IMG/VR virus record: IMGVR_UViG_3300009428_000006
Location: 11,238-75,237 of that record
Reading direction: 5' to 3' (one strand)
DNA: 64,000 bases
Origin: a virus
In this document: positions 1 through 64,000 of the stretch, in pieces
Position numbering within the stretch: the stretch's first letter is position 1
Layout: each line of letters begins with the position of its first letter
Translations under genes and position numbers: made by a program
The notes under the pieces: generated by a model
Told to the model about the DNA's origin: nothing
What the model saw: the letters and a program-made list of their open reading frames with translations, nothing else
Database searches by the model: none

Positions 1-40
1 CCACCTCTTAGAGAATTATAAAACTAATAGATTAAGTCTT

Positions 41-490
41 ATGGAATCTATTTTTAAAAAGGTAAGTCCTAAACTTTATCACGTTTACAAACTTATGAAA
101 AATGGTAAGGAGGTCTATATAGGCCAATCTATAAATGTGTCAGCAAGGCTTAAAAAGCACCTTGACAAAGATTTCGATGAAATACTTATCTGCCAGTGCA
201 GGAATAAGGATGAGATGGATAATTTGGAGAACTACTTGATTCTAAAAATACTGCCTAAGTTAAATAACAAGGTGTTTTTAGACAAGGCAAGGTGTTTTGA
301 AGAAAATCCTTTTTCTTTTGAATTTAAAAAATTAGAAGATCTTGATTATGATTTCATACCTTGTATGTGGAACGTTTCTAAATCTGTAGATAGTGAGAAA
401 TACTTATACAGGTATCCGTATTTTGTAAAGAACAAATATAACATAACACCTGCTTGGAAACTTAGATGTAAAGATAAGGAAGAAAACTAG
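41..490 (+). CDS. GIY-YIG family nuclease-like protein
   Basis: VYKL...VYIGQS...ARLKKH motif followed by a conserved E and PKLN. Confidence 0.7.
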   Translation: MESIFKKVSPKLYHVYKLMKNGKEVYIGQSINVSARLKKHLDKDFDEILICQCRNKDEMDNLENYLILKILPKLNNKVFLDKARCFEENPFSFEFKKLEDLDYDFIPCMWNVSKSVDSEKYLYRYPYFVKNKYNITPAWKLRCKDKEEN

Positions 491-519
491 TTGACACCAA
501 AAGAAACCTTTAGTAGAAT
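491..519 (+). promoter_or_regulatory. sigma70 promoter
   Basis: TTGACA-17 bp-TAGAAT; overlaps an inverted repeat at about 502-540. Confidence 0.75.
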
Positions 520-576
520 TATATCTATTAAAGGTTTTCTCGTTTCTGAGATACCAAATTGTAAGGAGAGAGTGTT

Positions 577-1155
577 ATGTTTAAAAATATGATATCTGCG
601 GCAGCAAATGTTTTTGAGGTTTTTGATAAAGAAGGTAATTATTTACAGGATGTGACTTTAGTTGATTGTTGTCACATGGGACGCAATATGCAAGAAGTTT
701 ATCATTTCCTTCGTGAAGGGTTCGGATGTACCCTCAAGGCTAAGAAAGAGCTTGGTGATAATGGTCAGGGTTTTATTGACGAGTCAGGTCATTTCTATAA
801 TCGTTCTAATGCTTTTAAGATTGCTACTTCTAGTGGACAACCTTTCAACCCAGAGTATATTCTTCCTACTAAAAGACTTGATAGTAGTTGTATTAGACAT
901 TTCCCAGAAGAAGCTAATCTCTACGATTACGGTAAAGAAAACACTTTTAAATATAGTCTCAATCAGAAAGTAAGAGTTCAAGTGTTTAATGCTTTTAAAA
1001 CAGGCGTTATCGTTAAGAGAAGTTCTTACGAAACCAATCTAGGTATTAATTTTAAATACACTGTAGAGTATGGTGAAGGTCACGGAAATTGCATAGATGT
1101 TTGGGAAAAAGATTTGCACCTTATACAAAAATTACATTTTGTAGGTAAAATATGA
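577..1155 (+). CDS. hypothetical phage protein
   Basis: 192-aa ORF with AAGGAG RBS; QGFIDESGHFYNR motif. Confidence 0.75.
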   Translation: MFKNMISAAANVFEVFDKEGNYLQDVTLVDCCHMGRNMQEVYHFLREGFGCTLKAKKELGDNGQGFIDESGHFYNRSNAFKIATSSGQPFNPEYILPTKRLDSSCIRHFPEEANLYDYGKENTFKYSLNQKVRVQVFNAFKTGVIVKRSSYETNLGINFKYTVEYGEGHGNCIDVWEKDLHLIQKLHFVGKI

Positions 1156-1628
1156 GCTTATCATTCAGAGAGGGACTGCACTTTCACAGTTGGGACATTG
1201 TGCAAGAAAGAGAATACCTAGATTACAAACATGAGGAAATGGGCTTAACATTAAAAGACAGAATACGGGTTTGTAAAAAGTGTGGTAAGACAGAAAAGCT
1301 AGACACTCACTGTTTAGGCTTAAATCCGCCAGAGTATGTAGAAAGCTGGCATGAAATAAAGAAAGACTCTTGGAGGAAAGAGGATATGAGTAAACACAGT
1401 AATAAGCTCAATATAACCGAGTCAAAACTGTTTAAAGATGTAAGTAGTGTGATTGGTAAGGTGGCTGCATTAGAAGAGCTTACAAGGGCTTACAGGGGGT
1501 ATACTCCTGCATCAAACTCTCCCCCGTTTAATTGGCAGGAAGGACTTATAGACGCATTTTGGTGGTTCGGAACACCACAAGGTGGCGATTATTGGTATGA
1601 TATCTGGGAGAAGGGTGCTGACACTTAA
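1152..1628 (+). CDS. hypothetical protein (CxxC)
   Basis: ORF overlapping the end of the upstream gene. Confidence 0.65.
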   Translation: MSLSFREGLHFHSWDIVQEREYLDYKHEEMGLTLKDRIRVCKKCGKTEKLDTHCLGLNPPEYVESWHEIKKDSWRKEDMSKHSNKLNITESKLFKDVSSVIGKVAALEELTRAYRGYTPASNSPPFNWQEGLIDAFWWFGTPQGGDYWYDIWEKGADT

Positions 1629-2028
1629 GTAAAAATAATAGGGTCATCTAATCTAAAACCTTGCAGCTTACATACCAATTTTCAACTGGGATCTTGATTA
1701 AAATAGTCAAGATCTTTAAAATAGCTAAACTTTTGTTTTATATACATATTCCTTAAACCGCACCTATATGATAGGATGATTACTATTTAAACTATCAAAC
1801 CTAAGTATTTAATCAATTAATTGAATCGAATATGAGAGACTATTCGCATTTCACGTAGACTCTTTAGGTTATATATTAATACTTCCCAATGGACGATCTG
1901 ATGCTATTTCATGGATAGCTCATAACAAGAACACACAGATGTTTCATTGGTGAGTAGGTGATACTTCAAGTTAATATGGAGATTCACTTTTAGGTGCTTG
2001 TTGCTTTATGCCGAGTTACCGAATCTTT

Positions 2029-2075
2029 CAACACCAACCTCTAATAATAATAACAAGGGTTGGTGTTGCTTTTTT
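2029..2075 (+). terminator. Rho-independent terminator
   Basis: CAACACCAACCT / GGGTTGGTGTTG stem followed by a T-run. Confidence 0.7.
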
Positions 2076-2610
2076 AAGGCCCTTAAAGACATTTGCTATA
2101 AGTAAGTTTTAATAGTTTATTTATAGCGAGCGTTTCGAGTTGGGTGCGCCAGAGGAGCCATTGTAGGCCAAGCCCTTTACAGAGGGAGGACTTTACAGTA
2201 ATGCATAGTAAACCGATGACAGCAGGAAAGACTGCAACTATTTAACAAAAAAGGTACTTAGTACCAGATACGACTTACGGCTTCTCACGAGTGATTTATT
2301 CACCTGAGATTTGCGATTGTTAAATAATTACCATAATGAGGCAGCCCATGCGTAAAAGTACCTCAGCAAACCTGTAACAAGGTCGAGCCCATGTGCGGTA
2401 ATGTGTAATTAGGGATATTTCGTAGCAACGTACCAACTGAGAGAGTGCTACCCAGCAGCTTATGCTGTATCAGAGCAAGTCTGATCGAAAGTGGTGGTTG
2501 GATTTTTTATTATTAACTTAATAAGTGACTAGGGTAGCTCCCGAAAGGACACAATCACAGCTCTATGTCTTGTCACTTTATCATCTAGAGCTGGACACTG
2601 TGAGGTTAAT

Positions 2611-3147
2611 ATGAGTTTTGATTTAAATTGGCTTTTAACGAGGAAGGTCAGAAGTTGTCCTGTTGAAAGGCTTTTGAGTAAGGTTGAATATGACAAGAAC
2701 GGGTGCTGGAATTTTACTGGTAAAAAAGATTCTTGTGGATATGGTGTGTTTAAAATTGGTGGTAGAAGTTTAGGAGCTCATAAAGTTTCATATATACTGC
2801 ACAAGGGAGATTTTGATCAGACTAAGTTTGAAATGATGCACGAGTGTCATAACAGAGCTTGCATAAATCCTTGTCATATAAAGGTTGGTACTCACAGAGA
2901 GAACATGAACTATCCTGAGACTAAAGGGAGGATGGTAGGAAGTAAGTACCGTTTGGGTGATAATTGCTATACCTTCAACCTCATTGCTAAAAAAGAGGGT
3001 GAAACAATGCTCTTCGGATCTAGTTTTCAAGCTCAAAAGCTAGGTCTATCTAGTGGCAGAATATCACAATCCTGCAATAATATTAAAGGAAGACTCAGGT
3101 ATAGAGGTTTTAGATGGGAGTATAAAGGTACTTTATTGATCACATGA
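2611..3147 (+). CDS. HNH homing endonuclease
   Basis: CWNFTG..GYG..AHKVSY..HECHNRACINPCH motif; C-terminal NUMOD/HTH-like tail ending in GFRWEY. Confidence 0.9.
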   Translation: MSFDLNWLLTRKVRSCPVERLLSKVEYDKNGCWNFTGKKDSCGYGVFKIGGRSLGAHKVSYILHKGDFDQTKFEMMHECHNRACINPCHIKVGTHRENMNYPETKGRMVGSKYRLGDNCYTFNLIAKKEGETMLFGSSFQAQKLGLSSGRISQSCNNIKGRLRYRGFRWEYKGTLLIT

Positions 3148-3783
3148 CACTCTTAGAGGACATCTCCCTCCACAGGGATATGTGGCGTAGTCAGGATCAC
3201 GACACCTGATGGACTTAGCTTGAGTCGTGAGACTGCTGCTGAGTTATTTTTAATTAGAATTTAATAAGGAGAATATTATGCATGTGATTAAAGAGGGAAG
3301 TTTGACTATCTCTACGGAAGACTTTATTGACAATGGATTTATAGGGGTTTAATATGAAAGTTAAAGGTATGGATAAACTCTTAGAAGAAGGTTTTGAATG
3401 TATTCTTGAAATTGAGAGGCTACTCTGTCTTGTAGATTTTAAACTTAAAAATGGAGAGTTTACAGGTCCATAAATATAATAGTGGAATTAAATGATGATT
3501 ATGGACCATTGGTTGGAGATGATCAGAGATTGGATTATCTAGGATAGAGTTTATTGGTGTGTGATAACCATCGGCGTAGGATGACCCACAAGCCCGTGAA
3601 TATCGATAAGAGTTGTTTTTATTATCACACAACCAATAAATTTTAAGCAGTCCTGTCCTCTTACGCTTGATTACAAGTATTGATAACAGCCAACTGCTGA
3701 CAAATATGCCTTTCAAGCCTATCATATGAAGCTCAAATCGTAAAGGCTTTTTTTATAACAACCATAACCTACAAGGAGGAACT

Positions 3784-4353
3784 ATGGCTAAAGCTACTAA
3801 AGCTAAAAGCGGTGCTGGCTTTGCAGGTATGGACCCTGAACAAGCAGATGCTATTAGGAAGAAAGGTGTTGCAGCTAGAAAGCGTAACAATGAAATACGT
3901 AATCAAAGAATAGCTGAAGCAGATAAGCTACGTGATGAAGCACAGAGACTTCAAGAAGAGGCTGAACGTTTAAGGCAAGAGGCTGATGATATAGATGGTG
4001 AATACACATCTGATCGTTCTAAGAAGAAAAAAGAGGCTGCACTAGTGGCCGAAATAGATGAACGATTCCGTGACTCTGTAAGTGCTCAATATCTCAAGAT
4101 GATTAAGCAACATGCTATTCTAAGAGGGCTTACAGCAGATGAAATAGTTACACCTTCTATGCTTGCTATGGATATATTAGCAGATCCTAATACCAAATTG
4201 AAAGAGAAGCAGGATGCTCGTAGGGAGCTAATGCAGTTTGAGAACTCTAAGCCTGTTGCTAAGACAGATGAAACATCTGATGTGGTTGGTAGTGCGGAGG
4301 AGGAGATTGCTAAGTTAATGGTGAAGGCAGAAGAATCTTCTCCTAAAAGATAA
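3784..4353 (+). CDS. probable terminase small subunit
   Basis: Position upstream of TerL, basic N-terminus, coiled coil, AGGAGG RBS. Confidence 0.55.
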   Translation: MAKATKAKSGAGFAGMDPEQADAIRKKGVAARKRNNEIRNQRIAEADKLRDEAQRLQEEAERLRQEADDIDGEYTSDRSKKKKEAALVAEIDERFRDSVSAQYLKMIKQHAILRGLTADEIVTPSMLAMDILADPNTKLKEKQDARRELMQFENSKPVAKTDETSDVVGSAEEEIAKLMVKAEESSPKR

Positions 4354-4366
4354 TCAAGGAGGTCTT

Positions 4367-5038
4367 ATGAAATCAAGAGACAAACCTTGCCCTGTTGGAG
4401 AAGTTTTCGGAAAGTTAACAATACTTAAAGAGATCGAGCCTCAATACAGAGGCAAGGTCAGATACAGAAGAGTGAGAAGGGTTTTAGTGTCTTGCTCTTG
4501 CGGTAGCGGAGAGAAAGAAGCGGATCTAAAAGATGTCAGATTAGGTAAGGCCACCTCCTGTGGATGTGCAAGGTGGGATAAGATAATCAAACACAGTGAA
4601 TCTCGAACGCCTCTGTAAAAGCAATATACAAACATGAAACAAAGATCTAGGAAAAGAAAAGAGATAGGAGATGATTGTAACGTGTTTCCAGAGTGGCTAG
4701 AGGGAGATGGTAAAGGTTATCTTTCCTTCAAGAAATGGTCGCTAGAGAATGGATATGAAGAAGGTGTCACCTCTCTTTGCAGAAACGGAGACAAAGGGAA
4801 TTACGAACCCGATAATTGCAGATGGGCAACTGCCCAAGAAAATACAGAAGAAGCTATTGCGAAAAGGTTTCTAGTAAAAAGGGTGGAAGATGGTGACTGG
4901 AAAGAGATTTACAATTTAGCAAAGTTCTCCAGAGAAAATAATCTGTTAGCAGGATCAATGCACAATGTTAAGATAGGAATAGCGACTCAACATAGAGGCT
5001 GGATGTGTAGACCATTAGAGGAGAGGGAAGATGTCTAA
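4367..5038 (+). pseudogene. HNH-type endonuclease with in-frame TAA (4616-4618)
   Basis: ORFs 4367-4618 and 4634-5038 share one frame: CSCG..SCGC..HSESRTPL*KQYTNMKQR..GNYEPDNCRWAT; the stop sits where a Tyr is expected. Confidence 0.8.
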
Positions 5039-6395
5039 TAATGCACTCTCCTCTGGATCATTTAAACACCCTTATAGTTTAAAGACGGCAAGATGGATAA
5101 GAGAAAAACTTATCATGGAGCAATCTGAAAGTAAAAGGTCAGCATTCTTGAAAGATCTTGAGTCGATGTTTGGAAACAGGTATGCAGAAGTTCTAAGATA
5201 CATCTCAAATGATATAAGAATTTTTCTCAGAGACGATCAACTGACACCTCCTTACGAAGATAAGTCTTGGGTAGGGGCTATATGGTGTACAGGTCGCGGT
5301 TTCGGAAAGAGTTATTGTGGAGCGGCTGCCGTTATAGAATTTGCTATACAGACACCAAATGCACGTATAGGCCTCTTAGGCCCAACGTTTGCCATGTCCA
5401 AGCAAAACATGATTCAAGGCTCATCAGGTATATTAGGACTTTCCCCTATAGGATTTAAACCCAAGTACAATAAAAGTGATGGTACTTTAACTTGGCCCAA
5501 TGGTGCCACAGCTAAAGTCTTCTCAGCAGAGAATGGTGACCGTGTTCGTGGGGAAAACTTTCATCTTGTTTGGTCAGATGAGTGGGCGTTCTTCAAGAGA
5601 TCAGCAGGAGATGATGATATATGGGACAATGCTAAGAAGGCACTACGTGCTGGCAGGTATCCTCGATATGTAATAACCACCTCCCCTCGCCCTATAAAGG
5701 GTTTGAAAGATCTCTACAAAGACTCCAAAAAAGAAAATTCCAACATAAGATTTACCACAGGAACCACCTTTGATAATTATTCATTGCCACAGTCTTTCAT
5801 AGATGAGGTTAAGCTTGGAGAAGGCACAAGCCTTTATAACCAAGAAATACTTGGAATGATCCTAGAAGAAAATCTTGGTGCCATTTTCTCATATGAATCC
5901 ATCGAAAGGATTAATCTTGATGATGTAGGACTTGATCCTGATAAATATGATGAACGCTATCTAAAACTAGTAAAGTCTATGGACTCTATAGTTGTAGCTG
6001 TCGATCCTAACGTGGTTGAAGATATTAACTCAGATGAGACAGGTATCACAGTTGTAGGTAGGAAGAATGACAAAGGTTATGTATTCAAAGATGCCTCTCG
6101 AAGAGGTAAGATATCTGAGATATATAGAGACATCGTAAGACTATATTATGAATACAATGCAGATGCTGTAATTATAGAAACCAACAATGGTGGTGACTTT
6201 ATACCAGCAGATATTTTCAACATCGACCCAATGGTAGTTGTTAAGAAAGTATTTGCATCCAAAGGTAAACGTGCTCGTGCAGAACCGATTGGTTTACTAT
6301 ACGAGAGAGGTAAGATATACCATGTAGGTATTCATCGAGACCTTGAAGCACAGATGTGTGAGTACAATCCACAGGTGCATAAGAAATCGCCAGAT
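5031..6395 (+). CDS. terL: terminase large subunit, exon 1 (455 aa)
   Basis: Walker A GRGFGKS, Walker B WSDEW, coupling motif TTSP, nuclease VDP; ends at ...KKSPD. Confidence 0.95.
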
Positions 6396-7628
6396 TATGT
6401 TATCGGTCTGGTATCATTAGAAATAGTGATAATTGTAATCTCTCTAATGCAGGAACATCCTTAGAGCTTTAAAGTACTGTTCACAGATAGTAATATACTG
6501 TGTTCACCATTTTGTAACGGAAGTGGGTATAGTGAAAACCTTTAAAGATTGGATAACCAATGCAGCAAAGTCTCTCAAGAAGAGATGGGCTCAACGACTA
6601 ACACCTTTAAGGTGTGTAGGTTCCAAGTGGAATCGAAACGGGAGACTCTTAACACGTAATGGTGAAGATGAAGATATAGTCTGACCTTTATGGAAACATA
6701 AAGATGTAATAGGAGCATAAATTATGGACAAAGAAAGAGCAATGGAATTGTACCAAAAGGGTAGTAAATCTTATAGAAGGATTTATCAACTATGGACAGG
6801 AGCTTCTGATGATGAAATATCAGGAATGCATATACATCATAAAGATCATGACCACAGTAATAATCATCCAGAGAACTTAGAGTTACTTACTCCTGATGAA
6901 CATGCTAAGAAGCATGGTTTTATTAACAACTTTGTAATGGCGCAATCTAGAGCGGTAGAAAGAGCTGCACACCCAGAAGTCAGAAAGCGGGTAGCTGAGA
7001 AGATCAGGGGCGAAAATAATGGCAGTTACGGAATATCATTTAGAGATCGTTTTTCTACTGAAGAGGAATATGAAGCTTTCTGTGTAAAATACAGAAGAGG
7101 TAAGAACAATTCTCAATATGGAAATGTAGGAAGGATCTCAGGTGACAAGAGTCCTATGAGGAAACTGACACCAGAGCAAAAATAAGCTTGGAGATTAAAG
7201 ATATCAAAACCTGTCACAGAAGAAGCTTTGATCAATTTAAGGGAAGCAGCCAGAAAGCCTGAGAGAAGAAAAAAGATATCTGAGAAAATGAAGGGTAATA
7301 CGTCTAACCAAGTGTTTCAAGATAAGATCAGAAACATGGATGAGGTAGAGCTTGAAAACTATCTTAAAGATAAGAAACCTTCTTTCATAACTTATGTCAA
7401 CAATCTTATAAATCCTCCAGAGAAGAAAAAGCCATACGTAAAGCCTCCTCCTAAAACAAAGGAACAATCAGAACGAGATCTTATACTTAGATTGAAAGCA
7501 CTTTCTGATGAAGAGTTCCAAAACAAGATAGACGGAAAAGGTAAGAAATACGTAAACAAGTTAATAAAATTAAGAAACACACCTATTACAACTGAGGGAT
7601 AAACTAAACTCAGTAACAAAGAAAAAAG
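6396..7628 (+). mobile_element. group I self-splicing intron (1233 nt) in terL
   Basis: Exon CCAGAU pairs with IGS GUCUGG (6406-6411) with U.G at the splice site; AUCG (6402-6405) pairs with exon 2 CGAU (P10); P7 elements CAACGACUA (6592-6600) and AAGAUAUAGUC (6671-6681); terminal G7628; splicing restores SPD|RLDSLVWGL. Confidence 0.93.
6724..7602 (+). pseudogene. intron-encoded HNH homing endonuclease with in-frame TAA (7183-7185)
   Basis: HIHHKDHDHSNNHPENLELL motif and NUMOD3-like repeats; ORF 7228-7602 continues in the same frame (EQK*AWRLK). Confidence 0.8.
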
Positions 7629-7838
7629 CGATTAGATTCCCTAGTTTGGGGACTAACATACTTATATCCAAGTTCCATGAGAGGTATGTTTGACAGTGAT
7701 ACTGTAACTGACTCTATGGATACTGGTTCAAAAACTAAAGTTACCGACTTGTATGAAGAATTATATAGTCAAGTTGATAACGCTTATAATCCATATAGTT
7801 TGATTGGCTTTGTGGATGATGAAGATGTCTTCATGTGA
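7629..7838 (+). CDS. terL: terminase large subunit, exon 2 (69 aa)
   Basis: RLDSLVWGLTYLYP... completes the PDRLD nuclease motif; TGA at 7836-7838. Confidence 0.9.
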   Translation, partial: RLDSLVWGLTYLYPSSMRGMFDSDTVTDSMDTGSKTKVTDLYEELYSQVDNAYNPYSLIGFVDDEDVFM

Positions 7839-7863
7839 AGATATTAAATAAAGAGGAGGATTA

Positions 7864-9408
7864 ATGGCTGAAAGCAACAATGACCCACTAAATACCCTCA
7901 TTGATAGTCCCGTATTAGATAACGGGAAAGTCCCGAAGCCAGCAGGTGAATCTGATGGTTATGTAGATTGTAGCCTCTACACGGACGAAAGAAACCCCAT
8001 ACCTAGTCTAAAAACTATAGGTGGAAAGGTTGAGGTATTTAACCAGATGCAGATTAACTCTACAATCTCTGGTATTATACTTGCTTTTAAATCATTATGT
8101 CAAACTCCTAAACTTATTGTAACTGAAAACCCAGATGACCCTGATAGGGAACGGGCAAGTAAGCGAGCTAAGTTCTTAGAGGAATGTCTTGATGATATGC
8201 AGACACCATTTTCTGATGTAATTGCAGAGATACTTGATATGCTCGCTATGGGCTTCAAGATAATGGTTCCTCAATTCAAGGCAAGAACAGGTTACGATAA
8301 TAATCCTAGTTTTAATAGTAGATACTATGATGGCAAGATAGGTTGGAAATCCTTCCTACCAGTCAACCCTAAGACTATTTACAAGTGGAACTCTCCAAGA
8401 GGGACAGGCTTCCTAGGGTTAACAGGTATCACACAATTATCACCATACGATGCAAAAGAGGTAGAAATACCTCGCTCTCGTATGTTGTTATTTAGAACTA
8501 CTGCATCTAACAATGATCCAACAGGTAAGAGTTTACTTGAAGGTGCATACTTAGATTGGCTTGACTTAGTTGATGCTAACAAGATACAGATGACAGGTCT
8601 CCGTAGGAGCCTTGAGGGTATACCATATGCTCGTATTCATTCTAAGCTAGCCAATGATGCTAAGAATAACAAGTCCGCTGCTGCGGCTGTACAGGCCGTT
8701 AAAAAGGCTGTTCTTAATATTGATGCACGTAAGGATGAAGCATTTATCCTACCAGCAGATAGAGATGAGCATAATAACCTATTAGCTGAAGTCCGTATTA
8801 TGGGCTCAAGTGATGGTGGTGGTAACTCTAAGATCCAAGATGCTAAGATTATCATTGATCAGAAAGAGCAGTCAATAGCTCGTTCAATGCTTGCACAGTT
8901 CATGACTATTCAAGGTAAAGGTGGTTCATATGCGTTAAGCAAGAATCAGTCTGAAGTATTCATCAATTCACTTCGTGGAATAATGATCCAAATTCAAGGT
9001 ATTATGAACAATGAGGCAATCCCTCGTTTGTTTGCTATTAACCGTGAAGGTGTTTCAAAGGGAGATCATTTCTTACCTAAGATTACATTCTCAGAATTTG
9101 TTAAAGATGATGTTACAGAGTTCTTTGGTGCATTGCAGAAGTCTATTGAAATGGGTGTGTTTGAAGTAACACCTCAGATTCAGAACAAAGCAGCTCAGGT
9201 TCTCGGTGTTGATAACTCAGGACAGAAGGAAGGACTAGAAAGACGCTTAAAAGAAAAGGAAGAGTTTAAGAAACAAACTCAAGCCAGTAGTGTTGATAGT
9301 GCGGACAGCTCTGATGGTATAGACCCTCCTGTGAATGATAATGATATTCCAGATACAAAAGCAAGTGACATTACAGATGATACTCTGAAAAACATCTTAG
9401 ATGAATGA
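7864..9408 (+). CDS. portal protein
   Basis: 514 aa directly after TerL; DPTGKSLLEGAY and GSYALS motifs of DUF935-like portals. Confidence 0.88.
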   Translation: MAESNNDPLNTLIDSPVLDNGKVPKPAGESDGYVDCSLYTDERNPIPSLKTIGGKVEVFNQMQINSTISGIILAFKSLCQTPKLIVTENPDDPDRERASKRAKFLEECLDDMQTPFSDVIAEILDMLAMGFKIMVPQFKARTGYDNNPSFNSRYYDGKIGWKSFLPVNPKTIYKWNSPRGTGFLGLTGITQLSPYDAKEVEIPRSRMLLFRTTASNNDPTGKSLLEGAYLDWLDLVDANKIQMTGLRRSLEGIPYARIHSKLANDAKNNKSAAAAVQAVKKAVLNIDARKDEAFILPADRDEHNNLLAEVRIMGSSDGGGNSKIQDAKIIIDQKEQSIARSMLAQFMTIQGKGGSYALSKNQSEVFINSLRGIMIQIQGIMNNEAIPRLFAINREGVSKGDHFLPKITFSEFVKDDVTEFFGALQKSIEMGVFEVTPQIQNKAAQVLGVDNSGQKEGLERRLKEKEEFKKQTQASSVDSADSSDGIDPPVNDNDIPDTKASDITDDTLKNILDE

Positions 9409-9416
9409 GGTGATTT

Positions 9417-9719
9417 ATGAGCGGATTTTATTATGATATTAGATTAGTTGATTTAGATCTCAACCCATCTCAATTGAATAAGATTAGAGATTATGTCAGA
9501 GAAAAGATCCGTGATGTCGCTGCTGTTGATTCGGGGGAGTTTCTAAGAAGCTTAGCTACCCGATGGAATAAGAGTACAAAGATACTCACTATTTATTCCC
9601 CTCTATCTTACTCAGGTTATATAGAAAGTGGGAATATCAATTATATGTACCATAAAGAGAAGGTCAAAAAGGCATTAAGTTCTATGGGGCTTAAGCCATC
9701 ACCTATTCGGTACTATTAA
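9417..9719 (+). CDS. virion morphogenesis protein (HK97 gp10-like)
   Basis: VDSGEFLRSL...YSGYIESG motif. Confidence 0.5.
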   Translation: MSGFYYDIRLVDLDLNPSQLNKIRDYVREKIRDVAAVDSGEFLRSLATRWNKSTKILTIYSPLSYSGYIESGNINYMYHKEKVKKALSSMGLKPSPIRYY

Positions 9720-9729
9720 CGGAGGTTAT

Positions 9730-10125
9730 GTGTCAGTAATCATACCAGATATCCGTGAGTTTGATGAAGAGAAACGACATGTGTTAGGGCCAGTCCTTAT
9801 CCCTGATCGGTTTGACCTTCACAATGATGGATTATCTAAGAATGAGGTTGAGTATGCTTGCCATTATTATAACAAGAATCATTTTGGAAGCTGTGACTTA
9901 AATCACATGTTGCAAGTAGACTGTGCAAGGGTTATTGAATCATACATCTTAGAGGTCGATTGTGAGATTGACGGAGAAACCTTAGTAGCAGGTACGTGGA
10001 TGGCTAAGACTGAGATTGATAGAACGCATGTCGGAGACGTAGTGTGGGAAATGCTTATCACAGGAGAATTGGCAGGATATAGTCCTGAGGGCTCAGTTTT
10101 TGAGCATAAGGTATTAGAGGAGTAA
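9730..10125 (+). CDS. XkdF-like putative prohead protease
   Basis: VLGPVLIPDRFDLHND...GTW...VWEMLITGELAGYSPEG. Confidence 0.8.
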   Translation: MSVIIPDIREFDEEKRHVLGPVLIPDRFDLHNDGLSKNEVEYACHYYNKNHFGSCDLNHMLQVDCARVIESYILEVDCEIDGETLVAGTWMAKTEIDRTHVGDVVWEMLITGELAGYSPEGSVFEHKVLEE

Positions 10126-10127
10126 TA

Positions 10128-11420
10128 ATGGCTGTAGAGCATAATATCCAACAGATTGATGAAGAAGGTACAGCAGGTAATGTATTATCTGACTATCAAG
10201 TACACACAATCAGTCTAGTTGGCAAAGGCGCGTTAGGTCGTAATATTACTAAGTTAAAAAGTAATGAAGAATTTATAGAAACTGAGGAGGGAAAAGCTAT
10301 CATGTCAAAGATTGATAAAGCTAAAGCTCTCGATGCAGAACAGGCTGAATTAGAAGCAGTTGCTTCAGAGGAAGTTGTTGAGACTGAAAAGTCAAAGTCT
10401 GCTGAAGAGCAAACCCCAGATGTTGAAGCTGAGGTGTCTGAGGACGCACCAGAAGAGACTTCAGAGGTTGAAGCTGTAGTTGAACAGACTGAGGAAGAAA
10501 ACCCCTCAGAGGATATTACAGAAGCATCAGAGGAAGAATCTGAACCTGTTGAGAAAGCTAAGGCTAAAGACAAGGCAAAAGAGGAAGACGAAGATGAGGA
10601 AGAAAAAGTAGAAGCTGATCCAGAAGGTGAAGAAGAAGATGCAAAGAAAGCGGTTGAACCGAAGAATGAAGATGAGAAAGTTGAGAAACAGAAAATGTAC
10701 TCAATGGACGAATATCTAGAAGCATCTAAATCAGCACTTGATGGTATATCTAAGTTGGTTAAAGAGATCAAAGCTAAAGCGCCTGAAGCAGAATCTTGGG
10801 AAGTGTTTGATGTTATATACGATACCGTTTACACAGTAGATGTGGCAACTTGGTATGATGATACAGCCACATGGAACAAGGTATGGGATGAGGTATGGGA
10901 TGAGGTTAATACTCGTACATCTAAAGCTAAATCTTTAAAAGTAGCTGAAGAAGCAACTCTTGATGACAAGTTAAAAGCACTTGAAGTTTCAGACCCTGCA
11001 CTTGCAGCCTTATTCCGTGAGAATAGTCAGAAAGCTTTACATGCTGAACAAGAACGTGAAGCTGTTATCCGAGCTAAAGCTCGTGAAGAAGGTGCTGAGA
11101 AATACAAACGCATCAGCTCTGAAGAGTGTACTACTGATCAGATCACAGACACAATGATTGATTTGGAAGTTTCTAATCCAGAAGCTTATTCTATTATTGC
11201 AAAAGCTTTGGATAATGCATCGGTAATTACATCTGCTGGTGAGTTATTCCGTGATGTAGGTAGTTCAGATACCGTCAACACAATGAGCCCAGATGAATTT
11301 GTAGAAGTCAAATCTAAGTCTTTAGCTGCTGAGAAAGATAAAGCAGGTGAGTCTTATAATATGGCTGCACTTCGTGCAACTGTACGTCAATCAGATGAAT
11401 ACGTAGCTAACTACGCTTAA
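10128..11420 (+). CDS. capsid scaffolding protein
   Basis: Highly acidic; ISLVGKGA motif; lies between protease and capsid. Confidence 0.65.
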   Translation: MAVEHNIQQIDEEGTAGNVLSDYQVHTISLVGKGALGRNITKLKSNEEFIETEEGKAIMSKIDKAKALDAEQAELEAVASEEVVETEKSKSAEEQTPDVEAEVSEDAPEETSEVEAVVEQTEEENPSEDITEASEEESEPVEKAKAKDKAKEEDEDEEEKVEADPEGEEEDAKKAVEPKNEDEKVEKQKMYSMDEYLEASKSALDGISKLVKEIKAKAPEAESWEVFDVIYDTVYTVDVATWYDDTATWNKVWDEVWDEVNTRTSKAKSLKVAEEATLDDKLKALEVSDPALAALFRENSQKALHAEQEREAVIRAKAREEGAEKYKRISSEECTTDQITDTMIDLEVSNPEAYSIIAKALDNASVITSAGELFRDVGSSDTVNTMSPDEFVEVKSKSLAAEKDKAGESYNMAALRATVRQSDEYVANYA

Positions 11421-11465
11421 TGTCATTTGTAAATAAAAATAATAATAACAATAAAGGAGACATTA

Positions 11466-12599
11466 ATGTCTGAACAAGTAAATAAAGCTAAAGCCGTTGT
11501 TGGTGGTGAAGCTGGTGTAAACGGTCTATCTTCAGTTCACGTAGATAAGCCACTTTCTGATTTTTCTGTAAAAGTTGTACAAGATGATACACACTTTAAA
11601 GCCCGTCAGATCCTAAGTAACTTTAACTCTAAGCATCGTCAAGATATGTACTACTTCTATGAACCTGCATATTTCATGATCAATCAGGTTAAAGAACGTG
11701 CAGAGGGTGCAGAAGCAGCTAAGGCTAAATATGGCGTAAGTCGTAAACCATTCACTACTAAAGTATATGCACTTAAGCAGCCAGTTACAGATGAGACTGT
11801 AGCAAATGCTGATAAGCCTATTGATCGTATCTATGAAGATGCAGCTCAATTTGTTACTCGTCAGTTCCTTCTTAACAAAGAGAAGAAAATGGCTGAAGCT
11901 ATCCTAGCTGATGGTGTATGGGGTACAGATTGGACAGGCCAAGATGCAGCTCTTACTGATCCATTAGCTGTTGTAGAAGCAGGTGCTTTCCAGAAGTTCA
12001 CAGCAGCAACATCTAAGCCTTTAGATGTATTAGATGAAGCTATGCAGACTATCCAGCTTAAATCAGGCTTACGTCCTAACACAATGGTACTAACACGTAC
12101 TGTATGGACAGCCCTTAAGCGTAATGCTTCAATCAAGACCACTAAGCTATATACTAACGGTAACTCTGGTTCTGATGATGCTATCATGGATACTATCGCC
12201 AGCCACCTAGGTATCATGGCCTCTGACATCTATGTATTAGATGTGGTTGAGCCAGCTTCAGCAGCTACAATTGATGGCACTACTTACCAAATCACTACTG
12301 ATGCAGAAGGCTATGCAACTAATGCTGCTGGTGACACAACTCTTGCTAATCAATTTATTGGTGGTAATGGTATCTTACTTATGCATGTAGATAAGACTTC
12401 AAATGGTCAATACTCAGCAACTGCTGCAGTATGTGCTCAGTGGACTGGTTTATACCCTGATGGTGGTGAACTAGGTAATACTGTGTTTAAACGCTACCAC
12501 ATGGAAGAATTTAGCTCTGAGTTCATCGAAGGCCGTACAGCCTTTAGCTACCATATCGTAGCACCTGCATTAGGTTTATTCTTAAAAGATGTAATCTAA
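11466..12599 (+). CDS. major capsid protein
   Basis: 377 aa, strongly biased codon usage, strong RBS, position, followed by a terminator; VDKPLSDFSV and GLRPNTMVL motifs. Confidence 0.88.
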   Translation: MSEQVNKAKAVVGGEAGVNGLSSVHVDKPLSDFSVKVVQDDTHFKARQILSNFNSKHRQDMYYFYEPAYFMINQVKERAEGAEAAKAKYGVSRKPFTTKVYALKQPVTDETVANADKPIDRIYEDAAQFVTRQFLLNKEKKMAEAILADGVWGTDWTGQDAALTDPLAVVEAGAFQKFTAATSKPLDVLDEAMQTIQLKSGLRPNTMVLTRTVWTALKRNASIKTTKLYTNGNSGSDDAIMDTIASHLGIMASDIYVLDVVEPASAATIDGTTYQITTDAEGYATNAAGDTTLANQFIGGNGILLMHVDKTSNGQYSATAAVCAQWTGLYPDGGELGNTVFKRYHMEEFSSEFIEGRTAFSYHIVAPALGLFLKDVI

Positions 12600-12623
12600 T
12601 AGCTTAAAGCTATAATAAATTAT

Positions 12624-12658
12624 GGGCAAGATGGGAACTCCTGTCTTGCCCTATTTTT
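12624..12658 (+). terminator. Rho-independent terminator after the capsid gene
   Basis: GGGCAAGATGGGA-ac-TCCTGTCTTGCCC followed by a T-run. Confidence 0.85.
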
Positions 12659-12672
12659 CGTAAGGAGTAAAA

Positions 12673-13170
12673 ATGAGCTTAAAAAGAGAAAATCGAGAGT
12701 ATGATCCTTGGAACACAGGTACACTCTATGTTCTTAGTGAAAAGCTAATCGCAGATGGATATGAATTAAAGTTCGGTGACGCATATCCAGAGTATTGCCA
12801 CTTAGCAGTCATGCACACGCATTTCAACAATGGTGTGATAGGTACTAAAGAAGAGCTTGACAGTCTACAAGGTCATCCTTTAAAGTTGTATATTGACAAT
12901 GGTTTTATGATGCCAATTGCCATGTTTGTAGCTAACCCATATGAAGCAGTACCGCCTTCAGAGTTTAATCCTAATATTGATGCAAGTGCATTAGATGAAG
13001 ATGAAGATAAATTCTATATGGAAAATGCTGAACTACTGAAGAACAAGAAAGATTTGATAGGCTATGCAAAGCAATTTAAAATTAACCTACCTAATAAGAC
13101 TACAGTTAGCATCAAAAAGATGTTAGAGATTTTAGAACAGGAAGCCAAGAAAAAAGGTCTCCTTGATTAA
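12673..13170 (+). CDS. hypothetical head-module protein
   Basis: ORF with AAGGAG RBS. Confidence 0.7.
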   Translation: MSLKRENREYDPWNTGTLYVLSEKLIADGYELKFGDAYPEYCHLAVMHTHFNNGVIGTKEELDSLQGHPLKLYIDNGFMMPIAMFVANPYEAVPPSEFNPNIDASALDEDEDKFYMENAELLKNKKDLIGYAKQFKINLPNKTTVSIKKMLEILEQEAKKKGLLD

Positions 13171-13179
13171 GGAGTACTT

Positions 13180-13947
13180 ATGTCTACAGTTTTAGATATC
13201 CCAGAAAGGGATGGACAAGATGGTGCTACACAGTTAGCATATCTAAGATCATATTTAAAAGATACAGAAATAGGGAACTATACATATAGTGACAATCTTC
13301 TTATTGAACTGCTGGTAGAAAGTGACCGTGTAGCTGTGTGGCAAGACCTGACAGGCTACTTAGGAGAAACCCCTTGGAATTACACCACTACAGCACCAAT
13401 AAGCTATGAGAGTCGTATAAGGATGCTCACAGGTGACACAGATGAAGGTGCTCTTAGGTATACTGATTATGACTTACAGGTATTCTTAGAAACTATCCCC
13501 CTGCGTTACATTGTTAAACTTATAAACGCAGAGGGAGACGATAGTGTCACTTATCCTACTAATGATGTTAACAATCCTATTTATATTGTGCGGAGATACC
13601 TCGGAGACACAGATACCAATAATGTGAAGTATAGAGATGCAGACATAACTCAAATGTTATTCAACTCTAGACTAGATCCTTTTGCATTTGTTGCAGAAGA
13701 GTTATCAAGATCAGCAGGAGAGGTTGTAAGTGATTCCGTTGCATCTGGTGGTAATGATCTTGCCTCCTTAGATGGTATCTCATTTAGTGAAGAGGGGAAA
13801 AGGACAGATAATCTAGTCAGTGATATATCTTTCATCCAGTCTCAAGCCATCACTTCTGTTTACTTTAAAAATCCCGTATACGGTTTCTGGATAGACGGTG
13901 AGAACCTTGTTGATACAGAATGGGAGAAGTCTTGGTATGGCATATAA
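13180..13947 (+). CDS. head-tail adaptor-like protein with three internal repeats
   Basis: Repeats LRSYLKDT, IRMLTGDT and VRRYLGDT; position. Confidence 0.6.
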   Translation: MSTVLDIPERDGQDGATQLAYLRSYLKDTEIGNYTYSDNLLIELLVESDRVAVWQDLTGYLGETPWNYTTTAPISYESRIRMLTGDTDEGALRYTDYDLQVFLETIPLRYIVKLINAEGDDSVTYPTNDVNNPIYIVRRYLGDTDTNNVKYRDADITQMLFNSRLDPFAFVAEELSRSAGEVVSDSVASGGNDLASLDGISFSEEGKRTDNLVSDISFIQSQAITSVYFKNPVYGFWIDGENLVDTEWEKSWYGI

Positions 13948-14326
13948 TAGAGAGGCTTCTCAAGTTCAAAAGGCTATTCTAAGAGCAGGAGATGGAGCAG
14001 AAGCTGTTTTTAAAACAACAGGAGGTACTGACCCTATTACGGGATTTCCTGACGGCACAGGTCGAACAGAGGTTCTCAACTTTGTAGTTGTCAACTATTC
14101 TAGAGAAGATATAGCAAATCCTGCCCTTGCGAATGGTATGCTGAAAATCTTAGTATCACCTTTAAAAGTTAGTGGAGAAAGTATTACAGATTTTGTAGAC
14201 CTAGTGGAAAATAAGGGTCTGAAAATCACCTTGCCAGATGGTAAGAAGTTTACAGCTAAGTATTCACAAATAACCAGAGCAGATGGTGTCACACCGATTC
14301 TTGCTCGTATATTTCTAGGAGCATAA
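13937..14326 (+). CDS. head closure / head-tail joining protein
   Basis: GGTDPITG motif and position; ATG at 13937 preferred as start. Confidence 0.55.
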   Translation: MAYNREASQVQKAILRAGDGAEAVFKTTGGTDPITGFPDGTGRTEVLNFVVVNYSREDIANPALANGMLKILVSPLKVSGESITDFVDLVENKGLKITLPDGKKFTAKYSQITRADGVTPILARIFLGA

Positions 14327-14327
14327 T

Positions 14328-14837
14328 ATGTCAGTATTTGTAGACCTAGATATTAGGTTAAAACTGAACACACACTTATACACACTAGGAACAGAGACAG
14401 GGGATAATGGCAAAAGTCGTCAACTGGATACATCTGTATATGGATTTCCAGCTTTCCCCACAGCAGATATATTTGTAGCGGAAGGAGAGAGAGCAGAGAA
14501 TAAGCCACAGGATAAATCTTGGGTGGAACACTTTTTAGTAAAATCTCCTCAAACAATATACACACCTGCTGGTTGCGGTATCTCAAGAAAAGCATACCAG
14601 TATGGTATATGGGTAAAGACACCTTTAGAATATGGATCTGTTTACAATGAAATGATAGCAGGTCTTATTGAAGAGCACTTCCCCAACAACATGCACATAT
14701 CTTTAGATAATGGCAATACCCTTACAATTTTAAAAACATATCAACAAGCTACTGTGGTTACTGATAGTGACTCAGGTAGGATGTTTAACAGAGTTTTCAT
14801 AGATTGTGAGAACTACTTTAATAATAATAATAAATAG
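14328..14837 (+). CDS. tail terminator / completion protein
   Basis: Position immediately before the tail tube gene; size. Confidence 0.55.
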   Translation: MSVFVDLDIRLKLNTHLYTLGTETGDNGKSRQLDTSVYGFPAFPTADIFVAEGERAENKPQDKSWVEHFLVKSPQTIYTPAGCGISRKAYQYGIWVKTPLEYGSVYNEMIAGLIEEHFPNNMHISLDNGNTLTILKTYQQATVVTDSDSGRMFNRVFIDCENYFNNNNK

Positions 14838-14848
14838 GAGAATATTCT

Positions 14849-16087
14849 ATGGCAACACTCTTTAAGGGTGATAACTCTACAATTACATTAGTAGAGGAAG
14901 ATCAGGGTTGGGCAAAACCACCTTCAAGTTATGCAGGTGGCAAGTTCTTCCAGAATAATGATGGAAGTTTCGATGAGACACGTGGTACTATTGAATCAGA
15001 AGCGAGTACACCTAATGCACAGTTAGACAGTGTTCGACTTGGTAATAAGAATGTAGCAGGTTCATTTCCTGTTGAGATTGACCCTGAGAATTACACAGCA
15101 TTGCTGGAATCCGCTTTGTATGGTGAAGCAACATTAAGTGGTACAGATGTAAGTCTTACCGCAGTAGATGTTTCTGGTACTAAGAAATTTGAACTTGTAA
15201 TCCCAATGACAACAGGTGAGCAAGCTACAGCAGGTATCTCTGTAGGTACTATCTTTAATCTTGTAGTAGAAGCACCACTGGCAAGCCTTTCAGATATTGC
15301 AGTAGTTGAATCTGTTACAGCTACAGATGTCACATTCTACTGCCCAGCTCAGAAATCAGAAACACTTGCAACTACCTCTGTAGATCTTACAGTTGAGTCT
15401 ATTGAGAATATCCGACCTGATCGTAGTATTAAATCTTTCAATGCAGAAGAGATTTTGTATTCAGAGGATGGTGCAACTATTGCACGATTTATGACAGCAG
15501 GTTGTGTAGTTTCTGGTGTGTCTTTTGATCTTCCTTCTGATGCGTCTGCTAAGGCAACATTTTCAATGTTAGCATCAGGAAAATATGCAGGTCAAGAGTA
15601 TAGTACATTTGATCCTACACTAACAGACAGTACAGATGCACACACAAGTGTATTGCCTCACGTAAAATATGACCCACTTGTACTTCAAGATGGTGAATTA
15701 ATTTCTAACGAAACTAATACACGTTGTATTTGGATGTCAGGGTCTGTGGGTATTGAAAATGGCACAGAGACTCACTTCGTAGGTTGTGATTTTGATGCAA
15801 TTGGTACAGTGTCTGGTAAGTTACGAATCACACTTGACTATGAAGCATTGTTCCAAAGTGAAGACGACTTCGTATCTTTCCGAAATGAGAAATACAACAA
15901 AGTACTTCTTAAATTGAAAGACCGAGCAAGTGATAAATCTTTAATTATCTATCTGCCAGCCTTTAAAGCTACAGCGTACACATTGAATAATCCAAACTCT
16001 GGACTTGTAACTGCGAGTATCAGTGGCATGGCTACAGTTGATGCAGGAGCTGGAGACAGCCTTGTTATTGGTGTTTTAAATGGCTAA
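14849..16087 (+). CDS. major tail tube protein
   Basis: TIESEA..VRLGNKNVAGSFPVE and GCVVSGVSF..ATFSMLA motifs; beta-rich; position. Confidence 0.82.
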   Translation: MATLFKGDNSTITLVEEDQGWAKPPSSYAGGKFFQNNDGSFDETRGTIESEASTPNAQLDSVRLGNKNVAGSFPVEIDPENYTALLESALYGEATLSGTDVSLTAVDVSGTKKFELVIPMTTGEQATAGISVGTIFNLVVEAPLASLSDIAVVESVTATDVTFYCPAQKSETLATTSVDLTVESIENIRPDRSIKSFNAEEILYSEDGATIARFMTAGCVVSGVSFDLPSDASAKATFSMLASGKYAGQEYSTFDPTLTDSTDAHTSVLPHVKYDPLVLQDGELISNETNTRCIWMSGSVGIENGTETHFVGCDFDAIGTVSGKLRITLDYEALFQSEDDFVSFRNEKYNKVLLKLKDRASDKSLIIYLPAFKATAYTLNNPNSGLVTASISGMATVDAGAGDSLVIGVLNG

Positions 16088-16505
16088 TTCACTTTCAGCG
16101 GCTATTAAGGCTACTGTTCGTGAACTGGAGATGATCAAGCAAGACTTGATCATCTCTCATCAAGTGACTATGTATGAGATTGGAGAGAGGCTTGTTTATT
16201 ATACACCCTTGAAGACAGGTCTCGCCTCTAATAATTGGAATGTTACAGCAGACGGCACAACAGAGGCAGAGAGAGGGGCAGGGTTTGAAGGCGGAAAAGG
16301 TCTATCATCTTTAAATGCGATTTCATACCAAGTCAAAGATTTATATAAGAAACCAGAATCACTGTTCTATAATCCTGTAGACTACATATGGGATCTAGAA
16401 GCAGGTAGTTCAAGACAGGCTCCTAATGGAATGGTGACACCAACAGTTCCTCAAGTGGAGAATATTTGGATATATAATTTACAGAAGAACGGATTAATAG
16501 GATAA
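16080..16505 (+). CDS. HK97 gp10-like neck/tail component
   Basis: TPLKTGLASNNW...NPVDYIWDLEAGSSRQAPNGM. Confidence 0.75.
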   Translation: MANSLSAAIKATVRELEMIKQDLIISHQVTMYEIGERLVYYTPLKTGLASNNWNVTADGTTEAERGAGFEGGKGLSSLNAISYQVKDLYKKPESLFYNPVDYIWDLEAGSSRQAPNGMVTPTVPQVENIWIYNLQKNGLIG

Positions 16506-16516
16506 GGAAACATTTA

Positions 16517-16996
16517 ATGGCAAAGTTTGCAATTAGCGGAACACAATTCCGAACAGTTAAGAAAGATATCAAATTAGATATTATAGGTAAAGATGGCAAG
16601 GTACAAAAAGACACTGTGGTAGGTTGGGTAGAGATTCGAGGAGAAGATGATCCTATTTATCAAAAGCGAGTAGCTCCTCATATCATTGCTTATCAAGAAG
16701 ATACTGAACTTGCTCGTAAAGAGATTCAAGAGATCAAAGAGAAAGCTGAAAAAGATAAAGTAGAGGATGTTGATATTAGTGTTCCTCAGGAGAAGTTTAA
16801 AGAAGCCATTGAGAGCTTCATGAGAGAGGCTGTAATTGCATCAATTGAAAAATGGGATGAAGGGTTCTTTGAAGGTGAATACTCTCCTCAGAGAGCTTCT
16901 GAGTTGTTCTCAGACCCAGCTAATAATCACATCTATAACCAACTAGCAGCTCTTATTAAGGATAGAGAGGCTTTTTTGCCAAGTGCAAGTGCATAG
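16517..16996 (+). CDS. tail assembly chaperone (gpG-like)
   Basis: Lies between tail tube and tape measure genes; ends at a slippery heptamer. Confidence 0.8.
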   Translation: MAKFAISGTQFRTVKKDIKLDIIGKDGKVQKDTVVGWVEIRGEDDPIYQKRVAPHIIAYQEDTELARKEIQEIKEKAEKDKVEDVDISVPQEKFKEAIESFMREAVIASIEKWDEGFFEGEYSPQRASELFSDPANNHIYNQLAALIKDREAFLPSASA

Positions 16997-17352
16997 TTGT
17001 AGAATGGATAGAATTACACGCTGCACTTGATGTTCCAGTAAGGAAAGGTAAGAAAGTACATGTTGCCAGAAATGCTCATAAACTCAAAGAAGAGAAGTTT
17101 GGTGAAAAGTCTGACTTGTTAGAAAGAGAGCGTAATCTAGACATTTCAGATGTAGGATCATTGATTGATCTTTTCTGGGATGTGCATTACCTTAGGGAGC
17201 AAAGTACGGACTTAGGAGTCCCTTCTTTTAATCCTACCAAGATGAGGGATCACTTTGAACTCTCAGGCAGGAAGGTGAGTAAATGGGAATACAAAGTTCT
17301 AATGGAAATGGATCTTGCATATAGAGCTACAGTAATAGATAATTATAAATAG
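16972..17352 (+). CDS. -1 frameshift extension of the tail chaperone (gpT-like)
   Basis: Heptamer T TTT TTG at 16972-16978; the -1 frame is open to 17352 and includes ORF 17116-17352. Confidence 0.8.
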   Translation, partial: FFAKCKCIVVEWIELHAALDVPVRKGKKVHVARNAHKLKEEKFGEKSDLLERERNLDISDVGSLIDLFWDVHYLREQSTDLGVPSFNPTKMRDHFELSGRKVSKWEYKVLMEMDLAYRATVIDNYK

Positions 17353-17363
17353 GAGCAAAGCTT

Positions 17364-20300
17364 ATGGCTCAAGAAGCCGAACTCAGGATTAAGCATGACA
17401 GCGTTGAGAAGACAACATCGGCAATTGATGCTTTAATAAGCAAGCTTGATCAACTAGACAAAGGTCTTGATAAATTAAGTACCGAGAATAAAGCACAAGA
17501 AGCTTCGCAAACTAAATTAAATACAGCACTAAAGGCAGCAGAGATTGCTAGGAAGAAAGCTGTAGACATGTTAGGATTGCACCAACAAGGTCTTCACAAG
17601 CTCAGTGATGCGTATGCAACTGAGCAAGCAGCTATAAAAGCTAGAGAAGTCGCTGCTAAGAAAGGTATAGAAACAGGAAGTAAAGAATATGACATACTTC
17701 TCAACAACATCAAGGCAACAGAGTTAGCAACAACAGCTTCTAAGAGATTAGCAGCAGAGCAAGCTCAGAAAGTCGCTGAGATGACTAAATCACAAAAGGC
17801 AGCAGAGCTAGAGGCACTAGCTCAAGGCAAGCAGACAGCCGCTGAGAAGGCTCAGGAGAAAGCACTAGCATCCTCTAATATAGCCAGAGAAACGGCAACA
17901 AAGCTTCTCAAGCTAGAAGAGAAAGGTTTAGACAGACTGAGTGATGAGTATGCAGAGGCCAGAGGAGAAATCCTTGGAATTGAAAGGGCTAAGCAGAAAG
18001 GACTTAAAACAGGATCTGATGAATACAACCAGATAGTAAAGAATACCAAAGCCATAGAGCAATCTACCGCAGCCAGAAAGCGTCTTCAGAAAGAAACAAC
18101 AGAAAGCACTAAGGGTGCGAGTAAGTTCACTGACGGACTAGATGATATGGCTAAACAGGCAGCACTTGTAGATGGACCATTAGGCGGTATAGCCTCACGA
18201 CTTACAACCTTAAGTACTATTCTTAAGTCTACAGGCGGCATAGGAGGGGCAATAGCCCTAACAGGCCTTGGTATAGGTGTTGCATTGTTTACCCAACAAC
18301 TTTCCAGAGGCATAACAACTGCTAAAGAGTCTGAGGTTGCATTTAAAACACTTGAAGCTCAAATAGAGGCAACAGGTAATGCAGCAGGGTACTCAGCTAC
18401 CCAATTAGACATGATGGCCAGAAACATAGCAAGAGGTACTTTAGACAGTACAGATAATGTAAGAACTAGTATTCAATCTCTCCTGTCTTTTACAAATGTC
18501 TCATCTGCTGTGTTTGAAGATGTCATAAGGAAATCTCAAGATATTGCTATTGTGGCTGGTAAATCCACTAAAGAAGTTGTTAATCAGCTTGGCAGAGTGC
18601 TGGATAATCCCATCTCTAAACTAGAGTCTCTAAAAGAGTTGAGGATTGATCTTGAAAAAGGTGATAAGGATCGGATAAAGAGTTTACAAGTAGAAGGTAG
18701 ACTTTATGAAGCTCAAGAGATAATCCTAAGCAGAATTAATGAAAGGTATGGAGATATAGCTAGGGCGCAAGCAGACACCTTAGCTGGAGATCTTGATACG
18801 GTCAATCAGCAATGGACAGAGTTGTTCGAAACACTAGGAAGAGGGGCTAGTGGCCCACTCAGGACAGTTGTTCAAAACTGGTCTCAATGGCTAGAGCTCG
18901 CACAACAACTATCAGAGACAGATGTTGAAACCATGCTGAGAAAGCAAAGAAATGAGATGCAGGGACTTACCAAGACATCAGAAGACACAGCCAAGCAAAT
19001 AGCCCTAATAGATCAGCGTCTCGAAGAATTGAGTAAGTCAAGTGATGAACTTAGCCTATCAGATGAGGTGAAAAGGCTATCGCTAGAGGCAGGGACTGCT
19101 GTTGAGGGCTTCCTTAGGATGCAAGCATCTTGGTTTGGAATAGGTGACGGTATAATCTCCGCTAGAGAACTTTCTGACAGATTTTATACAGATGAGCAGA
19201 AAGAATCTATTTCGCTATTAAGACTTAAAGAAGAATTGGTAGAAAAACAGAAACAGCAAAATGGTGAGTATTCTAACTATGTATCTCTCCTGACAGATGC
19301 ACAGCAGAAAGCAAGAGAAACTTCTGAACAAGAACTTGAAAAGCAGAAGCAACTTACAGCAGCCTTCTTGCAGGCAGGGGATACAGCAAGTGACTACTAC
19401 CTTTCAGTTAAAGCTGGACAAGATGCATTAACAGAGGCTACGAAAAGAGAACTTGCTGTATCAGAAGAGTCTCTCTCTAAGATTAAGAATGTTATTGCAG
19501 GTGGGAAAGAGAATCTTACAGTTCAAGAAAAAGAGCTAAAGATTATTTATGAGAACATCCTAGCAACATCTGATCTTACTAGGCAACGTGTAACTTACAA
19601 CACTGTACTTCAAAAGACCAAATCCCTACAAGCGCAGCAAGATGGTCTTGAAAGAGAAGTAGAATTATACAAGGCAACGACAAGTGGTATACTTAAGAAC
19701 TCAGAGGCTTTTATTCAATTATCAGCTAGTATCAAGACGGCTAATGATATAAAAAGGATAAGCGGAGAAGTTACTGAAGCACAGACTAAGGCTTTGTATC
19801 AATAGAATGTAGAATTACTAAAAGCACAACGTAACCAAGCTGTACTTAATGCATTAAAAGCTAGTGATGCAAATAGTGCAAACGTAGCTACACTTAATAG
19901 GCAAATAGAATTACAAAAACTTTTGTCAACAGGTGTTAGTAAGACATCTTCTGAATACATTTATGAAGAAGAGCGTTTAAAAGCTCTTAACACTATCAAG
20001 ACAAATGCAGTAGCTATAGATAGTCAAGAGTATATGCAATTACTTAAGAACGCAGAGGCAATAGCTGCTAAAAGATCTGAACTACAAAAGTATCAGGACT
20101 TAGCAGATGCAGGTATTAGTTTCTCATCTACAGGTGGTGCTCAGATAGAAGGTACACTAAACCAACTAACATCGGCACTTCCTGATGAACTTATTAAGCT
20201 AGACAATCTTGTAGATGTTGAGAATGGTATTTCTCAAGAAATGGTGGATAAGCTAAAAGAAAATCTTAAAGCCACTTTCATGGATGAAAAGAATGAAATA

Positions 20301-21140
20301 CTCATTCCATTAGGTTTCTTTGTAGATGAAGAAGGAGCTATTCAGGCAGCAACAGAGTTAAATCTTCTACAGGAGGAATTGCGGGTTCAGGAAAAAGAAC
20401 TTAAAGAGTTGTGGCAGGAAGAAGATCTTATAACTGAAGAGCAATATCTGGAAAGAAAGAGGCAGCTAAATGTAGATTATGAAGATAAGATAACCAATGC
20501 TAAGATAGCTGCTTGGGAAGCCACAGCAGAAGCTCAAGCATTATCAAGACAAGGGGAGGTGGCAGGTGTCATATCTAGTGGCGCTAAGATGTTATCAGCG
20601 GTTGCAGGTAACAGTAAGAAGTTGGCTAAGATCTCTAAAGCTGCTGCAATCTTTGAAACATCAACGGCACTCGTTCAAAGTATAGCTAAGGCATCAGCAG
20701 TAGGTTGGCCAGCCAACATACCTATAATAGCAGAAGCGTTTGCAACAGGTACGCAGTTGGTAGGTCAGGCAAGATCTTTGAAAGAGCCATCTTTTGCTTT
20801 CGGTGGTGTAGATATTCAGGGGGAAGGTACAGGCAGATCAGATAGTATCAAGGCAAATATTGCAAGAGGTGAGTCAGTAATGACAGCCCCTGCCACAGCT
20901 AGATATAAGGATACTCTTGAAAGAATGAATGCTGGATTACCTATCAGACAAGGAGGTGGTAGTTCATTTACATCTTCTCCAGTTATCAATATCCAAGGGG
21001 ACGCTTCAGAACGGACTGTAGGTCTTATTGAGTCTAAGCTAAGGGATTATGAGAACAGGGTTGAACAGATAGCTCAGGGTGTCTCTCTGCAGTCTATACA
21101 GCAGGAGAATGAAGTCGGTGGGTTCTTGAACCCGATATAA
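17364..21140 (+). CDS. tape measure protein (1258 codons) with in-frame TAG at 19803-19805
   Basis: Ala/Lys/Glu-rich helical repeats; C-terminal FAFGG..GTGRSDSI..ARGESVM; both ORFs share one frame with only one stop between them. Confidence 0.88.
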
Positions 21141-21160
21141 CAAAATAAGGAGGAAGATTA

Positions 21161-21547
21161 GTGGCAATCATTGATCTTCCTTACCAAGATATCATTGATA
21201 GAGAATCTGGAGCTACATCTGATAGCTTCGATCTAAATGAGATTGTATATTCTGGTAAGGTATCACAACGGACATTTAATGGTCCCAGTATTGAAGCATC
21301 TCGAAACTCTATATGGAAAGTCTCATGGAAGCTCTTAGAGTTTGACAAGGGGCAAGGTGTCGATCATGATATAGAAGTGGTCAGAGAGTTTTACAAACTG
21401 GCGTACATAAATAAGGTAAGGTGGAAACCTTTCGACATACCTCAGACAAGGATCTGGAGGACCGTACCCAACTCTTATAAAGAGAGTAACACGGCAGGTA
21501 CAATATTTGAAGCATCATTAAGTTTAGAATACTTATATAACGAATAA
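21161..21547 (+). CDS. distal tail protein (lambda gpM-like)
   Basis: Position after the tape measure gene; size. Confidence 0.6.
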   Translation: MAIIDLPYQDIIDRESGATSDSFDLNEIVYSGKVSQRTFNGPSIEASRNSIWKVSWKLLEFDKGQGVDHDIEVVREFYKLAYINKVRWKPFDIPQTRIWRTVPNSYKESNTAGTIFEASLSLEYLYNE

Positions 21548-21560
21548 AGGAGGAAGGCCA

Positions 21561-22133
21561 GTGAGCTTAATTACTCATAGAGCAAAAGAGGATCTAGGTG
21601 GATTGGTCTACCTACTTACAATTGATATGCGGGATGTGACTGAAGATCCGACACATGTCTTGAGATTGGTAAATAATTATGGAGAGAATGGAGAGGGTGT
21701 TACTTTCCAAACTAACAAGTACACACCTTACCCTTATGAACTAAAGCAGGTTAAGAGATCAGCATCTTCAAACACCAATAATGCTAAAATATCATTATCA
21801 GATAATGAGGGACTTACTATTTCTAGGTTTATAGATAAAGTAGGGGGCGATCTGCAAGGGGCAAAAGTGACAGAATTAAAAGTCTACGGAGTATTCTTAG
21901 ACACATCTCCTGATGCAAACCCCTTGGCCTATGTAAAGAGGCTTGATCACATTGTTGATTACGTAGAGGATTCAGACACAATAGGGGAGGTAGTTTTAAA
22001 CACGGTAGATCCTCTTTCTAAAGATGTGGATGTGCCTACTATTTCCTTTACAGCAGGGCTTCCTAATGGGAGTGTCTCGGCTATTAATATTTTCCCTGCA
22101 GTAAACAGGAACATTTCACAAGAGAGAGGATAA
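21561..22133 (+). CDS. minor tail protein (gpL-like)
   Basis: GVTFQTNKYTPYPYE, DLQGAKVT..VYGVFLD and terminal FPAV. Confidence 0.7.
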   Translation: MSLITHRAKEDLGGLVYLLTIDMRDVTEDPTHVLRLVNNYGENGEGVTFQTNKYTPYPYELKQVKRSASSNTNNAKISLSDNEGLTISRFIDKVGGDLQGAKVTELKVYGVFLDTSPDANPLAYVKRLDHIVDYVEDSDTIGEVVLNTVDPLSKDVDVPTISFTAGLPNGSVSAINIFPAVNRNISQERG

Positions 22134-22134
22134 T

Positions 22135-22449
22135 ATGTACGGATGTGAAGAAGATATAAAGAAGGAAGCTGTAAACAGATTTCCAGAGGAAATGGTGGGG
22201 TACATAAAGAATGGAAAATTCCATGCATTAAAGAACATTTCAACAGATCCTCGGAAAAGATATCAACTTTCAGTTGCAGATAAATTACTGGTCTTAAATA
22301 ATAAAGTAGAGTATCTGGTGCATTCACATCCTAACATGGACCAGCACCCTAGTCAATTAGACTTACAATCACAAAGATCCACGGGAATCCCTTTCCTAAT
22401 TATAGGGACAGATGGAAAAAATGTAACAACTATAAAGGAGGTATCATGA
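22135..22449 (+). CDS. tail assembly protein, JAB/Mov34 domain (gpK-like)
   Basis: FPEEMVG..HSHP..PSQLD JAMM motif. Confidence 0.85.
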   Translation: MYGCEEDIKKEAVNRFPEEMVGYIKNGKFHALKNISTDPRKRYQLSVADKLLVLNNKVEYLVHSHPNMDQHPSQLDLQSQRSTGIPFLIIGTDGKNVTTIKEVS

Positions 22450-22952
22450 AAAGGCACCCTAGGAAAAGAGTAGTACAGTTTCATGGTATTTACCAAGAAA
22501 AGTATCAAGTTGCTCCTCTGGAAGTATATGCAGACAGTATGTTCAACCTTTTAAGCATTGTTTTTAAAAGTGCATACCCTGAGCTTCTGAAAGAGAAAGG
22601 TTTAAGAATTGCTTTTGAAAATAAAGAAGGTGAACTTACGGAGCTTTTCGATCCTGAACAAGAGTTACCAGATGAGCAAAGGACAATCCACATTTACCCT
22701 GATCCTGAAGGAGCAGAAATACTTACAGTAATAGCCATTGTTATATCTGTAATTTCAATAGGACTTTCCTTCCTACTTGCTCCTAAAATAAACACAGACC
22801 AAGATACAACATCAGGGTCTAACTGGTCTACACCTGAAAATGTTGTAGGTCAAGGTGGCGCAATGCCTGTCATTCTAGGAGAACGAAGAACGGGCAGCAG
22901 GGTTGCATCTTTTGGTATAGATTCAGAAATTTATAGGAGCAGATCTTCATGA
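22446..22952 (+). CDS. tail assembly protein (gpI-like)
   Basis: Hydrophobic segment followed by NVVGQGGAMPVILGERRTGSRVAS. Confidence 0.8.
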   Translation: MKRHPRKRVVQFHGIYQEKYQVAPLEVYADSMFNLLSIVFKSAYPELLKEKGLRIAFENKEGELTELFDPEQELPDEQRTIHIYPDPEGAEILTVIAIVISVISIGLSFLLAPKINTDQDTTSGSNWSTPENVVGQGGAMPVILGERRTGSRVASFGIDSEIYRSRSS

Positions 22953-25900
22953 TAGATAATAAAAAACCTGTGAGGTCTTTAGAGCAAAAAACAACTAATA
23001 CAGGGTTTGACAAACCATCTCTTTATGGTGGTTCAGGACTAATAACCTACGGAAGTGATAGTAATGCAAACTTTGTAGATGTAGTTTCTGTAGGCCCAAT
23101 TGAATCTATTGACGAAATGTATATTAATGATGTTAATTTAGATACAGGAGAGTTCCCAAACACAGAGATCTTTGTTCACACAGGAGACAGTGCAACAACA
23201 GCGTTTGATGGCAATTTCCCTTACGTGGAGAGAACGTATACACTAGGCAAACAAGCAGAGATCGTAGAAGGGGATAAGGGAAAGGTTTCTACCACCACAT
23301 TTACCCGATCAGTAAGTGGGGTAGGTGTTTCTGGTGTTCGTATTAATTTTAACACATCTCAATTTGTCCACAGAGACAAAGAGAACAGACGCAAGACAGC
23401 AGAGGCTGATTTCACTGTGTACCTCCTAGATGAGGAAGGTAATCGTATTAAATCCTCTAAGGTTGCCAATTCTAAATACTATGCCTCTAATCCTACATCA
23501 GTGGGTTGTACAATCCTTGCCAGAGAAGAGGATGTGAAGAGAGTCTGGGAATATGAAGTGGAGATGAAGATCCGTGTCAACTTTTATGGAACTACAGTTT
23601 CTGGAACATGGTCTGCTTCTACTATTACAGAGCTTTACAAAGAGACGCAATCTTATGAGAATGTAGCTATGGTAAGTGGCAATGTTGTCGCTAGAGACCT
23701 CTCAGGAAGTTCTCCAAAGAGGGAGTATTTGGTAAAAGGCTATAAGGTAGATGTTCCTGTATATATAGGAGAGAACAATCTCTTTCTAGGAGAATTCACC
23801 AAGGCAGTTTCATATAGCCATGCTTGGAATGCAATGGCCGTACTCGTAGATGAGAAGTGGGGAGCTGGACTACCCATAGACAAGATAAACGTAACCAGTT
23901 TTGTAGAGTTTGATAAATACATTTCTGAGATAATGGCTGATGGTAGTAAGAGATACAGCCATAGTCAAGAACTCCTGAAGTCAGATAGCTACTTCAGGAT
24001 TGCTTCTCAAATTGTTGGCGCTGCAGATGGTAAACTATATGAAGACACAAGTGGAAGGGTTGCTGTCTCAATAGACAGACAAACAGATAAAAGACGAGTC
24101 ATTACATCTTATGATATTCTTAATGAGAAAGTTAAAAAGACAACCGTCCCAGAGAAAAAGAAAACCAACTATGTAGAGGCAGAGTTTTCTGATAAAACCA
24201 ATAACTACCAGACAACGATTGTTTCTGTACAAGATGACGGTGCCATTGTTAAGAATGGATTAGTTCAAGAGAAGCTGCAATTAATAACCTGTAGTGACCC
24301 TCTAGAAGCAGACAGAACAATCAAAAAGGTACTTGTTAACTCACAAATTGCTGTAGCTTCTTATGCCTTCTCAGTAGGCCACACGCATGAAGATATCCAA
24401 ATCGGAGAGGTTGTAGAGTTATATGATCGAATTTACTCAAGATCTAACTATTGTGGAAAGACAAGAGAGGGAAGTACCAATACGAGAATAGAGATAGATC
24501 CTAGAACACCTATCAATATAGAGGGTATAACTAATCCTAAAATAGTTTTTGACAATAACCGAGAAGAGCCTATTGAGGTTGATATTTCAGAGTGGACAGA
24601 TTCTTACATCATCCTTTCAACCCCCTTGGAAGAAGCTCCACTCTCCTTCACATCTTTTGGTGTAAAAAGTGGAGACACCTTAGGGTTAAAACCTGTACTT
24701 ATAAAAGTGCTAGGGATCACCAACAACCAAGGTGTTATTCAAGCAGAGGGTGTTGATTACAATGATTCTATATTTTCTCACATAGAGGAGGGCACAGATC
24801 TCTTAGTCCCTGTTACTCGAATACTTCCAGATCTCCAAGAGGACATCCAAGGACTCTCTCTCACAAAGATTACGGCAGGTATCTCTGCAAACTGGGATGA
24901 TGCAGAAGAAGGTACATATGTTTATTTCTGGAAGAAGTTTACAGGAGATACGGAGAGAGATCCTAATAACACAGGCATCTTAGTTACAAGTGGTCAAACA
25001 AGTTTGTCAAACAATACGTTACCGCTACCATTAGAACCTGCCAGATATGAGTTTTCTGTGTATATATTAAACGAGTTGACAGGTGAAAGCAGTTCAACAA
25101 AAAGTGTGAGTATTAATCTGGATATAACAGATTCTGCCACATCTTCAATCCCTCAGCCAACAAACTTTGATACAGAGAATGGCCAAGGTACTTATGAAGG
25201 GAGCGGATTCACACTAAAATGGGATCAACAAGTTGGAACAGAATCCCCTTATCTAATGGGTTATATCCTCCGTATAACGCAGGGTGGAGACACTTTAGAA
25301 TATAGACTAACAAGTGACTATAGATCTTATCAAGTAACGTCACAGGCGCTTACAGAAGCATTTGGTGAGAATTATTCTAGAAGTTTCACAGCAAGACTTA
25401 TTGCATATGATGATACATTAGCATCTGCACCAACTGTTACAAGAATAGTCAACAATGCTGCACCTTTGTCTCCAGAGATAACTGTAAGAGTTACAGGAGA
25501 TATTTTATTATCTTCTAATAGTGGCATACCCGAAGATGCAATAGGCTCTATTGTTTATGTCTGGGAAAGTTCAGACATAAATTCAGTTAGACCCTCTACA
25601 GCATTAGTATTCCGCAGTAACCAAGTTGCGGAAATAGATCTGCCTAATGACACCTTAATATATGATAACAGAGATTATGTGTTTGAGGCAGCTTGGATTG
25701 ATGGTTTTGGAGAAACAGAAACTAACTATGGAAGAGCCCAAATAGCATTTGGCCCTGATGTACTTATACCTGAGCCAATGACCTTAGTAAGAGCCAATGC
25801 CTACTCTATCACAGGTATTCAAGTAGAGTTTGAACACGATGGTGTTTGGCTGGAAAAGATGAAAGTCTATTACAGAAAAACCAGCGAGTCAGGAGAGTTC

Positions 25901-28900
25901 CTACTAGATGACAGTTACCTTTTTGAAGGGGATGTACGAGTAAGCTATGATGAAGGGACTCAGTCAGGTACTTTTATTATCGAAGGGCTGGACTATAACA
26001 GTGAGTATGAAATATACACCACAGTTTCCAATATATCTAGTGCAGATTCAGAGGCATCAGGGACAGTTGTAGGTATTACAATTCCTTACGCTAACGTGGA
26101 AGATATTAGAAATGATATTCTTGAGGTTAGGGATGATATTCTTGATGTAAGAGATCAGGTAGATGGTGAATTAAAGCCACAGTTGAACCTTGAGACTTTA
26201 AGAAGAGAGGAAAGCGATAGAGAGCTTTTCAATACCACTGCTTCACTTGCTGAGTTCAGAAGAAACAGTAATAGTGAATTCAATACACTCAGAGACGCTA
26301 CATTTGAAGTGAATCCCGAAACAGGTACAATAGAGCTGAGAGCATATAACTATGCAGATACTCAATTTACCCAAGCGGGTATTTTAATTGATGGTGTAGA
26401 TGCAAAGGTCAGTATTAATGCTGGAAAGATTATAGATCTGGGTACTTCTGTTCAAGACGCGAATGCAAGTATAGATGTACTTGCAGGTCAGGTAGAAATA
26501 AAGGCAAGCTATACAGAGATGACAGAATATGTAAATGGAGCATTGGATGCAATCATTCCTGCATATTCTTTTGGATTCTTCAACAGCTCAGAAGGCTGGT
26601 CGGCTGTGAATGGAACTATCACCCAAGGAAATAGCTTTATAAGCACAACTTGGGGCGATATAGAGAATCAAATGCTCAACTATTCAGCAGATGATAATCC
26701 TATTATTACCCTCACAACAAAGAGACTATCAGGAAGTGGTTTCACAGGTAACTTAGTTGTAACGTTTGATGGAGGTGCCACAGAGACATACACAGCAGCT
26801 TTATCACAAGGGACTGTGGGAGTAACAAATGTTCAGAACTTGAACCTGACAGAAGATGCAACTTACACTGGAACAGTAACAGGTCTGAGAATCATCTTAG
26901 GAGAATCTTCTTCTGATGAGTTTGAAGTATCAAGTATAACAATAGGAAAACCCTCTGCTCAACTAGAAGCTCTAGATGGAGTAACCGCACAGGTAAATCA
27001 GTTAGGTATAGACGTGGACGCTATTGAAGGTCAACTGACTAGTTTTGTCACTACTGCCTTTTATGATGAGAACTCGGTAACACTTAACAATGTAACTCAA
27101 GTACTAGATGGTGAGGAAGCTATAATCTCTTTGAGAGCAACCCAGCAAGAGCTTGATAATGAAGGGACGATCACTAAAGCAAACAGCGCGTCTCTCTGGG
27201 TAGATGGAGCAAATGCAACCATACGCTCTAATGTGGTTAGTTTCAATGCAGAAGAGGGTGGAATTGATGATCAGATCGAGGGTCTCATTGGAGGATTGAA
27301 CACAGTTCAACAGGAACTCAGCACAATAGATGGTGCTAAGGTTCGATCTAACTTGGTAAGTATAAACAGACTAGATACAAAATCTAAAGACTTAGAAGAG
27401 CTACAGTTTTATACAGAACTGAAGATACTTGATCAGAAGAACAGGGATCTCGAATTAGGAGACTCAGTTGCAATAGTAGATACTCAACTAAAAGCACTCT
27501 CTACAGATCAAGGGGCACTCTCTCAAGAGATACTGGAACTAACTGCAGCATCTGGGACCATTGAAGGGCAGGTAACGGCGAACTCTACAAGAATACAACA
27601 AGCAGAGACAGACATTGAAGGTAATGCATCAGCACTAGCAGCACTCTCGACTAAGGTAGAGAATGTTGATGGAGATTTGTCACAAGCAGAACTTCTCCTA
27701 TATTCTGAGACAAACGGATTAGGTGTTGTTTCAAGCAGGGCATATCTCGGTGTTAGTGAGACGGTTGATGGAAAGACTACGGTTACAGGTATCACTGCAG
27801 ATTCCTCTACAAATGGATTACGATTCCAAGGTGATGTGGTTCAATTTGATGACTCCTCTGGTAATCCTGCCTTGCAATACAGGGCAGATTTGAACAAGTG
27901 GGTATTTACGGGTAACGTTGTTGTAGGTGGATATACTGTTGAATCAGAAGATGATATACGTGCTTTAGATGGAGACACTATCTATGAGGTCTATCAATAT
28001 TCTGTAGACGGAAGTACTGCATGGCATGACGATTACACCACAGGTGATCTTTTCAGACGTACAGCTACTGTTACAAATGGTGTTCTTGGTGCTTGGAGGG
28101 ATGTATCTCGTATTACAGGAAGAACTCCTGCGATAAGCACTAACCCAGATGGATCGGTAACTATTTCTAATGGTACAGAAGAAGCCACAATATATGATGG
28201 TGAAAATGCACCTATCCCTACGATAACAGATAATGGTGATGGTACTTACACTATTAACAACGGTGCTGGTGATGTTGTTACCATAAGTGATGGAGAAACC
28301 CCTGTTAAAGGTGTGGATTATTTTGATGGCTTAGATGGTAGTTTTGTAAGTAATATATTTATAACTTCTTCTACAGGTGCTCCTGCTACCCCTACGGGAG
28401 GTACATTCGATGGCACAACAGAGACATTCCCTACGGGATGGCAAGACACACCTTATTTTGTAGAAGGTGATATCACTTATATTTCAACAACAAGATATTC
28501 TCAGCAAAGTAATGGTAGTTGGATCAAAAGTGGGTGGTCCAATCCTGCTGAATATATTATCAAAGGTGAAGACGGGGCTGATGGGAAAGATGCTTTAGCT
28601 AACCTAATAAACCCAGCAGACGAATGGGTGGTTGGCACTAGTGGCTCTCAGGGTGAGTTTATACAGTACGGCTCAGAGTTTAATAATAAAGTTGTTAATA
28701 TAGAAGGTCCAGAAGGAGTTGTAGAACCTGTTTGGGTGAGTGAAGGTACACAAAGTGCAGCAGCAGGTGGTTGGTCTAAGACTATTTCAGGTGATCCAAC
28801 AAAATCTTATAGGTTTTCTGTTTGGGCTTATAGAAGGTCAGAATCTGATAGTCGATTATATTTTGGTTGTCAGGGCGCTTTGAACCTAGACTTATCTGCT

Positions 28901-30091
28901 AATAACAACCCCTACTTTAACAGTGATGTTGGTTTACCAGAGGGGTACAAGTGGTATCTTTTAGTGGGTATTGTCCACGGCAATAATGGGAGTGCTGCAC
29001 CGAACACTGATACATCAGGCGTTTATGACCCAGAATCAGGAGCTAGGATACAAGGTTTTTCTGAATTTGTAAATGATACTTCTACTCCAACCTTGCTTCA
29101 TAGGGTTTACCGAAGAGAAGCTGCAAACTACTATGATACGCGTTTTGCTCGTCCTAGAATAGATTTAATAGATGGTAATGAGCCGAGTATTGCAGAATTA
29201 ATAGGAAGGACCCCTTTAGATGGTCAATCAGGTGCTGGGTTCTACGGTTCAACTTACTCATCAATATCATGGACAACATCAACAGCTAACAGCCGATTCT
29301 CTGCGTTAGTAGGTCGTAGTCCTGTTAATCTAGATATATTCACGCAAACTCGTATAGATGGCACAGACTCACAAGCTAGACAGTACAACGGTAACTCATG
29401 GGTAAGTGTAGCTTTACAAGTGAATGGGTCTATTGTTGCAAGTGGTACTATTGCTGGCGACAGATTAATAGCTGGTACAGAGATTAATGCCCCTCGCATA
29501 GTTGGCGGTGATGTTATAGGTAGTAAGGTTGCCACAGCGGAAGGTACAACCTCACGCACTGAGATTGAAGATGATGGAACATATATGATATGGACAGGAA
29601 GTGGCACCAAGACCGATAGCAATGCGACATTCTTTGTAAAAAAAGATGGTACTGGTTTTGTTAGTGGTAGTTTTTTTGCTGGACAAATAATTGAGACTAA
29701 ATTCAATCAAGGTACTGATAGTGTATCCGTGATTCATAATAGTGCAGGCAACCAAGTTGAGATTACTATTAGTAGTAACGGTAGTGGTACTGTTATAGCC
29801 AATAACTCACCATCACCTGTCGGGGCAAGCACGTATACACTACCTTACACGGTAAAAAGAGGCTCGACTACTTTAGAGGCTGGTAATGTAATTGTCACTA
29901 GGGTTGTCGAGTATGATGCGCCAGAGGGCGAGTACACAACAAGGGACTATTATAACTTTAGCACAACGGTAGTTGATAATGGTACAGCTAGCGCGGCTTA
30001 CACGTATAGTGTTGTTATAGGGACTATACCTTTAAGTACGGCAACGGAAAAAACTAGCATAAGAAGTTATGAGGATTTACTTACATCTTAA
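22949..30091 (+). CDS. central tail fibre / host specificity protein (gpJ-like)
   Basis: 2380 aa; VSVGPIE start, FNIII-like domains, coiled coil and C-terminal beta-rich domains. Confidence 0.88.
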   Translation: MIDNKKPVRSLEQKTTNTGFDKPSLYGGSGLITYGSDSNANFVDVVSVGPIESIDEMYINDVNLDTGEFPNTEIFVHTGDSATTAFDGNFPYVERTYTLGKQAEIVEGDKGKVSTTTFTRSVSGVGVSGVRINFNTSQFVHRDKENRRKTAEADFTVYLLDEEGNRIKSSKVANSKYYASNPTSVGCTILAREEDVKRVWEYEVEMKIRVNFYGTTVSGTWSASTITELYKETQSYENVAMVSGNVVARDLSGSSPKREYLVKGYKVDVPVYIGENNLFLGEFTKAVSYSHAWNAMAVLVDEKWGAGLPIDKINVTSFVEFDKYISEIMADGSKRYSHSQELLKSDSYFRIASQIVGAADGKLYEDTSGRVAVSIDRQTDKRRVITSYDILNEKVKKTTVPEKKKTNYVEAEFSDKTNNYQTTIVSVQDDGAIVKNGLVQEKLQLITCSDPLEADRTIKKVLVNSQIAVASYAFSVGHTHEDIQIGEVVELYDRIYSRSNYCGKTREGSTNTRIEIDPRTPINIEGITNPKIVFDNNREEPIEVDISEWTDSYIILSTPLEEAPLSFTSFGVKSGDTLGLKPVLIKVLGITNNQGVIQAEGVDYNDSIFSHIEEGTDLLVPVTRILPDLQEDIQGLSLTKITAGISANWDDAEEGTYVYFWKKFTGDTERDPNNTGILVTSGQTSLSNNTLPLPLEPARYEFSVYILNELTGESSSTKSVSINLDITDSATSSIPQPTNFDTENGQGTYEGSGFTLKWDQQVGTESPYLMGYILRITQGGDTLEYRLTSDYRSYQVTSQALTEAFGENYSRSFTARLIAYDDTLASAPTVTRIVNNAAPLSPEITVRVTGDILLSSNSGIPEDAIGSIVYVWESSDINSVRPSTALVFRSNQVAEIDLPNDTLIYDNRDYVFEAAWIDGFGETETNYGRAQIAFGPDVLIPEPMTLVRANAYSITGIQVEFEHDGVWLEKMKVYYRKTSESGEFLLDDSYLFEGDVRVSYDEGTQSGTFIIEGLDYNSEYEIYTTVSNISSADSEASGTVVGITIPYANVEDIRNDILEVRDDILDVRDQVDGELKPQLNLETLRREESDRELFNTTASLAEFRRNSNSEFNTLRDATFEVNPETGTIELRAYNYADTQFTQAGILIDGVDAKVSINAGKIIDLGTSVQDANASIDVLAGQVEIKASYTEMTEYVNGALDAIIPAYSFGFFNSSEGWSAVNGTITQGNSFISTTWGDIENQMLNYSADDNPIITLTTKRLSGSGFTGNLVVTFDGGATETYTAALSQGTVGVTNVQNLNLTEDATYTGTVTGLRIILGESSSDEFEVSSITIGKPSAQLEALDGVTAQVNQLGIDVDAIEGQLTSFVTTAFYDENSVTLNNVTQVLDGEEAIISLRATQQELDNEGTITKANSASLWVDGANATIRSNVVSFNAEEGGIDDQIEGLIGGLNTVQQELSTIDGAKVRSNLVSINRLDTKSKDLEELQFYTELKILDQKNRDLELGDSVAIVDTQLKALSTDQGALSQEILELTAASGTIEGQVTANSTRIQQAETDIEGNASALAALSTKVENVDGDLSQAELLLYSETNGLGVVSSRAYLGVSETVDGKTTVTGITADSSTNGLRFQGDVVQFDDSSGNPALQYRADLNKWVFTGNVVVGGYTVESEDDIRALDGDTIYEVYQYSVDGSTAWHDDYTTGDLFRRTATVTNGVLGAWRDVSRITGRTPAISTNPDGSVTISNGTEEATIYDGENAPIPTITDNGDGTYTINNGAGDVVTISDGETPVKGVDYFDGLDGSFVSNIFITSSTGAPATPTGGTFDGTTETFPTGWQDTPYFVEGDITYISTTRYSQQSNGSWIKSGWSNPAEYIIKGEDGADGKDALANLINPADEWVVGTSGSQGEFIQYGSEFNNKVVNIEGPEGVVEPVWVSEGTQSAAAGGWSKTISGDPTKSYRFSVWAYRRSESDSRLYFGCQGALNLDLSANNNPYFNSDVGLPEGYKWYLLVGIVHGNNGSAAPNTDTSGVYDPESGARIQGFSEFVNDTSTPTLLHRVYRREAANYYDTRFARPRIDLIDGNEPSIAELIGRTPLDGQSGAGFYGSTYSSISWTTSTANSRFSALVGRSPVNLDIFTQTRIDGTDSQARQYNGNSWVSVALQVNGSIVASGTIAGDRLIAGTEINAPRIVGGDVIGSKVATAEGTTSRTEIEDDGTYMIWTGSGTKTDSNATFFVKKDGTGFVSGSFFAGQIIETKFNQGTDSVSVIHNSAGNQVEITISSNGSGTVIANNSPSPVGASTYTLPYTVKRGSTTLEAGNVIVTRVVEYDAPEGEYTTRDYYNFSTTVVDNGTASAAYTYSVVIGTIPLSTATEKTSIRSYEDLLTS

Positions 30092-30142
30092 CCAATATTG
30101 TGCTATAACAGTATTTCAATAATATATTCAGGAGATTAAAGT

Positions 30143-30463
30143 ATGAAAAATTTATCGTTAGCTGTTATTTTTTCCTCAGCAATACTGACTGGATGCCAAT
30201 CCACCTTTATAGAAAAAGAGTTTAACAAAGAGGATCAGTGACAAAAGGTTAAAGTTATTAGGACGGAGGCGAGTCAATTTTCAAGAAAAGAAGGCTTTAA
30301 AAGGAAAGGTAAAGCAGGGGAAGCTAAATACTATTTAAATGACCCAGAAAATGAGTGTAGGCTAAACATAATGTCTAAAGGTAAAATAAATCTGGATGGT
30401 AAATATGCACTAACATTGGGCCATGAACTTATGCACTGCCTTTATGGTGATTATCACAAGTAA
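30143..30463 (+). pseudogene. lipoprotein with HExxH motif, interrupted by in-frame TGA (30239-30241)
   Basis: AGGAG RBS; MKNLSLAVIFSSAILTG|C lipobox; the frame continues past TGA to ...TLGHELMHCLYGDYHK*; not in the ORF track. Confidence 0.75.
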
Positions 30464-30516
30464 ACAAATGCACAAGGAAGTGTATACTTTAACTAAACAA
30501 AGAGGAGAACAAATTT

Positions 30517-31581
30517 ATGTGGTATACAGCTACATCAGCATCAGTCACAAATGGCTCAGATGTTGTAACAATAACAACTGGAGATGATATTTCCATTGTT
30601 CAAGAAAAATCAGGATTGGTCTTTGAGGACTCTAGTCCTGTTGAAGTACTAAAGGCATATATAGATACAGGGAGCAATAAGGTAATACAGCTAGCAAAGC
30701 CATGGCCTTACTCGACAAAAACAAACCAACCACTAGTAGCCTACCCTACAGATGCAAGTTTTGCAGAAGCTACAGCAGAGTTAAGACGTGTTATAGATAC
30801 ATTATCAGTTGCTAGCACAGTTGAAGCGCAAGAAGGTGCTGATGACGAAAAGATAATGACACCTTTGAAAACTAAGCAAGCTATTGACTTTAACACAGGC
30901 ACAGCGGCTAGCAAGAATATTGTAACAAGCACTACAGATACAACAGCAGGAAGGTTGCTTACTGTTGGGTATGGTGGCTGGGGTTCAGAAAATGCAGGGC
31001 CAAGCGTAGGCGTTGATTTTGGTGATGTTAGGCTTCCTATGATGGTAATTCCTGTTGAAATTTCAGAATCTACAGGAGATTTGCCAGAAAGTAGCGGCTT
31101 TGGCACCCTGCTTCCAATTGCAGGTGTTCAAAATAGCACATCACACCAATGGTACTTTTCTAGATCTTCTTCAGAGTTGAATAAGATACTGTTTAGAACA
31201 AAAAGATCAACCGCAACCCCTTATGAAGATTGGGTTGAAATGTACCACAGCGGAAACACTAATTTTAATGAATTTGGTGGTGACGGCGGTGATGATTGGA
31301 TAGCTCACGGATGGACTAGGAGTTCGGTAAACTGCTACATTGTACTACCTATAAACTCAAAAACATCACCTACAAGTATTACCGTTGAGGGCACTTTTAA
31401 GATAATAAGCCGCGCTGGAAACTCTGTTATATCATCTGGTATAAGCGATATTATTATGCGACCACAGTCAAGCAATAAAGCTGTATTCTTGCAGGTAAAC
31501 CCATTAGACAGTGTTCCTGTTGATGAACCAATTATACTTTCTACAGATAGCTCGGATGCAAAAATAACGGTGAACTTCTAA
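30517..31581 (+). CDS. side tail fibre protein
   Basis: MWYTATSASVTNGS N-terminus; TSTTDTTAGRLLTVGYGG and WVEMYHSGN fibre motifs. Confidence 0.82.
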   Translation: MWYTATSASVTNGSDVVTITTGDDISIVQEKSGLVFEDSSPVEVLKAYIDTGSNKVIQLAKPWPYSTKTNQPLVAYPTDASFAEATAELRRVIDTLSVASTVEAQEGADDEKIMTPLKTKQAIDFNTGTAASKNIVTSTTDTTAGRLLTVGYGGWGSENAGPSVGVDFGDVRLPMMVIPVEISESTGDLPESSGFGTLLPIAGVQNSTSHQWYFSRSSSELNKILFRTKRSTATPYEDWVEMYHSGNTNFNEFGGDGGDDWIAHGWTRSSVNCYIVLPINSKTSPTSITVEGTFKIISRAGNSVISSGISDIIMRPQSSNKAVFLQVNPLDSVPVDEPIILSTDSSDAKITVNF

Positions 31582-32087
31582 TGCTAAAATTCATAAATGA
31601 TAACGACTTTTTGCTAGTCGATAAATACAAGCAAAACGATGACGGCTCGGTAGGTTGGTCTTTTAAAGATGGTGATACAACTCATAGCGGCTTTTTACGT
31701 GAAGGTATGACGCGTGTTGATGGTGAGGATACTGTTGATATTTGGTCTAAATTTCAGACTCAATTATCAAAAGGTAAAATTACTGTCGAAGGTGATACAG
31801 ACGAAGAAATTGCATCGCGTGAAATTGAGCTGTTTAAAGCTAGCCGTCAATCACAATTAGATGCAGCAATTGTCACAACATCAACAGGTAAAAACTTCGA
31901 TGCTAATGAGAAAAGCATTCTACGCTTGCACAACGCTGTGACTTATATTAAAGAGCACAGTGTAGAATCAATCCCTTGGTCAACAGCGGATGTGGGAAGT
32001 GGTGTAATGGTTGAATGTACAGCAGCAGAGATGATTGAAGCTCATAAATTAGCTGTTGAGAATATGACAGATATTTGGTCTAAATAA
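31581..32087 (+). CDS. tail fibre assembly protein (DUF4376-like)
   Basis: FKASRQ..FDANEKSILRL..WSTAD. Confidence 0.7.
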   Translation: MLKFINDNDFLLVDKYKQNDDGSVGWSFKDGDTTHSGFLREGMTRVDGEDTVDIWSKFQTQLSKGKITVEGDTDEEIASREIELFKASRQSQLDAAIVTTSTGKNFDANEKSILRLHNAVTYIKEHSVESIPWSTADVGSGVMVECTAAEMIEAHKLAVENMTDIWSK

Positions 32088-32099
32088 TAGGAGTATAGA

Positions 32100-32492
32100 A
32101 TGTCTAACAATATCGTATCTAAGTATACAAAGATATATGAAGTAGGTGATATGGATCCAGCAGCTATGACTGTTGACTCTAGTCTTCCAAATATAACAAT
32201 AACAACACAACCACTGAATGTTTCAGCAGGTGACACAGGACCCATAGAGAGCGATCCTAATGCACTTTTGACTAAAGAGAATGCAGTGGCTAAGGGCTTA
32301 ATGACAGGCACTGTGAGCTTGGCTGCAAGTCCTCTAGGAACGTTTGAATTCTATGATCTTCCAGATGGAGAGATAGACTTAGCAGGTCCCAGCTTTATCA
32401 CAACAGATATTTTAATGTCAACACTAAAACCTACATTTAATACTATCACTGGATCTACTCATATAGCAATTACAATTGTGGGGAGATCATAA
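32100..32492 (+). CDS. hypothetical virion protein
   Basis: ORF with RBS. Confidence 0.65.
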   Translation: MSNNIVSKYTKIYEVGDMDPAAMTVDSSLPNITITTQPLNVSAGDTGPIESDPNALLTKENAVAKGLMTGTVSLAASPLGTFEFYDLPDGEIDLAGPSFITTDILMSTLKPTFNTITGSTHIAITIVGRS

Positions 32493-32502
32493 GGAGATAT
32501 GT

Positions 32503-33042
32503 ATGGGTACTACTTCTAATTATGGTGTCCCTATAAGTAAAGAATCTATACAAGGGTATGCTCAGGAAATGACTGGGTGGGTTACATATTCAGATACAGA
32601 TCATGATGTGGATAATCCATTCGTCATCCTTTCTGATGAGAGACTTGTAATACCTGATAATGCTCAAGAAGGGATTAGTTCACAGATCCCTCTCGAAACA
32701 GATCCTCTATATAACGGCTTAGATAATAAACTCACTCCTCATGAAAACGGAGATGCTTACTTGTTGAGGATAAGTTTTAAAAGATATACAACCTCTAACA
32801 CAGGATATGGAGAAATCACACTTGATATAGGTCAAGACGAACCTATTTTAGATATCCCTGTTACATTTCCCATAGGTATAGGTGTCAATAATGCAAGGAC
32901 ATTTGTTGTTACAGAGTTACTGTTTTCAGGAACAGATTTCGTGACAAATGGTGGTCAATTATATTATGAAAGTGTTAGAGGGAATACATCAATATATGAT
33001 ATCAGATATATGATATCAAGAATACATAAAGCGAGGAAATAA
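32503..33042 (+). CDS. hypothetical virion protein
   Basis: AAGGAG RBS before ATG 32503; beta-rich. Confidence 0.65.
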   Translation: MGTTSNYGVPISKESIQGYAQEMTGWVTYSDTDHDVDNPFVILSDERLVIPDNAQEGISSQIPLETDPLYNGLDNKLTPHENGDAYLLRISFKRYTTSNTGYGEITLDIGQDEPILDIPVTFPIGIGVNNARTFVVTELLFSGTDFVTNGGQLYYESVRGNTSIYDIRYMISRIHKARK

Positions 33043-33650
33043 TGTATGTAATTCAGAAAAATTATGGAGAGGTTTTACAAAACTATACCAGTTTAAAAAG
33101 TTATATACCTTTTGATCAAGAGCCTGTTGTCAAGTCCGTTGCTAGGCTTGATGGGCTTAGTCAGTATTGGGTATTGAGCCGAGGTATAACACTATATGTC
33201 GGCGATGTGGTTACTTTTAAGATTTCGTACCTCACATCAATATCTCGCGTCGCTGAAATGATGTTTGGTGATAACGGGGTGAATAGGGCCTCTAGGGTAT
33301 ACATAGACTCAGTTACAGTTGATGACCCTGCGGTTGTAGTAAGAGATAACAAGCTAGAAACTCTTATAGATGGTGTTGACACTACCCAATTTTCTATGGA
33401 TGGCGGAACACATACTATCGAGTTTTCTGTAGTAAAAGAGTTTTACGTGGATAGTCTGTGCGCCAACGATAACGGGGCACAGTATTTTTTAAGTGGCTCA
33501 ATCCATGAGTTTGAAGTAGAGAGAGGGGGGATAATTGTAAATAACATACCACTTACAAATAAAGAGCAAGGTGCAAACCAACTTGCAACAGTAGGTGATG
33601 TCGATGCGTTCATGCCTAACTACACCGATGATGTATGGGAGAGTGTGTAA
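33042..33650 (+). CDS. hypothetical beta-sandwich (LamG-like) protein
   Basis: RLDGLSQY...FLSGSIHEFEV pattern. Confidence 0.5.
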   Translation: MYVIQKNYGEVLQNYTSLKSYIPFDQEPVVKSVARLDGLSQYWVLSRGITLYVGDVVTFKISYLTSISRVAEMMFGDNGVNRASRVYIDSVTVDDPAVVVRDNKLETLIDGVDTTQFSMDGGTHTIEFSVVKEFYVDSLCANDNGAQYFLSGSIHEFEVERGGIIVNNIPLTNKEQGANQLATVGDVDAFMPNYTDDVWESV

Positions 33651-33940
33651 TGTCAATAGCTAATCAAAAATACGCATTCGTAACGCCTGAATCTTGGCAA
33701 GAGTCACTAATATCTAGATGGCCTGACGCGCCTCTGTATGGTGGCTATCGTTTATTGGTTTTTACAAGGAAAGACTTACCAAAGCTTGAAGCAGAATACT
33801 CTGATGTTAAGTTCAAGTATCTAGATCCTGATGAAACAATTAGATCAATAAGTGACTTAGAAAAGGGTCCATTTATATGCAGCCTTACACAAACACAGGA
33901 AATAGTTAAGTACTTCAGAGAATTGGAGGAAAATACATAG
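33650..33940 (+). CDS. hypothetical protein
   Basis: TAATG coupling to the upstream gene. Confidence 0.65.
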   Translation: MSIANQKYAFVTPESWQESLISRWPDAPLYGGYRLLVFTRKDLPKLEAEYSDVKFKYLDPDETIRSISDLEKGPFICSLTQTQEIVKYFRELEENT

Positions 33941-33960
33941 AATAGGATAACGGGAGGAAA

Positions 33961-34476
33961 ATGCCGACACCTACAGCACAACAGGCTGGTATTTCTTTTG
34001 AGGATATAAAGATGATAGTGTGGCTAGTGGGGGTAGTTTTATCTGCCCTTCTAGCTGGATGTTCTGCCGCATGGTGGTTCAATACCCAACTTTCCAAAAC
34101 TAGGGAAGATTTATATACCAGAATTAATACAGTAAAGGGTGAGTTGGAGGATACTGCACAAATAGTCAGTACCAATGTTACTCATAATAAAGATGACTGT
34201 CGTGATACAAAAGAACGTGTCACACTTCTTGAAAGAGATCATCTCCATCAGCAAGAGAAGACTGATAAGATGGATGAGTCATTAAATATAATCAAGAGTG
34301 ATCTATCTGCAACAAAGGATAGTGTCATTGAATTAGCCCAAAAGTCAAGAGAAGATACTCTTACAATAATGGGAGAGATACGGTCTATGGAAGGACGTAA
34401 TCAACAACAACTTATGGAGGTAAAGGAGTTCCTAGTTAATGTTGTGAACCAAAATAAGAGAAGAGATGATAACTAA
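33961..34476 (+). CDS. holin-like membrane protein (one TM segment plus coiled coil)
   Basis: N-terminal TM segment; directly upstream of the endolysin. Confidence 0.5.
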   Translation: MPTPTAQQAGISFEDIKMIVWLVGVVLSALLAGCSAAWWFNTQLSKTREDLYTRINTVKGELEDTAQIVSTNVTHNKDDCRDTKERVTLLERDHLHQQEKTDKMDESLNIIKSDLSATKDSVIELAQKSREDTLTIMGEIRSMEGRNQQQLMEVKEFLVNVVNQNKRRDDN

Positions 34477-35050
34477 AGAAGAATATGAATCACTAGAACG
34501 CTCTCAGACGGTCCACAGGACGTTTAATTCACTACTCAGTGTGTTAGTATTAGTTCTTGGTTATTTCTTCATACAGGCCGAATTAAAGCCCATATATGAA
34601 GACTTATCAGGTATAACTGAGCAGCGTATAGAGAAAGAAGAGACTTCACAGATATTCAATGATGAAAGTTTAAGGCTTTGCCAGTACAAAGATTCCTTGG
34701 GAAACGCTACAATCGGTGTAGGTCATCTAGTCTTAGAAAGAGATAACTTACCACAATGTATCACATCCCATCAGGCAATTGAGCTTTTGATGAAGGATTA
34801 CAGATATGCTAAGGAGAATGTTGAAAAGCGTTATCCGTGGGCAGAGGGTGAAGGTAAGTTAATACTTGTTAATATGACCTTCCAGTTAGGAGAAAACAGG
34901 TTAGCTAAGTTTCAGCAGACACTTCTTCATCTAAAGAATAAGGAATATCAATTAGCAGCAGGTGAAGTATTAGACTCTGCACTTTACAAACAAACACCTA
35001 AGCGTATAGAACGACACGCTGCAAGGATACTGTCATTAAGTAAGACGTAA
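34466..35050 (+). CDS. endolysin, T4-type (GH24) lysozyme with N-terminal membrane anchor
   Basis: DESLRLCQYKDSLGNATIGVGHL catalytic E-D-T triad; NMTFQLG; QTPKR. Confidence 0.9.
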   Translation: MITKEEYESLERSQTVHRTFNSLLSVLVLVLGYFFIQAELKPIYEDLSGITEQRIEKEETSQIFNDESLRLCQYKDSLGNATIGVGHLVLERDNLPQCITSHQAIELLMKDYRYAKENVEKRYPWAEGEGKLILVNMTFQLGENRLAKFQQTLLHLKNKEYQLAAGEVLDSALYKQTPKRIERHAARILSLSKT

Positions 35051-35061
35051 GGAGGTGTAAT

Positions 35062-35484
35062 GTGTTTAAACCTATCCTGTTAGCCCTTACAGCTCTCCTG
35101 ATGGTATCTTGTGCCTCTCTTAATCCTTTAGATATTCTCAGCCCAGATAAGCCTAGTTTAGAGGTTAATGCCCAAATCGGCAAGACTAATGAGCAGGAGA
35201 AGAACAATATCAAGGTTGAGGAAGGCAAGACTGAGGTCAAGCAGGAAGCTGATTCAATAACAAATGATACTAACTATACAGCAGATAAGATTGAGAATAT
35301 AACCCAAGGGATGTCTAAACTAGAGTTGTTATTATTTGCACTCTTAGCAGGATGGGCAATACCTACTCCAGCGAAGACATTTGAATTTGTTAAGAGAGTT
35401 GTATCGGATACTATAAATATATTAATTGTAACACCAGTCAAAGGGTTTGCAGGTTTTATATTAAAAGTGCTAGGAAGAAAGTAA
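35062..35484 (+). CDS. probable unimolecular spanin (lipoprotein with C-terminal TM)
   Basis: Lipobox LMVS|C, C-terminal hydrophobic segment, follows the endolysin. Confidence 0.6.
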   Translation: MFKPILLALTALLMVSCASLNPLDILSPDKPSLEVNAQIGKTNEQEKNNIKVEEGKTEVKQEADSITNDTNYTADKIENITQGMSKLELLLFALLAGWAIPTPAKTFEFVKRVVSDTINILIVTPVKGFAGFILKVLGRK

Positions 35485-35492
35485 TAATATAT

Positions 35493-35521
35493 GCCCAACC
35501 GTAATTGGTTGGGCTATTTTT
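35493..35521. terminator. terminator at the convergence of late and middle transcription
   Basis: GCCCAACC-gtaatt-GGTTGGGC followed by TATTTTT. Confidence 0.85.
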
Positions 35522-35527
35522 CGAAAA

Positions 35528-36100
35528 TCACTTCTTAAGGTCTTTCTTGTAGAACAAATGATTGTCAATAGTCACCACAACATTATCTTCACTCGCCCAC
35601 ACAGGACTTACCTTCTTACTGTGATAGAATAAACTACCCTCTGTAATATCCACATAGTGATAATCTTCATCTTTAATCCCCAGCAAGTATACACTAATAT
35701 GTAAGACCTTCAACCAAGAATCTCTATCATATACTTTATCAGACTTACCATCTTTGTGCCAACTGAATTGCCAAGGTTGATATACAACATCAACTATTCC
35801 ATCAGGAAACCTTCCTGAATCAGACCTGTTAAGCGTCACAAACCCTACAGATAAGGCACCAGACTGTGACTCTCCACGAGCCTCCCAATATATGTTACAA
35901 GCAAGTGCTGTCAAAGGTGTCTGTCTGTCTTTGTAATCGCAATCATGTATGTACTTTGTAGAGTCACCAGCATTACATGTCATAGATAGTCCTAGAAGTA
36001 ATGCTGCTAGACTGTAATCGATTATCTTCCTTAAGTTGAGCAAACGTACCTCCTTAAAATAAAAGCCCTTAGAACGTGTCTGAGGGCTTCTGTGTATCAT
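35528..36100 (-). CDS. SleB-like cell wall hydrolase (Hydrolase_2)
   Basis: LACNIYWEARGE..VTLNR..VVYQPWQFSW..HLFY. Confidence 0.9.
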   Translation of the reverse strand: MIHRSPQTRSKGFYFKEVRLLNLRKIIDYSLAALLLGLSMTCNAGDSTKYIHDCDYKDRQTPLTALACNIYWEARGESQSGALSVGFVTLNRSDSGRFPDGIVDVVYQPWQFSWHKDGKSDKVYDRDSWLKVLHISVYLLGIKDEDYHYVDITEGSLFYHSKKVSPVWASEDNVVVTIDNHLFYKKDLKK

Positions 36101-36456
36101 CGGTGAACAACATCACCTATTTTTAATTTCAATGCAGCTTCTTTGGTCAGGAACATTTCATCTGTCATACCTGTGATTCGGTAATTATCAGCTTTCTGAA
36201 CCTTAATCAATCTCCACCACATATCATGTTCTTTAAAAGGCTTAGTAATAATCTCAATCACCTTATAAGCCCGTCTATCCTCAGGAGGTTTGTAAGCTAT
36301 GGGGTCAACAACTTTACGCTGCTTAGCTGTACGTACATTCTCTGCATTGGCAGGAATTACATAGCCCTTCTTAAAACCTCTTTTACTTGTTACGCCCATC
36401 ATACTTCTCCAAAATGTCTTTAAACTTCTCGCAAAGAACTCTATGTTTAGAATCAA
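36097..36456 (-). CDS. hypothetical protein (true start probably about 36402)
   Basis: ORF within the operon. Confidence 0.6.
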   Translation of the reverse strand: MILNIEFFARSLKTFWRSMMGVTSKRGFKKGYVIPANAENVRTAKQRKVVDPIAYKPPEDRRAYKVIEIITKPFKEHDMWWRLIKVQKADNYRITGMTDEMFLTKEAALKLKIGDVVHR

Positions 36457-36643
36457 ATAGACAGGAAGTGTTTTCTCCTAGATGAAGAGTATATATCGAA
36501 ATCAGATCATCTAAAAGATCATCCCATTCTTCTACAGCATCTTCTATAAATCTTTCAACACTTAAGTCAGGAAACCCATCTAAAGTTGTTTCTGCAAGTA
36601 TTCTCAGTTTTTCATGACTCATAACAAATATCTTTCTTATCAA
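36383..36643 (-). CDS. hypothetical protein
   Basis: ORF within the operon. Confidence 0.55.
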   Translation of the reverse strand: MIRKIFVMSHEKLRILAETTLDGFPDLSVERFIEDAVEEWDDLLDDLISIYTLHLGENTSCLFDSKHRVLCEKFKDILEKYDGRNK

Positions 36644-36800
36644 CCTGTTTATATTTTAAAACGAAAACTTCACCACTGTCCATATCAAACGCTGAGGTCA
36701 AAGTACCTTCTCCTCCTTCATCTTTCAAACTGGTAATGTATAAACGTCTTCCTACTAAATCTGTTAGTTCAAATGTCTGAACTTTTGATAAACTAAACAT
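36612..36800 (-). CDS. hypothetical protein
   Basis: GGAGG RBS. Confidence 0.6.
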   Translation of the reverse strand: MFSLSKVQTFELTDLVGRRLYITSLKDEGGEGTLTSAFDMDSGEVFVLKYKQVDKKDICYES

Positions 36801-36810
36801 AATAATCCTC

Positions 36811-38151
36811 CTACTTAATAGTTAAATCTGTCTCAGCAACTCGTGACACAATGAATTGCAAATCAGACTTGTTAGCTTGCTTAATAAACTCAGCATATGT
36901 AGTCTTGTCTAAAGCTTCGCTGTTGTCAATAAGAATTAATCCTAAATCACCTGCTGACAGCTTAGCAAGTTCGATTGCCAATTTAACACGGCTTGCTGTA
37001 TTGAGTGTTTCAAATGGTACACCATCTAACGTCAGAATGCTATCTTTAATCTCTAAACCTTCTATAGGAAGATTAGAACACAAGTCTTGCTTATAGTTCT
37101 GTAAGCTCTCTAGTGCACCTGTAAAGCCATCAGACTGTTTCTGATACTCTTTCACCTTAGCTTTCCAATCGTTCACCTGACGCTGTGTGTTTGCGTATAT
37201 GCCTAGTTCTGACAACTCTTTAGACAACTGCTGATTACGTTCTTGTAAATCATCAGCCTTGGCTAGTTCAGCTTCAACAGCAGCCTCAGCTTTCGTGTCA
37301 CGCTCTGTAGAGAGACTTCGTAAGTCACCCTGTAGGCTAGCCTTGTTTTCTTTTAAATCATCAATCTGTTCGAGGAGCTTTTGAATATCAGCCTCTACAG
37401 CTAACACTTCATCCTCTTTAGCAAGTAATCGCTCTGAATACTCTTGACGAACATTACGACCTACTTTACGAGATGCAGATTTAATATTCTCCATAGCTTC
37501 ATTGTTTTGTGCAATTTCATCTTCAATCTCAGAAGTGCTAGGAATTACCTCGGGCAATGTAGCTTGTAATTGCTCATAAGTTGTCTTGGCTGTTTTAAGA
37601 TCACGATTGATACCTGTACGCTCAGTGAAGATTTCTTTAGTAGCTTGATCAAGAATCGTCAGTGCATGTTCATCTGTATCCCAAGTTTTACCTGTGTATT
37701 CTTCCATTAGCTTATTATCCACAGACATAGGTGTAGCTGCTAGTACAACATCAACTAACTCTTTTGGATTAGCACTCAGAAGTGAGAGAGGGTTAACACT
37801 GTTAGGATTAAATAAACCTTTAAGCAGTTTAGCTGGTGATGACAATGTACTATAGCTATCTGTGCCAGCAACCTTACCTTGCAATTTAAGCTTATCACCT
37901 TTCTCAGTATACTTACGCTCAAGCTTCATATCACCTAAGTCTAGAGTGACTTGACCTGAATCTTCACCATTGCGTAGTAAGCGGGTGTAATCTGAGATAC
38001 CTAAGGCAGCTTTTACTGACTCTAGTACACTTGTCTTACCTTGACCATTTGTGCCACTAATTTCAACTACATTACCTGTAGGTGTGATTTCTAGATCCTC
38101 AATGCCTAATAAATTACTGATATTGATTTTACTTACTTTTAAATTACCCAT
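36811..38151 (-). CDS. SMC/SbcC/RecN-like AAA ATPase
   Basis: Walker A GTNGQGKT, long coiled coil, C-terminal ILIDNSEALD Walker B. Confidence 0.85.
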   Translation of the reverse strand: MGNLKVSKINISNLLGIEDLEITPTGNVVEISGTNGQGKTSVLESVKAALGISDYTRLLRNGEDSGQVTLDLGDMKLERKYTEKGDKLKLQGKVAGTDSYSTLSSPAKLLKGLFNPNSVNPLSLLSANPKELVDVVLAATPMSVDNKLMEEYTGKTWDTDEHALTILDQATKEIFTERTGINRDLKTAKTTYEQLQATLPEVIPSTSEIEDEIAQNNEAMENIKSASRKVGRNVRQEYSERLLAKEDEVLAVEADIQKLLEQIDDLKENKASLQGDLRSLSTERDTKAEAAVEAELAKADDLQERNQQLSKELSELGIYANTQRQVNDWKAKVKEYQKQSDGFTGALESLQNYKQDLCSNLPIEGLEIKDSILTLDGVPFETLNTASRVKLAIELAKLSAGDLGLILIDNSEALDKTTYAEFIKQANKSDLQFIVSRVAETDLTIK

Positions 38152-38414
38152 TATTGTATCTCCTCTTCAACCAATGCTTCCAACTCTTCAAGTACCAATG
38201 ACTCTAAAGGTTTTTTCAGATCCTCCAAAGAGTCAGGGTGATAGCCTATTCCAATCATATATCCAGCATTAAACATAGATCCCTCTGTTGATTTAAGAAA
38301 ATCTGTATACTCTTCTAATGGTATCCCCATGTTATTATCGTCTACCATTTTGTGCATCCCTTCGATGGCTAATTTGATATATTGCTTGATATCTAGCTCT
38401 GGTAAGTTCTTCAT
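38151..38414 (-). CDS. hypothetical protein
   Basis: Coupled ORF. Confidence 0.65.
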   Translation of the reverse strand: MKNLPELDIKQYIKLAIEGMHKMVDDNNMGIPLEEYTDFLKSTEGSMFNAGYMIGIGYHPDSLEDLKKPLESLVLEELEALVEEEIQ

Positions 38415-38417
38415 ATC

Positions 38418-38984
38418 CTAAATCTCCTCTGTTCGTTCATCTAAGGCTTTCTTAGCCAATGTCTTTAATTTACTAATCAACGTCTTCTTCTTAACCGTTG
38501 AGATATATTCTATATCAGGTGAGATGTTGATGTCAACCATTGCTTGATTAAATATTTCAACAAATCCATCAATATTATAGAGAGGTTCTAATCGACTCAT
38601 AACTTGGTCTACATTATAACACTCACCTTTATCTGTCTCAATCATGTAAGGAAGTTTACTTGTAGTAGCCACAGGAGCTTGGAAGGAGCGCTGTACTGGA
38701 TGTTCGTTACTTACCCTTATACTTTGTACTGGTTGCTGAGAAGCCTCGTCTGAGCTTGCCACAGGAGCTTCTGGTACATTACCTTGCAGAATATCCATCA
38801 CCTTCTGAGTAGACAGAGGATTACGTCCGCAAATGTTCTTACCCTCTGGTGTATTGAGTAGCCATTCTACTTCGTCATTCTTGAAAAAGGACATCCACTT
38901 ATTCACAGGCATATCATTTACTCCACAGATGTGAAGCATTAGCTCTCCTTGGCGTTTGATGTTTGGTGTATTCATGTTTAACAA
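38418..38984 (-). CDS. hypothetical protein
   Basis: AGGAG RBS. Confidence 0.7.
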   Translation of the reverse strand: MLNMNTPNIKRQGELMLHICGVNDMPVNKWMSFFKNDEVEWLLNTPEGKNICGRNPLSTQKVMDILQGNVPEAPVASSDEASQQPVQSIRVSNEHPVQRSFQAPVATTSKLPYMIETDKGECYNVDQVMSRLEPLYNIDGFVEIFNQAMVDINISPDIEYISTVKKKTLISKLKTLAKKALDERTEEI

Positions 38985-38989
38985 TCTCC

Positions 38990-39544
38990 TTAATTATAAT
39001 AAACTTTAATTGCTGTACAACCGTGACTTCTGAACATTGTATTGTTCTTCTCACAATCATCTATGCAGACAATGTTACTTGGTTCTACAATCTCAGTCAA
39101 GCTTTTTATGAAACCTTCTTTCATATTTACAGGCTCAAGGTGGTTATCAGAATGACGCATAAATATCATATCAAACTTCACTCCCCATTCTTTAAGCTGC
39201 TTTTTAAGTATCTCAGCGGCTTTCTGAGAGTATGTACAAGAAGTTAATACCATTACAGCATGATCACCATAGAACTTGTTAGCTACGCTTATATTGCCCC
39301 AGAGAGGTGTGTCTGTATCTGATGCATCATTAAACTTTGTCCAAGCTGCATTTGCATTCCCTTCTGAGAAACACTTGATGCGCTCTTCTTCTGTTGGGAT
39401 AAGGTGCAGACGGTCTTTAGCCTGTCTCACACAGCCATCTATGTCTAGTACCAAAGTCTTCTGATTCAGTATGTTAAGTAATGATTGTGATGATGGTGAT
39501 TCTACATCATACTCTGTGCCGCTGATTGTGATTAATTTAAACAT
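38990..39544 (-). CDS. HAD-family phosphatase (PseT 3'-phosphatase-like)
   Basis: VLDIDG, LTS, FMR and CIDD motifs. Confidence 0.8.
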   Translation of the reverse strand: MFKLITISGTEYDVESPSSQSLLNILNQKTLVLDIDGCVRQAKDRLHLIPTEEERIKCFSEGNANAAWTKFNDASDTDTPLWGNISVANKFYGDHAVMVLTSCTYSQKAAEILKKQLKEWGVKFDMIFMRHSDNHLEPVNMKEGFIKSLTEIVEPSNIVCIDDCEKNNTMFRSHGCTAIKVYYN

Positions 39545-40034
39545 TGTTATTCTCCTTCTTAAGTCTTAAATATTTGTGTATTTCAAATCCTGTATAATTT
39601 GTTTGATGATGTGACCATTCATTTTTGAAAAGGAAAGTTCCTTTATAATAAGTGTCTGCCTCTGGAAAGATCTTATAAATATATGTCCAATATACCGTCT
39701 CCACATACTCCTCAAACAACTTATAGATCTCAGCTCCACCAATAATAAATACATCTTCTGTCTCGGCAATCTTGAGAATCTTTTTATAATCATTACATCG
39801 TAAGAAGCCTTCACAACCATTTTCATAAGGTTGGCGAGTCATTATAATATTCACCCGATTAGGCAATGGTTTTCCATTTGGTAAACTGGCTGCTGTCTTT
39901 GAGCCCATCACAACCACCTTACCATCTGTCACCTTCTTGAAGTGCTTCAAGTCCTCAGGGATGTGCATCAGTAGCTGATTGTTCTGGCCTAATTCTCCAT
40001 TTAAGCCTGTTGCTAATATCATAGATAATGGCAT
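39537..40034 (-). CDS. folA: dihydrofolate reductase
   Basis: IPEDLKHFKKVT..VVMG.KT..PLPNRVNII..IIGGAEIY..ADTY. Confidence 0.95.
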   Translation of the reverse strand: MPLSMILATGLNGELGQNNQLLMHIPEDLKHFKKVTDGKVVVMGSKTAASLPNGKPLPNRVNIIMTRQPYENGCEGFLRCNDYKKILKIAETEDVFIIGGAEIYKLFEEYVETVYWTYIYKIFPEADTYYKGTFLFKNEWSHHQTNYTGFEIHKYLRLKKENNNV

Positions 40035-40321
40035 TATTTATTCTCCTTTTTGATCTTTTCAAATTCTTCACAATACCAATTATAAATGTCATCCAAATTC
40101 AAGTAAAGTACCAGATCAGAAGCATCTTCGTCAAGTGTAATTACAACTTTAGCCACGTGTCCTGAAAAGTGTACTTGGGTAATTTCATAGTCAAAAATAA
40201 GTGTACGTTTTCTTGATAAAAGTTTCTTGAAAGAGTCTTCACGTTGGAAAACACATTCAATTAGTGTCTTAGTTGTTTTCTGCATTTGCACAAAATCATT
40301 AGGTGTAATAGTTGGTTTCAT
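40034..40321 (-). CDS. hypothetical protein
   Basis: Coupled ORF. Confidence 0.65.
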   Translation of the reverse strand: MKPTITPNDFVQMQKTTKTLIECVFQREDSFKKLLSRKRTLIFDYEITQVHFSGHVAKVVITLDEDASDLVLYLNLDDIYNWYCEEFEKIKKENK

Positions 40322-40899
40322 TATTCTTCTCCTTTTAAAGTCTTCTTCAATTCAGACATCATACCTGAATTTGAAATATGTGCAAGTACATTGTTAAACG
40401 TTTTCTTAATCTTCACTCCCGACTCTTTATACATCGCAGATACCCACCAGTCTAAATCAGAAATCACTTTGTCTTGCTTTTGAATGATAGACAATTGTGT
40501 GTTTAGCGTATTTGAAAGAAGACTAACAAGCATCTCTGGATTTCTAGCTAAGTATGTTTTAGCTGTAATCTTATCTGTGTATACCTCTGGAAGAAGTGGA
40601 AGTATTGCTTTTAAATCTACAGTTCCTAATCTTTCTCCGAACAAGTTAGATTTCACAGGATTATCATACCCATTCTCAGAAGAAAGAAGTAGAGACAGTG
40701 TAACCTTTTCTCCTGATGTAAGTCGCAAGGCAGAGATACATATGGTACAAAGTTCACCTTCAAGTCTCTTAGAAGACGCTGTGATGCTGATTTTAACAGA
40801 GCAGTCACTCCCACTTGTTGATGTAGCCTTAGAGAGGATATTACATCTTTTGTTAAACTCTAAGTTAAAAGTTTCGAGATCATATTTTGATTGATACAT
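40321..40899 (-). CDS. hypothetical protein
   Basis: ORF downstream of promoter 40935-40963. Confidence 0.65.
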   Translation of the reverse strand: MYQSKYDLETFNLEFNKRCNILSKATSTSGSDCSVKISITASSKRLEGELCTICISALRLTSGEKVTLSLLLSSENGYDNPVKSNLFGERLGTVDLKAILPLLPEVYTDKITAKTYLARNPEMLVSLLSNTLNTQLSIIQKQDKVISDLDWWVSAMYKESGVKIKKTFNNVLAHISNSGMMSELKKTLKGEE

Positions 40900-40934
40900 A
40901 GTTAAATTACTCTTTGTTCGTTGTTGGTGAGGTG

Positions 40935-40963
40935 ATTATGAGGGAAGGTGATGAGGTTGTCAA
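40935..40963 (-). promoter_or_regulatory. sigma70 promoter
   Basis: TTGACA-17 bp-CATAAT on the minus strand. Confidence 0.75.
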
Positions 40964-40982
40964 CACCTTATTTGGAATTAAT

Positions 40983-41742
40983 TTATAGGTATTTCCAATC
41001 TGGGAAATTTTTAGATTTACACCTATGTGTCACAGTCCCTTTTGAAACTTGGTAATATTTTGGCAACTTCTACCATGTTCTTGAATACTTTACCTTCAAT
41101 CGAGACACCTACCCAACAGCTCTTGTTCTCCTTCCCCGTATGAGCTCTCCTCAATTTTTCTTTAGTCTCCTCTGAATGAGATTTTCCAAAGAAAGCGTTC
41201 CTCTCTCCCTACCTGCTACTTACATGGCAGTTGAAGCATAAAGAAGATGTTTTCTTCTTATCCTCACCACATTCGCATTTGTCCCATATCAGATTGTAAT
41301 CTGTAGCAATACCACCTTTCCAGTTAGGGTTATAACTTCCCCTAAAATCAACATTTCTCCAAGGATCCTCTTCTCCCTCTAAACTGTGTAATCTTTTCAT
41401 AGTGTCTGATATTCTTGTTTTAATCTCCTCTTTGAGTGGGTGGTTTGTAAAATTATCACCACCTACTGCGGATCTCCCTATATTGTAAAGAGTCCCCTCT
41501 GTAGCATGGTCTAGTACCATTTGCTCATGCTCTTTGTATAAAGGACCACTATATGTTACTTGTATCTCAAAATCTGCTTCACAACAATTGTTGTAGTCTG
41601 CTTGAAGATTCATGTTATGATGGGTATTCATTTTCAGATAGTATTTATGCTCTGACCATCTTTTATCAACATTTGTTGTTGATCCTACATATCCCCTACC
41701 TGTTCTTTTGTTAATTATTTTGTAAGTGTAACCTACCATCAT
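40983..41742 (-). pseudogene. GIY-YIG homing endonuclease (Seg/I-TevI-like) with in-frame TAG (41209-41211) and a +1 indel (41058-41061)
   Basis: YTYKIINK..YVGST..RW..H; after the TAG the frame continues with NUMOD3 GERNAFFGKSHSEETKEKL; removing one A gives the HTH AKYYQVSKGTVTHRCKSKNFPDWKYL*. Confidence 0.82.
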
Positions 41743-42578
41743 GCCACCATCTCAAACAAGATCTTGCCCTGATGCTTATAGTTAGAGATTGTAAAGTAGT
41801 CTCTTGCATGATTAGGTAGTAAAAGATCATCAAAGGTTTTAACCCAATCAGAGATTTCTATATTAGCTATTACTTTATCAGGCAATCTAGATAGTTGTTC
41901 TCTCACAGCCGCTACATGTGAACCATAGATATGAACATTCACCATATTATGTTTAACCTTCCCAGCTTTAAGACCTGTGATATGAGAGAAAAACTTAAGT
42001 AATAAATAACACTGTAGACTATTAAAATTAAGACCACATCCATAATCGACGGAGCGTTGATTACTCTCCAGATGAAGTGTGTCGCCTATAATTGTAAATG
42101 TGTGACGATACATACAAGATCTTAGTGCCGCTTTGCTAAACAATTCAGGTTTCCAAAAGTCAATAACAAGTCCACGATCGTCACAGTGGTTATTTAGTTT
42201 ATTAAATAATTCAGGAAGTTCACTAGGATGAAGACCTGCTCCGTAAACAGCACCTAAATGGTTTTCACCAAGACGATGTGGATTGTTAAGCCAAGCCTCT
42301 GTCTCATTGGCATTCCCATACCAAGTCTTAGACCCAATATTATCAAACTGATCTGCCCACTCATATCTTCTTAAATATCCCAGCATCTCAGCCCAAGCAC
42401 TTACTGGAAAAGATTGCTTGGTGGTTAACAAAGGAGGAGGATTGTTGCCTACATCATAATAAAACGTGTGTTCTGGGATTGTAATGCAAGTTTCTCCTGT
42501 TCTTTTGTTTAAAATGGGTGTCCCTTCTTTTAAGATCTTCTCACCAAGATCCAAATACTGCTCTTCATAACTTTTCAA
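41739..42578 (-). CDS. thyA: thymidylate synthase
   Basis: RTG, PLLTTK, LGAVYG, DDRG, LRSCMY and QRSVD..GLNFN (dUMP-specifying Asn), HIY. Confidence 0.95.
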   Translation of the reverse strand: MKSYEEQYLDLGEKILKEGTPILNKRTGETCITIPEHTFYYDVGNNPPPLLTTKQSFPVSAWAEMLGYLRRYEWADQFDNIGSKTWYGNANETEAWLNNPHRLGENHLGAVYGAGLHPSELPELFNKLNNHCDDRGLVIDFWKPELFSKAALRSCMYRHTFTIIGDTLHLESNQRSVDYGCGLNFNSLQCYLLLKFFSHITGLKAGKVKHNMVNVHIYGSHVAAVREQLSRLPDKVIANIEISDWVKTFDDLLLPNHARDYFTISNYKHQGKILFEMVA

Positions 42579-42579
42579 A

Positions 42580-42777
42580 TCACTTCTCCTCTGAAATAAG
42601 ATAATTGATATAACTTACACATTCCGACACACATCCTCCTTTGGAAGGATCCCCTACTGAATGCTTTAAGTCACCATCATGAAAAATATCACCGTAGAAG
42701 TTCTCACTCCCTTGAGACACTTCAATGACATATCCTTTATAAATTATAATATCATCTAACATTTCACTTCTCCTCAA
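42580..42777 (-). CDS. hypothetical protein
   Basis: ORF within the operon. Confidence 0.55.
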   Translation of the reverse strand: MRRSEMLDDIIIYKGYVIEVSQGSENFYGDIFHDGDLKHSVGDPSKGGCVSECVSYINYLISEEK

Positions 42778-43561
42778 TTTTCTTAAATAATTGACACATC
42801 ATATCATAACTCAAATCAGCTTTCACCGAGAAAGTATCTAAAGCTTCTGACATGATAACTGTAGTGCAAATAAGATTACTCAAATCAACCTTAGCCGTCT
42901 TATCTTTAATCCATAATGCACGTTCTCTTACATCTTCAGGAAGTGGTCGTTTAGTTACTTCACACTTCTTACGAGTAAGGGTACGTTTAAATTCTGAGAA
43001 TGTCAACTCCATGTTTACTTTTAAGTCTACAAGAAGTTGCTTACCAAACTTAGAATACATTTCAGCAAGATATACTTCCTCTAGCTTTTCCTGCAATTCT
43101 CTGTGAGCCTGAGCTGCTTTCATGTTCTCTTGGTGCAATGTATCACCTAAAGAAAGATACGGCTTCTGAGCCTCTCTGAGAGCCTCTGTGTTGGACAACA
43201 ATTTACCTATTCGAGCAATCACAGAACGGTAAGCAAGGTCTGCATCTTCAATGTTGTGACCTAACTGGAAATAGTTATTCTTGAGCATGTTCGCTGTGCT
43301 ATTGGTCCAAACGCAGTTACTGAGTGAATAACCTTTAGAGTCATCTAGACGCTCAATGGTGGGTCGGTTGTCCCACAGTTGCCCTTTCTTTGGTGCATCA
43401 TACTCAAACTGCTTATTAGAATAGAAACAGTTTACAGACTCTTTGAGCTTGTAGAATCGGTAATACTCTTCTAATGTGAAGTCGAAACTAATAGCTCGTG
43501 GGATACAAGAGGCTTTCTTGTTCTCATACTGATCCACGATATATTTAGGAATATCTGTCAT
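42764..43561 (-). CDS. HNH-like nuclease-domain protein
   Basis: RAISFDFTLEE..CFYS..TIERLDDSKGYSLSNCVW..ANMLK; a degenerate second copy lies C-terminally. Confidence 0.65.
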   Translation of the reverse strand: MTDIPKYIVDQYENKKASCIPRAISFDFTLEEYYRFYKLKESVNCFYSNKQFEYDAPKKGQLWDNRPTIERLDDSKGYSLSNCVWTNSTANMLKNNYFQLGHNIEDADLAYRSVIARIGKLLSNTEALREAQKPYLSLGDTLHQENMKAAQAHRELQEKLEEVYLAEMYSKFGKQLLVDLKVNMELTFSEFKRTLTRKKCEVTKRPLPEDVRERALWIKDKTAKVDLSNLICTTVIMSEALDTFSVKADLSYDMMCQLFKKIEEK

Positions 43562-43562
43562 A

Positions 43563-43913
43563 TCATTTAGCTCCTTTCATCTCTTTAGTCCAATCCACAA
43601 CACATACGTTGTACCATGCATTCTTAAATGATTTGATTGCGTCTTCTTGATCATTGTTGAAGAATGAAGACTCAACACGCTTTGTTCGAAAAGATGCTAA
43701 TAACATAGGACGAATGATAGGAGCTTTACGAAGAATATCTGTAACAGCTTCATGTCCCATGTCATTTGTCTTGTGACGTAAGATTGCGGCTCTCTCAGCG
43801 AAACGTGCTTCCATAATACATAGCTTGTGAATCTTTTCTTTAGTATCCTCTGAGATTGCTAAGGCATGTGTAGATGCTAAAAGTGCTGCTGTCAATATAA
43901 TTGATTTAATCAT
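43563..43913 (-). CDS. secreted hypothetical protein
   Basis: Sec signal peptide MIKSIILTAALLASTHALA. Confidence 0.7.
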   Translation of the reverse strand: MIKSIILTAALLASTHALAISEDTKEKIHKLCIMEARFAERAAILRHKTNDMGHEAVTDILRKAPIIRPMLLASFRTKRVESSFFNNDQEDAIKSFKNAWYNVCVVDWTKEMKGAK

Positions 43914-43924
43914 TGTTTAATCTC

Positions 43925-44395
43925 CTAGTTAGTTAATGATTCGATAGTATACACCTTTTGCAGAGATTGCAACACTTTTATTGAATTAATTAAATTATCA
44001 TAATCCTCAGGAGAATTGATTACATATTCTGAATCTTCCCAAAGGAAGACTACACCCTCTTTATGGATGCACAGAGAGCCGTCAACAGTTTTACAATCAT
44101 CAATAAGGTGTTGGTATGGCAATTGTGATTCAGACTGTTCTGGTAAGGCTGCGGAACTCTCAGAGGGAGATTCATTTGTAACCTCTTTGAAGAATTTGAA
44201 TTCATAAGGAGAGATAAGTCCTAGGTCTGAGATATTCTCGTTTATTAGCATACCATTATGATTGATCTCTCCAATGAAGAATTCACAACCTACATCCTCT
44301 AGGATTGAACTGTTACAGGCATGGCTACTGAGATAGCCTTCTTTGTCAATAAGTTTAAATGTACGTAGTTGTGAATCGTTGTTAGTTGTGGTCAT
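43925..44395 (-). CDS. hypothetical protein
   Basis: AGGAG RBS and its own promoter. Confidence 0.7.
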   Translation of the reverse strand: MTTTNNDSQLRTFKLIDKEGYLSSHACNSSILEDVGCEFFIGEINHNGMLINENISDLGLISPYEFKFFKEVTNESPSESSAALPEQSESQLPYQHLIDDCKTVDGSLCIHKEGVVFLWEDSEYVINSPEDYDNLINSIKVLQSLQKVYTIESLTN

Positions 44396-44442
44396 AGTTG
44401 TTCTCCTATCTAGTAGTGACAGTATTTCCTGCCGATATGAGA

Positions 44443-44471
44443 ATATTAATATAAGAAGATTATGGTGTCAA
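44443..44471 (-). promoter_or_regulatory. sigma70 promoter
   Basis: TTGACA-17 bp-TAATAT on the minus strand. Confidence 0.65.
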
Positions 44472-44589
44472 TAGTTAATTTGATAATTCACAGGATATTG
44501 TGAAAATAGTTGGAAATGGCAGATTATTGGAAAGTTTTCATAGTGGATTGTGAAAAGGCACAGAGGGGGGCTTGCTGTGCCTTGAAGTA

Positions 44590-45156
44590 TTAGTTAAAGA
44601 AGTTAAGTATTCTATTCAAGCCCTCAACTGTATTTGTATTGTACACAGGTATATCATTATCCAGTGCAAGCTTCATTGCTGTCCTAGTGCCACCCTTCAC
44701 CAGTGGATTTTGATTACTTTCAGGAACTCCCCAGAGAACTACAAAATCACTAGGGGAATTAAGATCCTTTCCTAAGATTTGATAAGGATTTCTACCATGC
44801 AACAATTTAGCTGCATCAGAACACTTGTCCGAAGCAGGGTGAAGGTTTTCTGCTAGAGCTAATCCATCTTCTCTATTATCAAAGTCCTCAACACAGAGTA
44901 TGCCATACCTATTCTTGTTCTTACCACTAAAACCCTGCCAAGGTATATATACCTCTTGCAAGTCCTCTACCAAAGTGCGAGGTGATCCAGCCTCTCTTAT
45001 GAACCTTTTAACACCCTCTTCAAGACAAGCATCTGCGCCTCTGGCTGCACCTGAGCGGCCTTTGAAACCTTTACTGGCAGCTTTGTATGCAAATTCAATA
45101 AGAACCTTCTGGGCGCTCACTGGAGTGCTTCTGCTACCTATCATTGTATAGATCAT
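44590..45156 (-). CDS. SLOG / DprA-like Rossmann-fold protein
   Basis: IGSRSTP..RSGAARGAD..RNPYQILG..GGTRTA. Confidence 0.8.
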   Translation of the reverse strand: MIYTMIGSRSTPVSAQKVLIEFAYKAASKGFKGRSGAARGADACLEEGVKRFIREAGSPRTLVEDLQEVYIPWQGFSGKNKNRYGILCVEDFDNREDGLALAENLHPASDKCSDAAKLLHGRNPYQILGKDLNSPSDFVVLWGVPESNQNPLVKGGTRTAMKLALDNDIPVYNTNTVEGLNRILNFFN

Positions 45157-45157
45157 G

Positions 45158-45991
45158 CTAAGCTCTCCCGTGATTAATATGGAAACCATATAATCTTTCT
45201 GCATCTTTCCTCGCGGAAACAGCTTCTTCTATTGTACAAAACTCACCTAAGTGTATGCTCTTATAGTCTACCGTGATAGTTGCTCTGAACTTCTCACCTG
45301 ATCTGCACACACCTATGTATCCTGTTTTATTATTCTTAGATACTCTTGTGTTTCTATTGTTCTCAGTTGAAGTAGCTATTCTCAGGTTAACTCTTCTATT
45401 GTCCAATGGATCACCATTTATATGATCAACTATTTCACCTTCTTTAGGTGAGAGAATCAATCTATGTAACAAAGACATCTTTCCTCCACCTGTCCTGCTT
45501 GCAACATATCCCATATTGGTCTTGTGCCAGAAAAATGGAAACACGTATTTGTAATAATCAGTCTTGTCTACTTTGATTTCAAAATAGTTTTCTTCTGAGG
45601 AATTAAATATCTTAATAACAAGGTGTTCTCCAGACCCTTCTGAGATTTCTCTTACCTGACATCCGCAGACATTCTTTCCTTGGGAAATATCTGTAGCCTT
45701 CAGTTCTAAGAAAGATCCGCAATTCTTACAAACACAGTCATAGTATCTTTTACTTTTATAACTGTAGAGATATTTACCTACAATGACCCTCTCTTGCTCT
45801 GTGTTCGCTATGTTTGTATAGCAATAGCAACTTCCTTTATATCTATTCACTTCTGCCGAGATCATAGTCTTTTCTTTCTCTCTTCCGCAAGGACATAATA
45901 CATTCCAAGCAATTTTGCCTTTCCTGTTTTCTGCCCTACTTATAACCATTAACCCGTTTACTTCTTTCCCTGTTAAGTCTTCACACTGCAT
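45158..45991 (-). CDS. HNH-AP2 homing endonuclease
   Basis: LHRLIL..VDHINGDPLDNRRVNLR plus AP2 domain TGYIGV..HLGEF..ARKDAE..G. Confidence 0.92.
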   Translation of the reverse strand: MQCEDLTGKEVNGLMVISRAENRKGKIAWNVLCPCGREKEKTMISAEVNRYKGSCYCYTNIANTEQERVIVGKYLYSYKSKRYYDCVCKNCGSFLELKATDISQGKNVCGCQVREISEGSGEHLVIKIFNSSEENYFEIKVDKTDYYKYVFPFFWHKTNMGYVASRTGGGKMSLLHRLILSPKEGEIVDHINGDPLDNRRVNLRIATSTENNRNTRVSKNNKTGYIGVCRSGEKFRATITVDYKSIHLGEFCTIEEAVSARKDAERLYGFHINHGRA

Positions 45992-46052
45992 ACTTCCTCT
46001 CCTCTTGAATAAAGGCCCTAGTCATGAAGAGCAGGGTCTTGGAATATTGAAC

Positions 46053-47114
46053 TTATTTCTTATAATACCTACTTTTGAGATAGGCAAGATCTACAAACAT
46101 AGGATTGAAGCTGCCATTCTTCACATTGTGTTGGACAACAATTCCTCTCCAGTGATGGTTGCCCTGATAGCCTTTATACCCCTCATCATGCTCATAGTAT
46201 GCACCTGCAATTATTGCCCACTGCTGAGTCCCTGATGCGGGAAGAAATCTTGTTGCCACATCCAGTGTTTGCTTGTGTCCCATGCAGAAACTCTCTCCTA
46301 CATTTTTAAGCACATTCATAGCCATACCACCATACGGCTTCCCTGACATAGGGTTTGCCATAAAGTGGCAATAACTCACACCGTTAACAACTACAGGCTT
46401 CAAGAAGTCGTATACTTCCCACCCCATGTCTTTGTATCTTAAGTTGTCATAGCTAAGAAACCCTTCTAGCTCTGGATTATCATTAACATGACGCATAATC
46501 CGTTCTTCGTGATTTCCTAGTGTTATCAGCATCTTAGGCTTATATTGTACTTTGCCCGTTTCCTCTCGCTGCTTATCTTGTAACTCCTTCAAAGGACGTA
46601 AAAGACGGTTCATGCCTTCTATAGATGCCTCTATATCCTTTTGTACACGTTTGCCCTCTGCTTTGCCTTTACCTTTGTCATAGGAAGATAGACTAGGCAT
46701 GTCTGCATGATCACCTATATGGATGATGACTTCTGGACGCTTGTCTATAATATAATCACCTAACCATTCAAGATATGACATATCTATATCAGGTTTACAC
46801 TGAGTATCTGGTATCATAAGATGAGTGACATCCTCTCCTACCTCTGTGACAGTTTCTATATTGTACACATCCTTTTTAATATCAAATATATTTTTTAAGG
46901 TAGATTTGACAACCACAGACTTAGTAACCTTTACCACACACCCTTCTTCCTCACCCAAGTCAATAATACCCTTGCGAATATAATATCGAATAGTACTCTC
47001 CCGACTCTCCTTACCAAGCACCTCACGAGCAGCACCACGAACTGTGCCACCATTACGTAAGTGTTCTTCAATCTTAACAATCTGCTCTTCAGTTAATTTA
47101 ATCTTCTTGCTCAA
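46053..47114 (-). CDS. calcineurin-like metallophosphoesterase with N-terminal HTH
   Basis: PDTQ, GDHAD, GNHE and GHKQ motifs. Confidence 0.85.
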   Translation of the reverse strand: MSKKIKLTEEQIVKIEEHLRNGGTVRGAAREVLGKESRESTIRYYIRKGIIDLGEEEGCVVKVTKSVVVKSTLKNIFDIKKDVYNIETVTEVGEDVTHLMIPDTQCKPDIDMSYLEWLGDYIIDKRPEVIIHIGDHADMPSLSSYDKGKGKAEGKRVQKDIEASIEGMNRLLRPLKELQDKQREETGKVQYKPKMLITLGNHEERIMRHVNDNPELEGFLSYDNLRYKDMGWEVYDFLKPVVVNGVSYCHFMANPMSGKPYGGMAMNVLKNVGESFCMGHKQTLDVATRFLPASGTQQWAIIAGAYYEHDEGYKGYQGNHHWRGIVVQHNVKNGSFNPMFVDLAYLKSRYYKK

Positions 47115-47134
47115 AATGTTCTCCTTAGTTGTTA

Positions 47135-47539
47135 TTATTTTACTTTTATAAACCGATCTTTTACCTGAGCCTTGGAATAAATGTTTCCACCAATAATGAA
47201 GTCATATTCATTAAAAGCGTACTTTATCACTTTATATTCCTTTTTAGAAGCATCAAGTTTATTAATAACAATATCACCAACACTGATACCACCTTCAAAC
47301 TTTTTGATCTTCTCATCCAACTCATCACGCTGCTCCTTAAGTAAATCTAGTTCAGACTTTAATTTGCGGTAGCAATACTCATCATAGAAATATAGAACCC
47401 CTGTTTTTACCATCTCAGTATTATGCCAAGATGTGTTAGAAAATATCTCAACCTCACCACCATCCAGCACATGTTCAACTAGTTCTACTTGTTCAGCACG
47501 AGACAGTTCACCAAACTTCTTATATTCTTCACTCATCAA
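47135..47539 (-). CDS. hypothetical protein
   Basis: ORF within the operon. Confidence 0.65.
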   Translation of the reverse strand: MMSEEYKKFGELSRAEQVELVEHVLDGGEVEIFSNTSWHNTEMVKTGVLYFYDEYCYRKLKSELDLLKEQRDELDEKIKKFEGGISVGDIVINKLDASKKEYKVIKYAFNEYDFIIGGNIYSKAQVKDRFIKVK

Positions 47540-47739
47540 TCTTCTCCTTTTCCGTTACCTTCTTTGACTAACTCATACAGTTTACATTCTAATTCTATGT
47601 GTGACATCAGTAATGCGTGCAGAAAGCCATTACCTGTCTCATTCTTCCAAAGTTCTCCATGTCTAAATATCTCTATATTTCCATTATCATAAAGTACTTC
47701 ATATTTACCATTTTCTAGTGGCAGTGTAAACTTCATCAA
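47536..47739 (-). CDS. hypothetical protein
   Basis: GGAGG RBS. Confidence 0.6.
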   Translation of the reverse strand: MMKFTLPLENGKYEVLYDNGNIEIFRHGELWKNETGNGFLHALLMSHIELECKLYELVKEGNGKGED

Positions 47740-47823
47740 TCTTCCTCCTCCTCATTAAAAGATAATAGAAATATTAGTAGCCATATGACTAATGTAAAGT
47801 ATACAGCACTCATTGTATTTCTC

Positions 47824-48054
47824 CTACTTATTAAATATAAATTTATCAGTTCTGCCCTTGTCTAATACATATTCAAGCAGTCCTTCTTCTAAGTTGTGAC
47901 CATTAAAGCATACTCCTTTTACGAGTGCAAGTCTTTTCTCAAAATCAGGATCAACCTTCTTGGGCTTAGGCTTGCAATCATGATCAGCTAGGTGATACTT
48001 TCCATTAGTTTTCTCCCACTTTACAAAGTCTCCACATTCACGACAGTTTGGCAT
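47824..48054 (-). CDS. small Zn-finger-like protein
   Basis: CRECG...HDC; AGGAG RBS. Confidence 0.6.
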   Translation of the reverse strand: MPNCRECGDFVKWEKTNGKYHLADHDCKPKPKKVDPDFEKRLALVKGVCFNGHNLEEGLLEYVLDKGRTDKFIFNK

Positions 48055-48200
48055 AAAACAATCTCCTAAGTTTTGTTACGCACTCTTCACAGACTACCTG
48101 TAGTGAGCACACAGCAACGATAATGAAAAAGATGACACATAGTACCAGTGCAGCTAGAAAGAAGCTTACAGTTGCACACAGGGCTTTTAAAGGGTGCATA

Positions 48201-48428
48201 TCACACCGCCTCCCAATCATATATATTCTTAATCTTCTTAGCCACAAAGCTTCCCATTGAATCAGCACCTTTCAATTCATCAATTACATCTACTGGTACA
48301 CTTGCATAGCAATACACTTTATCATTATATTTAAACTCAATCATCAATTCTTCCATTTCATGATTATACATGATGGTTTTAATATTGCTAGAGTTTGCTG
48401 TGATGTGTTCAATATTTGGATTAGTCAT
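48201..48428 (-). CDS. KTSC domain protein
   Basis: SSNIKTIMYN..LMIEF..VYCYASVP..ADSMGSF..IK. Confidence 0.85.
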   Translation of the reverse strand: MTNPNIEHITANSSNIKTIMYNHEMEELMIEFKYNDKVYCYASVPVDVIDELKGADSMGSFVAKKIKNIYDWEAV

Positions 48429-48867
48429 TTAGTGAGCCCTCTTTTGTACGAATAAGATAGAGTTCGTCTTCTCCATATACACTTCTGAATCTTCCATAGT
48501 CATACCATATGCCATCCAGCTCTACAAACAGTGTTTCACTATACATATGATCTTCTAAATTAGTCACCAGATAAGCACCTCTTGTGAATTCCTCATCAGT
48601 AGAGTTAACTATTTCTACCTTATCACCTTCTTTCATTTTAAGCTGCTTCCAGTTCTCTTTCGTGATACGCTCTCTTGCCTCCACAGCAGGACTGTAATCA
48701 ACTTTCTTCAACTTAGGCTGTGATAGCTTAGGTATTGTGGTTAAACGTGACAGAGCTACTGTGTGAGCCTCTAAAATAGATTCTGCATGATGTAATTGCT
48801 TCTTCAGTTTTGCAACTACTTCTTTATCCTGCTCAATTGTTTCTAATAAGTTGTATACTTGTTTCAT
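48421..48867 (-). CDS. hypothetical protein
   Basis: AGGAG RBS. Confidence 0.7.
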   Translation of the reverse strand: MKQVYNLLETIEQDKEVVAKLKKQLHHAESILEAHTVALSRLTTIPKLSQPKLKKVDYSPAVEARERITKENWKQLKMKEGDKVEIVNSTDEEFTRGAYLVTNLEDHMYSETLFVELDGIWYDYGRFRSVYGEDELYLIRTKEGSLND

Positions 48868-48870
48868 AGT

Positions 48871-49113
48871 TTATTCTCCTAATTTAGCAACCACTTGTTG
48901 AGCTTTTTCTGGTGTCAGTTTAAATGTAATCCCATTACTAATACATAGTCCTAGAAATTCATCTGCCTTCATCTGATCTAGTCTTGTTAGAATAGTTTTC
49001 TCACATCCTCCAACCATTGCCAGTAGTCCTGCTAGATTAGCTATTTCCCATTCAGCTTTTGAAGTCTCCTCTGAAGGATATCTCTTTTCAATTATTGACA
49101 TAATACTTAACAT
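48871..49113 (-). CDS. hypothetical protein
   Basis: AGGAG RBS. Confidence 0.65.
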   Translation of the reverse strand: MLSIMSIIEKRYPSEETSKAEWEIANLAGLLAMVGGCEKTILTRLDQMKADEFLGLCISNGITFKLTPEKAQQVVAKLGE

Positions 49114-49115
49114 AC

Positions 49116-49643
49116 TTATTCTCCTAATTTATAACACTGATTTAATCTCTTTTCAGATAGATACTCGATCAATACATCTCGGCCTATCACGTAGCCTTCT
49201 TTAGTTGTCTTCAACTTAGTACGGTAATGATCGTTGTTCAACCCTCTCCAGTACAAGCACATATCATACATCTGACCTGTCACCTTTGTCAATGTATCTT
49301 TGATAAAGATGTAAGTAGTGATATCTTTATTAACACGTTCATACTTAATTTTAAGGTGACGGCTTAAAGAGATAGGCTTAGTTGTTGCACCTAACAAGCT
49401 CTGATCAAACCCAGACTTATTTGTACACCACCTGTAACCTTGCATGTTATCTGGAACAATTGTACAATCTTTTAAATCAAATGAACCTATATTAGTAAAG
49501 TAATAGCCTCTTTTAATATCCTTGGGAGTTAACACATGGTAAGAGTTTTGCAATACACGCGGCCTATTGGCTCGATTTTGATACTTGGAAAGAAGTACAT
49601 CCTCTTTCAATTTTACTATTTGTCCTACTAGGAAATTGTTCAT
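49116..49643 (-). CDS. hypothetical protein
   Basis: AAGGAG RBS. Confidence 0.7.
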   Translation of the reverse strand: MNNFLVGQIVKLKEDVLLSKYQNRANRPRVLQNSYHVLTPKDIKRGYYFTNIGSFDLKDCTIVPDNMQGYRWCTNKSGFDQSLLGATTKPISLSRHLKIKYERVNKDITTYIFIKDTLTKVTGQMYDMCLYWRGLNNDHYRTKLKTTKEGYVIGRDVLIEYLSEKRLNQCYKLGE

Positions 49644-49822
49644 AGTTTTCTCCTTAACTTAATTCAATACGCTCTAACAGGTCTTCATATTTCTCAACCA
49701 TATCTGGATTGCAATTCTCTTCTTTCAGTTTTTTAATGAAGTACTCAAGTGCTGCCTCTATTTTAAACTTTTCATAGTAATCAAACTCCATAATACTCTC
49801 CTCAATAATTAATTTCACATCC

Positions 49823-49851
49823 AATATAATTTAATTGTGATTTTCTGTCAA
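49823..49851 (-). promoter_or_regulatory. sigma70 promoter heading the leftward operon
   Basis: TTGACA-17 bp-TATATT on the minus strand. Confidence 0.75.
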
Positions 49852-49888
49852 CAACAAAATCACCTAATCTGGATCTGCCCACAAATCA

Positions 49889-49957
49889 CACCCTAGGGTA
49901 CATAAAAATTTGCCAGAGCGATCTTAGTAAAACTCAAAATCTCAATTCATTTTCAGT
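49889..49957 (+). repeat. conserved leader element, copy 1
   Basis: CACCCTAG..AAAAAT..CCAGAGC.ATCT.TAGTAAAACT-N7-TCAA-N4-TTTTCA, shared with 59572-59636. Confidence 0.8.
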
Positions 49958-49984
49958 TTCCAGAATCAGTAAAATTCTGACTTA

Positions 49985-50402
49985 AATGAGAATCATTCTC
50001 ATTACGCTGGAATGCTAATGCGATTAGCTATCATTTAGATTTAACTTTGTAAACGAGAATAGTTTAGCTTTGTAAATGAGAATTAATCTTGTTTACTGGC
50101 GATCGCCCACCCTTCATTCCTCCTGAAAATGATTAAATCATTTGGACGTTAAAGGGAAGCGCTGCCCGTGTGGTTTGGGAGACTTTCAGCTTTAAGCTGA
50201 TATAACCAAGTATATAGATCTTGTCGAATAGTGCAAGCGGTTTATACAATTTATTTGTAATTAATTTAAATCAAATATAACAAGCTGTAAGCGGCTGTAA
50301 CGGGCCTTAGTTAGATAGATAGGTCATTGCATTAGATTATTATTAAAAGGCTCAGGATCGGTTACAGGACGCTTGATTAGGTTATTGATAATCATTTACA
50401 TT
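49985..50402. promoter_or_regulatory. Fur-box-like array 1
   Basis: Perfect palindrome AATGAGAATCATTCTCATT at 49985-50003; further matches at 50017, 50052 (half), 50075 and 50384. Confidence 0.72.
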
Positions 50403-50896
50403 AACAGAATATCGCCCACTCTCTATTGATTCCAAGAGCTTTAAACTTAAGTTTGCGTTATCTGCCGAGCCGCCTTCTAACCTGTTATCTGTTACGAACT
50501 ATAAGCCCTTACACTTTAAATTGCAAGGGCTTTTGTTGATTAATTTAATATTGACCTGTAGGTAAATAATCACTATTAACCAACCTTGTTAAAACTGCCT
50601 CTGCATTAGGTAAAACTTTAATACCTTCTACACCAATCGATTCTAAAAGCTTTACATCATTATAACCCGCTACAGGTGATGCATACTTAAAACTACTTTT
50701 CATAATAAACATAATCTTTACCCTTTTAAATAATATTCTCTGTTTGTGTACCGCTATTATATAAACAAACGTTTTACCCTGTCAACAAAGATCACCAATA
50801 TTATTAAAAATAATTCTTTAATAAAATTGTTTTCAATAGTTTAAAAATAGTGTACCTTTATACGTATTGAAACAACTTAAACAAAGGCTTTATATT

Positions 50897-51121
50897 ATGA
50901 AACAGATTAATCCAACTTATGATCAGGTGTCTTATATTATAGACAGGTTTAACCTCGCACAATGCTACAACGGTGCAAACAGTGAACATTACCAAAACTA
51001 TGATCACTGTTACTTTTACACCTGTTCACGTTCGCCACAGGGCCACATGGTTACGCATGTATGTGATAATTTAGCAAATGTTATCAAACAGGATAAATTA
51101 ATTTCACATTTAATTAAATAA
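50897..51121 (+). CDS. early hypothetical protein
   Basis: AAGG RBS before ATG 50897. Confidence 0.6.
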   Translation: MKQINPTYDQVSYIIDRFNLAQCYNGANSEHYQNYDHCYFYTCSRSPQGHMVTHVCDNLANVIKQDKLISHLIK

Positions 51122-51415
51122 AAGCTTGCGTTTAAATTATAACACTGTATATTAGTATTCATCGGCTCACAGGGAGCCACTATTTAAAGGGGTTTTATTA
51201 TGAAAAAGATAGACAACGTTTGGCATATATGCCGTGATGGTTGGGTTTTTGAAGTTGCAACACAATCAGAAATAGTTGAACATGTGTTTAACGGGTTAAC
51301 TTTACAAGAGTTTGAAAAGAGTTTTAAATAAACACTTGCAATTATAATCTACTTGGATTAAAATTTAATAACTGGCTGGCAACGGGTTAGCCACTTTTAA
51401 GAATAAGGTTTTATT

Positions 51416-51676
51416 ATGCAAACTTTCGAAGATGTTAACGGCGTTGTGGTTGGTGGTTTTTCTTGTAAAGTCTGCTTGATTGATCCTAACGGGAGTATAG
51501 TTAACTATAAAATAGTACCTGACAGTGCAGACTTTAAGTCTATAGCCGATGATATGAAATTTAAAATTTTATCAGAAAAGCTCGGTAATGGCCAGCTACT
51601 GAGGGATCGCCCTGACTTAATCAGATCTTTACACGGGACAGGTAACTGGGAATTAAAGATTATATCTTTAAAATAA
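51416..51676 (+). CDS. early hypothetical protein
   Basis: Own promoter, leader hairpin and RBS. Confidence 0.65.
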   Translation: MQTFEDVNGVVVGGFSCKVCLIDPNGSIVNYKIVPDSADFKSIADDMKFKILSEKLGNGQLLRDRPDLIRSLHGTGNWELKIISLK

Positions 51677-51691
51677 ACACCAAAAAAGCGG

Positions 51692-51721
51692 TTGACAGCT
51701 CCCAACGTTAACCGCTACAAT
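51692..51721 (+). promoter_or_regulatory. early sigma70 promoter, duplicated at 54177-54206
   Basis: TTGACAGCTCCCAACGTTA(A/G)CCGCTACA(A/C)T occurs twice. Confidence 0.75.
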
Positions 51722-51763
51722 TAACACTCAATCAAAAATTATATTATTAAAAGGTATTACATT

Positions 51764-52030
51764 ATGAATACATTAAAATTCTCTACCCGCCAACAGATGC
51801 GAACTTTTGTTAAACGTGTTAACCTATGCACAGGTAAAAAGCTTTTCAAGTCTACAAGCGGGAAAGATGGTTGCGGATCTTGGTTAGCTCACAAGGTTAT
51901 TAAAACAAACACATTGCAAGCTCCTTCAAAACCTGCTAAAGTTCAATCACTAGCTTTTAATGTTCACGGCTCGGCTATAGTAGTGACTCACAAGCGTTCT
52001 ATAGCGGCTAGAGTGGCAGTAATCGCTTAA
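51764..52030 (+). CDS. early basic hypothetical protein
   Basis: Promoter and RBS. Confidence 0.65.
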   Translation: MNTLKFSTRQQMRTFVKRVNLCTGKKLFKSTSGKDGCGSWLAHKVIKTNTLQAPSKPAKVQSLAFNVHGSAIVVTHKRSIAARVAVIA

Positions 52031-52279
52031 CTAATACAATGACAGCCTTGTGACGTTTAAACAGCTCACAGGGCTACACAATAACGATTTAAAAGGATGG
52101 ATTGAAATGGGTAGAGTATCACCAATGAAACGAACAAAAAACACAGCTAAAACGGTACGAATTGATCGCAAACGTACACGCAAGGGCCAAGATCTAGCAA
52201 TGCAAGCAGATAGGGCGAATAAACGGGCAGATCAATTTGTAGAGTTTGAAAAAGAAAACGATTAATTCAAAATAAAGTG

Positions 52280-52308
52280 TTGACAGCGTAAACTGTATAA
52301 AGTAGAAT
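52280..52308 (+). promoter_or_regulatory. early sigma70 promoter
   Basis: TTGACA-17 bp-TAGAAT with AT-rich UP element. Confidence 0.8.
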
Positions 52309-52366
52309 TACCTTATTGAAACAAAACGCCACTAACGGCAAATTACATTTTAAAAGAGATATTATT

Positions 52367-52765
52367 ATGACTACATTATCAGAAATTCGCAAAACTATCA
52401 TCATTAACAATGATCACCTAATTAACGCCAAGGCTGCAATCAAATCTATGACTAATGATCCTCTGTCACACTTCGAAGATGTTATTACAAGTGATTATGA
52501 GGCAATGCTAAATGGACATTACGAGGATCATCTAGACGATATAGAATTTCTATGTGGTGAATTTCTATGTGGTGAATATGCATCGGACTTAATGCAAAAG
52601 CATGATCCTGTTATGTTTCGTTGCGGTTTAAATGATTTTGCTGATAGTTTTGATATTATGAATTTAGACGAATATATTGATCTAGAATCTGAGGTCGAAG
52701 AGTTAGAAAAAGAAATAGCTGGACTTACGGAAGAGTTAGAAGAGTTAGAGAATAACTTAAATTAA
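52367..52765 (+). CDS. acidic early protein (possible DNA mimic)
   Basis: Very D/E-rich; DPVMFRCGLNDFADS; contains a 15-bp tandem duplication. Confidence 0.65.
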   Translation: MTTLSEIRKTIIINNDHLINAKAAIKSMTNDPLSHFEDVITSDYEAMLNGHYEDHLDDIEFLCGEFLCGEYASDLMQKHDPVMFRCGLNDFADSFDIMNLDEYIDLESEVEELEKEIAGLTEELEELENNLN

Positions 52766-52878
52766 AGCTTGCTTTGTTGGTGTGTTTAGTTATATACTGA
52801 GCACATCTTAACAAGGCCGCTAAAGCGGTTTTTATTATTAACAGGCAATTATGCCACCATTTAAAAAGAGTGAATATT

Positions 52879-53313
52879 ATGAAAACTTTAAAATCTGTAT
52901 CTTATGAAAACGTTGAAAACTTAAACACTGATTTTAACTACCATCAAGCGGTGTTATCTTTAACTGATAGCGTTATCTATGCAATTAATGAAGCTCTAGA
53001 TTGTGATCAAATCAGTTTTGATAGGGATGAAATAGAAGATCTGGCAAATGATAGCCTATTACATGAAATAGTGGACGGTAGTCAATACGCAATTTATTAT
53101 CATTATCATTTAGATATACTTAAACACTCTACCAATTCAGATTATGCTATTGATCATGGCATCCTTTGCGGTGACAGTTTAGCCGATATTATTAAAAATG
53201 ATGGTTTAAACGGTTTACATCAAGCATTAGCTTTTTATGCAATGTATGCAGACGTACAAGAACAATTAAGCGAACACTTAGATCAGACAGATTTTGATTG
53301 TGATGAAGAATAA
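52879..53313 (+). CDS. Ocr-like DNA-mimic anti-restriction protein
   Basis: Highly acidic; LHEIVDGSQYAIYY resembles T7 Ocr IHMAADNAVPHYY; acidic tail; early location. Confidence 0.6.
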   Translation: MKTLKSVSYENVENLNTDFNYHQAVLSLTDSVIYAINEALDCDQISFDRDEIEDLANDSLLHEIVDGSQYAIYYHYHLDILKHSTNSDYAIDHGILCGDSLADIIKNDGLNGLHQALAFYAMYADVQEQLSEHLDQTDFDCDEE

Positions 53314-53377
53314 ATAACCCCCCTTTTGTGGCGGTGAACTATCCGCCTTTTATTTTCACTAGCACAGGCCGCAATCT

Positions 53378-53563
53378 ATGAGTAAACAAACTGCATTAAA
53401 AGTATGTAAGGATCATCTGAATTATTTGGTACACTTGCAACAGCGACAGAATGATCCAAGCATCACCAAAACATTGTCAAGCGTTATTAATGATCAAATG
53501 GATGATGATCCAGAGTGGCAACAAATGCAATATTTAAGGAGTTTAAGAGATGGCAACAAATGA
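53378..53563 (+). CDS. early hypothetical protein
   Basis: ORF. Confidence 0.5.
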   Translation: MSKQTALKVCKDHLNYLVHLQQRQNDPSITKTLSSVINDQMDDDPEWQQMQYLRSLRDGNK

Positions 53564-53831
53564 TATTAAACTAACAGGCAAAGAATACACTATTACATTT
53601 ACTGAAAATATGTATGATTACATTGTAGAACATAGCTTACTTGAAACTATCAAGACAGAACTTTATACAAACTTTGATGGTATTGATGCAGTTTTGGAAT
53701 ATCACGGATCATTGATCATCGATGTAAATAATATAAACTTAAACCCTGCTACCATTTACGCTAAAGTTGTAAAGGTGATAGGTAATCACAAGCTGTCACA
53801 GCGCACCAAAACGGCTTTAATTATTCATTAG
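53550..53831 (+). CDS. early hypothetical protein
   Basis: AAGGAG RBS. Confidence 0.6.
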   Translation: MATNDIKLTGKEYTITFTENMYDYIVEHSLLETIKTELYTNFDGIDAVLEYHGSLIIDVNNINLNPATIYAKVVKVIGNHKLSQRTKTALIIH

Positions 53832-54237
53832 TGCAATTGCATAGATAACGATTTAAATTAATCACAGTCTATTACAGGACGTTTAAAAAGGTATTAAAAT
53901 TAATTGCAATTATTTATAATAAAAGGTTGCAATACAAATCAAGCTGCATTACTATTTAATCACTGGCTAGCAAGGTGTTAGCCACGTAAACAAATTGAGG
54001 TTAAATTATGAAAGCTTACATGGTTATTTACATGGATAATTTTAAAGCCGTGCAATGTGTAATAGGTGCCGAAAATGAAGAGAATGTTAAAATTAAGGCT
54101 GATAAAGTAGGCATTCAAAATATAGTTAGTATTCAATACTTAAACGCTTATTTATTAAATTAAACACTAAAAGAGGTTGACAGCTCCCAACGTTAGCCGC
54201 TACACTACAAACAAGTTAAACAATGAGGTTTAAAATT

Positions 54238-54426
54238 ATGATTAACTTAACAGAAGCACGCCAAGCGTTATCAAATGAGTTTGAAGAGTTAACACGACTT
54301 GAACAAAAGTTAGAGGATAACACATGCGAACACGGGCAAGGCTACCTAGTTGGTAAGATTGTAGAATGTGAAAAGATGATCCGTGAATTGGATGAAGAGA
54401 TCAAGTTGTTAGAAAGTGAAGAATAA
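54238..54426 (+). CDS. small acidic coiled-coil early protein
   Basis: Promoter at 54177 and GAGG RBS. Confidence 0.6.
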   Translation: MINLTEARQALSNEFEELTRLEQKLEDNTCEHGQGYLVGKIVECEKMIRELDEEIKLLESEE

Positions 54427-54497
54427 TTAAAATTAATAGTTGTTTTCTTGATGTAGTTATGTAACAATGATTACATCTTAACAAAGCAATTTACAAA

Positions 54498-54574
54498 GCG
54501 CTGTTAGCTCAACTGGATAGAGCAAGATGTTTCTACCGTCTAGGTTATAGGTTCGAATCCTATACAGTGTACCA
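54498..54574 (+). tRNA. tRNA-Arg(UCU)
   Basis: Full cloverleaf: GCGCTGT/ACAGTGT acceptor, GCTC/GAGC D-stem with A20, AGATG/CGTCT stem with loop TT-TCT-AC, TTCGAAT T-loop, encoded CCA. Confidence 0.93.
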
Positions 54575-54597
54575 ACTTTCAATAAACAGGTGATATT

Positions 54598-54870
54598 ATG
54601 AAAACAGAAATTATAGTACAGACTTATGAGGCGGCACCCGATATGAGAATAACAGGGTCTAACATGTGGACAGGTAAAAAGGCACATTTTCATGTAAATG
54701 GTAAAAACCAAGGTTATAAAATTTATATGACTAATACAGGTAAATTTATTAGTTTTTATATCAAGCTGAAGGGTATTAACAACTACCTCATTAATGATGC
54801 CATGAACTTTGACAGCTCAGTGTACAGACTGGACAATTTAGTTGGTTGGTACTTTGAAAAGAGTCTTTAA
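54598..54870 (+). CDS. early hypothetical protein
   Basis: AGGTG RBS. Confidence 0.6.
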   Translation: MKTEIIVQTYEAAPDMRITGSNMWTGKKAHFHVNGKNQGYKIYMTNTGKFISFYIKLKGINNYLINDAMNFDSSVYRLDNLVGWYFEKSL

Positions 54871-55224
54871 ATAAAAGCTTTACTTTTAAATTAATAGCCT
54901 GTAATATGCGGGTTATTCCTTAAGAGATAATATTCAAATAATAGGCCGAGATAATGACTAAACAATTTTACTCAAAACGTACTGAACAGTACATGAAAAC
55001 TCAATCAACTATGCACAAGGTTGAAAATGTAATCAAAACTTGCATGTTCGCATTTATCCCTGTAAGCTTGGTTATATTAATAGTTTTAGACTGGTTACGA
55101 GTATTCAGAATTAGCTGGTTAATTGGATAATATGTACCTGTAGTAGTCCTAGGATTGATTTAAATATTTTTACTAGGGCGATTGTATAGGTAATAGATTA
55201 TAAACGCTTAGAGAGGCTTAAAAA

Positions 55225-55635
55225 ATGCTACAATTAACACATGATACACTGAAACAAACATCTACTGAGGTAGAGAAAGGGACAGATATTAGTCAGATCA
55301 TAAATGGTATGTTTTCTCTAATGGATACGTCAAAAGGGATCGGACTTGCTGCGAACCAAGTTGGATTAACTATCCGAGTAATAGTTGTAAACGTGCAAGG
55401 CTTTAGAACTGAAATTATAAACCCCGTGATCACTCGTAAGGGTGGCAAGCTAAAGATCTCAAAGGAGGGCTGTCTATCATTCCCTTCAAGACAGGCCACA
55501 TTAAAAAGGGATGAGATGATCACGGTTGAAGGTTTTGATCGTAATTGGCAACCAATCAAAAAGAATTGCAAAGGATTACTAAGCTATTGTGTACAACATG
55601 AAATAGATCATTTAAACGGTATTACAATTTTATAA
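55225..55635 (+). CDS. def: peptide deformylase
   Basis: GIGLAANQVG, EGCLS and QHEIDHLNG motifs. Confidence 0.95.
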   Translation: MLQLTHDTLKQTSTEVEKGTDISQIINGMFSLMDTSKGIGLAANQVGLTIRVIVVNVQGFRTEIINPVITRKGGKLKISKEGCLSFPSRQATLKRDEMITVEGFDRNWQPIKKNCKGLLSYCVQHEIDHLNGITIL

Positions 55636-55755
55636 ACTAAATGCAAATTAATTGATATAGAGTGTTGACACCTTAGTCAGTGATCTATAATATAGCGGTT
55701 ACTGGCTAAGCAATAACGTATTAGCAGATTAAATAAAAATAGGGGAAATATAATT

Positions 55756-56133
55756 ATGAATGAATTAGCTTTTAACTTAGTAATTGGACTAGTAACAGTC
55801 ATACTGTCAGGGTATGTATTGATCGGACTTATGCGACATTGGACCAGATCAGATAAGTTTATACTGATTAACAGGGCTGGTGTAAGCTGCTGGACTAGTT
55901 ATTTATTAGGTGGTTTTCTTTTAGCACTAGTGACGTTTTTTATTATCGCTGTTTCTAGTCTTTTACGTTCAGATGGTGTACTATTCGAAGCGCTTATAGG
56001 TGTTGTAATCATCTTTGCAGCAATATACACACCCCGCTTTGTACTTGATATCAGCAGAGGCTTACGCTATAATGCAAAAACTGGTGAACTTGCCAGAATC
56101 AAAGAGCTTGAAGATAAATTAAAAGAATACTAA
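55756..56133 (+). CDS. membrane protein (three TM segments)
   Basis: Three hydrophobic segments; own promoter at 55665. Confidence 0.7.
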   Translation: MNELAFNLVIGLVTVILSGYVLIGLMRHWTRSDKFILINRAGVSCWTSYLLGGFLLALVTFFIIAVSSLLRSDGVLFEALIGVVIIFAAIYTPRFVLDISRGLRYNAKTGELARIKELEDKLKEY

Positions 56134-56197
56134 ACAAAAATGATCTGTGAGTGTTAACGAGCAGACCATTATAACCAACTAATCACAAGGTGATAAT

Positions 56198-56395
56198 ATG
56201 AAAGAATCAACAATCTTAAAATTATGCAAACGTGCAACTAGACGTAATCCAAAATCAGTTAATATGATTTCACATTGTGGTGTCTCATTTAGAATACTAA
56301 AAACCACCCACGGCACTTACAAGGTCTATTTTGATGGTCAACAATGGAAGATTAACCAAGTAAAAGATCATTTAGTTAAATATTTATTAAGTTAA
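56198..56395 (+). CDS. early hypothetical protein
   Basis: AAGGTG RBS. Confidence 0.6.
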   Translation: MKESTILKLCKRATRRNPKSVNMISHCGVSFRILKTTHGTYKVYFDGQQWKINQVKDHLVKYLLS

Positions 56396-56461
56396 ACTAA
56401 TAACACAATGACAGATCATAAAAGGTCTGTCATATATCTAACCTAACAAGAGGGCAAATAA

Positions 56462-56719
56462 ATGTACATAATAAGTGCAGGAAAATACAAAGATGATTAC
56501 ACAGATCTATACATAAAATACACAGATCACCATAGTATGACATCCTTAATAGAATCATCTTGGTTCAAAGATTATTATCAACACATAATAGAAGAAGGTG
56601 TGACAGGGTATAGACTGGTAGAAATAAGCCAAGGCTTTAAATTAGTAGTTCAGTACCTAGAAGGCAATTCATACTGTGAGACAGATATATGTCTTTACAG
56701 ATTAAACAGACTAGACTAA
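56462..56719 (+). CDS. early hypothetical protein
   Basis: GAGG RBS. Confidence 0.55.
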   Translation: MYIISAGKYKDDYTDLYIKYTDHHSMTSLIESSWFKDYYQHIIEEGVTGYRLVEISQGFKLVVQYLEGNSYCETDICLYRLNRLD

Positions 56720-56759
56720 TAAAAGAGTAATAGACAACAACAGTCTATTACTTATTTAA

Positions 56760-57140
56760 TATAGCAACATAGTTACACAGACAATACAACCCAGATCAAC
56801 TAACACAATCAAACATACAAGCCCCATAGCCAGCCTGTAACCGATTTAAACCTATTAACCTAAGTAACCCTATTGGGTAGATAATTAAACAGCTTACAGG
56901 CTTATTGAAGAGCTTATATGATACACTAGATAATCATAGACTAATATACATATCTAATTAATCAATCAATACTTACTTATCAATCTAAAATATAGATAAT
57001 ACAATACATACAACAGATCATACAGATCATTATACGCATACTGTACAGATCACCATACACAACTTACATACATAGATCATCTGCATACTATACTACCTGC
57101 CATAGATCGCACTATCCAGATCAATACATAGACTAGATCA
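56760..57140. repeat. A/C-skewed non-coding tract with clustered AGATC repeats (candidate origin)
   Basis: GATC at 56795, 57016, 57025, 57048, 57075, 57105, 57119 and 57136, all preceded by A. Confidence 0.6.
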
Positions 57141-57285
57141 AGGGAGTTGGGAGGGGGAGAATCCCCTTCCAAACCTCAAGTAAGGTTGACATTATCAACT
57201 ATATAATATGGCATACAAACAAGCATACAAATGATAGCTATTACCATTACTATTAAGATTACCATTACTATAGATCTATTAAGTG

Positions 57286-57314
57286 TTGACGTATGCAATA
57301 TCTGTATGTATACT
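57286..57314 (+). promoter_or_regulatory. sigma70 promoter
   Basis: TTGACG-17 bp-TATACT. Confidence 0.7.
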
Positions 57315-57373
57315 TCGTATGGTATGTATATTAAATATTAAGATTACTATGGTATAGTATTATAGTTCTATGC

Positions 57374-57946
57374 ATGGAAATCTTAGAAATCTCGGATCAG
57401 CAACTAAGGGGGGAAGATATGATACTTGTTGACGGCAAAAGGAGTCCCAAATCAGGGTTAAAATATAACAGTAAGCAGGGGCTGCAATCGAGCTACACCG
57501 CAATGGAATACGGGGAATGGGACTCAATAAGAGTTGGAATAGCAGACCAGATGATCAAGAAGTATAAGGCTAGTTATCCTAAGACACAGTACAAAAGCTT
57601 GCAGGGTTTAAGATTTCTACTTATTACACTTATTAAGGTTAGAAAGCGGATAGCATTAACAAAGAATTTGCATTGCACACCTAAGACTTTAAAGAAGATG
57701 GCTGATCAACTATCGGGAATTTATCCAATACTTATAGAGGCTAGATCTGGAGTAAGTAAGCAAGTTAATAACGTTGTTGTTTTCTCATCATCCCCCACTA
57801 TACAGTTAAGGATTATGGCAGAACAATTTATAAGAGAGCATTGGCAGGATCATTTGTGGAGACATAAAGGCGAAGAGTTAAATCTCAAAACTTATGATCC
57901 TGATCAGTATGAATATGACAAATTAAAAAGAGAGGGCAAAATATGA
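57374..57946 (+). CDS. basic hypothetical protein (possible DNA-binding)
   Basis: 190-aa Lys-rich ORF; start uncertain (ATG 57419 has a better RBS). Confidence 0.65.
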   Translation: MEILEISDQQLRGEDMILVDGKRSPKSGLKYNSKQGLQSSYTAMEYGEWDSIRVGIADQMIKKYKASYPKTQYKSLQGLRFLLITLIKVRKRIALTKNLHCTPKTLKKMADQLSGIYPILIEARSGVSKQVNNVVVFSSSPTIQLRIMAEQFIREHWQDHLWRHKGEELNLKTYDPDQYEYDKLKREGKI

Positions 57947-58254
57947 GCTATGGAGAATTTTTAAAACCAATATCTTACCGAGTTATGTTAGGTATAAAGA
58001 AATCAATGGAAGAGATTCCAGAGTTGGTCAGGAATGGAGATGAAGAGGGCATCAAGTCACGTATTGATTGGGTTGCTTATTTTATTGAGGAGTTTCTAGA
58101 TCCTAGTATAGCCTTTATGGATTATATTGATAGAGATGATTGGCCTCAAACACCTGAAGAAGTGCTTGCAGAAAATGAATATTATGACAGCCTAGATGCA
58201 CAAGGTATCAGGGCGGAAATAGAAGCAGAGATGTTAAACACAGATTATAACTAA
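57943..58254 (+). CDS. acidic hypothetical protein
   Basis: Coupled ORF with RBS. Confidence 0.65.
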   Translation: MSYGEFLKPISYRVMLGIKKSMEEIPELVRNGDEEGIKSRIDWVAYFIEEFLDPSIAFMDYIDRDDWPQTPEEVLAENEYYDSLDAQGIRAEIEAEMLNTDYN

Positions 58255-58496
58255 GGAGTTTACAACATGATTTTTATAAAACCAAGAAGAAGCCAACAAA
58301 ACTACAACAGGAATACAGGTAAGATGCAAAGACTAGCGATATTTGCCCTGTCATATGGTGGTAGCTATAAAACTGCAAGTTATGTATCAGGACTAGGACT
58401 AAGACGAGTTAAAGTGATAGCTAAACAATTAAGGAGATTCTAATTAATTTAAAATAATCTATTGACAAGGAAGTCAGAGATCTATACAATGTAACA

Positions 58497-58835
58497 CATA
58501 GATTAATGACAAAGGATAAATATTAGATCACTGGATAGGGAACTTGGTAACCTAATTCACAAAGGCATTATAACAGACCGCTGCAATGGGCAAGTCTCAG
58601 GACCACAAGGTTTCAGGGAGATCCGATCCTTTCCAGCTTATAAGATAGGCAGCCGCCCCGTGTTGAGTTAGTCCGTTCTAGTAAGCAGATACGTAACATG
58701 GAAGTTTTAAACCGTTCTCGGTTGGTGTGCTTAAAGTGTAACAGCCCTCAACAATGTATGCAAGGGCTTATTAGATATTACTTGCTTAATAGTTCACATA
58801 GTATCATCATAGCTGGAAAGCTCAATACAGCCAGC
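58497..58835 (+). ncRNA. candidate structured ncRNA
   Basis: Promoter TTGACA-17-TACAAT (58462-58490) drives a GC-richer segment with no RBS-led ORF and several long-range stems. Confidence 0.45.
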
Positions 58836-58863
58836 CATATTAACGTTACTTGGATCTTACGCT

Positions 58864-59088
58864 TCATGGTGTCACCTTTATTGTTTTATATTCCCACGTT
58901 ACTATGTTGGATTTAATAATATCAAGATCTAACAAGTATGTTAGACCTCTGTTATCAATTATGCGCCCACAAATGCCGTCACATGTAGTCACAGGATACC
59001 AACGATCTTTTGTAAAATCTTTAGCATATGAAACATCCTTTGTAAGTCTGACATATAATTGATCTGTCTCTACCTTTCTACGCTTCAT
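58864..59088 (-). CDS. hypothetical protein
   Basis: ORF with GGGTG RBS. Confidence 0.55.
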   Translation of the reverse strand: MKRRKVETDQLYVRLTKDVSYAKDFTKDRWYPVTTCDGICGRIIDNRGLTYLLDLDIIKSNIVTWEYKTIKVTP

Positions 59089-59223
59089 AGTTCACCCTTC
59101 CCATTTTTAACTAATAGTAATATAGCTAATATTGCTACAATGTATATTAATACGCCTGCTAGTGTTCCACTCATTGTCTAATACCTCTTAATCGTTGTTG
59201 TGCTGGGCTGTAAGGCCATGTAA

Positions 59224-59481
59224 TTACTTAAATGATACATAACCTTTAAATAGTACTTGACCCGTTCTAGCTACAGCCTCAATCTCTTTAAACATCTTAT
59301 TATTAAATGAATTTCCTGTATATCTGTAATAGCTCACAGAAAGCTTTGTGACTGGCTTATCTTGATAATAGATATAACCCTTGCCTAATGGCTTTACAGT
59401 CCAACGTGGCTTGGCTGGTGGCTCATAATGACGATGTTTAAAGCCTAGTTTGTTGAACGTCTTCTTGATTGATTCTAGCAT
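59224..59481 (-). CDS. hypothetical protein
   Basis: AAGGA RBS; minus-strand promoter TTGTAA-17-TACCAT at about 59513-59541. Confidence 0.6.
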   Translation of the reverse strand: MLESIKKTFNKLGFKHRHYEPPAKPRWTVKPLGKGYIYYQDKPVTKLSVSYYRYTGNSFNNKMFKEIEAVARTGQVLFKGYVSFK

Positions 59482-59571
59482 AGTTGATCCTTATTAGTTA
59501 ATTGATTATTGAATGGTAGCATTGGCTGATGGATTTTACAAGCTGTTTTACAACTGGCCTTAGATCGTGAC

Positions 59572-59636
59572 CACCCTAGATCGAAAAATCCCCAGAGCAT
59601 CTATAGTAAAACTGGGAAAGTCAAACGGTTTTCAAT
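59572..59636 (+). repeat. conserved leader element, copy 2
   Basis: Homologous to 49889-49957. Confidence 0.8.
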
Positions 59637-59663
59637 TCTCAACTTGCTTGCTTTTATTTTCTA

Positions 59664-60195
59664 AATGATAATCAATATCAAATGCAAATAGTTATCATTA
59701 ACTCTAGATGAGAATTGATATCAAATGCGATCTCTTCTCAACAACTACAAATGAGAATAGCCATCAATTGCAAATGAGAATAAGTCTTATCTGCTTACTT
59801 GAGAATAATTATCAATACCAATTAGCAAATGGTAGATCTAACGAGTGATAAGCCTAGCACGTTTTCAATTAATCACATAGAACGGTTTGTTATATACATA
59901 TGCTTAATTATTACTACAATTCACAAGCTAAACATGCTAAGCATCTAGATGATAATGATTATCAATAACTAATTTAACTAAGCAAACAGTGTGCCAACTA
60001 TTGTCCGATCTACCAGATGAAGAGATCTTTTTGTTTTAATACTAACACTAAGGTAAAACCGATCGCCTCTTAGAATCACTTACAGGACGTTTTAGCCTAT
60101 GTTGACTTTGAATCAATAGTACGCTGGGCAATAATAAAATGTTGACAGGCTGATCAATATATGCATGAGGCTGGTGGATGATAACTATTATCAAT
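59664..60195. promoter_or_regulatory. Fur-box-like array 2
   Basis: 19-mers at 59664, 59681, 59707, 59724, 59750, 59773, 59798, 59948 and 60177 match AATGANAATNATTNTCATT at about 10-14 of 16 positions. Confidence 0.72.
59981..59997 (-). promoter_or_regulatory. sigma54 (-24/-12) consensus site
   Basis: TTGGCACACTGTTTGCT on the minus strand (GG-N10-GC). Confidence 0.55.
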
Positions 60196-60311
60196 TAGAA
60201 ATTAATTTAAAATAAAGTGCATTTAATAGTAGATCTTCCTATCTAAGTATGAGATGATCACTCTATCGGAACGGTACAACGTTTCACAACTTACATTTTA
60301 AGGCTTACATT

Positions 60312-60512
60312 ATGAAAACTTATCAATCAGCTAAACTGGACACTTACAAAAATAAAGATGGATCTTATACTACTTACATTTTTAACGGTAAAGATTTAAA
60401 AGCATGTAAAGAGGTTACATACAAGTTAAAACGTGATTCTGTCGCAATGGCTAAAATCTTAGTAGATAACAATGATTATAACTTTTTAAAGTTAACTAAC
60501 TATTACAACTAA
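60312..60512 (+). CDS. early hypothetical protein
   Basis: Promoter and AAGG RBS. Confidence 0.6.
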   Translation: MKTYQSAKLDTYKNKDGSYTTYIFNGKDLKACKEVTYKLKRDSVAMAKILVDNNDYNFLKLTNYYN

Positions 60513-60611
60513 TTTAACTTTATTTACCGAAAAGTATTGATCATCTTAGCTAGATATGAGATGATCAATACATCGAAGCAATACAGCTTAACCATTTAGG
60601 AATTAACGACA

Positions 60612-60790
60612 ATGAAAACATTATCTGCTAAAACAATCGCATGTGTTACTAAGTTCATCAACGAATCTAACACAGTAGGCATTCAAGCTATCAAAGCAAG
60701 CGCTACTAGGTCACTGCAAGAACGTAACCCAAACGGTACACAGTATGCGATTGCAGCGTTAGAACTTAAATCTATTGATAGTATTTTATA
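60612..60790 (+). CDS. early hypothetical protein (about 59 aa)
   Basis: AGGA RBS, MKTLSAKTIAC...; followed by a terminator at about 60811-60837. Confidence 0.5.
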
Positions 60791-60869
60791 ATAAACTAAC
60801 CATTACCAACAAAGCCCACTCTGACTAGTGGGCTTTTACTTTTAATTAAAAGATTTTTAAGGATGTAGT

Positions 60870-61073
60870 ATGGATAACAAAATGCGACACTATCTAGGGT
60901 TATACTTGTTTTTACAGCACGAAAAGCATCTAAGTATGGTACTAGATTTACAATTCAGGGATAGCTTAAGGCGTAATTTCAATCTAACTGAAGAGAAATT
61001 AACAGAAAGTCTAAAAGAGGTTGAAGGTAGCCTTAATCTTGATATATCTTGTTTATATCTAGAATTTGATTGA
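60870..61073 (+). CDS. hypothetical protein
   Basis: AAGGA RBS. Confidence 0.55.
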   Translation: MDNKMRHYLGLYLFLQHEKHLSMVLDLQFRDSLRRNFNLTEEKLTESLKEVEGSLNLDISCLYLEFD

Positions 61074-61220
61074 TATTAAATGTAATGGCCACTGTAAAAG
61101 GTGGCTTTTAATGTTCAAACTATTTTAACTTTATTCACTCAAAAGAGTTGATCATCTTATCTGAATATGAGATGATCACTTTATTGAAGCAATACTGCTT
61201 AACCATTTAGGAATTACACA

Positions 61221-61490
61221 ATGCTAAAGCTTACTAAAGCTAACTACACATTTGCAGCAAAGCACGGATTACAATTAGACGTAAATATTGAAGATGGTAA
61301 TGTATTAATCTTTGTTCAAGGTGAAGAGGAGAACTTAATAGAATACATGTTCAATGCAGACCGCGATCAACTCACTTTTAAGTTTCAAGTGTACGGCAAC
61401 AAGATCGAAGATTTACCAGCGCACATTGATGACACTAAACAATTCAACCAAGTTATTAAGTTCATTGGCTCACAACTAGAAACACTTTGA
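61221..61490 (+). CDS. early hypothetical protein
   Basis: Promoter and AGGA RBS. Confidence 0.65.
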   Translation: MLKLTKANYTFAAKHGLQLDVNIEDGNVLIFVQGEEENLIEYMFNADRDQLTFKFQVYGNKIEDLPAHIDDTKQFNQVIKFIGSQLETL

Positions 61491-61690
61491 GGAGGGATCT
61501 TATGTATCTTCTTTATGACGAGTTAAGAGAATCAAATCAGGATGTTAAAATATATTGTCGCACACTAGGTGGTGATTACTATACTGCAACTTGGTTTGCT
61601 CTTAATCCTTTATGGAGCAATGAATATTTTTGGTTTATTGAAAAACTAGGGAGCGAAGAGCTAAGACAGAGCACAATGTTAGAGTTTTAG
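61487..61690 (+). CDS. hypothetical protein (true start probably ATG 61502)
   Basis: GAGGAGG RBS; followed by terminator AGCCCTC-ccatt-GAGGGCT-TTTT. Confidence 0.55.
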   Translation: MRRDLMYLLYDELRESNQDVKIYCRTLGGDYYTATWFALNPLWSNEYFWFIEKLGSEELRQSTMLEF

Positions 61691-61750
61691 ACACTATCAA
61701 AAGTAACCAGCCCTCCCATTGAGGGCTTTTTCATGCCTGTAATAAACATC

Positions 61751-62195
61751 TTTGCTATGCAACTATGCTATGCGTTCCTCTATGTGATTCTAAGACGTCT
61801 TAAAACCTACCCGCTGCCATTGTATTACTTATATGGCGATCGCTGCTTAGAGTGCTTGTGAGTGGCTTATATTGGACAATTTGATGGAATCATACGGGGG
61901 GTACGGGTCTATATTTTCACTTAACCCTCTTGTAAAACTAGCACTACTTTTGACTATGTTAATACTCCCACCACCCTTTCTAATATTTTGTAGTAATTTT
62001 GCCTATGTTAACAGCTTATGATCCTTTCGAATATATAGGAAGATGGGGTCTTTTAAAATCAGCTATAAAATTTTTGCTATGAAAATGGGCTATGGAGCTT
62101 GGCTATAAGAGGTGGGCTATGTAAGAAGATGGTGTCTTTGAAAAATGGGGGTATAAAGATTTTCTGAAAAAATGGGGGTCTAGAAAAAGACCCTT
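61751..62195. repeat. non-coding repeat tract (CTATG/GCTAT, AAAATGGG, GAAGATGG.GTCTTT)
   Basis: Multiple short direct repeats plus GGGGGGTACGGG at 61896. Confidence 0.6.
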
Positions 62196-62212
62196 TAATA
62201 ATTTTGTAAATT

Positions 62213-62911
62213 TTAAGATTCTATTACCAGCTTAAATCTACCATCAATGTCTGGATGTACAGCTTGCGTCTTAGTTACAAACTCACACTCCTCTACAAAC
62301 CTTGTGAATAGTTTAGATACATCACTTGTGTACCAAACTGTGTAAGTAGCATTTCCTGCTTGTTCATGTGTGTTTCTTACCTGACCTGCTGGCTTAGGTG
62401 CATGGGGTGAACTATACAATACTTCATTCACTACACGAGGTGGTAGTTTGTATAACTTGTGCATACGTGCTCGGACAAATGTAATACCTTCTGCGTTAGT
62501 TGGTCTCTTAGGTAGTATTGCTGTGCTCTCTTTTAGTTGTTCAAACTTATCCTCTAGTAGAGCTTGATTATGTACAACTTGGTTAATACGTTTCTCTTGC
62601 TCTACTAGCGCCATCGCATTGTGTGCTATAATCTCCATTTGGGTCATCTGTGGCTCACTTTGGTTTTCAAGCTCTTGCCATCTGTCTACAATAAGTGCTG
62701 TAAATTCTGGACTATTTTGAGCTACAAGAATAAGACTATCCCTTTTAACTAATAGGTACTCGGTAAACTTGTTTCCTCTAGAGGTTTGAAATTCACACTC
62801 AGCCAACGGCTGACCGTTGTTTATTATTCCAGATGCTATGAGTCTTTCAGCACTACGCTTGATATCTGAGTGATTCTTGTTTAGAAGAGAAGCTATCTCT
62901 CTGCTGCTCAT
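62213..62911 (-). CDS. Rha-family phage regulatory protein (probable true start 62979, out of frame by 1 nt)
   Basis: MSSREIA..HSDIKRSAERL..EYLL.KRDSLILVAQNSPEFTALIVDRWQELE. Confidence 0.85.
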   Translation of the reverse strand: MSSREIASLLNKNHSDIKRSAERLIASGIINNGQPLAECEFQTSRGNKFTEYLLVKRDSLILVAQNSPEFTALIVDRWQELENQSEPQMTQMEIIAHNAMALVEQEKRINQVVHNQALLEDKFEQLKESTAILPKRPTNAEGITFVRARMHKLYKLPPRVVNEVLYSSPHAPKPAGQVRNTHEQAGNATYTVWYTSDVSKLFTRFVEECEFVTKTQAVHPDIDGRFKLVIES

Positions 62912-63017
62912 TGTTAGCTGTTTTGTTTCTAGGTTAAAACCTAAAGTTGTATTCTTTGTAGGTTTATTAACTCACCCATGTTTTTTTCTCCTTAATAATT
63001 CTTATAAAATTTTGACG

Positions 63018-63521
63018 TTACAAAAGGTGTTTTACATCGTTCAGATCATTCACACTTACCACCCGTTCCATAGTAGCCGTTTTGAAACCCTCTGTCAACC
63101 ATAATGGTAAATCGCCACCACACCAAACATTGTTGCTAGCTACTTCTTTACCATTAGGATAGGTGATCTTAAATACTGTCCCACCATGACCTAGATACTT
63201 TTCTTTTGAAAAACCATATGTCCCGATCGAATACATTGTTCTGTTATAGACGAATACATTACCTTTAGTGAAATCTTTCTCTAAACGTTCCTCCCATAGA
63301 TTACAGCCGAAGCAAAGTTGTTTCTCTACCATTACCTCATTGTTAGAGTAGTTTGCTGTCTCAGGACGCTTGCATTTGGTGCAGAGATAATAATCCTTAT
63401 TCTCATAATGCCAAAGGTTATGTTTTAAATCACTTTCAACATGTCGAGTACCTTCACCTACAGACTTTTGAAAATCTATGCAGTCTTCAAAGTCTTTAAT
63501 TACTTGTTCTTGTGTCTTCAT
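63018..63521 (-). CDS. hypothetical Zn-finger protein
   Basis: CxxC...CFGC..W and GHGG..F..SNNVWCGG motifs. Confidence 0.7.
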   Translation of the reverse strand: MKTQEQVIKDFEDCIDFQKSVGEGTRHVESDLKHNLWHYENKDYYLCTKCKRPETANYSNNEVMVEKQLCFGCNLWEERLEKDFTKGNVFVYNRTMYSIGTYGFSKEKYLGHGGTVFKITYPNGKEVASNNVWCGGDLPLWLTEGFKTATMERVVSVNDLNDVKHLL

Positions 63522-63886
63522 TTATCTTCCCCTACTAGCTTCATAAGCTTGGACCATTGTTGTGATTCTTGATCGTTACGTATTCTATAAAAACCATCAC
63601 TACTGAATTGTCCTAATTCCTTATCGGAGACCAGCCCTTTAAACTCTTTATATGCATCTGGAAATCCACATAAGAATGGCATGATTATAAAATATAAAGG
63701 TGATAGTGTCCAGAAGACTACCTTACCAAATAAACTAACATTGTAGTAAACAACGGCACTATCCTCTTGTAGATAGACATTTGCCACAACAAAAGGCCAC
63801 CTGCCTCTATGAGCAAAAACCTTGTTCCATTCCTTAATACTTACTTTGTAAAGCTTGCCTTCTGGTCTTTTATATTCATAACTCAT
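63518..63886 (-). CDS. hypothetical membrane protein
   Basis: AAGGAG RBS; hydrophobic segment. Confidence 0.65.
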   Translation of the reverse strand: MSYEYKRPEGKLYKVSIKEWNKVFAHRGRWPFVVANVYLQEDSAVVYYNVSLFGKVVFWTLSPLYFIIMPFLCGFPDAYKEFKGLVSDKELGQFSSDGFYRIRNDQESQQWSKLMKLVGEDK

Positions 63887-64000
63887 GACTTTTCTCCTTA
63901 TTTAATTTCTCATCCACAGCATCTTTTATAAATTGCAACACTTCTTCATCAAACCGGAATAACTCGTCAGGGCCACCATTTTCACAAAAGCAGTCAGAGG

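Follow-up and report, generated by a model that had tools for sequence, protein, structure and literature searches.

What does a non-coding module do that a marine phage carries twice, each time at a fixed distance from an array of Fur-box-like palindromes? The window analysed, a 64-kb stretch of DNA, belongs to the siphophage group of Shewanella phage KASIA and Colwellia phage 9A, which provided the best capsid matches (KASIA at 73% identity, with collinear gene blocks). The phage is of the virulent type, its hosts are cold marine, and its 50-59 kb block is made up of small genes of early type. An initial annotation had placed the two copies at the ends of a terminal repeat, or at a genome end and an injection pause site next to which host Fur would bind.

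Homology and register of the two copies

Leader A (49889..49934, plus strand) was defined by sequence reading, a 10-mer count and alignments as CACCCTAGGGTACAT..CCAGAGCGATCT-TAGTAAAACT; sequence reading and alignments gave leader B (59572..59613, plus strand) as CACCCTAGATCG..CCAGAGC-ATCTA-TAGTAAAACT. Direct reading of both copies bore out the duplication and its register as first annotated: TAGTAAAACT starts at 49925 and 59604, 9,679 bp apart, TCAA follows at +17 (49942 and 59621) and TTTTCA at +25 (49950 and 59629), and the first AATGA(G/T)AATCA box begins at +60 (49985 and 59664). Between TAGTAAAACT and the first box, copies A and B are separated by no indels. The 50-nt spacer A (49935..49984, plus strand) carries the IHF-like TCAA-N4-TTTTCA motif and two small dyads and ends at the first box, and spacer B (59614..59663, plus strand), also of 50 nt, repeats the motif. 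The 5' part of the leader, CACCCTAG..AAAAAT..CCAGAGC, lies 4 nt out of register (9,683 vs 9,679), with CACCCTAG starting at 49889 and 59572, which points to small indels within the leader. The 10-mer TAGTAAAACT occurs twice in the window against 0.45 occurrences expected, and local alignment of just the leader, without an anchor, is marginal, scoring 33 compared to 31-32 at unrelated places of the window. With the first box as anchor, 50 of the 100 bases upstream are identical against a background of 27.1±4.4, and among 127,800 positions on both strands a value of 50 was reached only by A itself and by B. The spacer alone matches at 23/50 positions versus 13.9±3.1 (p ~0.004). With in-register identity this far above background, copies A and B are homologous and a chance match is excluded.

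The initial annotation had made its case depend on the leader being kept in relatives. We compared the window by blastn and junction sequence to a close relative, the TARA contig L086, and found that the 3' half of copy A and its +60 spacing are retained there but that copy B is missing. The stretch from CCAGA to TAGTAAAACT and the whole spacer are ~95% identical to copy A without indels, the 5' half of leader A is not conserved, and the sequence on either side of the CCAGA-to-spacer stretch is ~75% identical or unalignable. Such patchy conservation on a scale of 50-100 bp points to constraint on the sequence. Copy B is contained in a 2.2-kb block (59549..61748, plus strand) with leader B, array B and five small plus-strand ORFs; the whole block is missing from L086, which has ~30 nt in its place. 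The syntenic gap of Colwellia phage 9A holds a CCTAGG-containing motif ~95 nt before two Fur-like boxes, as well as an AATCTC..TTCAT element that resembles the spacer. A search of IMG/VR returned no other contig carrying the leader, so the case for conservation draws on very few genomes; the leader is restricted to this lineage.

Conserved non-coding DNA of this kind could also be transcribed, and the leader and spacer might then specify a small RNA or a transcript's structured 5' end. Copy A folds to three small hairpins (z -1.9 on the plus strand and -2.8 on the minus strand), and a strongly conserved non-coding block (50118..50305, plus strand) that is nearly identical in L086 is followed on its 3' side by a plus-strand terminator hairpin (~50505-50540). 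This block contains a rightward promoter-like site at 50221-50250. Copy B, however, does not fold stably (z above 0), and the stems of copy A are weakened in L086 by two uncompensated G-to-A changes. Further, we found no Rfam match and no convincing promoter upstream of the leader, and none of the RNA runs searched contained this DNA. Hence a role as RNA is very doubtful.

Predicted limits of the terminal repeat

Long direct terminal repeats do occur in this phage group, as had been supposed: that of KASIA measures 6,912 bp (6.9 kb) and was mapped by PhageTerm and coverage (PMC8541194). The leader copies are themselves direct repeats, with small early-type genes at 50-59 kb, and these features, together with the mapped repeat of KASIA, are in favor of the view that the leaders mark the two ends of a ~9.7 kb terminal repeat and serve as terminase recognition or cut sites. 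We located the boundary landmarks shared with KASIA (the first repeat gene p013, a G-poor tract, a G-run and a junction terminator), which make the termini of the present phage predictable. The left end of the repeat is predicted, by homology to the mapped KASIA boundary at 6912, where a G-poor tract (56720..57166, plus strand; G 0.10) runs out in the G-run GGGAGGGGGAGAAT (57140-57166). Downstream of it, a homologue of p013 (57374..57946, plus strand) matches over nearly its whole length (tblastn E 5e-10 to 6e-10); p013 is the first gene inside the mapped terminal repeat of KASIA (PMC8541194). The right end is predicted at ~62.0-62.2 kb, in a convergent junction region (61709..62212) that has a terminator, GCTATG/GGCTATG repeats and two occurrences of AAATGGGGGT; its homologues are the junction at the end of the KASIA record and the 93.4-95.6 kb gap of 9A.

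By homology to the mapped boundaries of KASIA, the terminal repeat is thus predicted to extend from ~57.16 to 62.0-62.2 kb rather than from 49.9 to 59.6 kb, which leaves copy B internal and copy A ~7 kb outside; neither leader coincides with a predicted boundary. KASIA itself, though sharing the landmarks, has neither Fur-like arrays nor the leader. Nor do the leaders behave as paired boundary elements, because L086 keeps copy A while lacking the block that holds copy B. In contigs from an independent sample, depth over 49.9-56.5 kb was 10-15 compared to ~20 in the flanks, showing no doubling, although this is weak evidence that consists of contig means from strain mixtures. Sixteen nucleotides of leader A (ACACCCTAGGGTACAT) recur exactly inside the KASIA repeat, which seemed to favor the leaders as ends, but they fall within the p013 coding sequence, ~600 bp from the boundary, where they read MYPRV, and the match is probably a coincidence. 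Judged by these homologies, the leaders are not boundaries of a terminal repeat, and their use as terminase sites is very improbable. The earlier terminal-repeat interpretation mostly fails, leaving the initial annotation partly supported overall. The homology-predicted repeat boundaries offer a concrete check against raw reads or an isolate.

Fur-box-like arrays and their likeness to T5-type repeats

Box scans and blastn matches to T5-like repeat regions delimited array A (49985..50093), which opens with a perfect 19-bp palindrome (49985-50003; 14/19 to the Fur consensus) and goes on to weaker boxes from 50017 and from 50075. An additional box lies beyond the array at 50384-50402. Array B (59664..59816), supported by box scans and by blastn matches to Vibrio T5-like phages, has box starts at 59664, 59681, 59750, 59773 and 59798 and is followed by distal boxes at 59948-59966 and 60177-60195; a box at 59951 matches the Fur consensus at 16/19 positions. 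Across the scans, Fur-like boxes were concentrated in early intergenic regions. As in clustered bacterial Fur operators, they are 19-bp palindromes (13-16/19 to GATAATGATAATCATTATC) with several per region, sometimes overlapping. Unlike those operators, they belong to a virulent-type phage, lie mostly off -35/-10 elements and are preceded by a conserved leader at a fixed distance, and their binding by Fur is putative. The first boxes overlap the -35/-10 of no good promoter and lie at least 130 nt from the leftward -35 hexamers, and a promoter scan over them found no good rightward promoter. When the early ORFs were searched against Pfam at the curated threshold, the sole match was a peptide deformylase; no DNA-binding domain was recognised among them, so a host factor is the simplest ligand for the arrays.

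With many boxes per genome, most of them not over promoters, the arrays could serve mainly as a sponge that captures host Fur during replication of the phage DNA and thereby releases iron uptake for iron-dependent phage enzymes. Multicopy Fur boxes derepress the Fur regulon, the principle of the Fur titration assay. The native metal of peptide deformylase, the enzyme encoded by this phage, is iron, and the relative KASIA has ribonucleotide reductase genes. The leader would then be a conserved neighbour with no independent role. However, this explanation does not account for the fixed +60 spacing and the strong conservation of leader and spacer next to a first box that has diverged in L086, and we regard it as unlikely.

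The arrays also resemble the T5-type injection-stop region, a lead of the initial annotation that survives in part. By blastn, array A aligns to palindrome arrays of T5-like phages at 9.3-9.9 kb, and such arrays are also found in a Vibrio T5-like phage matched by array B, so that the likeness covers T5-like phages of both enterobacteria and Vibrio. In T5 they belong to Repeat Region 3, put forward as the possible injection-stop signal in the left terminal repeat (Davison, bioRxiv 10.1101/866236). The present arrays share with that region a DRC/pal-type (Fur-box-like) array of AAATGAGAATCATT(C/A)TCATT-type palindromes in a long gene-free stretch of the early, terminal-repeat part of the genome. 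The DnaA-box pairs and DRD-type repeats of the T5 region were, on the other hand, not seen: TTATNCACA occurs four times in the window but not within 49-62 kb, and the sequence beside the arrays has no IRD'-spacer-IRC' element and no DRD-type repeat. The two regions differ, too, in that the array here occurs twice in direct orientation, with a leader to each copy, in a phage outside the Demerecviridae. Within the library searched, we found no paper describing Fur-box-like arrays in the injection-stop DNA of T5-like phages.

This likeness raises the possibility of a T5-like pause module, in which array B, and likewise the array that L086 carries at its junction, would be bound by host Fur and hold up or anchor the DNA on its way into the cell, a role proposed earlier for the injection-stop region of T5; the leader would be an adjacent phasing or bending element only and copy A would serve another purpose. 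The predicted repeat includes array B, at ~2.3 kb from the right end, and the junction array of L086 is near the predicted inner boundary, as in T5. KASIA-like phages furthermore share with T5 a long repeat and an A1 homologue. Against such a module, neither DnaA boxes near A or B nor a DRD-type repeat beside the arrays was seen, copy A is outside the homology-predicted repeat, arrays are missing from KASIA, whose termini have been mapped, and two-step injection is not a known trait of the KASIA/9A group. The authors of the KASIA study doubt a T5-like transfer (PMC8541194). A pause module is, on balance, a doubtful explanation.

T5-like and KASIA/9A-like phages are two unrelated groups of long-terminal-repeat phages, and the occurrence of such arrays in a second family, one with cold marine hosts, argues for a general role early in infection. 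More speculatively, leader and array might be a portable module for recruiting host protein that is common to both groups: a bend in the leader would set the phase in which Fur assembles on phage DNA that is entering or replicating, and Fur bound there would either pause DNA entry or, being withdrawn from the host, release iron uptake. Though there is little likelihood that this is so, it would make iron sensing a general and so far unrecognised input to the earliest step of infection by such phages. The conserved leader at fixed spacing, along with a natural variant without one copy, provides a second system in which to test the arrays.

A candidate control cassette at leftward promoters

Both copies are positioned next to leftward promoters. 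A promoter scan identified a sigma-70-type promoter (49823..49851, minus strand; TTGACA-17-TATATT, 11/12) that is conserved in L086 and belongs to a 14-kb minus-strand gene block; leader A starts 38 nt upstream of its -35. Leader B starts 31 nt upstream of the -35 of a candidate leftward promoter (59513..59541, minus strand; TTGTAA-17-TACCAT), which scores 8/12, below the scan threshold, was read from the sequence and serves an 85-aa gene (59224-59481). L086 matches the window at 97.6% identity through the stretch with this candidate (up to 59548). We propose that the leaders and arrays are a paralogous cis-regulatory cassette just upstream of these two promoters, a reading that we hold tentatively and consider to have somewhat less than an even chance of being correct. 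Leader and Fur-box-like array, kept at a fixed 60 nt, would operate as one cis-acting unit that starts 31-38 nt upstream of the -35 of a host-type promoter in early intergenic regions. Host Fur, or a protein of the same specificity, would occupy the boxes, while the A/T-rich leader and spacer may fix the helical phase from the promoter-proximal part to the first box. An array occupied in this way could modulate early transcription or take up a large part of the cellular Fur. The cassette is modular, copy B having come or gone with the 2.2-kb block of accessory genes.

A phased protein-DNA complex at the cassette is a reasonable candidate idea. The TCAA-N4-TTTTCA of both copies fits the core of the IHF consensus (WATCAANNNNTTR, with an upstream A/T tract) only in part. 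The cosB site of phage lambda is an IHF-phased protein-DNA assembly of this type, and in both cases a bend-site-like motif is at a fixed distance from repeated protein-binding boxes. Unlike cosB, the site studied here is not at a predicted terminus, its IHF match is partial and there is no sign of terminase binding. The role of the leader is a proposal. Several observations count against a control cassette: its first boxes lie off the -35/-10 elements, unlike classical Fur operators; the first box of array A has diverged in L086; and a 10-bp palindrome (ACCCTAGGGT) in the 5' half of leader A is degenerate in copy B and lost in L086. The gene arrangement originally described, with each copy between a leftward promoter and rightward early genes, applies on the promoter side of both copies but not immediately to the right of copy A, where another leftward ORF comes first (50545-50712), with a perfect leftward promoter at 50785-50756, and rightward genes begin only at ~50.9 kb.

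A duplicated non-coding cassette in the early region

Direct reading of both copies confirmed every coordinate of the duplicated module reported in the initial annotation. The anchor TAGTAAAACT occurs in the window at 49925 (copy A) and 59604 (copy B) only, and in both copies it is followed at identical offsets by TCAA (+17), TTTTCA (+25) and the first AATGA(G/T)AATCA box (+60) of a Fur-box-like array. We refer to the leader, the 50-nt spacer and the array collectively as the cassette. In its 5' part (CACCCTAG ... CCAGAGC), the leader is offset by four bases between A and B, and free local alignment of the leaders scored 33, a marginal value when compared to the 31-32 obtained at other places in the window. 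The proper homology test is the alignment anchored on the first box, in which 50 of the 100 upstream bases match against a background of 27.1±4.4, a value reached nowhere else among 127,800 positions. The spacer alone, similarly anchored, is identical at 23/50 bases (background, 13.9±3.1). The two copies are therefore homologous. No protein paralogy was found among the early ORFs or the neighbouring proteins, so the duplication is limited to the non-coding cassette and does not extend to genes.

A strong leftward promoter (TTGACA-17-TATATT, 49851-49823, minus strand) accompanies copy A, the leader beginning 38 nt upstream of its -35 hexamer; at copy B the corresponding distance is 31 nt, measured from a weaker candidate (TTGTAA-17-TACCAT, 59541-59513, minus strand) that precedes an 85-aa gene (59224-59481). 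One correction applies to the proposed setting of both copies between a leftward promoter and rightward genes. To the right of array A lie further non-coding DNA, a terminator (about 50505-50540, plus strand) and a leftward ORF whose promoter (50785-50756, minus strand) is perfect; the rightward genes start only beyond. The leader itself contains no convincing promoter.

Fur-box-like sites, defined by 14-16 of 19 positions matching the consensus or at least 16 matching the palindromic box pattern, cluster in box scans at 49985-50402, 53092, 57230 and 59664-60195, and include one perfect 19-bp palindrome. Other motifs recur in the same DNA. The motif ..TTACAGGACG(C/T)TT is present three times (50351-50374, 53861-53884 and 60069-60092), always on the plus strand of early intergenic DNA, and lies 426 and 465 nt beyond the two TAGTAAAACT anchors; versions of it are found in Colwellia phage 9A (GCTTAGAATGGCTTACAGGG) and in L086, a TARA contig from a close relative. 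Palindromes of the GCGATCGC type (GGCGATCGCC, CCGATCGCC and GGCGATCGC) map to 50098-50107, 60060-60067 and 61838-61846. L086 has AACGATCACG at 50098 and, in the position of the 61838 palindrome, the Fur-like box core GATAATCGT.

Conservation of the cassette in related phages

The window covers bases 11238-75237 of its parent IMG/VR contig (75,237 bp, linear, rated 78% complete) and ends where the contig ends. The plus strand of the window codes for the terminase, portal, capsid, tape measure and a 2,380-aa tail protein; a minus-strand block (35.5-49.8 kb) follows and then many small ORFs and a tRNA-Arg. The best capsid matches are two cultivable phages, Shewanella phage vB_SspS_KASIA (KASIA) and phage 9A, with all other phages below 30%. 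Within its first 11 kb, the contig carries large minus-strand ORFs and one large plus-strand ORF that, by collinearity with KASIA, would encode the primase, helicase, part of the DNA polymerase and the RNA polymerase; the contig therefore appears to be broken inside the replication block.

A close relative is L086 (91 kb), which encodes many early proteins 97-100% identical to those of the window. Conservation around copy A is patchy on a 50-100-bp scale: the 5' half of leader A is unalignable and the first box has diverged, while CCAGA..TAGTAAAACT and the whole spacer are about 95% identical without an indel and the box at 50068-50097 is identical. Hence, for copy A, a lack of leader conservation in relatives, which the initial annotation listed among refuting observations, is not observed. 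L086 nevertheless lacks a 2.2-kb block (59549-61748) in which leader B, array B, five small ORFs and a terminator are found, and has about 30 nt instead (L086 14227-14258); its Fur-like array is located further right, in the junction region. We also noted that the non-coding block at 50118-50305 shares about 99% identity with L086 (neighbours, 60-80%) and includes a rightward promoter-like site (50221-50250), with the 50505-50540 terminator downstream. This stretch could encode a small RNA of about 280 nt or serve as a dense operator region.

The corresponding early part of the 9A genome also carries Fur-like boxes. Its gap in synteny with region A holds a CCTAGG-containing motif about 95 nt ahead of two boxes and a spacer-like AATCTC..TTCAT element whose spacing is 7 nt longer. 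Fur-box-like palindromes map to positions 452, 4530, 4557, 93122, 94744 and 95679 of the 9A record, one of them within a 2.1-kb gene-free junction gap (93437-95572) rich in CTATA-type and G-run repeats. Neither arrays nor leader were found in KASIA. An exact 16-mer match to leader A in this phage falls in the coding sequence of p013, the first gene within its mapped terminal repeat, and has no protein-level relation, making it a probable coincidence. Exact-pattern scans of other IMG/VR contigs for the leader returned 0 matches, a local alignment search of 80 related loci gave background scores only, and no IMG/VR relatives were retrieved for the two proteins flanking the copies or for one early protein. 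Syntenic arrays considered in two further loci (L002 and L017) proved to be a coding sequence in one and a single box in the other. In contigs from other marine samples, different sequence abuts the first box of array A (about 49984) and also begins just past the box at 60177-60195 (60174-60216), which suggests that boxes sit at recombination joints between mosaic modules. These alternative flanks matched none of the sequences with which they were compared.

Predicted position of the terminal repeat

The initial annotation interpreted the two leaders as the ends of a terminal repeat, cut there by the terminase, or as the genome end plus an injection pause site. Homology to KASIA, for which a non-permuted direct repeat of 6,912 bp has been delimited with PhageTerm and coverage data (PMC8541194), does not support the terminal-repeat reading. 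In the orientation of the window, KASIA has a G-poor tract of ~450 bp (G 0.04) and a G-run ending ...GCGGGGAAT at the left boundary of the repeat, followed by promoters and p013. The window matches this order with a G-poor tract (G 0.10, 56720-57139), a G-run (GGGAGGGGGAGAAT, 57140-57166) and a full-length p013 homologue (57374-57946, E 5e-10). The right boundary in KASIA is about 375 bp past a terminator for which recognisable counterparts exist in the window (61709-61735) and 9A; past it, G-runs and a AAATTTTTGAAAATT-like motif are shared, the weak DNA similarity being bridged by 9A. From this correspondence we tentatively predict, at somewhat short of even odds, a terminal repeat of roughly 5 kb that begins near 57.16 kb and ends at 62.0-62.2 kb; cassette B would then be internal to the repeat and cassette A would lie about 7 kb away from it.

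Read depth fits poorly with a doubling of 49.9-59.6 kb as well. In run X2, an independent sample with strain mixtures, the coarse means of Logan contigs were 10-15 over 46.9-56.5 kb and ~20 on both sides, weak evidence that leaves the 57.16 to 62.0-62.2 kb alternative unconfirmed as well. No cut-site motif (G-run or other) common to the predicted right boundary and region A or B rose above chance; KASIA's own two boundaries have only a short G/C-run in common. Flanking the mapped KASIA boundary (L084 6630-6712 and 6950-7400) are four (A/G)TTTCTGCACC direct repeats and a tract of strong strand skew, loosely recalling the GTGCAAATCCGACA repeats and G-rich tract with which the T5 repeat ends. In L086, a near-perfect Fur box core (GATAATCATTATC, 11600-11622) lies ~65 nt past the predicted left boundary, with a weaker counterpart in the window at 57230-57248.

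Putative role of the cassette

In searches of Rfam, the tRNA-Arg was the sole match and no family was assigned to the cassette. RNA folding revealed no structure common to both copies, and a candidate phage RNA polymerase promoter, a 23-mer at 1750-1772, is unlike the leader. Pfam searches of 30 early ORFs returned nothing at the curated threshold but a peptide deformylase; these ORFs thus lack a Fur-like or other recognisable DNA-binding domain, which argues against a phage-encoded binding protein. The reading that remains is a protein-binding region acting at the DNA level. The cassette lies immediately upstream of leftward promoters, carries an A/T-rich, IHF-like TCAA-N4-TTTTCA element and keeps a fixed distance to the first box in three copies (A, B and copy A of L086). 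Based on these features, it is most likely a modular cis-regulatory element, in which host Fur would be recruited to the array and the leader would supply phasing or bending.

In rival readings, which may overlap with this regulatory role, the arrays would titrate Fur as a sponge or, for the array inside the repeat, pause genome entry in a T5-like manner, each through putative binding. By blastn, region A matches gene-free DNA at 9.3-9.9 kb in many T5-like phages, known as Repeat Region 3 and a candidate injection-stop signal (Davison, 10.1101/866236); Fur goes unmentioned in that paper. In two T5-like phages that we read, arrays of AAATGAGAATCATT(C/A)TCATT-type boxes lie beside DnaA boxes and GTGCAAATCCGACA repeats, a layout that recurs in a Vibrio T5-like phage. 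In contrast, no DnaA boxes were found near arrays A or B. The T5 analogy helps with the arrays, though not with the leaders. As a putative cis-regulatory element, the cassette would carry the Fur-box-array theme into a second phage family, and its natural variants are available for testing. The peptide deformylase gene (55225-55635, plus strand; PF01327, E 5.5e-40) is 100% identical in L086. Iron is the native metal of this enzyme, which is of interest beside Fur-like sites.

Follow-up and report, generated by a model that had tools for sequence, protein, structure and literature searches.

Two arrays of boxes of the type bound by Fur, the iron sensor of bacteria, lie in the early region of this phage as parts of two paralogous non-coding modules, and they are enriched and clustered far beyond what base composition predicts. 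The window examined here, a stretch of 64,000 nucleotides within a 75-kb viral contig, comes from an uncultured marine siphovirus, a relative of Colwellia phage 9A and Shewanella phage KASIA that has a T7-like RNA polymerase. Synteny with KASIA assigns the arrays to the early arm, in agreement with the first-pass annotation of this DNA. We give even chances to the explanation that host Fe2+-Fur occupies the arrays in these early-arm control modules and that the phage gates early events on iron.

Box arrays and their operator-like sequences

Every copy was read in the sequence and then scored against the core TGAKAATNATTMTCA (maximum 14); both arrays were found where they had been placed before. 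Array 1 opens with box A1 (49985-50003; 14/14), the exact 19-bp palindrome described in the first-pass annotation, whose arms are perfect and whose strands differ at the central base only. The proximal block of this array (49985-50093) continues with A2 (50017-50035; 10/14), A3 (50054-50072; a half-site only) and A4 (50075-50093; 11/14), and an TTACAGGACG motif (50351-50374) then precedes box A5 (50384-50402; 12/14). The core of array 2 (59664-59816) consists of B1 (59664; 13/14), B2 (59681; 11/14), B3 (59707; 12/14), B4 (59750; 11/14), B5 (59773; 12/14) and B6 (59798; 14/14), with a degenerate unit at 59727, and holds a 43-bp tandem duplication (59660-59702 and 59703-59745). Two further copies follow, B7 (59948-59966), which contains the perfect canonical Fur core TGATAATGATTATCA and scores 14/14 against the canonical core TGATAATnATTATCA as well as against our core, and B8 (60177-60195; 13/14). 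No strand is assigned to the boxes. The earlier count of about nine copies in array 2, seven of them packed, was close, but the packed units, which stand back to back, are six good copies and one degenerate one. The boxes are separate, spaced by 17-43 bp and spread over 150-530 bp.

A scan of the 75-kb contig with the canonical core gave 28 matches of at least 11/14, whereas 100 dinucleotide shuffles gave 12.1 +/- 3.4. This excess over shuffled DNA is of the kind proposed earlier as a check, and every match of at least 13/14 falls within array 2. The K/M core, TGA[G/T]AATnATT[C/A]TCA, has three perfect matches against about 0.006 expected from base composition, and 16 matches in 49600-62000 against 5.9 +/- 2.6 expected. 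Eight of its matches lie within 600 bp, compared with a maximum of four in 200 Markov simulations modelled on the AT-rich early region itself. As the first-pass annotation had stated, no comparable cluster was found elsewhere in the 75-kb contig by scans with either core. Slippage and recombination might have produced the arrays as AT-rich repeat DNA with no function, which would be in keeping with the tandem duplication inside array 2, with the fast turnover of boxes between close relatives and with the coincidence of the relatives' recombination junctions with boxes. We regard this origin as most improbable, however, as perfect palindromic cores originated independently at several places, clusters are found again in the closest relative (a TARA contig), 9A, T5, SP01 and unrelated viral contigs, and the K/M core scan detected no cluster in the remaining early arm, which is equally AT-rich.

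Judged by their sequence, and as had been proposed, the boxes are true operators of the Fur type; they have the 7-1-7 palindromic form TGA[G/T]AAT-n-ATT[C/A]TCA. The exact A1 palindrome is present in at least 120 bacterial genomes. Nine of ten sampled genes beside it gave a Pfam match and, among the matches listed, these nine encode an Fe3+ binding protein, an FTR1 permease, FeoB, a TonB-dependent receptor, an ECF sigma factor or a porin. At no more than one mismatch, the 19-mer was found in 138 of 301 Gammaproteobacteria, with a reversed control near zero, and G-type and T-type half-sites are mixed there within single sites and within single genomes. A C variant of A1, which is seen in the boxes of relatives, precedes tonB, feoAB and a gene for an Fe3+ binding protein; in many bacteria the palindrome or its C variant stands directly upstream of feoAB, tonB, TonB-dependent receptor, FTR1, Fe3+-binding protein and ECF-sigma genes. 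The whole 75-kb contig contains no Fur-family gene (PF01475), which bears out the earlier statement that fur is absent.

The boxes might instead be operators or iterons of a phage protein, such as an early repressor, a partition protein or a replication initiator, and resemble Fur boxes merely by form. Conservation is stronger in their left half, AAATGAGAAT, than in the right, so that they look like a direct repeat; the spacings of 21-25 and 43 bp and the richness in GATC (10 sites in 760 bp) recall origins, and variation in the boxes goes along with that of a mosaic group of orphan early genes. The A2 protein of T5 is also a DNA-binding protein, for which we know of no target. We nevertheless find this origin decidedly doubtful, since the boxes match chromosomal Fur operators letter for letter, including the perfect canonical core, and since no DNA-binding family was recognised among the early proteins except a Rha-type regulator, which the TARA relative also encodes. 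Furthermore, no early protein apart from an HNH nuclease is common to the T5-type phages and the contig, the contig has no DnaA boxes, and array 2 is dispensable in the TARA relative.

Non-coding modules and the accessory cassette

Module 1 separates the early arm from the nucleotide-metabolism arm, which diverge there, and module 2 heads a 2.2-kb accessory cassette next to a probable terminal non-coding region. On the plus strand, the conserved non-coding leader 1 (49889-49984), which carries CCAGAGC-N6-TAGTAAAACT, ends exactly at the first box of array 1, and its paralogue, leader 2 (59568-59663, plus strand), has equal spacing to the first box of array 2. Bases 49920-49984 of leader 1 are 95% identical in the TARA relative, compared with 62% for the DNA upstream. 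Leader 1 does not match the sigma-70 consensus, and its resemblance to the candidate phage-RNAP promoters is weak. Module 1 is closed by a terminator-like hairpin with a T-run (50503-50535, plus strand), read by eye and not called by a simple terminator scan, that is kept in the TARA relative.

The cassette (59549-61748, plus strand) comprises leader 2, array 2 and five small plus-strand genes (60312-61690) with promoters and terminators of their own. None of their proteins matched a Pfam family, and the open reading frame at 61221-61490 matches phrog_6147. The cassette is absent from the closest relative, in which 18541/18572 of the TARA contig (L132) joins window positions 59548 and 61749; that array 2 heads an accessory cassette without a counterpart in this relative had been missed by the first-pass annotation. 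The first cassette promoter, TAGATC-N-TATGAGATGATCA (60232-60260, plus strand), has better copies at 60537-60567 and 61148-61178, and B8 lies about 40 bp upstream of its -35 element. Homology junctions of related metagenome contigs fall at 60174-60216, around B8. B7 overlaps a weak promoter-like site, TAAACA-16-GATAAT, and a TTAGAAT-N8-AGGACGTTTTAGCC motif at 60066-60100 (plus strand) is shared with the left portion of the IRD' element in the injection-stop region of T5 and SP01. Between the convergent early (plus) and replication (minus) arms, the non-coding DNA at 61700-62213 (no strand assigned) carries CTATGC repeats and G-runs, resembles in style the gap of 9A at 93.4-95.6 kb and is a candidate region of the genome terminus; the related metagenome contigs gave no usable depth or end signal for termini.

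Promoter scans agreed with the earlier observation that most boxes overlap no good sigma-70 promoter, and the many strong sigma-70 early promoters are all without a box. The position of most boxes outside promoters would suit a Fur sponge with no local target, one of the options raised in the first-pass annotation, in which replicated genomes, each bringing a dozen sites, titrate Fur and de-repress host iron uptake, thereby supplying phage functions that need iron, for example the class Ia ribonucleotide reductase of relatives. Multicopy Fur boxes do titrate Fur, which is the principle of the FURTA assay; moreover, tandem duplication enlarges the arrays (by a 43-bp unit here and by an 89-bp unit in the viral locus L147, whose array has at least 14 perfect boxes), and KASIA and 9A encode the alpha and beta subunits of the reductase. 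Against this stand the small number of sites, about 13 per genome with only five within one mismatch of the core, the negligible effect of a single copy early in infection, the unexplained T5-type confinement of boxes to a terminal repeat and the absence of a reductase small-subunit gene from the 75-kb contig. We therefore consider titration an unlikely role. The link that had been drawn between the arrays and the encoded peptide deformylase is weak; the reductase of the relatives would be a stronger argument for iron demand.

Arrays in other viruses and a possible role of host Fur

Fur-type boxes are also present in early or terminal non-coding DNA of phage 9A and the TARA relative, the latter having its own Fur-box cluster as a 270-bp insert at the position of 61700-62213. 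Single boxes turn over quickly between close relatives, a feature that had escaped the first-pass annotation: the TARA relative keeps A4 at 100% but has a degraded A1, altered A2 and A3, and a 30-bp gap where A5 would be. Tandem Fur boxes were found at 25 IMG/VR loci from about 15-18 lineages, in phage-like context (portal, tail tube, terminase, tail spike) and not beside iron genes. In T5 and SP01, the core matches (3 and 7 unique sites, respectively) all lie within the terminal repeats, and the unique DNA, about 100 kb, has none. Apart from the HNH nuclease, the proteins of the SP01 terminal repeat have no relative in the contig, so that the only obvious common binder is a host protein. Only 0-1 sites occur in each of KASIA, SPO1 and Vibrio phage pVp-1, so phages with long terminal repeats can do without the arrays.

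The T5 sites lie inside the annotated injection stop signal (iss), as does the SP01 array, beside the calculated shear point of first-step transfer. This placement lends indirect support to the earlier proposals that Fe-Fur coats the first-injected DNA or that the arrays make DNA transfer or early transcription depend on iron. Such an arrangement could point to a transcription-independent docking or pause element, at which a bound protein, Fur or another, holds, paces or protects the first-entering DNA. The TTAGAAT...CGTTTTAG motif is shared by module 2 and the T5 IRD' element, with TTAGAAT-N8-AGGACGTTTTAGCC copies in T5 (L164, about 571) and SP01 (L163, reverse strand, about 867) and a looser one in Pseudoalteromonas phage H101, where four DnaA boxes occupy the corresponding position ahead of the same promoter. 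The distance between the two clusters is also alike (9.7 kb here, about 10.1 kb in the TARA relative and 9.4 kb in T5), and KASIA has a 6.9-kb terminal repeat. We hold such an element to be a lesser though appreciable possibility, because the contig yielded neither DnaA boxes nor DRD repeats nor IHF sites, the 75-kb contig encodes no homologue of T5 A1 or A2, and the closest relative lacks array 2 at the corresponding position.

From the operator sequences, their enrichment, their position and their recurrence in related and unrelated phages, we infer binding by host Fur, the sign of its effect and the process that it would gate. In an iron-replete host, Fur would coat the arrays side by side, one dimer per box at the 17-43 bp spacing. 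This coat would hinder transcription that leaves the conserved leaders, read-through from one arm to the other and firing of the cassette promoter, which has B8 in its upstream region, and possibly the movement or handling of first-entering DNA. In an iron-starved host, the array DNA would be free, so that the phage would sense the iron status of its host at an early stage of infection. On this explanation, the modules are counterparts of the DRC/palindrome block in the untranslated iss region of T5. Several points speak against gating by Fur: A3, A4, B4 and B5 are good in the left half only; the spacing is not the 3- or 6-bp phasing of chromosomal sites (PMC2189734); most boxes are off convincing promoters, and the strong early promoters are boxless; and the degraded A1 and missing A5 and array 2 of the closest relative, like the near-absence of sites from KASIA, SPO1 and pVp-1, count in the same direction.

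Comparison with known systems

Chromosomal Fur clusters consist of overlapping sites 3 or 6 bp apart over a promoter (Chen et al. 2007, PMC2189734). The phage boxes share their recognition sequence and clustering, and the exact phage palindromes occur at iron-uptake promoters, whereas the phage boxes themselves are separate and mostly off promoters. Among phage-borne genes, stx1 is under Fur and the corynephage tox gene is under DtxR. Lambdoid coliphages carry sitABCD with a Fur box, an example of iron-regulated accessory genes on temperate phages (PMC6969025). In the present phage, likewise, array 2 would place a host iron repressor at the head of a phage-borne accessory unit. In each of those cases, however, a single operator covers one promoter of a prophage gene whose iron-related or virulence function is known, unlike the arrays of 5-9 boxes in this lytic-type phage.

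Phage H101 has the same cassette promoter and leader, at about 80% nucleotide identity, and its promoter is similarly preceded by a cluster of host-protein-type sites and an CGTTTTAG-type motif. The H101 sites are DnaA boxes (TTATCCACA, four copies) rather than Fur boxes, and no Fur cluster was found anywhere in its genome.

In T5, 'Repeat Region 3' contains copies of direct repeat C and the palindromes palE-palJ, flanked by the DnaA-box inverted repeat IRD'-spacer-IRC' and by DRD repeats (Davison 2020, bioRxiv 10.1101/866236). The contig differs from T5 in having two arrays instead of one, in the order of its elements and in lacking DnaA-box pairs, DRD repeats, A1/A2 genes and a demonstrated terminal repeat; its phage also belongs to another family, that of the 9A/KASIA-related siphoviruses with a T7-like RNA polymerase. 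Nevertheless, both have a tandem row of AAATGAGAAT...ATT(C/A)TCATT units in gene-free early DNA, in which identical half-sites are used, among them the AATACGAAT and AATGCGAAT variants of 9A and the TARA relative, with the TTAGAAT...CGTTTTAG motif nearby. The presence of the same kind of row in the injection stop DNA of T5 makes Fur a candidate host factor for early phage infection that is open to test.

Composition of the two arrays and occurrence of the same boxes in bacteria

Array 1 (boxes A1–A5) opens with a 19-bp palindrome at 49985–50003, which is exact, as the first-pass annotation had it, and the other copies lie at positions that agree with those it gave. We scored the boxes of both arrays with a Fur-box consensus of the 7-1-7/19-bp type (TGATAATnATTATCA within AATGATAATnATTATCATT), which they matched. 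Against the strict canonical core, B7 (59948) scored 14/14, B1, B6 and B8 (60177) scored 13/14, and A1 and A5 scored 12/14; allowing G or T at position 4 raised A1 and B6 to 14/14. With the core written as TGAKAATNATTMTCA, the scores in array 1 were 14, 10, 11 and 12 (of 14) for A1, A2, A4 and A5, respectively, A3 being a half-site, and those of B1 to B6 in array 2 (59664–59816) were 13, 11, 12, 11, 12 and 14, with one degenerate unit in addition.

The impression that the clusters exceed what AT-rich DNA would yield held up against shuffled sequences: the contig contains 28 matches at ≥11/14 to the canonical core, as compared with 12.1 ± 3.4 in the shuffles. When the whole contig was scanned, all matches at ≥13/14 to this core fell in array 2. 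Eight matches lie within 600 bp, whereas the maximum was 4 in 200 simulations matched in composition to the early arm, which is itself AT-rich. Sites at ≤1 mismatch number five in this contig, every one in the two arrays; phage genomes of ~100 kb have none (Shewanella phage vB_SspS_KASIA, hereafter KASIA, and SPO1), one (Vibrio phage pVp-1 and Pseudoalteromonas phage H101) or two (Colwellia phage 9A). The arrays are real and strongly non-random, and they consist of Fur-operator sequences. Their start-to-start spacing is 32, 37 and 21 bp in array 1 and 17, 26, 43, 23 and 25 bp in array 2. The sites of chromosomal Fur clusters follow a 3- or 6-bp phasing (Chen et al. 2007, PMC2189734); such phasing is absent from both arrays, with their spacing of 17–43 bp.

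The A1 palindrome, with any central base, occurs in the genomes of at least 120 bacterial species, and the matches listed include many Burkholderiales, SAR86, Pelagibacteraceae and Nitrosomonas. Ten genes directly adjoining it were sampled. Nine matched Pfam, and each of the nine either had a link to iron or was of a kind that Fur typically controls: two Fe3+-type binding proteins, an FTR1 permease, FeoB, two TonB-dependent receptors, two ECF sigma factors and a porin. Of 301 evenly sampled Gammaproteobacteria, a tally that takes in one unpublished genome (G042) with no bearing on any conclusion, 138 had AATGAKAATNATTMTCATT at ≤1 mismatch, and the reversed pattern, used as a control, came near zero. 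G and T mix at core position 4 inside single sites and single genomes of Gammaproteobacteria. The C variant (AATGCGAAT...) is found upstream of tonB, feoAB and a Fe3+ binding protein gene in bacteria; it is also present in the boxes of relatives of this phage and partly in A2. By sequence, the phage boxes are thus indistinguishable from working Fur operators, and the first-pass annotation was right to call them Fur boxes.

Two paralogous modules, one of them in an accessory cassette

The source contig, of which the window covers bases 11238–75237, is a single 75,237-bp IMG/VR viral record, classed as linear, and is a metagenomic fragment estimated by CheckV to be ~78% complete. Its portal protein is 73–75% identical to those of 9A and KASIA, and its gene order consists of the same four arms as that described for KASIA (PMC8541194): the late genes (1–35484, + strand), with the arm order as in KASIA; the nucleotide-metabolism arm (35528–49643, − strand), with thymidylate synthase and homing nucleases; the early arm of small orphan genes (50867–61690, + strand); and the start of the replication arm (from 62213, − strand). 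Pseudoalteromonas phages H101 and J2-1 share short stretches of 80–83% nucleotide identity with the contig. Two marine metagenome runs carry the contig nearly whole, and other runs carry relatives. From these relatives (9A, KASIA, H101 and J2-1) and the occurrence in marine metagenomes, the host is therefore probably a marine gammaproteobacterium of the Alteromonas group. A cyanobacterial origin, prompted by two GCGATCGC sites, was dropped, the relatives being phages of Colwellia, Shewanella and Pseudoalteromonas.

The search for relatives found a single TARA contig (L132, 91 kb), the closest relative. The early proteins encoded at 49116–49643, 57374–57946 and 51416–51676 had no relatives in IMG/VR, a 22-mer from the conserved 50.1–50.4 kb stretch found none either, and Rfam returned a tRNA-Arg as its sole match. 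In KASIA, the arm corresponding to the early arm here carries a terminal repeat of 6.9 kb. Assembled metagenome contigs showed neither ends nor a usable step in depth; one was at twofold depth, which is best explained by mixed strains, and we therefore claim nothing on a terminal repeat. An RNA run left parts of the arrays uncovered, a gap to which we attach no meaning. The gene-free stretch between the convergent arms (61700–62213) contains CTATGC/GCTATG repeats and G- or C-runs, resembles in style the 2.1-kb gap of 9A (L006 43440–45570), and may be the site of the genome terminus or a packaging site.

Alignment revealed that arrays 1 and 2 are parts of two paralogous non-coding modules. Each opens with a conserved leader of ~95 bp bearing CCAGAGC-N6-TAGTAAAACT, which occurs twice in the whole genome, once per leader, and the distance from the leader end to the first box is equal in both. 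Downstream, each contains a TTACAGGACG motif and, after it, one more box (A5 in module 1 and B8 in module 2); the longer form ...TTACAGGACG(T/C)TT has three copies (50351–50374, 53861–53884 and 60069–60092). An exact scan of IMG/VR for the leader motif gave two chance matches only, in coding DNA. The leaders found no support as promoters of either kind considered: they are not sigma-70-like, and their likeness to candidate phage-polymerase promoters is limited to the CTATA region.

Module 1 occupies the 1.2-kb gap separating the divergent arms. This gap holds a good sigma-70 promoter that serves the nucleotide-metabolism arm (49851–49823, − strand), a terminator-like hairpin (50503–50535) and a perfect TTGACA-18-TATAAT promoter (50785–50756, − strand) driving a 55-codon orphan ORF that points into the module, the two together lying in 50545–50785; transcripts from the latter promoter would cross boxes A5 to A1, heading to the nucleotide-metabolism arm. 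The non-coding stretch between A4 and A5 (50097–50370) is ~90% conserved in L132, long parts being identical, and folding of 50095–50375 gave no signal of a structured RNA on either strand (z-scores of −0.06 and −0.79). Module 2 lies upstream of a promoter TAGATC-N-TATGAGATGATCA, of which two further small genes have better copies. Strong TTGACA-17-TAnAAT promoters are numerous in the early arm, and a box is found at none of them. As had been noticed from the sequence alone, the boxes are mostly off promoters: only B1 (TTGCTT-17-GATAAT) and B7 (TAAACA-16-GATAAT) overlap weak promoter-like sites, and B8 sits ~40 bp upstream of a −35 element.

L132 is 98–99% identical to this phage over parts of the early arm and is entirely without the segment 59549–61748 (join at L132 18541–18572). 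Given this absence, leader 2, array 2 and five small genes form an accessory cassette. It resembles a moron in being a promoter-gene-terminator unit of its own that lies between backbone genes and is absent from a close relative. The 2.2-kb cassette, on the + strand, is placed in the tail of a − strand arm; its five small genes are orphans, with two hairpin terminators and three copies of a palindromic promoter, TTGATCATCT...TATGAGATGATCA, having GATC in both hexamers (60225–60277, 60532–60584 and 61143–61195). One cassette protein (61221–61490) has distant relatives in T4-like coliphages and Vibrio phage KarBoss. The palindromic promoters and their own leaders recur in H101 (L133 2560–2590 and 2945–2985) with ~80% identity, and the recurrence of the promoter hints at the host group and at promoter-module exchange between phages.

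The boxes are conserved in related phages only in part. For module 1 in L132, the leader (95%) and A4 (100%) are retained, whereas A1 is degraded (5 of its 19 bp changed), A2 and A3 differ and A5 falls in a 30-bp gap. L132 has a cluster of its own, with three or four Fur-type boxes inside an insert of 270 bp that separates the homologues of 61864 and 61929, and a further 13/14 box elsewhere; 9A has two adjacent boxes near the early divergence. Related metagenome contigs have homology junctions exactly at A1 (49984) and around B8 (60174–60216). Single sites thus turn over fast, and clusters reappear in the same general region. This is a pattern that fits selection for the presence of Fur boxes in that region, not for any one site. 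The 17–43 bp spacing, the poor promoter overlap and the loss of sites in the relative argue against a classical operator role.

Candidate binder and a proposed iron-dependent control of early events

The annotated lack of a fur gene extends to the whole contig, which encodes no Fur-family protein. Among the ~35 early ORFs, searches with Pfam, PHROGs and a protein atlas recognised no DNA-binding domain but that of a Rha-type regulator (62213–62911), which is present in L132 as well. Neither module has DnaA (at ≤1 mismatch), IHF or LexA sites. Phages of E. coli and Salmonella and marine phages share no early protein, yet they share an operator that agrees with bacterial Fur sites in every letter; for these reasons, the most economical reading is that host Fe2+-Fur would bind the rows of boxes. 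A small orphan phage repressor is a possible binder instead.

We rejected an iteron-type origin: the units are palindromic, DnaA and IHF sites and a recognised initiator gene are absent, and the closest relative lacks array 2. GATC is enriched two- to threefold across 55000–60300 (10–12 per 800 bp against a genome mean of ~3.6), extending beyond the arrays, and was likewise discarded as a sign of an origin, being common to the whole 55–60 kb stretch.

The first-pass annotation had offered three roles for Fur-bound arrays, namely titration of host Fur, handling of the first-injected DNA, and iron dependence of DNA transfer or early transcription. In the reading that we favour, the arrays would act as an iron-dependent gate on early events at the two control modules, with the cassette as its clearest candidate target. 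Titration would be a late effect of Fur sponging, which we consider improbable. No iron link was found via the region II genes, whose products are thymidylate synthase, homing nucleases and an ATPase, and the RNR small subunit is absent from the 75-kb contig.

Comparison with the T5 injection stop signal and other viral arrays

We scanned IMG/VR for two adjacent boxes (26 specified bases) and obtained 25 loci, far above chance for that many specified bases; several hold arrays. One locus belongs to Salmonella phage SP01 (Tequintavirus), a complete 117,842-bp genome with terminal repeats, in which the 8.9-kb terminal repeat holds all seven unique core matches; the unique 100 kb has none. At SP01 495–700, a row of ~7 units GGAATGAGAAT...ATTCTCATTTAAAAAGC stands beside DnaA boxes and GTCGGATTTGCACA repeats. 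T5 has three unique core matches (233–247, 9658–9672 and 9693–9707), all in its terminal repeat. The latter two are part of a row at ~9544–9724, inside the annotated 'injection stop signal' (iss), and by position this row is the block of DRC copies and palE to palJ in Davison's analysis (Davison 2020, bioRxiv 10.1101/866236), where the function of the DRC repeats and palindromes is called unknown and Fur is unmentioned. Our literature search found no paper connecting T5 and Fur. Besides the array in the stop-signal region, a single perfect canonical Fur core lies ~240 bp from the first-entering end of T5-type genomes (NC_005859 233–247 for T5 and NC_047859 8703–8717 for SP01).

The other array-bearing viral contigs are unrelated to T5 at the DNA level, and the neighbours of their arrays are genes for portal, tail-tube, terminase and tail-spike proteins rather than for iron functions. 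The densest array among those examined (L147 10761–11325, IMGVR_UViG_3300033068_002045) has at least 14 perfect TGATAAT(C/G)ATTATCA boxes in 89-bp tandem units at the end of a fragment that bears portal and tail-tube genes. Two low-GC viral contigs have Fur-box clusters (L155 2961–4065 and L157 1681–2363) between large-terminase and GP88-family genes, likely near a genome end.

The arrays here differ from the T5 iss in several respects. The paired DnaA boxes IRD'/IRC' are missing, the left IRD' motif TTAGAAT...CGTTTTAG alone being present; the DRD repeats (TGTGCAAATCCGACA, nine copies in T5) are absent from the whole window, even with up to 3 mismatches allowed; and the transfer genes A1/A2 of T5 were not found in the 75 kb, where only an HNH nuclease matches SP01 terminal-repeat ORFs. 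KASIA has an A1-like gene in the replication arm, which is incomplete in this contig. These absences count against membership of the iss class, whose defining position is the inner end of a long terminal repeat, where first-step transfer has its boundary; the fragment compared here is 78% complete. On the other side, a row of DRC/palindrome units of the AAATGAGAAT type occurs here, in T5 and in SP01, and this half-site is common to the T5 units and our arrays. The T5 units also use the AATACGAAT variant, as seen in 9A, and module 2 shares a ~33-nt motif TTAGAAT...AGGACGTTTTAG with the IRD' element of T5 and SP01 (the 60069–60092 copy, extended). The cluster-to-cluster distance is suggestively similar, at 9.7 kb here, ~10.1 kb in L132 and ~9.4 kb between the T5 sites. 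A T5-type role in handling the first-entering DNA is the main alternative to the iron-dependent gate, albeit a rather unlikely one.

For decades there has been no explanation for the T5 injection pause or for the dense repeats of the stop signal. By sequence, the palindromes among these repeats are Fur operators, and an array of the same kind in an unrelated marine family suggests that Fur binding was selected, as opposed to the array being inherited from a common ancestor. We tentatively propose, as a possibility short of an even chance, that host Fur is a general host factor for early control DNA, or for the DNA that enters first, in several lytic phage families that are unrelated to one another (T5-like phages, the 9A/KASIA-like marine lineage and further viral lineages in which Fur boxes stand in tandem). 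Rows of these boxes would serve as an iron-sensing dock or gate and make DNA transfer or the earliest transcription depend on host iron. Sister phages would fill the same position with sites for other abundant host proteins: in H101, which has the same cassette promoter, the place of the Fur boxes is taken by four DnaA boxes together with a CTGTATAAATATACA palindrome like that of T5. This proposal names one specific host protein and is easily tested. It suggests that lytic phages of iron-poor seas may sense host iron status at the start of infection, and it bears on ideas tying marine phages to iron cycling and TonB-dependent receptors. Fur-box arrays are unannotated in public phage records, and a simple pattern scan finds them. 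The arrays described here are a new counterpart, in a second and unrelated siphovirus family, of a known element, the repeat block of the T5 iss.
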